Source: Okeania sp.
GTDB lineage: Bacteria; Cyanobacteriota; Cyanobacteriia; Cyanobacteriales; Microcoleaceae
Length of the DNA stretch: 18,736 bases
Assembly (NCBI RefSeq): GCF_035285525.1
Contig: NZ_JAYKGW010000160.1
Coordinates: forward strand, 1 to 18,736
Reading direction: 5' to 3'
Both the position numbers and the translations under genes were made by a program. The stretch's first letter is position 1. Every line of letters starts with the position of its first letter. Positions 1-18,736 of this stretch are shown one piece after another. The notes beneath the pieces are model-generated. The model was given only the letters and a program-made list of their open reading frames with translations. It was not told where the DNA came from and made no database searches.

Positions 1-118
1 TATATTTGGCAATAAACCTAATACTTAGTAGATTTTGTTCACACTTGTTAATTAATCTCTGGAAAAATATTAGATAGTAGATGATATTATTCCAAATACT
101 TTGGCAAAAATTAAAAAT

Positions 119-203
119 CAGGACTTATGCAAAGCTACCATATACAGGGTTTAGGTGCGTTAGCGAAACGCACCCTACTAATAGCGTTCGTGCGTAAGTC
201 CTG
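119..203. mobile_element. MITE-like small dispersed repeat, family A, copy 1 (inverted relative to the copies at 4009 and 13728)
   Basis: Terminal inverted repeats CAGGACTTATGCA (119-131) and TGCGTAAGTCCTG (191-203). Internal hairpin GGTGCGTT-agcg-AACGCACC. The reverse complement aligns closely with the element at 4009-4096. Confidence 0.6.
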
Positions 204-263
204 AAAAATATAATCAATTCCTTCTTTCTGTCTATTTCCTACTTATTCTTGAATATTATCATT

Positions 264-2537
264 ATGTTTCAATATATACCTCATGGACACTGTTATCTAT
301 GGAATCATGGTTTAGTTAGCCTCCATTTAATCTCAGATACTCTGATTGCGATCGCTTACTATTCTATTCCTTTAATGTTAATTTACTTTATTAGACAAAG
401 AGAGGATTTACCTTTTCTTTCTATATTCTGGCTATTTAGTTGGTTTATCATTGCCTGTGGTACCACTCATATTATGGAAGTCTGGACTCTATGGAATCCT
501 ACTTACTGGGTTTCAGGAATTATTAAAGCGATAACTGCCATCATTTCAGTATTGACAGCGTTTGAATTATTTCCTATAATTCCTCAAGCGTTAGCAATGC
601 CAACTCCAGCTCAACTAGAAATAGCAAATCAACAACTGCAAAGACAAATAACTGAGCGTCAAAAAATAGAAAATGAACTTCGTCAAAGTGAACAACGTTA
701 TCGTGCTGTTATTGAAGATCAAACAGAGTGTATTGCTCGTTTTCAAACAGATGGAACTTTGACTTTGGTTAATGATACTTTTTGTCGCTATTTTGACAAG
801 GAAAAAGCTGAACTAATAGGTCAAGTCTACCAACCTCTAATTTTTCCCCCAGATCGAGAAAAAATTGACAGTTTATTGGCATCTTTGAATCCAGAAAACC
901 CAGTAGGAGAAGTCGAAAATCGAGTTTTTGTGGGAGAGCAAGTACGTTGGATGCAATGGATTAACCGCGGGATCTATAATACTGAAGGAGAGTTAATTGA
1001 ATTTCAAGCAGTGGGGAGAGATATTAGCGATCGCATAGCTGCTGAGGAAGCACTCAAGAAAAGTGAAGCCAGATTTCGTGCTGCTTCGGAAGCAAGTTTA
1101 GACAGTTTCTTTATTCTGGAGAGTTTACGAGATGAAACCGGAAAGATAATTGATTTTACTTTTGTAGATATAAACTCCCCCACTGAAAAACTTATTTCTC
1201 TGACTAAATCAGAAGTATTGGGGCAAAGATTATGTAAAATATTTCCTATCTACTGTAGAGAAAGCTTTTGTCAAAAATACATTCAAGTGGTAGAAACAGG
1301 AGAGGTTCTTTCAGAAGAGTTCGCGACAGATAGCTTTGGAAATGATATCAAGTGGTTACAGCATACTGTGGTTCCCTTAGAAGATGGTGTGGCAGTGACG
1401 ACTAGGGATATTAGTCAGCGCAAACAGTTGGAAATATCAAAATTGGCAGAACGAGAAGAACTTTTTCGGCAAGCTTTTGAGAATGCACCTATTGGTATGG
1501 CTTTGGTATCACCAGAGGGTAATTTAATTAGGGTTAATCATGCTTTATGTCAGATCGCTGGTTATGATGAAACTGAGTTAATGAGATTAAGTTTGACAAA
1601 AATTGTTCATCCTCAAAATATATTAGCTATTCTTGCTTCTTGTCAGGAAGTAATAGATAATAAACGGAATTTTTCCAAAATGGAGAAACAATACATTCAT
1701 AAACAAGGGCAGATTATTTGGGCGATCGTTAGTATTTCTGCTGCATATAGCATTTTAGGAGTTCCTCTTCATTTGATTGTTCAAGTTCAGGATATTAGTC
1801 AACGCAAGCGGTATGAAATGCAGCAGAAAAATCTGATTACTAAATTAAAAAATAGTAACCGAGAATTACAAGATTTTGCTTATGTTGCTTCCCACGATCT
1901 CCAGGAACCACTGAGGAAAATTCAAGCTTTTGGCGATCGCCTGAAGTTAAAATACGCTGAAGCATTGGATGAAAAAGGGCGTGACTATTTAGAAAGAATG
2001 CAAAATGCTGCCCATCGAATGCAAACTCTGATTAGAGATTTATTAGACTTTTCTCGTGTGGGGACTAAAGCAGAAGAGTTTATATCTGTTTCTCTCTCTC
2101 AAATAGTAGCAGAAGTTCTGAGCGATCTAGAAACTACTATCGAGAAAACAAAAGCTAGGGTAGAAGTAGGAGATTTGCCAATGATTCATGCTGACCCTAC
2201 CCAGATGCGACAACTGTTGCAAAATTTAATTAGTAATGCTATTAAATTTCATTTACCAGAACAGTCACCATTTGTCAAGGTAGAAGCAAAATTGATTCTA
2301 GAAACTGCTCAAGCAGAAATTAAGGTTTCTGACAATGGTATTGGTTTTGAGGAAAAGTATTTAGATAGGATATTTGCCCCTTTCCAACGGTTGCATGGTA
2401 GACAAGAATATGAAGGAACTGGGATGGGATTAGCAATATGTCGTAAAATAGTAGAACGTCATCAGGGTAGTATTACTGCCCATAGTTCTTTAGGTCAAGG
2501 AACTACTTTTATAATTACTTTACCACTTAAACAGTAG
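264..2537 (+). CDS. Sensor histidine kinase: ethylene-binding-like 3-TM N-terminal domain, about three PAS domains, HisKA, HATPase_c
   Basis: The ORF is open from TTG 249; ATG 264 gives MFQYIPHGHCYLW. The N-terminus matches the remembered ETR1 ethylene-binding domain pattern (ISDxxIAIAYxSIPLxLIYF ... FIxxCGxTHxxxxWT; Cys codon 456-458, His codon 468-470). H-box ASHDLQEPLRKI, N-box LLQNLISNAIKF, G1 DNGIGF, G2 GTGMGLAICRKIV. The choice between starts 249 and 264 is uncertain. Confidence 0.9.
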   Translation: MFQYIPHGHCYLWNHGLVSLHLISDTLIAIAYYSIPLMLIYFIRQREDLPFLSIFWLFSWFIIACGTTHIMEVWTLWNPTYWVSGIIKAITAIISVLTAFELFPIIPQALAMPTPAQLEIANQQLQRQITERQKIENELRQSEQRYRAVIEDQTECIARFQTDGTLTLVNDTFCRYFDKEKAELIGQVYQPLIFPPDREKIDSLLASLNPENPVGEVENRVFVGEQVRWMQWINRGIYNTEGELIEFQAVGRDISDRIAAEEALKKSEARFRAASEASLDSFFILESLRDETGKIIDFTFVDINSPTEKLISLTKSEVLGQRLCKIFPIYCRESFCQKYIQVVETGEVLSEEFATDSFGNDIKWLQHTVVPLEDGVAVTTRDISQRKQLEISKLAEREELFRQAFENAPIGMALVSPEGNLIRVNHALCQIAGYDETELMRLSLTKIVHPQNILAILASCQEVIDNKRNFSKMEKQYIHKQGQIIWAIVSISAAYSILGVPLHLIVQVQDISQRKRYEMQQKNLITKLKNSNRELQDFAYVASHDLQEPLRKIQAFGDRLKLKYAEALDEKGRDYLERMQNAAHRMQTLIRDLLDFSRVGTKAEEFISVSLSQIVAEVLSDLETTIEKTKARVEVGDLPMIHADPTQMRQLLQNLISNAIKFHLPEQSPFVKVEAKLILETAQAEIKVSDNGIGFEEKYLDRIFAPFQRLHGRQEYEGTGMGLAICRKIVERHQGSITAHSSLGQGTTFIITLPLKQ

Positions 2538-2544
2538 GATAAGA

Positions 2545-3000
2545 ATGGCAAACATACAGAAAAAAACACTACCTATTTTGATAGCTGAAGACGACGAAGA
2601 CGATCGTCTTTTAGCCATTGAAGCTTTTGAAGAAAGTCAATTATTAAATGAATTATATATTGTGAAAGATGGAGAAGAATTATTAGACTTTTTGTATCAT
2701 AGAGGTGCTTATCAAGACCCTAAAAGTTCTCCTCGACCAGGGCTAATTTTATTAGACTTAAATATGCCTAAAAAAGATGGTCGGGAAGCTCTTAAAGAAA
2801 TTAAAAGTGACTCTAATTTATGTTCAATTCCAATTGTGATTTTAACTACTTCTAAAGCGGAGGAAGATATTTATCGTTCTTATCTATTAGGAGGAAATTC
2901 TTTTATTGTGAAACCAGTAACGTTTGAGAGGTTAATAGAAATGATGAAGCAGTTGGGTAATTATTGGTTTGAAATTGTTGAACTTCCTACTTATCCCTAA
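2545..3000 (+). CDS. Single-domain CheY-like response regulator (receiver only), probable operon partner of the upstream kinase
   Basis: Starts 8 nt after the kinase stop. Acidic pocket AEDDEDD, phospho-acceptor context LILLDLNMPKKDG, LTTS, and FIVKP lysine. No output domain in 151 aa. Confidence 0.9.
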   Translation: MANIQKKTLPILIAEDDEDDRLLAIEAFEESQLLNELYIVKDGEELLDFLYHRGAYQDPKSSPRPGLILLDLNMPKKDGREALKEIKSDSNLCSIPIVILTTSKAEEDIYRSYLLGGNSFIVKPVTFERLIEMMKQLGNYWFEIVELPTYP

Positions 3001-3040
3001 TTAGATATTGCCGATCGATTATCAAAGAATTGATGTAAAG

Positions 3041-3078
3041 ATTCAGTTATCAGCTATCAGCTATTTTTTTTGTTTTAG
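3041..3078 (+). repeat. STRR-like heptamer repeat (CAGTTAT CAGCTAT CAGCTAT) followed by a T8 run
   Basis: Three tandem heptamers at 3044-3064, then T8 at 3064-3071. A nearly identical module (ATTCAGT...AGCTAWCAGCTATCAGCTATTTTTTTT) lies at 13662-13707, also just 3' of a plus-strand gene. Confidence 0.55.
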
Positions 3079-3379
3079 ATATAAACCTCATCTTTAAGAC
3101 TATACTTTATAAATATCTCTTAGGTGCATCTCACATTTATTTGCAAAAATGCTTTTTTCCTCCATACCTATTTTCTCCATACCTATTTCCTGTTCCCTAA
3201 AAGCAATAAATTTTTCCCTTTCTTTATGTATTAGACATCTCCAGAAATAAAAAATAGAATCAATTCTCCCATACGAAAGCATCAATTACTCTTCCCAGTT
3301 AAGCGTTAAGTGTTCCCTGTTCCCTCTTTTCCGAAGATGTATATTGAGATGCACTTCATCTATCTTGATATAAAGCTTG

Positions 3380-3669
3380 ATAATGGATAACTTTAAAAGC
3401 AGAGTCTTGTTGCTGTTAAAGGAATTCCGATCCAAGAAGTTAGCTAACAGCTAATAACTGTTGACGAAGCATTCCGCAGGAAATGCTTACCGAATAATTA
3501 ATAATTAATAGTTAATAATTAATAATTAAAAGTTGATAGTCAATAATTATTCATTCAACAATTCACCCCTGGAACCCGGACTAAGGATTGGGGATAAATT
3601 TTCATGATTAGTCAATCCCCTTCTTTGAAGAAATAGTAATTATTAATTGTGCATGGCTTTATTGCTGAA
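3380..3669. mobile_element. MITE-like dispersed repeat, family B, copy 1 (core about 3486-3669 plus a left extension sharing the ATAATGGATAA terminus)
   Basis: The core TTACCGAATAATTAATA...TTCATTCAACAATTCACCCCTGGAA...GGGGATAAAT...TAGTCAATCC..CTTCTTTGAAGAA..GTAATTATTAATTG...ATTGCTGAA is nearly collinear with 11810-12010 and related to 8969-9129 and 7015-7234. Confidence 0.5.
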
Positions 3670-4008
3670 TAATTGGTAGATAAAGGGTTTAACATTTTTT
3701 AATTATAATAAAATAAGTACCATATTTTTAGTCTCACACACTCAAAAAGTTAGCATTTTTGCAAGAGTTGAACAAAAAAAATTACTTCTCAATTTTCCCG
3801 TATACTCCTTTTTCTTTGTATTGTAAAATGGCAAAATACAAAAATTTGATTTATCCTATATGTAATAATCCTATTTTATTTGTGTCAAAAATATTACTGT
3901 TTTTTTAGGGAACAAGGAACAAGGAAAAAGCGGGAGTTTCAGTTGATTTATTTACTTTCTGATTTGTCACAACCTCCGCACGGATTGCTATATATAAATA
4001 ATATCATT

Positions 4009-4096
4009 AGGACTTACGCATGAACGCTATTGGTAGGGTGTGTTAGCCTAACGTAACGCACCAATAATCTATATATAGTGCCTTTGCGTAAGTCCT
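4009..4096. mobile_element. MITE-like small dispersed repeat, family A, copy 2
   Basis: TIRs AGGACTTACGCA (4009-4020) and TGCGTAAGTCCT (4085-4096). The interior GAACGCTATTGGTAGGGTG...AACGCACCAATAATCTATATATAG is shared with 13728-13866. Confidence 0.65.
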
Positions 4097-4227
4097 GATC
4101 GTGTTCGGATAATCAGTTATAAAAAAATTTCTCCCTTCTTTCCTTTTGTTTTCCCCCTTACTTCCTGTAAAGTGTCAGTATTCAAACGAACATAATATAA
4201 CTACCTAAAAAAATACAAATTATTCCA

Positions 4228-6879
4228 ATGAACCAAGAAATTATTAGAGTGCTTTTAATAGAAGATGATGAAGATGATTATCTTTTGCTTGATGATTTAT
4301 TATCAGAATTAGAAAGACTAAAAGTCTTGTTAGATTGGGAAAATACTTATCGAGGAGGATTAGCAGCAATCAAGAAAAGTCAACATGATGTTTATTTAGT
4401 TGACTATCGTTTAGGAGAAAAAGATGGGTTAGAATTACTACAAACAGAAATTGTTAAAAATTGCCAAATACCAATTATATTACTCACAGCTCAAAACGAT
4501 GAAGAATTAGATATAGCTGCTCTTAGTTTAGGTGCAGCAGATTATTTACATAAGTCAGAAATAAAATCATATATATTAGAGCGAGTAATTCTTTATGCAA
4601 TTGAAAGAAATCAAAATTTCAAAGCTCTCAAAGAAAGCCAAGCTAAACTACAAGAAGCAGAAAAAATTGCTCATTTAGGTAACTGGGAATATGACATAAA
4701 TACAGAAAAAATAACTTTATCTGATGAAGCTTCTAGAATTTTTGGTTTTAATGGCAATAAATCAGAAATAACTTATTCAGAATTGTTGAAAAGGTTCGTT
4801 TCTGAAAGTCAAGAATTATTAAAAGAAAATCTAGCTTTAGTATTAGAAAAAAAAGCTTATGCTGAATCAGAATACAAAATTATTCGACCTGATGGTAAAT
4901 TTAGATATATCTATACTAAGTCTACTTTAGTAGTCAATAATAACTCCGAAACTAAAGGAATATTTGGTACAATGCTCGATATTACAGAGCGCAAAGAAGC
5001 TGAATTAGAACTACAAAAAATTCGGCAAAAAGAACATTTATTAGGGATAATTATAGACAGAATTAATCAGTCTTTAAATCTGGAAGAAATATTAGAAACT
5101 ATCGTACATTCCGTTAGGGATTTTTTAGAATGCGATCGCGTAATTATTTACCGTTTTCTATCAGATTCAAGTGGTATTGTTGAGAAAGAATCTGTTAGAG
5201 AAGGTTATCCCACGCTTTTAGGTAGAGTTATTGGCGACCCGTTTTTTTCTGACGAAAATATTTTAGAACGATATAAGAAAGGTTATATAAATATAGTAAA
5301 TGATGTCGATATTCGAGAAATTAAAGAGTCCTACCAAAATTTATTTAGGTTATTTCAAGTCAAAGCAAATATAGCATTACCTATATTAATTAATCAACAA
5401 GAAATAGAAACACAAACATCAGGAATTGTGGTGTGGGGATTATTAATTGCTCATCATTGTCGGGAAAAAAGGGAGTGGGAAAAATCTGAAACTGATTTAT
5501 TAAAACGCTTGGCAAATAAGATAGGAATTGCTATTCAAAAAGCTCAACTTTATGATCGTTTAAAACAACTAAATCAAGAATTAGAAAAAATAGCTTATAT
5601 TGATGTTTTGACAGGTGTTTATAATCGTCGTCACTTTGAAGAAAAATTACTAGAAGAGTGGAGAAGATTAGAAAGAGATCGGGCTTCAATGTCAATTATT
5701 ATGGTAGATGTAGATTGTTTTAAATTTTATAATGATACTTACGGTCATCAGCAAGGAGATAAATGTTTACAACAGGTAGCTCAGACTATTCGTGCTACAG
5801 TGAAACGACCAGGAGATTTTGTGGCTAGATATGGAGGGGAAGAATTTGCAGTTGTATTACCAAATACTCCCATAAAAGGAGCTTTTCAAGTAGCAGAAAA
5901 TATTAGAACAGAAATTGAAGCTTTAAAAATTCCTCACCAAGCTTCAGCAGTGAGTAAATGGGTGACAAGTAGTTTAGGATTAGCAAATATAAATTGTGAC
6001 AGTCAATCTAATCCAGAGCTGTTGATTCAAGCCGCAGATATGGCTCTTTATAATGCTAAAATTTCTGGTAGAAATCGCGTGGAAATATATAATACATCCA
6101 TGCAAAATCTGGAAGAGCAAAAACAAGAAATTAATTTAGTTAGACAACTAAAAGATGCTTTGGGGGAAAATCGTTTCTGTTTGTATGGTCAGACAATATT
6201 ACCACTACATGAAGGTGTAAAAACCAAGCTTTGTGAAATTCTGCTCAGATTTTGGGATGGTTCTGGAAAAGTAATTTCACCAACTACTTTTCTCTCGGTA
6301 GCAGAGCGTTATCATTTAATGCTGAGAATTGACCGTTGGGTAATAAAAACTCTATTATCTTATTTGTCTCTACCTCAAATTACTAAGTTATACCAAGACT
6401 TAATTTTTACAGTTAATCTTTCTGGAGTTAGTATTAATGATAGTTCTTTTTCAGAATTTATTGAACATCAATTTGCTATTTCTCAGGTGTCTCCCAAACA
6501 AATTTGTTTTGAAATTACTGAGACTGTAGCTATTGCTAATTTAGAAAATGCAGCTAAGTTTATTCGGTCTTTAAAAAAATTAGGTTGTAGTTTTGTATTA
6601 GATGATTTTGGCACAGGAATGTCTTCTTTTTATTATCTGAAAAACTTGCCAGTAGATTACTTGAAAATTGATGGGATGTTTATTAGAAATATAGAACAAG
6701 ATTCTCTTTCTCAAGGAATAGTAGAGAGTATTTATAATATTGGTAAAACAATGGATTTAAAGGTGATTGCTGAATATATAGAAACCGAATCTATTTTGAA
6801 TAAAATTACTGATTTAGGTATTGACTATGGTCAAGGATTTCATATTGAGAAACCCAGTCAACTAATAACAATGGTATAA
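4228..6879 (+). CDS. Hybrid response regulator / c-di-GMP turnover protein: REC-PAS-GAF-GGDEF-EAL
   Basis: 883-aa ORF. REC (IEDDEDD, LVDYRLG, LLTAQ). PAS (LGNWEYD...FGTMLDITERK). GAF (CDRVIIYRF...LLIAHHC). GGDEF with an intact RYGGEEFAVV site. EAL with CFEITE, DDFGTGMSS, KIDGMFIR and QGF. Confidence 0.92.
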   Translation: MNQEIIRVLLIEDDEDDYLLLDDLLSELERLKVLLDWENTYRGGLAAIKKSQHDVYLVDYRLGEKDGLELLQTEIVKNCQIPIILLTAQNDEELDIAALSLGAADYLHKSEIKSYILERVILYAIERNQNFKALKESQAKLQEAEKIAHLGNWEYDINTEKITLSDEASRIFGFNGNKSEITYSELLKRFVSESQELLKENLALVLEKKAYAESEYKIIRPDGKFRYIYTKSTLVVNNNSETKGIFGTMLDITERKEAELELQKIRQKEHLLGIIIDRINQSLNLEEILETIVHSVRDFLECDRVIIYRFLSDSSGIVEKESVREGYPTLLGRVIGDPFFSDENILERYKKGYINIVNDVDIREIKESYQNLFRLFQVKANIALPILINQQEIETQTSGIVVWGLLIAHHCREKREWEKSETDLLKRLANKIGIAIQKAQLYDRLKQLNQELEKIAYIDVLTGVYNRRHFEEKLLEEWRRLERDRASMSIIMVDVDCFKFYNDTYGHQQGDKCLQQVAQTIRATVKRPGDFVARYGGEEFAVVLPNTPIKGAFQVAENIRTEIEALKIPHQASAVSKWVTSSLGLANINCDSQSNPELLIQAADMALYNAKISGRNRVEIYNTSMQNLEEQKQEINLVRQLKDALGENRFCLYGQTILPLHEGVKTKLCEILLRFWDGSGKVISPTTFLSVAERYHLMLRIDRWVIKTLLSYLSLPQITKLYQDLIFTVNLSGVSINDSSFSEFIEHQFAISQVSPKQICFEITETVAIANLENAAKFIRSLKKLGCSFVLDDFGTGMSSFYYLKNLPVDYLKIDGMFIRNIEQDSLSQGIVESIYNIGKTMDLKVIAEYIETESILNKITDLGIDYGQGFHIEKPSQLITMV

Positions 6880-6885
6880 GATAAA

Positions 6886-7255
6886 TAATAATGGATAATT
6901 ACAGCAGATTCCAAGTATCTTAAATACAGATATTAATAATTAAATCTATCCAGTGCGAGCCGGAAAGCTCGCGGTGTGTACCTAACTAACTAGGATAATT
7001 AATAATTAATAATTAATAATGGATAATTACCGAAGAATTAATAACTAAATAATTAAATAATTCGCGCCTTGAAGCCTCCCCTTTAAAGGGGAAAAAGCGG
7101 TCCTCAGCGGAGCTTCCCGAAGGGTAAGATGGATGGGTTCCCTAACCATATCTAACGACCAACAGAAATAAATTTTTTCCTTTTATTCAATCCTCTTGCT
7201 TTTAGGGAGAGGTAATTATCAATTATCCATTATTGAAAGCAGATTCCAAGTAGAT
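6886..7255. mobile_element. Composite or nested family-B MITE cluster
   Basis: AATAATGGATAATTAC occurs at 6887-6902 and 7015-7030, with an inverted partner AATTATCCATTATT at 7221-7234. A 15-bp direct repeat AGCAGATTCCAAGTA lies at 6903-6917 and 7238-7252. Internal hairpin GCGAGC-cggaaa-GCTCGC, and a family-B core (TTGAAGCCTCCCC...). Confidence 0.5.
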
Positions 7256-7274
7256 CAGGTAAAGCTCAATAATA

Positions 7275-7739
7275 CTAACCTTGATTTTTAATGAGCATGA
7301 CGCGAATAATTTCATTTACTCTCTTTTCCGGAATGTCGAGCGCTTCACACAAACTCTCTAAAAGCTCCTCTTCCTCTTTTGTAACTTGACCATCTGATAA
7401 AACAAGGTCAGTAGCGATCGCAAAAGCAGTCTCATACAAATCGTGGGGAAGCGACTTAAAAGCTGCATCAATAAGTGCTTCATCTCCCTTTTTTTTCTGG
7501 ATTTCACCAAGTTTATCAAACATTCTCTCCATAACTTCACTGGAGTAATTTCTGAAAAGCTGCATTCGACCTAAAAAAGTAAGAAGTAAGTCAGTTTCAA
7601 CATCAGCTAAATAATTATCAGCAGAAATTACCACTAACATAATAGCAGCAAATGATTCAGCAGGTCCTAAAATTATTTCACTTCTGACATTATCACTTTT
7701 GAGACTTTCAGATTGATGCACTCTGTCAAATAATCCCAT
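7275..7739 (-). CDS. TerB-like (tellurite-resistance TerB / DjlA-N-like) family protein
   Basis: 154-aa ORF. It has two helical repeats of the type remembered for TerB domains (ISADNYLADVETDLLLTFLG and LVLSDGQVTKEEEELLESLCEALDI). AAGGAGAAAAA lies immediately upstream of the ATG on the minus strand. The family call comes from motif memory only. Confidence 0.6.
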   Translation of the reverse strand: MGLFDRVHQSESLKSDNVRSEIILGPAESFAAIMLVVISADNYLADVETDLLLTFLGRMQLFRNYSSEVMERMFDKLGEIQKKKGDEALIDAAFKSLPHDLYETAFAIATDLVLSDGQVTKEEEELLESLCEALDIPEKRVNEIIRVMLIKNQG

Positions 7740-7777
7740 TTTTTCTCCTTAGTTATTTTTTGTTTTCTTTAGTTCTA

Positions 7778-7852
7778 ATATAGTAATTCAGTTGTGCCAG
7801 ATTGTATAGAGTAGGAGCCGGTTTGTTTTTGAAATTAACGAATTTAAGTATT
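7778..7852 (+). pseudogene. Relic of the 3' end (motif X region) of a C5-methyltransferase paralogue
   Basis: 7778-7814 matches 18641-18677 at 32 of 37 positions, and all 5 mismatches are G/A transitions. It translates as YSNSVVPDCIE* against YGNSVVPDCVEW in the 3' end of the 17448-18736 gene. Weaker similarity continues to ..AATTTAAGTAT (7841-7851) against ..GATTTAAGCAT. Confidence 0.6.
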
Positions 7853-8056
7853 AGAAATTATAAAACAAAAGAAATAACTAAAATTTGCTAGTTTTCTGGT
7901 GACCACCCTTGGCATTAAGTCAATTAAAATTCTGATACCAAGATGAAAATTATGGTAAAGTATTAACTCAAAGTACCTCCTGTAAACTGGCTTGATTAGT
8001 AGAAATTAATGGGGTGCATTTCATTCATTAAGAAGTTTTTATATTAGTTAACCACT

Positions 8057-8084
8057 GTAGGGACGTTCCATGCAACCTCCCTAC
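8057..8084. repeat. Degenerate copy of the GTAGGGACGTTCCATGGAACGTCCCTAC palindromic repeat
   Basis: GTAGGGACGTTCCATGCAACCTCCCTAC with conserved flanks (CCACT...AAGATTTT). Compare the perfect copy at 10785-10812. Confidence 0.55.
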
Positions 8085-8185
8085 AAGATTTTGACTATGA
8101 CGATGTGGTTCATCCGTTTAAAAAAGACTGTAAAATGAAAAACGCTATAATTTATAATAATCACTAAATAATTCAGATAAAGTCA

Positions 8186-8419
8186 ATGAAAGTAATAGAA
8201 ACCTACGGTAAAATTGATGATAAAGGAAATCTAATTTTAGAACATCCTCTAGAAATAAATATTCCTACAAATGTCCGAGTTATGATTTTTTTGCCAGAAG
8301 ATTCTGAAAGGTCAGAAATAGAAACTGATAAAACTGAGGAAACTGATTTTGAAAAAGCTATGGCGATCTATAAAAAAGGTAGTGAAAAATATAAAAATGC
8401 GTTACGAGAGTTAGCATAA
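8186..8419 (+). CDS. Putative antitoxin of a Doc-type toxin-antitoxin pair
   Basis: 77-aa ORF immediately upstream of, and overlapping, the Doc-like ORF. The acidic C-terminal half is typical of small antitoxins. The family is not assigned. Confidence 0.6.
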   Translation: MKVIETYGKIDDKGNLILEHPLEINIPTNVRVMIFLPEDSERSEIETDKTEETDFEKAMAIYKKGSEKYKNALRELA

Positions 8420-8811
8420 TAAAAGAACCTATTTGGATAGACGAAATTATTGCTAAAGCTATTCATGCAGACCAAATTCTGCAACATGGAGGAAGTTCAG
8501 GAATTAGAGATGAAAATTTACTTGCTGCTAGTTTAGCTAGACCCCGACATTTGTTTATTTATGGTCAACCAAATTTATTTGAACTTGCCGCAGCTTATGG
8601 TTATGGTTTAGCTAAAAATCACCCTTTTATTGATGGAAATAAAAGAACAACTTTTATGGTTATGTATACTTTTTTAGGGCTAAATAATTATTTACTAGAA
8701 GTAGGGGAACCAGCAGTTGTAAAAATGATGGAACAGTTAGCAAGTGGGGAAGAAAATCAAGAATCTCTAGGGGAGTGGTTAGCAGAAAATTCTGTTAACC
8801 AAAACTTGTAA
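8416..8811 (+). CDS. Doc/Fic-family death-on-curing toxin, with no canonical start codon
   Basis: The reading frame is open from 8395. It translates as (I)IKEPIWIDEIIAKAIHADQILQHGGSSGIRDENLLAASLARPRHLFIYGQPNLFELAAAYGYGLAKNHPFIDGNKRTT..., including the Fic/Doc motif HPFIDGNKR. The ORF track starts only at TTG 8551, which would remove the conserved N-terminal third. The only codons at the expected start are ATA (8416, 8419) and ATT (8431). Confidence 0.75.
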   Translation: MIKEPIWIDEIIAKAIHADQILQHGGSSGIRDENLLAASLARPRHLFIYGQPNLFELAAAYGYGLAKNHPFIDGNKRTTFMVMYTFLGLNNYLLEVGEPAVVKMMEQLASGEENQESLGEWLAENSVNQNL

Positions 8812-8968
8812 TGGACTGACACATTTTATAGCAGTTTTCATGTTTTATAGAGTACAGAGATTTGGGGTTAAAGGAATCAGTTTTGTAGTCTATCTTTGTG
8901 AAAACCGCTATCAATAAATGGTACGTTAGCAAAAAAATATTCAAACCTTTATGCTTTATATAAAATCT

Positions 8969-9129
8969 GGATAATTACCAAACTATTAATAATTAATAGT
9001 CAATAATTATTCATTCAAAAATTCACGCCTTGAAGCCTCCCCTTGCATAGGGGATAAATAAAAAAATTTCCTTTTAGTCAATCTCCTTTTTTTAAGAAGG
9101 GGTAATTATTAATTATTAATTTTTTATTG
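8969..9129. mobile_element. MITE-like dispersed repeat, family B, copy 3
   Basis: GGATAATTACC...CAATAATTATTCATTCAAAAATTCACGCCTTGAAGCCTCCCC...GGGGATAAAT...TAGTCAATCTCC...AAGAAGGGGTAATTATTAATTATTAATT. Followed by GGGAACA GGGAACA heptamers at 9137-9150. Confidence 0.55.
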
Positions 9130-9324
9130 TTATAGCAGGGAACAGGGAACAGTTGTTCAAGTGTTTCCGTGGTCTTTGATTCATCATCAGTCTATGTCCT
9201 AACCACCTTGGTGGCTGCTATAATTGCTGAATATACCCAAGTCCGCAGTGACGGTAACAGCTTGGCAGAAAGCAATCTCACGGGTGGGTGCAGATTGCTT
9301 CCTTTCGTGGATAGGGACAATTTT

Positions 9325-9945
9325 TCAACTGGATTTTAGATCGGTCTTATCTATAAAATTCAACAAAATATTAGCAGCTTCATCTAAGTTTTTGCCAAAA
9401 GAAATAATCCCATCTTCGTGACCTGCCATTACTAATATTTTTTCTGTTCCTAAATTCTCTTCATCAAACAAACGAAACATTTCTTTTGCCATTTGTGGAG
9501 TTCCATAAGGAACATCTGGATTAGAGGTAGGAACTTTAAACATTAGTTCTTGCCAAAGCTGATGATTATGAATATGAATAATACTCATAATTTCTGGTTG
9601 ATAATAATAGATAGCAGCATGAGTTAAAGACTCCGAAGAAGCTTTAACAGCTCCGCAACAAGTTAAACTATTTTCTTCGATATTAAAATTAGTAACTACT
9701 GTATAATATTCTGGTTTTAATATTGGGAAATGAGCGGTTTGAGTTCCAGAAATAATAAATTGATAGGAGTTATTTATTCTATGACTAATATTACCAAAAC
9801 CAATACCATTTTCATAAACTCCAATTAATCCTAAAGAGTGCATTAAGTCGCGTTTTTGCATTAGAGCAGTAATATGAAAACCTTCTACAGATTTTCCTTT
9901 TATCCAATCACAATGATATTTAATTACTCCTTCATCCATAACCAT
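9325..9945 (-). CDS. Class II aldolase/adducin N-terminal domain family protein
   Basis: 206-aa ORF. The EGVIKYHCDWIKG N-terminus, GIGFGNISHR, IISGTQT, ASSESLTHAAIY, IIHIHN (metal-binding His cluster) and VMAGHEDGIISFG match the remembered pattern of the small cyanobacterial class II aldolase-like proteins. Confidence 0.65.
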   Translation of the reverse strand: MVMDEGVIKYHCDWIKGKSVEGFHITALMQKRDLMHSLGLIGVYENGIGFGNISHRINNSYQFIISGTQTAHFPILKPEYYTVVTNFNIEENSLTCCGAVKASSESLTHAAIYYYQPEIMSIIHIHNHQLWQELMFKVPTSNPDVPYGTPQMAKEMFRLFDEENLGTEKILVMAGHEDGIISFGKNLDEAANILLNFIDKTDLKSS

Positions 9946-9988
9946 AAATTTGAAAATAATTATTAATGTATTAGGTTGTTAGCTAAAT

Positions 9989-10103
9989 CAGGACTTACCT
10001 ATTAGTAAGAAATTTCCACGTTTGAGATTGCTATCCTGACGGACTGCTTCGCAAACGCTCCTCGCGAGCAATGACAGAAATACGTTTTTCTGCATAAGTC
10101 CTG
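9989..10103. mobile_element. MITE-like repeat with family-A termini but a different interior (subfamily)
   Basis: CAGGACTTACCT (9989-10000) and TGCATAAGTCCTG (10091-10103) form imperfect TIRs. The interior is unrelated to copies 1, 2 and 4. Confidence 0.5.
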
Positions 10104-10119
10104 TAAATTATACTATGCA

Positions 10120-10151
10120 GACGAACTCAGAAACCGACGAACTCAGAAACC
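10120..10151 (+). repeat. Perfect tandem duplication of a 16-bp unit GACGAACTCAGAAACC
   Basis: Units at 10120-10135 and 10136-10151 are identical. They are followed by two copies of GTTTCTTTGTAG (10154-10165 and 10179-10190) and the hairpin GGGTTTGG-tctc-CCAAACCC (10203-10222). Confidence 0.85.
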
Positions 10152-10264
10152 CAGTTTCTTTGTAGCAAAGCCAAACGGGTTTCTTTGTAGAAAAAATTGT
10201 AGGGGTTTGGTCTCCAAACCCAACCAAAAATGCGACAATCGAATATCCAAATTTTCTCATTTTC

Positions 10265-10294
10265 TTGAATGTTGATCAAACTAGGTTGTATAAT
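10265..10294 (+). promoter_or_regulatory. Candidate sigma70-type promoter for the 10334-10720 ORF
   Basis: TTGAAT (10265-10270), 18-nt spacer, TATAAT (10289-10294), 40 nt upstream of the ATG. In AT-rich DNA such matches are common, so this is weak. Confidence 0.3.
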
Positions 10295-10333
10295 GTAAAA
10301 TGTAATTAGTTAATTAATTTAGGAAACAAAATT

Positions 10334-10720
10334 ATGACAGAACAAAATCAACCAAAAGAGGGCGCTATCATAGAAATTGACGAGACTTCAAATCAAATTA
10401 CTCCTACTTCTGGAGATAATAACCCTCAGCAAGAAACCCAAGAGTTAATAGAAGCAATCAAAAGATTAGCTCAGTCAGAAATGGAAACTGCTGGGGAGTT
10501 TACCCGTGAGAAGTATATTGAAGCAGTCAAACAAGCGAGAGAAACTATCGAACGGATCAGACTTATTGATCCTAAACAAATAGAGGATGCTGGTAAGCAA
10601 TTAGAAAAAGATATTGAGACTAACTGGGAAACAGTAGTTAAGGAAGTTCAAGATTTTGGCGATCGCTTAGTTAAAGCAGGTCAAGCTGCTTGGGATGTGT
10701 TGACTAAACCTAAACAATAA
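10334..10720 (+). CDS. Hypothetical small acidic, probably helical protein
   Basis: 128-aa ORF with GGAAACAAAATT upstream of the ATG. A strong palindromic hairpin lies 65 nt downstream. It contains a HIP1 site in frame. No family recognised. Confidence 0.6.
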   Translation: MTEQNQPKEGAIIEIDETSNQITPTSGDNNPQQETQELIEAIKRLAQSEMETAGEFTREKYIEAVKQARETIERIRLIDPKQIEDAGKQLEKDIETNWETVVKEVQDFGDRLVKAGQAAWDVLTKPKQ

Positions 10721-10784
10721 TTCTCTAAATTCTGAGAAACAGAAAAATCTAGCATTATGCGGTTTTTATAATCAGTAGACCACT

Positions 10785-10830
10785 GTAGGGACGTTCCATG
10801 GAACGTCCCTACAAAATTTTATTTGTTTTG
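10785..10830 (+). terminator. Perfect 28-bp palindrome plus T-rich tail; probable intrinsic terminator and member of a dispersed hairpin repeat family
   Basis: GTAGGGACGTTCCATGGAACGTCCCTAC (10785-10812, 14-bp arms) followed by AAAATTTTATTTGTTTT. Confidence 0.5.
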
Positions 10831-11085
10831 ACATTTCCAGAAAAGATGGATTATACCAAGCGTGAAAAAAGAATGCTGCAAAAAAGTCTGTCTCAATCAG
10901 ATATACTTAAAAATAGCTGCTCTAATTTATTTTAGATAGTTTTATATATTATTTTTATCCTTTTTATGTTTTTATATATTCTTCTTTTTTTCTTCCTTAC
11001 TTATAAAATTTGTAATCAACATTTATAAAATTGGTATTAGGGGGAAATAATGGATATTTTTACTTAAAAAAAATGAAAAAATATA

Positions 11086-12346
11086 ATGAATAACCCTAAA
11101 GAAGATTATATAAAAACGTTTCTGGAATTAGAAAAAGCAGCATCAAAATTTTGGCCTACAGAATTAGCTGAAATGGAAGCAGAGTTAAGTATAATTCCAT
11201 TGTTATTAAAAACACAAGAACAATTTATTAACATCTTAAGGATTGATGTATTTATTAGAATTAGAAGACTTATTTACAATAGTAAACTCTTCAGCTTTGT
11301 CAGGAAACTTATTTGTTAAGCATTTGGTTATTATGGCTGACTTTGGAGGAGAAATGCTCAAACGTATAAGTAGAGAATTTAAAAATTTGTTTCCTAATGA
11401 AGAAATGAAATATTACTGGAAAAGTAGTCAGCGCATTTATAAGTTTCAAGCCTTACCTACAAAAACCTTAAGCAATCAAACTCTTAAAATTAATGGAAAA
11501 GACCTTTTTGTAAAACATTCTTTAGATGAAAGACAAAAAAAAAGATGCCATTGCGCTTCTTTTATTTGGAAGTTCTTGCAGCAATACTAATCAAGAAATT
11601 GCTTCAATTTTAGCAAGATGTGAAATAGGTGATTATTTGGGTAAACCTAATGAATTAGATAGTTTTATTAAGCAGCGATATATTTGGGTTAGTCGTATTA
11701 CAGGAGGTGCAAAATCTAATGCTTTAGGTCATTTAGCACAAAAGTTTGTTCCTCAGTACATATAAAGATGAAATTGGAATTATTGGAATTGAAGTAAAAT
11801 CTGATGCTACCTTACCGAATAATTAATAGTTAATAGCTAATAATTAATAATCTAAGAGTTGATAGTAAATAATTATTCATTCAACAATTCACCCCTGGAA
11901 GCCTCCCCAAGAATTGGGGATAAATCAAAAATTTTTATGATTAGTCAATCCTCTTCTTTAAAGAAGGGGTAATTATTAATTATTAATTGTTCATTATTAA
12001 TTGCTGAACTAATGTAACTCATACTGACCAAATTACAAGACGTTTAACTTCATTTGATATTATAGTCAGAAAAAAACAGAAATATGTAGCTATAGAAGTA
12101 AGTTTTCAAGTAACTACTAATAGTGTTATTGAACCTAAAGTCGGACAAGCAAAAGCTCGTTATGAACAAGTTGAAGCAGCAGGTCACAAAATTGCTTATG
12201 TTATAGATCGAGCAGGAAATTTTGAAAGACAGTCAGCTTGACAAACCATTTGTTTCCATAGTCATTGCACTGTAGCATTTTCTAAAAATGAGTTGTCAAT
12301 TCTTTGTGATTTTTTGAGAAATTACTTAGAAAACAATAATGATTGA
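11086..12346 (+). pseudogene. Decayed gene, probably the type II restriction endonuclease partner of the downstream C5-methyltransferase
   Basis: Track ORFs 11086-11319, 11243-11590 and 11526-11765 occupy frames 1, 2 and 3 and read through as one protein if frameshifts are repaired near 11240-11250, in the A9 run at 11535-11543 and near 11755-11765. The frame continues as ..KDEIGIIGIEVKSDATLP, is interrupted by a ~200 bp family-B MITE, and resumes as VTHTDQITRRLTSFDIIVRKKQKYVAIEVSFQVTTNSVIEPK...RQSA, then TGA at 12239-12241, then 34 more in-frame codons to TGA at 12344-12346. The endonuclease call rests on position and orientation next to the MTase and on a nuclease-like D...E core. The family is not recognised. 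Confidence 0.5.
11810..12010. mobile_element. MITE-like dispersed repeat, family B, copy 4, inserted in the endonuclease-like pseudogene
   Basis: Nearly collinear with 3486-3669 (CTTACCGAATAATTAATAGTTAATA...TTCATTCAACAATTCACCCCTGGAAGCCTCCCC...GGGGATAAAT...TAGTCAATCCTCTTCTTTAAAGAAGGGGTAATTATTAATT...ATTGCTGAA). Boundaries are good to about 10 bp. Confidence 0.6.
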
Positions 12347-12387
12347 AAAAACTGAACAATTTACATACTATTTATAATTCTTATAAA

Positions 12388-13647
12388 ATGACTAAAATTA
12401 GCTTTATTGACTTATTTGCTGGCATTGGTGGAATGAGATTAGGTTTTGAAAAAGCTGCCGAATATTTAAACATTGAAACTGAATGTGTATTAAGTAGTGA
12501 AATAAATCCTGACGCTGCTTTGGTTTATCATAAAAATTTTGCTGAATTTTCTTTAGGAGATATCCGCAAAATTGAAAAGTTACCACCATATCAAATATTA
12601 TTAGCCGGATTTCCTTGTCAGTCTTTTTCTTATGCTGGTAAAAAAGCTGGTTTTGGGGATACTAGAGGTACGCTTTTTTTTGAAATTACCAGATTAATAG
12701 ATACATATAAACCTCAAGCTTTTATCTTTGAAAATGTCCGTGGTTTGCTGACTAATGATCAAGGTAGAACTATCGAAACTATTAAACATGAAATTCAAAG
12801 TAGAGGCTATAGTTTTGACATATTTTTATTGAATAGCGCGAATTTTAATTTACCCCAAAATCGTCTCCGAATTTATATCCTGGGAGTTTTAGATAGTACG
12901 CCAAAATTTAATTTAATTTCTGACCTTGGTCCGAAAGATTCTCATTCTTATCATCCTCAACAATTATCTTTATTTTATCCTCTGAAAAAATCTATAACTG
13001 TGGCGGATATTTTAGAAGATAATCCAGATGAAAAATATAATTGTTCGGAAAAATTTGTCGCAGCTTTAAAAGAAAGATTAAATGGAGATTTGAATAAATT
13101 ACACGGCATGAGGTTAATTGATTATCGGGGTGGAAATTCGATTCATTCTTGGGAGTTAGGATTGAGGGGAAAATGCAGTGTTGAAGAAATAGAATTAATG
13201 AACCGTTTGATTTTGAAACGGAGAAATAGTCAATTTGGTAAACATCAAGATGGTAAATTGTTGAGTCAGGAGCAAATAGCTAGTTTTTTTCCTCATCCTC
13301 AGTTAAATATTTTGCTCAATTCTTTAGTAAGTAAAAATTATCTGCAAATAGTCGAATCAAAATATAAACCAGTGGCAGGTAATTTTTCTTTTGAAATTTA
13401 CAAATTTTTAGACACCGATAAAATTTCTGTAACTTTAGTGGCAAGTGATGCTAATAGGTTAGGAATTTATCATCAAAATAGAATTAGAAAAATTACTCCG
13501 AGGGAAGCTGCAAGATTACAAGGTTTTCCAGATAATTTTATTTTGCATTCTGACAATAATAAAGCTTATTATCAATTAGGAAATTCTGTAAGTATTAATG
13601 TAGTTAAAGCCGTAGCTCAAGAATTGTTATTAAATATAATTAACTAG
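12388..13647 (+). CDS. DNA (cytosine-5)-methyltransferase, intact
   Basis: Motif I FIDLFAGIGGMRLGF, IV GFPCQSFSYAG, RGTLFFEI, VI ENVRGL, VIII QNRLRIYILG, IX RKITPREAARLQGFPDNF, X YYQLGNSVSINV. ATG 12388 gives the usual short N-terminus before motif I; the track ORF opens at TTG 12343. The long variable region (about 170 aa) leaves the specificity unknown. Confidence 0.93.
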   Translation: MTKISFIDLFAGIGGMRLGFEKAAEYLNIETECVLSSEINPDAALVYHKNFAEFSLGDIRKIEKLPPYQILLAGFPCQSFSYAGKKAGFGDTRGTLFFEITRLIDTYKPQAFIFENVRGLLTNDQGRTIETIKHEIQSRGYSFDIFLLNSANFNLPQNRLRIYILGVLDSTPKFNLISDLGPKDSHSYHPQQLSLFYPLKKSITVADILEDNPDEKYNCSEKFVAALKERLNGDLNKLHGMRLIDYRGGNSIHSWELGLRGKCSVEEIELMNRLILKRRNSQFGKHQDGKLLSQEQIASFFPHPQLNILLNSLVSKNYLQIVESKYKPVAGNFSFEIYKFLDTDKISVTLVASDANRLGIYHQNRIRKITPREAARLQGFPDNFILHSDNNKAYYQLGNSVSINVVKAVAQELLLNIIN

Positions 13648-13661
13648 CTATTAGCGTAAAC

Positions 13662-13707
13662 ATTCAGTCGTGAGCTAACAGCTATCAGCTATTTTTTTTA
13701 GTTTTTG
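13662..13707 (+). repeat. STRR-like heptamer repeat (AGCTAAC AGCTATC AGCTATT) plus T8, second copy of the 3'-end module
   Basis: Heptamers at 13673-13693 and T8 at 13692-13699. Begins 15 nt after the MTase stop. Paralogous to 3041-3078. Confidence 0.55.
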
Positions 13708-13727
13708 ACAAAAGCTTTATTATTCAT

Positions 13728-13866
13728 AGGACTTACCCATGAACCCTACTGGTAGGTTGCGTTTTTGGCGCTTGAGCCAAGATGAAACGCTACGCGACAT
13801 GAAAAGCGTATCTCGTAACGCACCAATAATCTATATATATATATATAGCGCCTTTGCGTAAGTCAT
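13728..13866. mobile_element. MITE-like repeat, family A, copy 4 (longer variant)
   Basis: AGGACTTACCCA...TGCGTAAGTCAT termini. Collinear with 4009-4096, but with about 40-50 bp of extra internal sequence and (TA)8 at 13832-13847 where copy 2 has (TA)4 at 4070-4077. Confidence 0.6.
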
Positions 13867-14150
13867 GATTCAGAATAAATCTTGCTACAAAATCCAGTTT
13901 TCAAGCCTATATTAGTTTAAATATTCTCCTTAAAATTTAGATTTTTGATAGCTGTTTGAGCTTGAGTTAAAAATAGTCCATAATATAACAATTCTTGCAG
14001 TAGCTAGGATTAATTCAATCTCCTAACAAAATATTGCCATCTTTTTTTTTACTAAATCGAAATTTAACCTAAAATTATTAATCCTTTATAGGCATCCTCC
14101 TAATATAATGAAACAGTTTATTTCTTAGCTAAATTTCTCACTAGATAATT

Positions 14151-15938
14151 ATGCGAACTAATTATTGTGGACAAGTAAATAGTAAAAGTATTGGAAAAAC
14201 CGTTCATCTCTATGGATGGGTAGACCGTCGTCGGGATCATGGCGGAGTAATTTTTTTGGATTTGCGCGATCGCTCTGGCATTGTCCAAATTGTCAGTGAC
14301 CCAGAACGGACACCAGATTCCTATCAAATAGCAGGGGATATTAGAAATGAATATGTGGTCGAAATCACTGGTCGAGTTAGTCGTCGTCCGGAAGAGTCTC
14401 TTAACCCCAAACTTCCTACTGGGGAAATCGAAATTTATGCTGATGATATTAAACTGTTAAATGGTTTAGGTAAGCAACTACCATTTCAAGTTTCTACTGC
14501 TGAAATGGAACCAGTACGGGAAGAGTTGCGACTCAAATATCGGTATTTAGATTTGAGAAGGGAACGGATGACTCGTAACTTGTTATTGCGCCATGAAGTT
14601 GTGAAAGCAGTACGTCGTTTCCTGGAGGACGAACAAAATTTTATTGAAGTCGAAACTCCTATTCTCACTCGTTCTACTCCTGAAGGAGCAAGGGATTATC
14701 TGGTTCCTAGTCGCGTTCATGCTGGGGAATGGTTTGCTCTCCCCCAGTCTCCCCAACTGTTTAAACAAATGTTGATGGTTTCTGGTTTTGACCGTTATTA
14801 TCAAATTGCCCGTTGTTTCCGGGATGAAGATTTGCGAGCGGATCGACAACCGGAGTTTACTCAGTTAGATATGGAAATGAGTTTCATGTCTCAGGAGGAA
14901 ATTATGGAATTAAATGAGCAGTTGGTAGCATACATTTTTCAGAAAGTTAAGGGTGTAGATTTATCTTTACCATTCCCCCGACTGACTTATGTGGAAGCAA
15001 TGGAACGTTATGGTAGTGATAAACCGGATATTCGCTTTGGTTTAGAATTAGTGGATGTTTCTGATTTGGTAAAAGATTCTGGTTTTAAAGTATTTTCTGG
15101 TGCTGTTGCTGCTGGTGGAATAGTCAAAGTGTTGCCTATTCCTGGAGGTAACGATGCTATCTCTAATGTGAGAATTAAACCCGGTGGCGACTTATTCAAA
15201 GAAGCGAGTGAAGCAGGAGCAAAAGGTTTAGCTTTTATTCGCGTCAAAGAGGGAGGAAAGATAGATACTATTGGCGCTATCAAAGACAACCTCACGGAGG
15301 AACAAAAAGAGGAGTTGCTCAAACGCACCAATGCTGAACCTGGTCATTTATTGTTATTTGCTGCGGATCGAGTAAATACTGTGAACAAAACTTTAGATCG
15401 CTTGCGGTTAGTGATCGGGGAACAGTTGGGGTTAATTGATAAAAATAAAATCTGTCTCTTGTGGGTGACAGACTTTCCGATGTTTGAATGGAATGAGGAC
15501 GAAAAACGTTTGGAAGCATTGCATCACCCATTTACTGCACCCCACCCAGATGATATTGATGATCTGACAACAGCACGAGCGCAAGCTTACGATTTAGTGT
15601 TTAACGGTTATGAAATCGGTGGTGGTAGTCGGCGGATATATCAACGAGATGTGCAGGAGAAAGTATTTGAAGCGATCAGTTTATCTGATGAGGAAGCTAA
15701 TAATAAATTTGGCTTTTTATTGGAAGCGTTTGAATATGGCACTCCTCCCCACGGTGGTATTGCTTATGGTTTAGATCGGTTAACGATGTTGTTAGCAGGT
15801 GAGGAGTCTATTCGGGATGTGATTGCATTTCCGAAGACTCAGCAAGCAAGATGCTTGTTAACAAATGCACCTTCTGAAGTTGACAAAAAACAGTTGAAAG
15901 AGTTGCACGTTAGTTCCATTTCTAAACCGAAATCTTAG
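14151..15938 (+). CDS. aspS: Aspartate--tRNA ligase (class IIb aaRS)
   Basis: 595-aa [11 protein letters not shown] start, OB-fold anticodon-binding N-domain ([22 protein letters not shown]), motif 2 [25 protein letters not shown], and motif 3 [13 protein letters not shown]. Confidence 0.97.
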
Positions 15939-15948
15939 GTTTTTTAAG

Positions 15949-15976
15949 GAAAATTCCTGTAGGGGCGAATAGCCAT
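15949..15976. terminator. Hairpin between convergent genes (aspS and the DndB-like gene); possible bidirectional terminator, same style as the other GTAGGG hairpin repeats
   Basis: GTAGGGGCGAAT-agcc-ATTCGCCCTTAC, 12-bp arms with one G:U-compatible mismatch. Lies 11 nt after the aspS stop and 34 nt from the stop of the minus-strand gene. The T-tract is weak. Confidence 0.45.
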
Positions 15977-16009
15977 TCGCCCTTACGTTTATTGCCATAA
16001 TTAATCAAA

Positions 16010-17239
16010 CTATTCCTGATTAAAATTTAACTCTGTTTGGGTATTAGAATGAAGTTTAAGTTTTTCATCTAAGCCAGTCTTTTTTCTAATATAGTTGGCT
16101 AAATCTGTTACACTCGCACCACCACCTGAGCTTTTCACTAGCTTTTTTTTACCATCCGGTTGCTGTGTCATATTGCCAAGCATATTATCCCAATTGGGGT
16201 TATATCGAGACCAATCAATTGTGGCTATCTTTTTTAAAATATCTTCCTTTTCTGAATCGGTTAACCGATTTTTGAGCAACATTTCTAAGTCATAGAAAAT
16301 TAGACCTAAAGCACACCAACCAGGGTATGTATGGTGAATATAATCTTTATTTTCAAAGTTTTCTCCCATTAATGTAGCTAGTGTTTCCAGATAGTCCTCA
16401 ATAGATATTTTTACATCTGCAAAAGTTTCACTGTTTAAGTAACGTTTACCCCTAATAGTTTTACTGTTACTTTTTTGGAAGTTGTAACCTTCACAAGCAC
16501 CTCTAATAAACTTTAGTAAGCACTGTTGTGCGACAAATGCTCCACTTTTCTTTGTCACCCTCGTTGCATTTTTTTCCATTCCTCCTCTGCTTTCAATTAC
16601 AGGAGTTTCTGCAATTGCTTTAGTAAGAGCTATGTATAAATCGCTCTGATCGAGTGCAACTGCCAAACTCTTAGAAACTGGAGTTGCTAAGAAATTAAAA
16701 TCATGGAAAATTTGACCTAGTTGCTCAACTGTTAAATCTCCTGTTTTCTCAGTTGGAGCATAAATCGTCACTGGAAAAGTAAAGGAATTAACAACCTCAG
16801 TTTCTCCTTCTTCTATCAAATCCAGTGCCCCTGTTACTCTTGCTAAACCATCAAGTAGAACTCTAATATTTCTTGCTGAGAGGTCAAACTTTAAATAACC
16901 AATAGCACTGTCAATATCTTTTCCTGTTTCGTCATAGCTTTGAAAGACAGGAACGTTAACCATGCCAATAGATATGGCTGGAAATGCTCCTACCATATCT
17001 TCAGATCTGTCGCTTGCTATTCGTTTTTTAATGTATTCTGCGGTTGTTCTACTACGGTTGGCATCTGTTTTCCTTTGAAGATTTTCGTACAACTCCCTTA
17101 AGTCTGGCTGTAGTTTAGACCAATTTTTGCTGCGGGGATCGTGACCTAATAAATTGTGTATTTCTAGTGGCTTTACTGTCGTTTGAAAGACGTAAAGCTT
17201 ACTACCATATTTTCCTTTGATACTAGGAACTGGAACCAT
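16010..17239 (-). CDS. DndB/DGQHR-like ParB-sulfiredoxin-fold protein with a variant DGLAR motif
   Basis: 409-aa uninterrupted ORF. Ordered motifs are YENLQRKTDANRSRTTAEYIKK (QR...R...YI), FPAISIG, LLDGLARVTG (codons 16838-16852) and FHDFNFLATPVSKSLAVALDQSD. This matches the remembered DGQHR-domain/DndB layout with Q->L and H->A in the name-giving motif. Confidence 0.65.
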   Translation of the reverse strand: MVPVPSIKGKYGSKLYVFQTTVKPLEIHNLLGHDPRSKNWSKLQPDLRELYENLQRKTDANRSRTTAEYIKKRIASDRSEDMVGAFPAISIGMVNVPVFQSYDETGKDIDSAIGYLKFDLSARNIRVLLDGLARVTGALDLIEEGETEVVNSFTFPVTIYAPTEKTGDLTVEQLGQIFHDFNFLATPVSKSLAVALDQSDLYIALTKAIAETPVIESRGGMEKNATRVTKKSGAFVAQQCLLKFIRGACEGYNFQKSNSKTIRGKRYLNSETFADVKISIEDYLETLATLMGENFENKDYIHHTYPGWCALGLIFYDLEMLLKNRLTDSEKEDILKKIATIDWSRYNPNWDNMLGNMTQQPDGKKKLVKSSGGGASVTDLANYIRKKTGLDEKLKLHSNTQTELNFNQE

Positions 17240-17447
17240 TAGAGATAGTATAGTTTAACCTTGATAAATTTTAACTTTACTTTAGTAAGTATACAAGTTT
17301 TTCCTAACAGTGATACAATGAATTTAAACTTAGTATATTTAAGGAAAAGTTTGAGCTATGCTTTGTTGATAATTCAACCTTTGCTAAAAGTATATTTGCA
17401 GACTAACACTCAAAATCAAAAATCACTCACTTAAAGGAAATAATAAA

Positions 17448-18736
17448 TTGACTCAAACTAACAAACTAAAAGCCATAGAATTATTTGCCGGAATAGGTGG
17501 TTTTCGTTTGGGAATGAAAGCTGCAAATATTGATACTATTTGGGCTAATAATATTAATAAACTTTCTTGTCAAGTTTATCAAAGTAATTTTAGTAATAGC
17601 TCCATAGTATTAGACAATATTAATCAAATTAATTCATCAGAAATTCCAGAACACGATATTTTAACGGCACGATTTCCCTGTCAACCATTTAGTCAAGCGG
17701 GTTATTTCAGTTATCAGTTATCAGTGAAACTCCGACTAAAGTCGGAGGCATCAAATACTGATTTCTCGGGAACCGTGTTAAATATTTTTTCATCCCCTTT
17801 TAAGAGGAGACTTTAGACCTCATTTTTTTGTAAAAAAATGGCAATTAGATATAAATTAAGGTGAACACTTTTTTAAGGAGTTATTGAAATAATTCAAGCT
17901 AAAAAGCCAAAATATTTTTTATTAGAAAATGTCAAAAGAATCTTGACTATGGAAAAAGACCATCATTTCCGAATTATATTAAATGCTTTTGCTTCCTTAG
18001 ACTATTTTATTGAATGGCGAATTATTAACCCGATAAATTTTGGTATTCCCCAGAACCGAGACAGAATTTTTATTTTTGGTACTAGGATTAAATCTACACA
18101 AAAAACTCCCGATCTAGAAAAGCTTTCTGTATTTTTAACAGATAATGATATTGATAATTTACCTGGCAATGATAATAAGAAAATCGAAAAATATATGGAG
18201 CCTATTCTTAATTTCAGTAGTAAAAATTATTATTGGGGTATTGCTTATCAAAACAAAATGTACAGTCAATCTTTACCTTTAATGGCTGATATAAAACCCA
18301 GAAAAAAACTCAAATATATTTTGCAAGATGAATCAGAAATAAATCCACAATTTGACTTTACTTCTGATACTCTAGAAAGAATTAAACAGAGCCAAATTGT
18401 AAATAGATATTGTAATGGTGTGGAAATATTATATAACCAAGGTGGGGGAGCGCGTCTTGGCTATACAATATTTGGGATTAATGGGGTTACTTCTACATTA
18501 ACCGCTTCTACTTCTAGACATTATGAAAGATATCAAGTTGGGAATAAATTTCGCCGTTTAACTAATATTGAATATGCTCGTTTAATGGGATTTCCCGATC
18601 ATTGGTGTAGAGTTGCTAAAATTTACAATCAATATGCTTTATATGGTAATTCAGTTGTACCAGATTGTGTAGAATGGATTTGTCGAAGAATTGGTAAACA
18701 AAATTTTAGATTTAAGCATCAAGCTTGGCAACAATT
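17448..18736 (+). pseudogene. DNA (cytosine-5)-methyltransferase disrupted by an insertion, a nonsense codon and a frameshift; runs off the window end
   Basis: Motif I IELFAGIGGFRLG and motif IV RFPCQPFSQAG read in frame from TTG 17448 to 17702. After a ~130 bp foreign segment the gene resumes as KKWQLDIN-TAA(17857-17859)-GEHFF. A 1-nt loss after the T6 run (17869-17874) leads into the frame starting at 17877: GVIEIIQAKKPKYFLLENV (VI), IPQNRDRIFIFG (VIII), TSTLTAS (TRD), RRLTNIEYARLMGFPDHW (IX), LYGNSVVPDCV (X). That frame is open for 286 codons to the window end. Confidence 0.8.
17703..17832. mobile_element. About 130-bp MITE-like insertion splitting the methyltransferase between motif IV and the RG.LFF block
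   Basis: It starts with CAGTTAT CAGTTAT CAGTG heptamers, then the perfect hairpin CTCCGACT-aa-AGTCGGAG and a second imperfect hairpin CCCCTTTTAAGAGGAG. The architecture resembles the family-B core. Flanking coding sequence aligns residue for residue with the canonical PCQxFSxAGKxxGxxDxRGxLFF spacing once the segment is removed. No target-site duplication is evident. Confidence 0.6.

Follow-up and report, generated by a model that had tools for sequence, protein, structure and literature searches.

Does an intact DndB-like gene that stands back to back with a C5 cytosine methyltransferase (MTase) gene form a modification module together with its neighbor? This question was raised by the last part of an 18,736-nt stretch of Okeania sp. 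DNA (contig NZ_JAYKGW010000160.1; hereafter the window), for which a preliminary description had proposed a two-gene system composed of the DndB-like protein and an m5C-MTase. The features involved, including the divergent intergenic region noted in that description and recovered here, are collected in Table 1.

Table 1. Position of the features around the DndB-like gene, with the observation that defines each of them.
Feature	Position in window	Strand	Basis or remark
aspS (aspartyl-tRNA synthetase), housekeeping synteny anchor	14151..15938	+	88.6% nt identity to Dapis aspS region; Pfam annotation of Dapis gene
Lineage-specific single-gene segment, 1.39 kb	about 15954..17345	.	synteny breakpoints; hairpin, DndB-like gene and ~106 bp upstream of gene
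Terminator-like hairpin, 13 pairs, T-rich tail	15958..15987	+	between convergent aspS and DndB-like gene
DndB-like gene (PF14072, ParB/Srx-fold, DG(L/M)(A/G/S)R clade, solitary)	16010..17239	-	intact, 409 aa, ATG start
C-terminal helical domain, residues 205-409, with conserved IDWSRxNP	16013..16627	-	W343, R345, N347 conserved
FHDFN (F178-N182), the FxxxN motif of DGQHR domains	16694..16708	-	F178, D180, N182 invariant
DGLAR (D130-R134) replacing DGQHR; GxxR phosphate-binding (P) motif kept	16838..16852	-	D130, G131, R134 invariant
QR pair (Q55 R56), first DGQHR-domain motif	17072..17077	-	invariant in alignment; motif definition PMC4619093
Divergent intergenic region, 208 bp	17240..17447	.	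conserved with Dapis in MTase-proximal 17346-17447 only
C5 cytosine MTase pseudogene, M.NspV-type	17448..18736	+	PF00145 matches to both halves; window ends ~5 codons before stop
Insertion, 129 bp, in MTase just past motif IV (PCQ...QAG)	17703..17831	+	junction comparison with Okeania L035
Two nonsense substitutions in MTase	17862..17876	+	GGA>TGA 17862-17864, CAA>TAA 17874-17876, relative to Okeania

The minus-strand ORF is intact, and every peptide block quoted earlier was found in its translation. Profile and fold searches, which had been proposed in the same description, bore out its assignment to the DndB/DGQHR branch of the ParB/Srx fold. Pfam DndB (PF14072) matched at 82.6 bits (E=3.6e-23, gathering cutoff 29.1) and over its full length, residues 16-390 aligning with profile positions 14-337 of 338. 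The TIGR03187 DGQHR model gave 41.7 bits, under its cutoff of 58.85, the TIGR03233 DndB equivalog 30.7 bits, under a cutoff of 328, and the PADLOC DndB model 37.7 bits, nothing else being returned for this protein by the PADLOC scan.

A long ORF had been considered unlikely to arise at random, and the probability of 409 codons staying open at this base composition is indeed 8e-15. Moreover, the window protein keeps all 37 columns that are invariant across 41 other aligned homologues, as well as 79 of the 84 columns conserved at 90% or more. Compared with the nearest orthologues, dN was 0.26-0.30 and dS was saturated, so that no dN/dS ratio could be calculated. The GC3 of the gene is 0.27, which is host-like, versus 0.37-0.45 in orthologues, suggesting that the gene is no very recent arrival. 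We read this ORF, with moderate confidence, as a functional, stand-alone member of a DndB-family clade that is probably under selective maintenance, a reading that goes together with an accidental MTase neighbor and with a regulatory role of the protein.

That the ORF has lost its function and has so far escaped disruption by luck is, on the contrary, very unlikely. Decayed genes do abound in this window (fragments of a BanI-like REase gene and of a Fic gene, besides the NspV-type MTase described below), and the alignment with homologue P0003 indicates that the ancestral start apparently changed from ATG to ATA, the present start being 4 codons downstream. Against this stand the improbable open frame and the unbroken set of invariant residues; in addition, the host-like GC3 implies a long undisrupted residence, while the adjacent MTase took three lesions.

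As previously described, the pentapeptide at the core of the domain keeps D, G and R and has lost Q and H, the DGQHR sequence itself being absent from the protein. Both flanking motifs of DGQHR domains, the QR pair and FxxxN, are present, with Q55, R56, F178 and N182 all invariant. Searches gave 396 homologues, mostly of 390-480 aa, and 348 family members detectable by profile; no fewer than 129 clusters belong to the clade at E<=1e-30 (some 130 when clustered at 50% identity). In a motif census almost every one of some 210 members had DG[LMIV][AGS]R, with DG[LM][AGS]R as the consensus, and HDFNF or HDMNF occurred across the clade. As DG(L/M)(A/G/S)R is conserved through the whole clade, DGLAR is a clade-wide signature and no local mutation. 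Members occur in cyanobacteria, Alphaproteobacteria and Acidobacteria with a patchy, sporadic distribution, and we found no literature describing this clade.

We also modeled the protein. The AF2 model of the full length (pLDDT 88.4) places the GxxR, G131-L-A-R134, after strand 126-130 and before helix 132-143, which fits the box II P motif of ParB-CTPases. Foldseek of this model against BFVD returned 9 matches at E<=1e-3, the best at 5.6e-8, to viral proteins annotated as DUF262, GmrSD-N, ParB-like nuclease or DNA-sulfur-modification-associated; AIPR abortive-infection proteins were also among the structural neighbors. Against the PDB nothing was significant, neither with the full model (top match the pNOB8 ParB N-domain 5k5a, E=0.31) nor in a sequence search with the clade profile (best E=0.49). 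The C-terminal domain modeled alone reached a pLDDT of 91.7 and a pTM of 0.89, and Foldseek found no relative for it among solved structures of the PDB (best E 5.2). This domain gave no HNH, PD-(D/E)xK or HEPN match that would indicate a fused nuclease. A HEPN C-terminal domain has been proposed for DndB (PMC3632139); we rejected it for the window protein, as its IDWSRxNP.W motif has no His 4-6 residues past the Arg (Rx4-6H) and no PDB structure matches the C-terminal model.

The neighboring MTase had been called broken, and the comparison with intact 390-aa Okeania enzymes (87-88% aa identity; 83% aa with Dapis; about 92% at the nucleotide level) confirmed it, revealing the insertion and the two nonsense mutations of Table 1. 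Within the insertion lie 2.7 copies of the heptamer TCAGTTA, a hairpin and, at 17814, a TAG in frame. Codon by codon, motif IV also differs from Okeania by a G>R change (TARFPCQ versus TAGFPCQ); motifs I, IV, VI, VIII and X and the PF00145 matches are nonetheless present in the pseudogene. A frameshift, to which 'GEHFFKELLK' in another frame had pointed, was discarded after the junction alignment, which gave an in-frame 129-bp insertion plus the two substitutions. The insertion was also considered as a repeated MITE and this was not retained, since the heptamer part alone recurs, at 3042-3060, and the fold is not unusual (z=-1.4). The heptamer repeats had also hinted at an origin in Nostocales, an idea abandoned in view of the Okeania and Dapis matches of the MTase and aspS.

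What, then, is the usual partner of this MTase? Its intact orthologues in Okeania and Dapis all have an NspV-type REase (TTCGAA; PF27258 / PADLOC REase_II) 19-21 bp downstream, at the Okeania loci a 219-aa PF27258 NspV endonuclease 19 bp 3' of the MTase, and in the window the corresponding position would fall past base 18736. TTCGAA sites number 0 in the window versus 6.7+-2.6 expected. The MTase is apparently the decayed part of an ordinary NspV-type type II R-M system, with the restriction enzyme as its true partner.

Synteny with Dapis clarified how the two genes came side by side. By blastn, window 14008-15953 corresponds to 1597-3541 of the Dapis locus (L039) at 88.6%, and window 17346-17701 to 6899-7254 of the same locus at 91.9%. 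Dapis keeps the order aspS...MTase, and its slot holds three unrelated genes, a PIN-like gene and genes for a 427-aa and a 168-aa protein. Judging from these breakpoints, the DndB-like gene occupies a slot of variable content that separates aspS from the NspV-type R-M system. The 102 bp next to the MTase are conserved in Dapis, which is without the DndB-like gene, suggesting that this stretch is older than the arrival of the gene. In the whole divergent region, 7 promoter-like hexamers were found versus 4.5+-2.2 expected, not above chance, and no notable operator-like palindrome lies upstream of the DndB-like gene. An Rfam scan of the window gave nothing.

These observations bear directly on the proposed module, in which the ParB-fold protein would be either a repressor of the divergent C5-MTase or a restriction-like effector. 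Such a pairing has its attractions, as the two genes are divergently adjacent and share the 208-bp region, DndB is an autoregulatory repressor of its own modification operon (PMC4507180), ParB-fold fusions to MTases exist (PMC12704722), and some Dnd-like DndD/E cores recruit cytosine methylases (PMC10853773). We surveyed about 27 loci out of the 348 detectable family members, mostly non-cyanobacterial, and a C5-MTase was found within 6-8 kb of the DndB-like orthologue at none of them (L001-L027, L028-L033, pEu4). Conversely, none of the six MTase-orthologue loci carries a DndB-like gene, the closest MTase orthologues being partnered by the NspV-type REase. Considering also that the MTase-proximal 102 bp predate the DndB-like gene and that the latter is intact beside a dead MTase, we regard a functional module as extremely improbable. 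The preliminary description had itself stated that orthologues without conserved linkage to methyltransferases would make the adjacency accidental, and this is what the survey returned. The adjacency appears to be accidental and the two-gene module nonexistent; the hedge of an independent role for the DndB-like protein, expressed at the same time, is the direction in which the evidence points.

The neighborhoods did not reveal any other constant partner. No Pfam family was common to more than 3 of the 92 flanking proteins, no neighbor family recurred at orthologous loci beyond pairs of close relatives, and remnants of P63C, YdjM or AAA_22 partners were absent from the window. One orthologue is on plasmid pEu4 with MobQ, ParA and an integrase; integrase and HicAB/BrnT genes stand beside some others, and matches to CBASS, MADS, REase and TIR are scattered among the neighbors as raw occurrences. 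The MADS lead was dropped, as the neighbor proteins of the Acidocella/L021 loci had no match and those of L001 a weak match only. The Bradyrhizobium orthologue sits amid housekeeping genes, a setting as compatible with a cellular role as with one in conflict.

Could the protein instead act in trans, regulating a modification cluster (dnd, dpd or other) that lies elsewhere in the genome or serving it as an accessory subunit? Its family would allow it, since both DndB and DpdB cooperate with modification machinery (PMC4507180, PMC10164549), and our view of the genome is confined to the window, where no dnd, ssp or dpd gene was found among ORFs of at least 80 aa, as noted before. We consider this improbable: the score of the equivalog model is far under its cutoff, the canonical dndB gene shares an operon with dndCDE (PMC4507180), and no dnd or dpd genes were among the scanned neighbors of the orthologues.

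A different possibility, which we judge unlikely though less so than a role in trans, is a single-gene defense or exclusion effector, a ParB/Srx nuclease or an NTP-depleting enzyme like Osa or DUF262/GmrS domains, carried as cargo beside the R-M system. Nuclease or nucleotide-degrading effector functions have been proposed for ParB-superfamily proteins (PMC10853773), DUF262/GmrSD N-domains and AIPR proteins are structural neighbors, the slot beside the R-M system is variable and holds a PIN-like gene in Dapis, and some orthologues adjoin CBASS, MADS, REase or TIR genes or lie on a plasmid. However, in enzymatic DUF262/GmrS and DGQHR proteins the DGQ(H/Q)R residues Q and H are nearly invariant (PMC4619093), and small or hydrophobic residues take their place here. 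No fused nuclease domain was detected, PADLOC matched nothing besides DndB, a PHROGs scan and a phage tblastn search gave no matches, and many orthologous loci are housekeeping contexts.

Our preferred reading is that the DndB-like protein would be a lone NTP-binding, DNA-associated switch or regulator, as its homology suggests. Binding of ATP and GTP has been reported for a DndB-like protein and is abolished by an R>A change in its GxxR (PMC12704722). In the window protein, the QR pair, the phosphate-binding arginine of GxxR and FxxxN could form an NTP pocket as in these ATP/GTP-binding relatives, and, with the polar Q and H gone, any hydrolytic or nuclease chemistry may have changed or disappeared. 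DNA or a partner may be contacted by the helical C-terminal domain, a conserved region that the DndB profile also covers, and NTP occupancy may modulate DNA binding, as reported for DndB. An accessory role in the conflict between host and mobile DNA, or in maintenance, rather than in DNA modification, is suggested by the patchy distribution, the small plasmids and the integrase, toxin-antitoxin and scattered defense neighbors.

A bolder formulation, which we offer tentatively, is that the clade may be an undescribed autonomous single-gene system: a ParB/Srx NTP sensor without Q and H, joined to a structurally unmatched C-terminal domain, in a cassette of ~1.4 kb that would enter small plasmids and variable or defense slots, at times accompanied by a P63C-domain partner, and would act in defense, exclusion or plasmid maintenance, unrelated to DNA modification.

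In either case the DndB-like clade is a little-studied orphan lineage and no new modification system. The database name of its proteins, 'DNA sulfur modification protein DndB', misleads toward phosphorothioation where no dnd genes are nearby, and recognizing a stand-alone clade whose signature is altered (DGQHR -> DG[LM][AGS]R) corrects this annotation. It also provides one more orphan lineage for ParB-CTPase-fold proteins outside chromosome segregation (PMC12704722). The result for the window itself is mostly clarifying, an orphan gene beside an ordinary NspV-type R-M system in decay, within a cyanobacterial genome rich in pseudogenes.

The comparison with known systems locates the protein among its relatives. 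With DndB (DptB) of the dndBCDE phosphorothioation clusters it shares the full length of PF14072, an N-terminal ParB/Srx-type part and a helical C-terminal region, and the QR pair, the G..R of the pentapeptide and FxxxN in the same order; it differs by its equivalog score (30.7 versus 328), by DGLAR instead of DGQHR, and by being a single gene without dndC/D/E neighbors. DpdB of the 7-deazaguanine system is likewise a ParB-like superfamily protein working with DNA, in its case with the dpd modification machinery (PMC10164549), whereas the window protein has no dpdA/dpdC neighbors and matches no Dpd model in PADLOC or NCBIfam. The N-domains of the DUF262/GmrS group (GmrSD, SspE, AIPR/AbiU1-type), to which the BFVD structural matches belong, have in common with it the ParB/Srx fold, QR and FxxxN around a pentapeptide of the DGQQR/DGQHR type (PMC4619093), but they retain polar Q-Q/H residues, and a nuclease (DUF1524/HNH) is usually their fusion or pairing partner, while the window protein lacks Q, H and a detectable nuclease domain. 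As for the neighboring gene, its nearest known counterparts are the NspV-type (TTCGAA) R-M systems of filamentous cyanobacteria; the window copy is a pseudogene, and its endonuclease gene, if present, lies past the window end. The nearest relatives outside the clade are sisters that retain DGQHR (P0357, P0362, P0365, P0371, P0373, P0385, P0386, P0388), which score 95-137 bits against the clade profile and are likewise no DndB equivalogs (46.9-71.8 bits). Most of them have 397-441 aa, a length similar to that of the window protein, and they share with the clade the DPR, HD.N and R.N motifs, differing from it by keeping DGQHR.

The peptide blocks quoted in the preliminary description for the DndB-like ORF, the ORF itself (409 aa, minus strand), its DGLAR position and the 208-bp divergent gap were all found in the sequence. 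The assignment to the DndB/DGQHR family also proved correct, as the Pfam DndB profile (PF14072) matched the protein over its full length (82.6 bits, E=3.6e-23; residues 16-390 on profile positions 14-337 of 338). Of the NCBIfam models, that for the DGQHR domain gave 41.7 bits, under its cutoff of 58.85, and the DndB equivalog 30.7 bits, far under its cutoff of 328; the PADLOC scan returned the DndB model only (37.7 bits). On the minus strand, the four codons preceding the ATG at 17239 (17240-17251) read I-L-S-L, whereas the closest orthologue starts with M-L-S-L-S-T-P; therefore, the ancestral ATG start seems to have become ATA, the present ATG replacing a Ser codon four positions downstream.

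Features of the DndB-like gene, its slot and the divergent methyltransferase
Feature	Position	Strand	Size	Remarks
DndB-like ORF	16010..17239	-	409 aa	ATG start
DGLAR (D130-G-L-A-R134)	16838-16852	-		in DndB-like protein, in place of DGQHR
Divergent gap, DndB-like gene/methyltransferase	17240-17447		208 bp	
Window segment in variable slot	about 15954-17345		1.39 kb	hairpin, DndB-like gene and ~106 bp upstream of it
Terminator-like hairpin	15958-15987			in the 1.39-kb segment
Insertion in methyltransferase	17703-17831	+	129 bp	in-frame; heptamer repeat, hairpin, TAG stop; junction alignment vs Okeania
Nonsense changes in methyltransferase	GGA>TGA at 17862, CAA>TAA at 17874	+		vs Okeania
Methyltransferase motif IV				G>R change vs Okeania; junction alignment

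When 5.8 billion proteins were searched, 396 matched the window protein; among the 120 matches listed, most were full-length with 40-67% identity. Halothece, Bradyrhizobium, Sphingomonas and Acidocella are among the named sources, their proteins being labelled 'DndB'. With a clade profile, 348 of 1.84 billion representatives matched at E<=1e-3, 129 of them at E<=1e-30. Results showed that DG[LMIV][AGS]R is present nearly everywhere among the ~210 members aligned to the clade HMM (GLAR, GLGR, GMAR, GLSR), so that DGLAR is a conserved clade signature and not a local change. DGQHR was kept only in the most distant profile matches (95-137 bits), themselves far under the DndB equivalog cutoff. An alignment of 42 sequences contained 37 invariant columns, including H33-D-P-R36, Q55-R56, D130, G131, R134, F178, D180, N182 and W343/N347; the window protein keeps 37/37 columns that do not vary among the other 41 sequences, as well as 79/84 of those conserved at >=90%. 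We found no paper on the DG[LMIV][AGS]R clade in the literature. Within a known family, the window protein belongs to a variant clade that is stand-alone and uncharacterised, and whose members databases mislabel as phosphorothioation proteins. Family membership could also mean that it is the trans-acting partner of a distant modification cluster, which we hold to be improbable for a protein scoring so far under the equivalog cutoff.

We also looked at the neighbours of DndB-like orthologues in ~27 distinct loci, drawn from assemblies, 185,579 species genomes (20 loci) and PLSDB (the plasmid pEu4). No C5-methyltransferase was found in L001-L027 by phmmer with two C5-methyltransferase queries, nor in the Pfam tables of L028-L033 or the pEu4 annotation. 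In a Pfam scan of 92 flanking proteins (two genes each side), no family occurred in more than three proteins and DNA_methylase was not among the families listed, while all-against-all comparison of four genes each side revealed common neighbours between close relatives only. The preliminary description had proposed the divergent pair in the window as a candidate two-gene modification-linked module and had staked this on the neighbourhoods of orthologues; with no methyltransferase linkage in the ~27 loci, the proposal is refuted and we give it practically no credence.

Some orthologue neighbours are defence genes (a CBASS cyclase with 2TM effector, mad2/3/8, a type II REase, TIR-TM), each found in one or two proteins. 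The window protein as a single-gene defence effector would suit such company; we regard this reading as unlikely. In Halothece/Euhalothece elements (L003/L004, L032, pEu4), a co-oriented P63C-domain gene always lies ~60 bp upstream of the DndB-like gene, and the two may be a genuine two-gene unit in this sub-lineage. A second, degraded copy of the pair was seen within a large internal duplication of pEu4 (L034, Euhalothece natronophila, NZ_CP042330.1; 7367-9503 and 22448-24218). At the two loci closest to the window protein among those with context available (L001 6002-9239 and L031 3-3293; 65-66% identity), the genes directly upstream of the DndB-like gene and co-oriented with it encode an AAA_22/PIF1-like ATPase and a YdjM-family membrane hydrolase; in L001, a SNF2 helicase lies further upstream of this pair. 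The window contains no P63C, AAA_22 or YdjM remnant and no SNF2 helicase.

Leaving out its insertion, the window methyltransferase shares 87-88% identity with intact 390-aa Okeania enzymes and 83% with one from Dapis. In all Okeania and Dapis loci examined, the methyltransferase is followed by a co-oriented endonuclease gene with Pfam PF27258 'NspV'. In the assembled genomes (L035-L039), this gene is an ORF of 219 aa located 19-21 bp downstream; in the short Logan contig L040, it is a called gene of 234 aa overlapping the methyltransferase. The Dapis endonuclease (L039) also matches PADLOC REase_II (E=1.5e-88), and no DndB-like sequence was found in these loci. Junction alignment with Okeania as reference counted three lesions in the window copy; what was an ordinary methyltransferase of a type II R-M system is a pseudogene here. 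NspV recognizes TTCGAA (PMC2779907), a site that occurs 0 times in the 18.7 kb of the window vs 6.66+-2.57 expected from shuffles, which fits NspV-type restriction pressure on the lineage, either current or past.

The insertion opens with the heptamer TCAGTTA x2.7, and a 2-bp GT duplication may flank it; a near-identical heptamer run lies at 3042-3060 (region 3042-3064), and period-7 tandem repeats are found in many intergenic regions of the window. A methyltransferase homologue cluster of 442 aa (P0226) matches both PF00145 and PF27258 (NspV); it may be a methyltransferase-REase fusion, or else its gene call ran through.

Synteny with Dapis sp. BLCC M172 (L039) frames the DndB-like gene. On one side, window 14008-15953 (aspS) is 88.6% identical to Dapis 1597-3541; on the other, window 17346-17701 and 17832-18736 match Dapis 6899-7254 and 7256-8160. 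From the DNA matches, the source would belong to the oscillatorian cyanobacteria, close to Okeania, Dapis and Trichodesmium. Between these anchors, Dapis carries 3.36 kb (3542-6898) with PIN-like, 427-aa and 168-aa genes, the last two being without confident family assignment. This suggests an accessory-gene hotspot between aspS and the NspV-type R-M system. As slot contents differ and the 102 bp adjoining the methyltransferase start are kept in Dapis although it has no DndB-like gene, the latter occupies a variable slot as a single gene and is a neighbour of the methyltransferase only as a by-product. Its GC3 (0.27) falls within that of host genes (0.17-0.32; orthologues 0.37-0.45), so it is not a very recent arrival; yet it is intact while the methyltransferase decayed, which argues for purifying selection. 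A non-functional relic, as its decayed neighbour might invite one to suppose, is very hard to reconcile with a probability of 8e-15 for 409 codons staying open at window composition.

Elsewhere in the window, another decaying R-M system lies at 11243-13647. Its 115-aa ORF aligns with the BanI restriction-enzyme profile (PF24447; PADLOC REase_II) over positions 51-145 of 338 only and is therefore a REase fragment, upstream of an intact 434-aa C5-methyltransferase (12343-13647); GGYRCC occurs once in the window vs 3.5 expected. An 86-aa ORF (8551-8811), matching only the C-terminal end of the Fic/DOC profile (52-93 of 93), is probably another gene fragment. Signalling genes of an ordinary cyanobacterial kind, unrelated to the DndB-like gene, lie at 249-3000 and 4228-6879: a PAS histidine kinase of the ethylene-receptor-like (ETR1_N) type, with a response regulator beside it, and a REC-PAS-GAF-GGDEF-EAL protein.

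The AlphaFold2 model of the window protein, computed with an alignment (pLDDT 88.4), has an N-terminal alpha/beta domain followed by a helical C-terminal half, with G131..R134 between strand 126-130 and helix 132-143. Foldseek against the PDB gave nothing significant (best the pNOB8 ParB N-domain, E=0.31) and a sequence search of the PDB gave no match, while nine BFVD models matched at E<=1e-3 (probabilities 0.99-1.00), annotated as DUF262, GmrSD N-terminal domain, AIPR, 'DNA-sulfur modification-associated protein' and ParB-like nuclease. For this C-terminal half, the HEPN assignment that PMC3632139 put forward for DndB is unsupported, since a separate model of residues 205-409 (pLDDT 91.7) had no PDB match (best E=5.2); its conserved IDWSRxNP is without the Rx4-6H histidine.

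In ParB-CTPase-fold proteins, substitution of the GxxR arginine abolishes NTP binding, and both ATP and GTP are demonstrated ligands of a DndB-like protein (PMC12704722). [quoted passage not shown] By analogy with these, we propose that the window protein is an autonomous NTP-binding, DNA-associated switch or regulator, in which hydrolytic chemistry would be altered or gone with the Q and H, and the conserved C-terminal domain would be a DNA or partner interface. The divergent gap (17240-17447) contains no operator-like palindrome and no above-chance promoter. Three motifs define the DGQHR domain (PMC4619093), and the window protein has a counterpart of each: Q55-R56 for the QR pair, D130-G-L-A-R134 for the DGQHR pentapeptide and F178-H-D-F-N182 for FxxxN.
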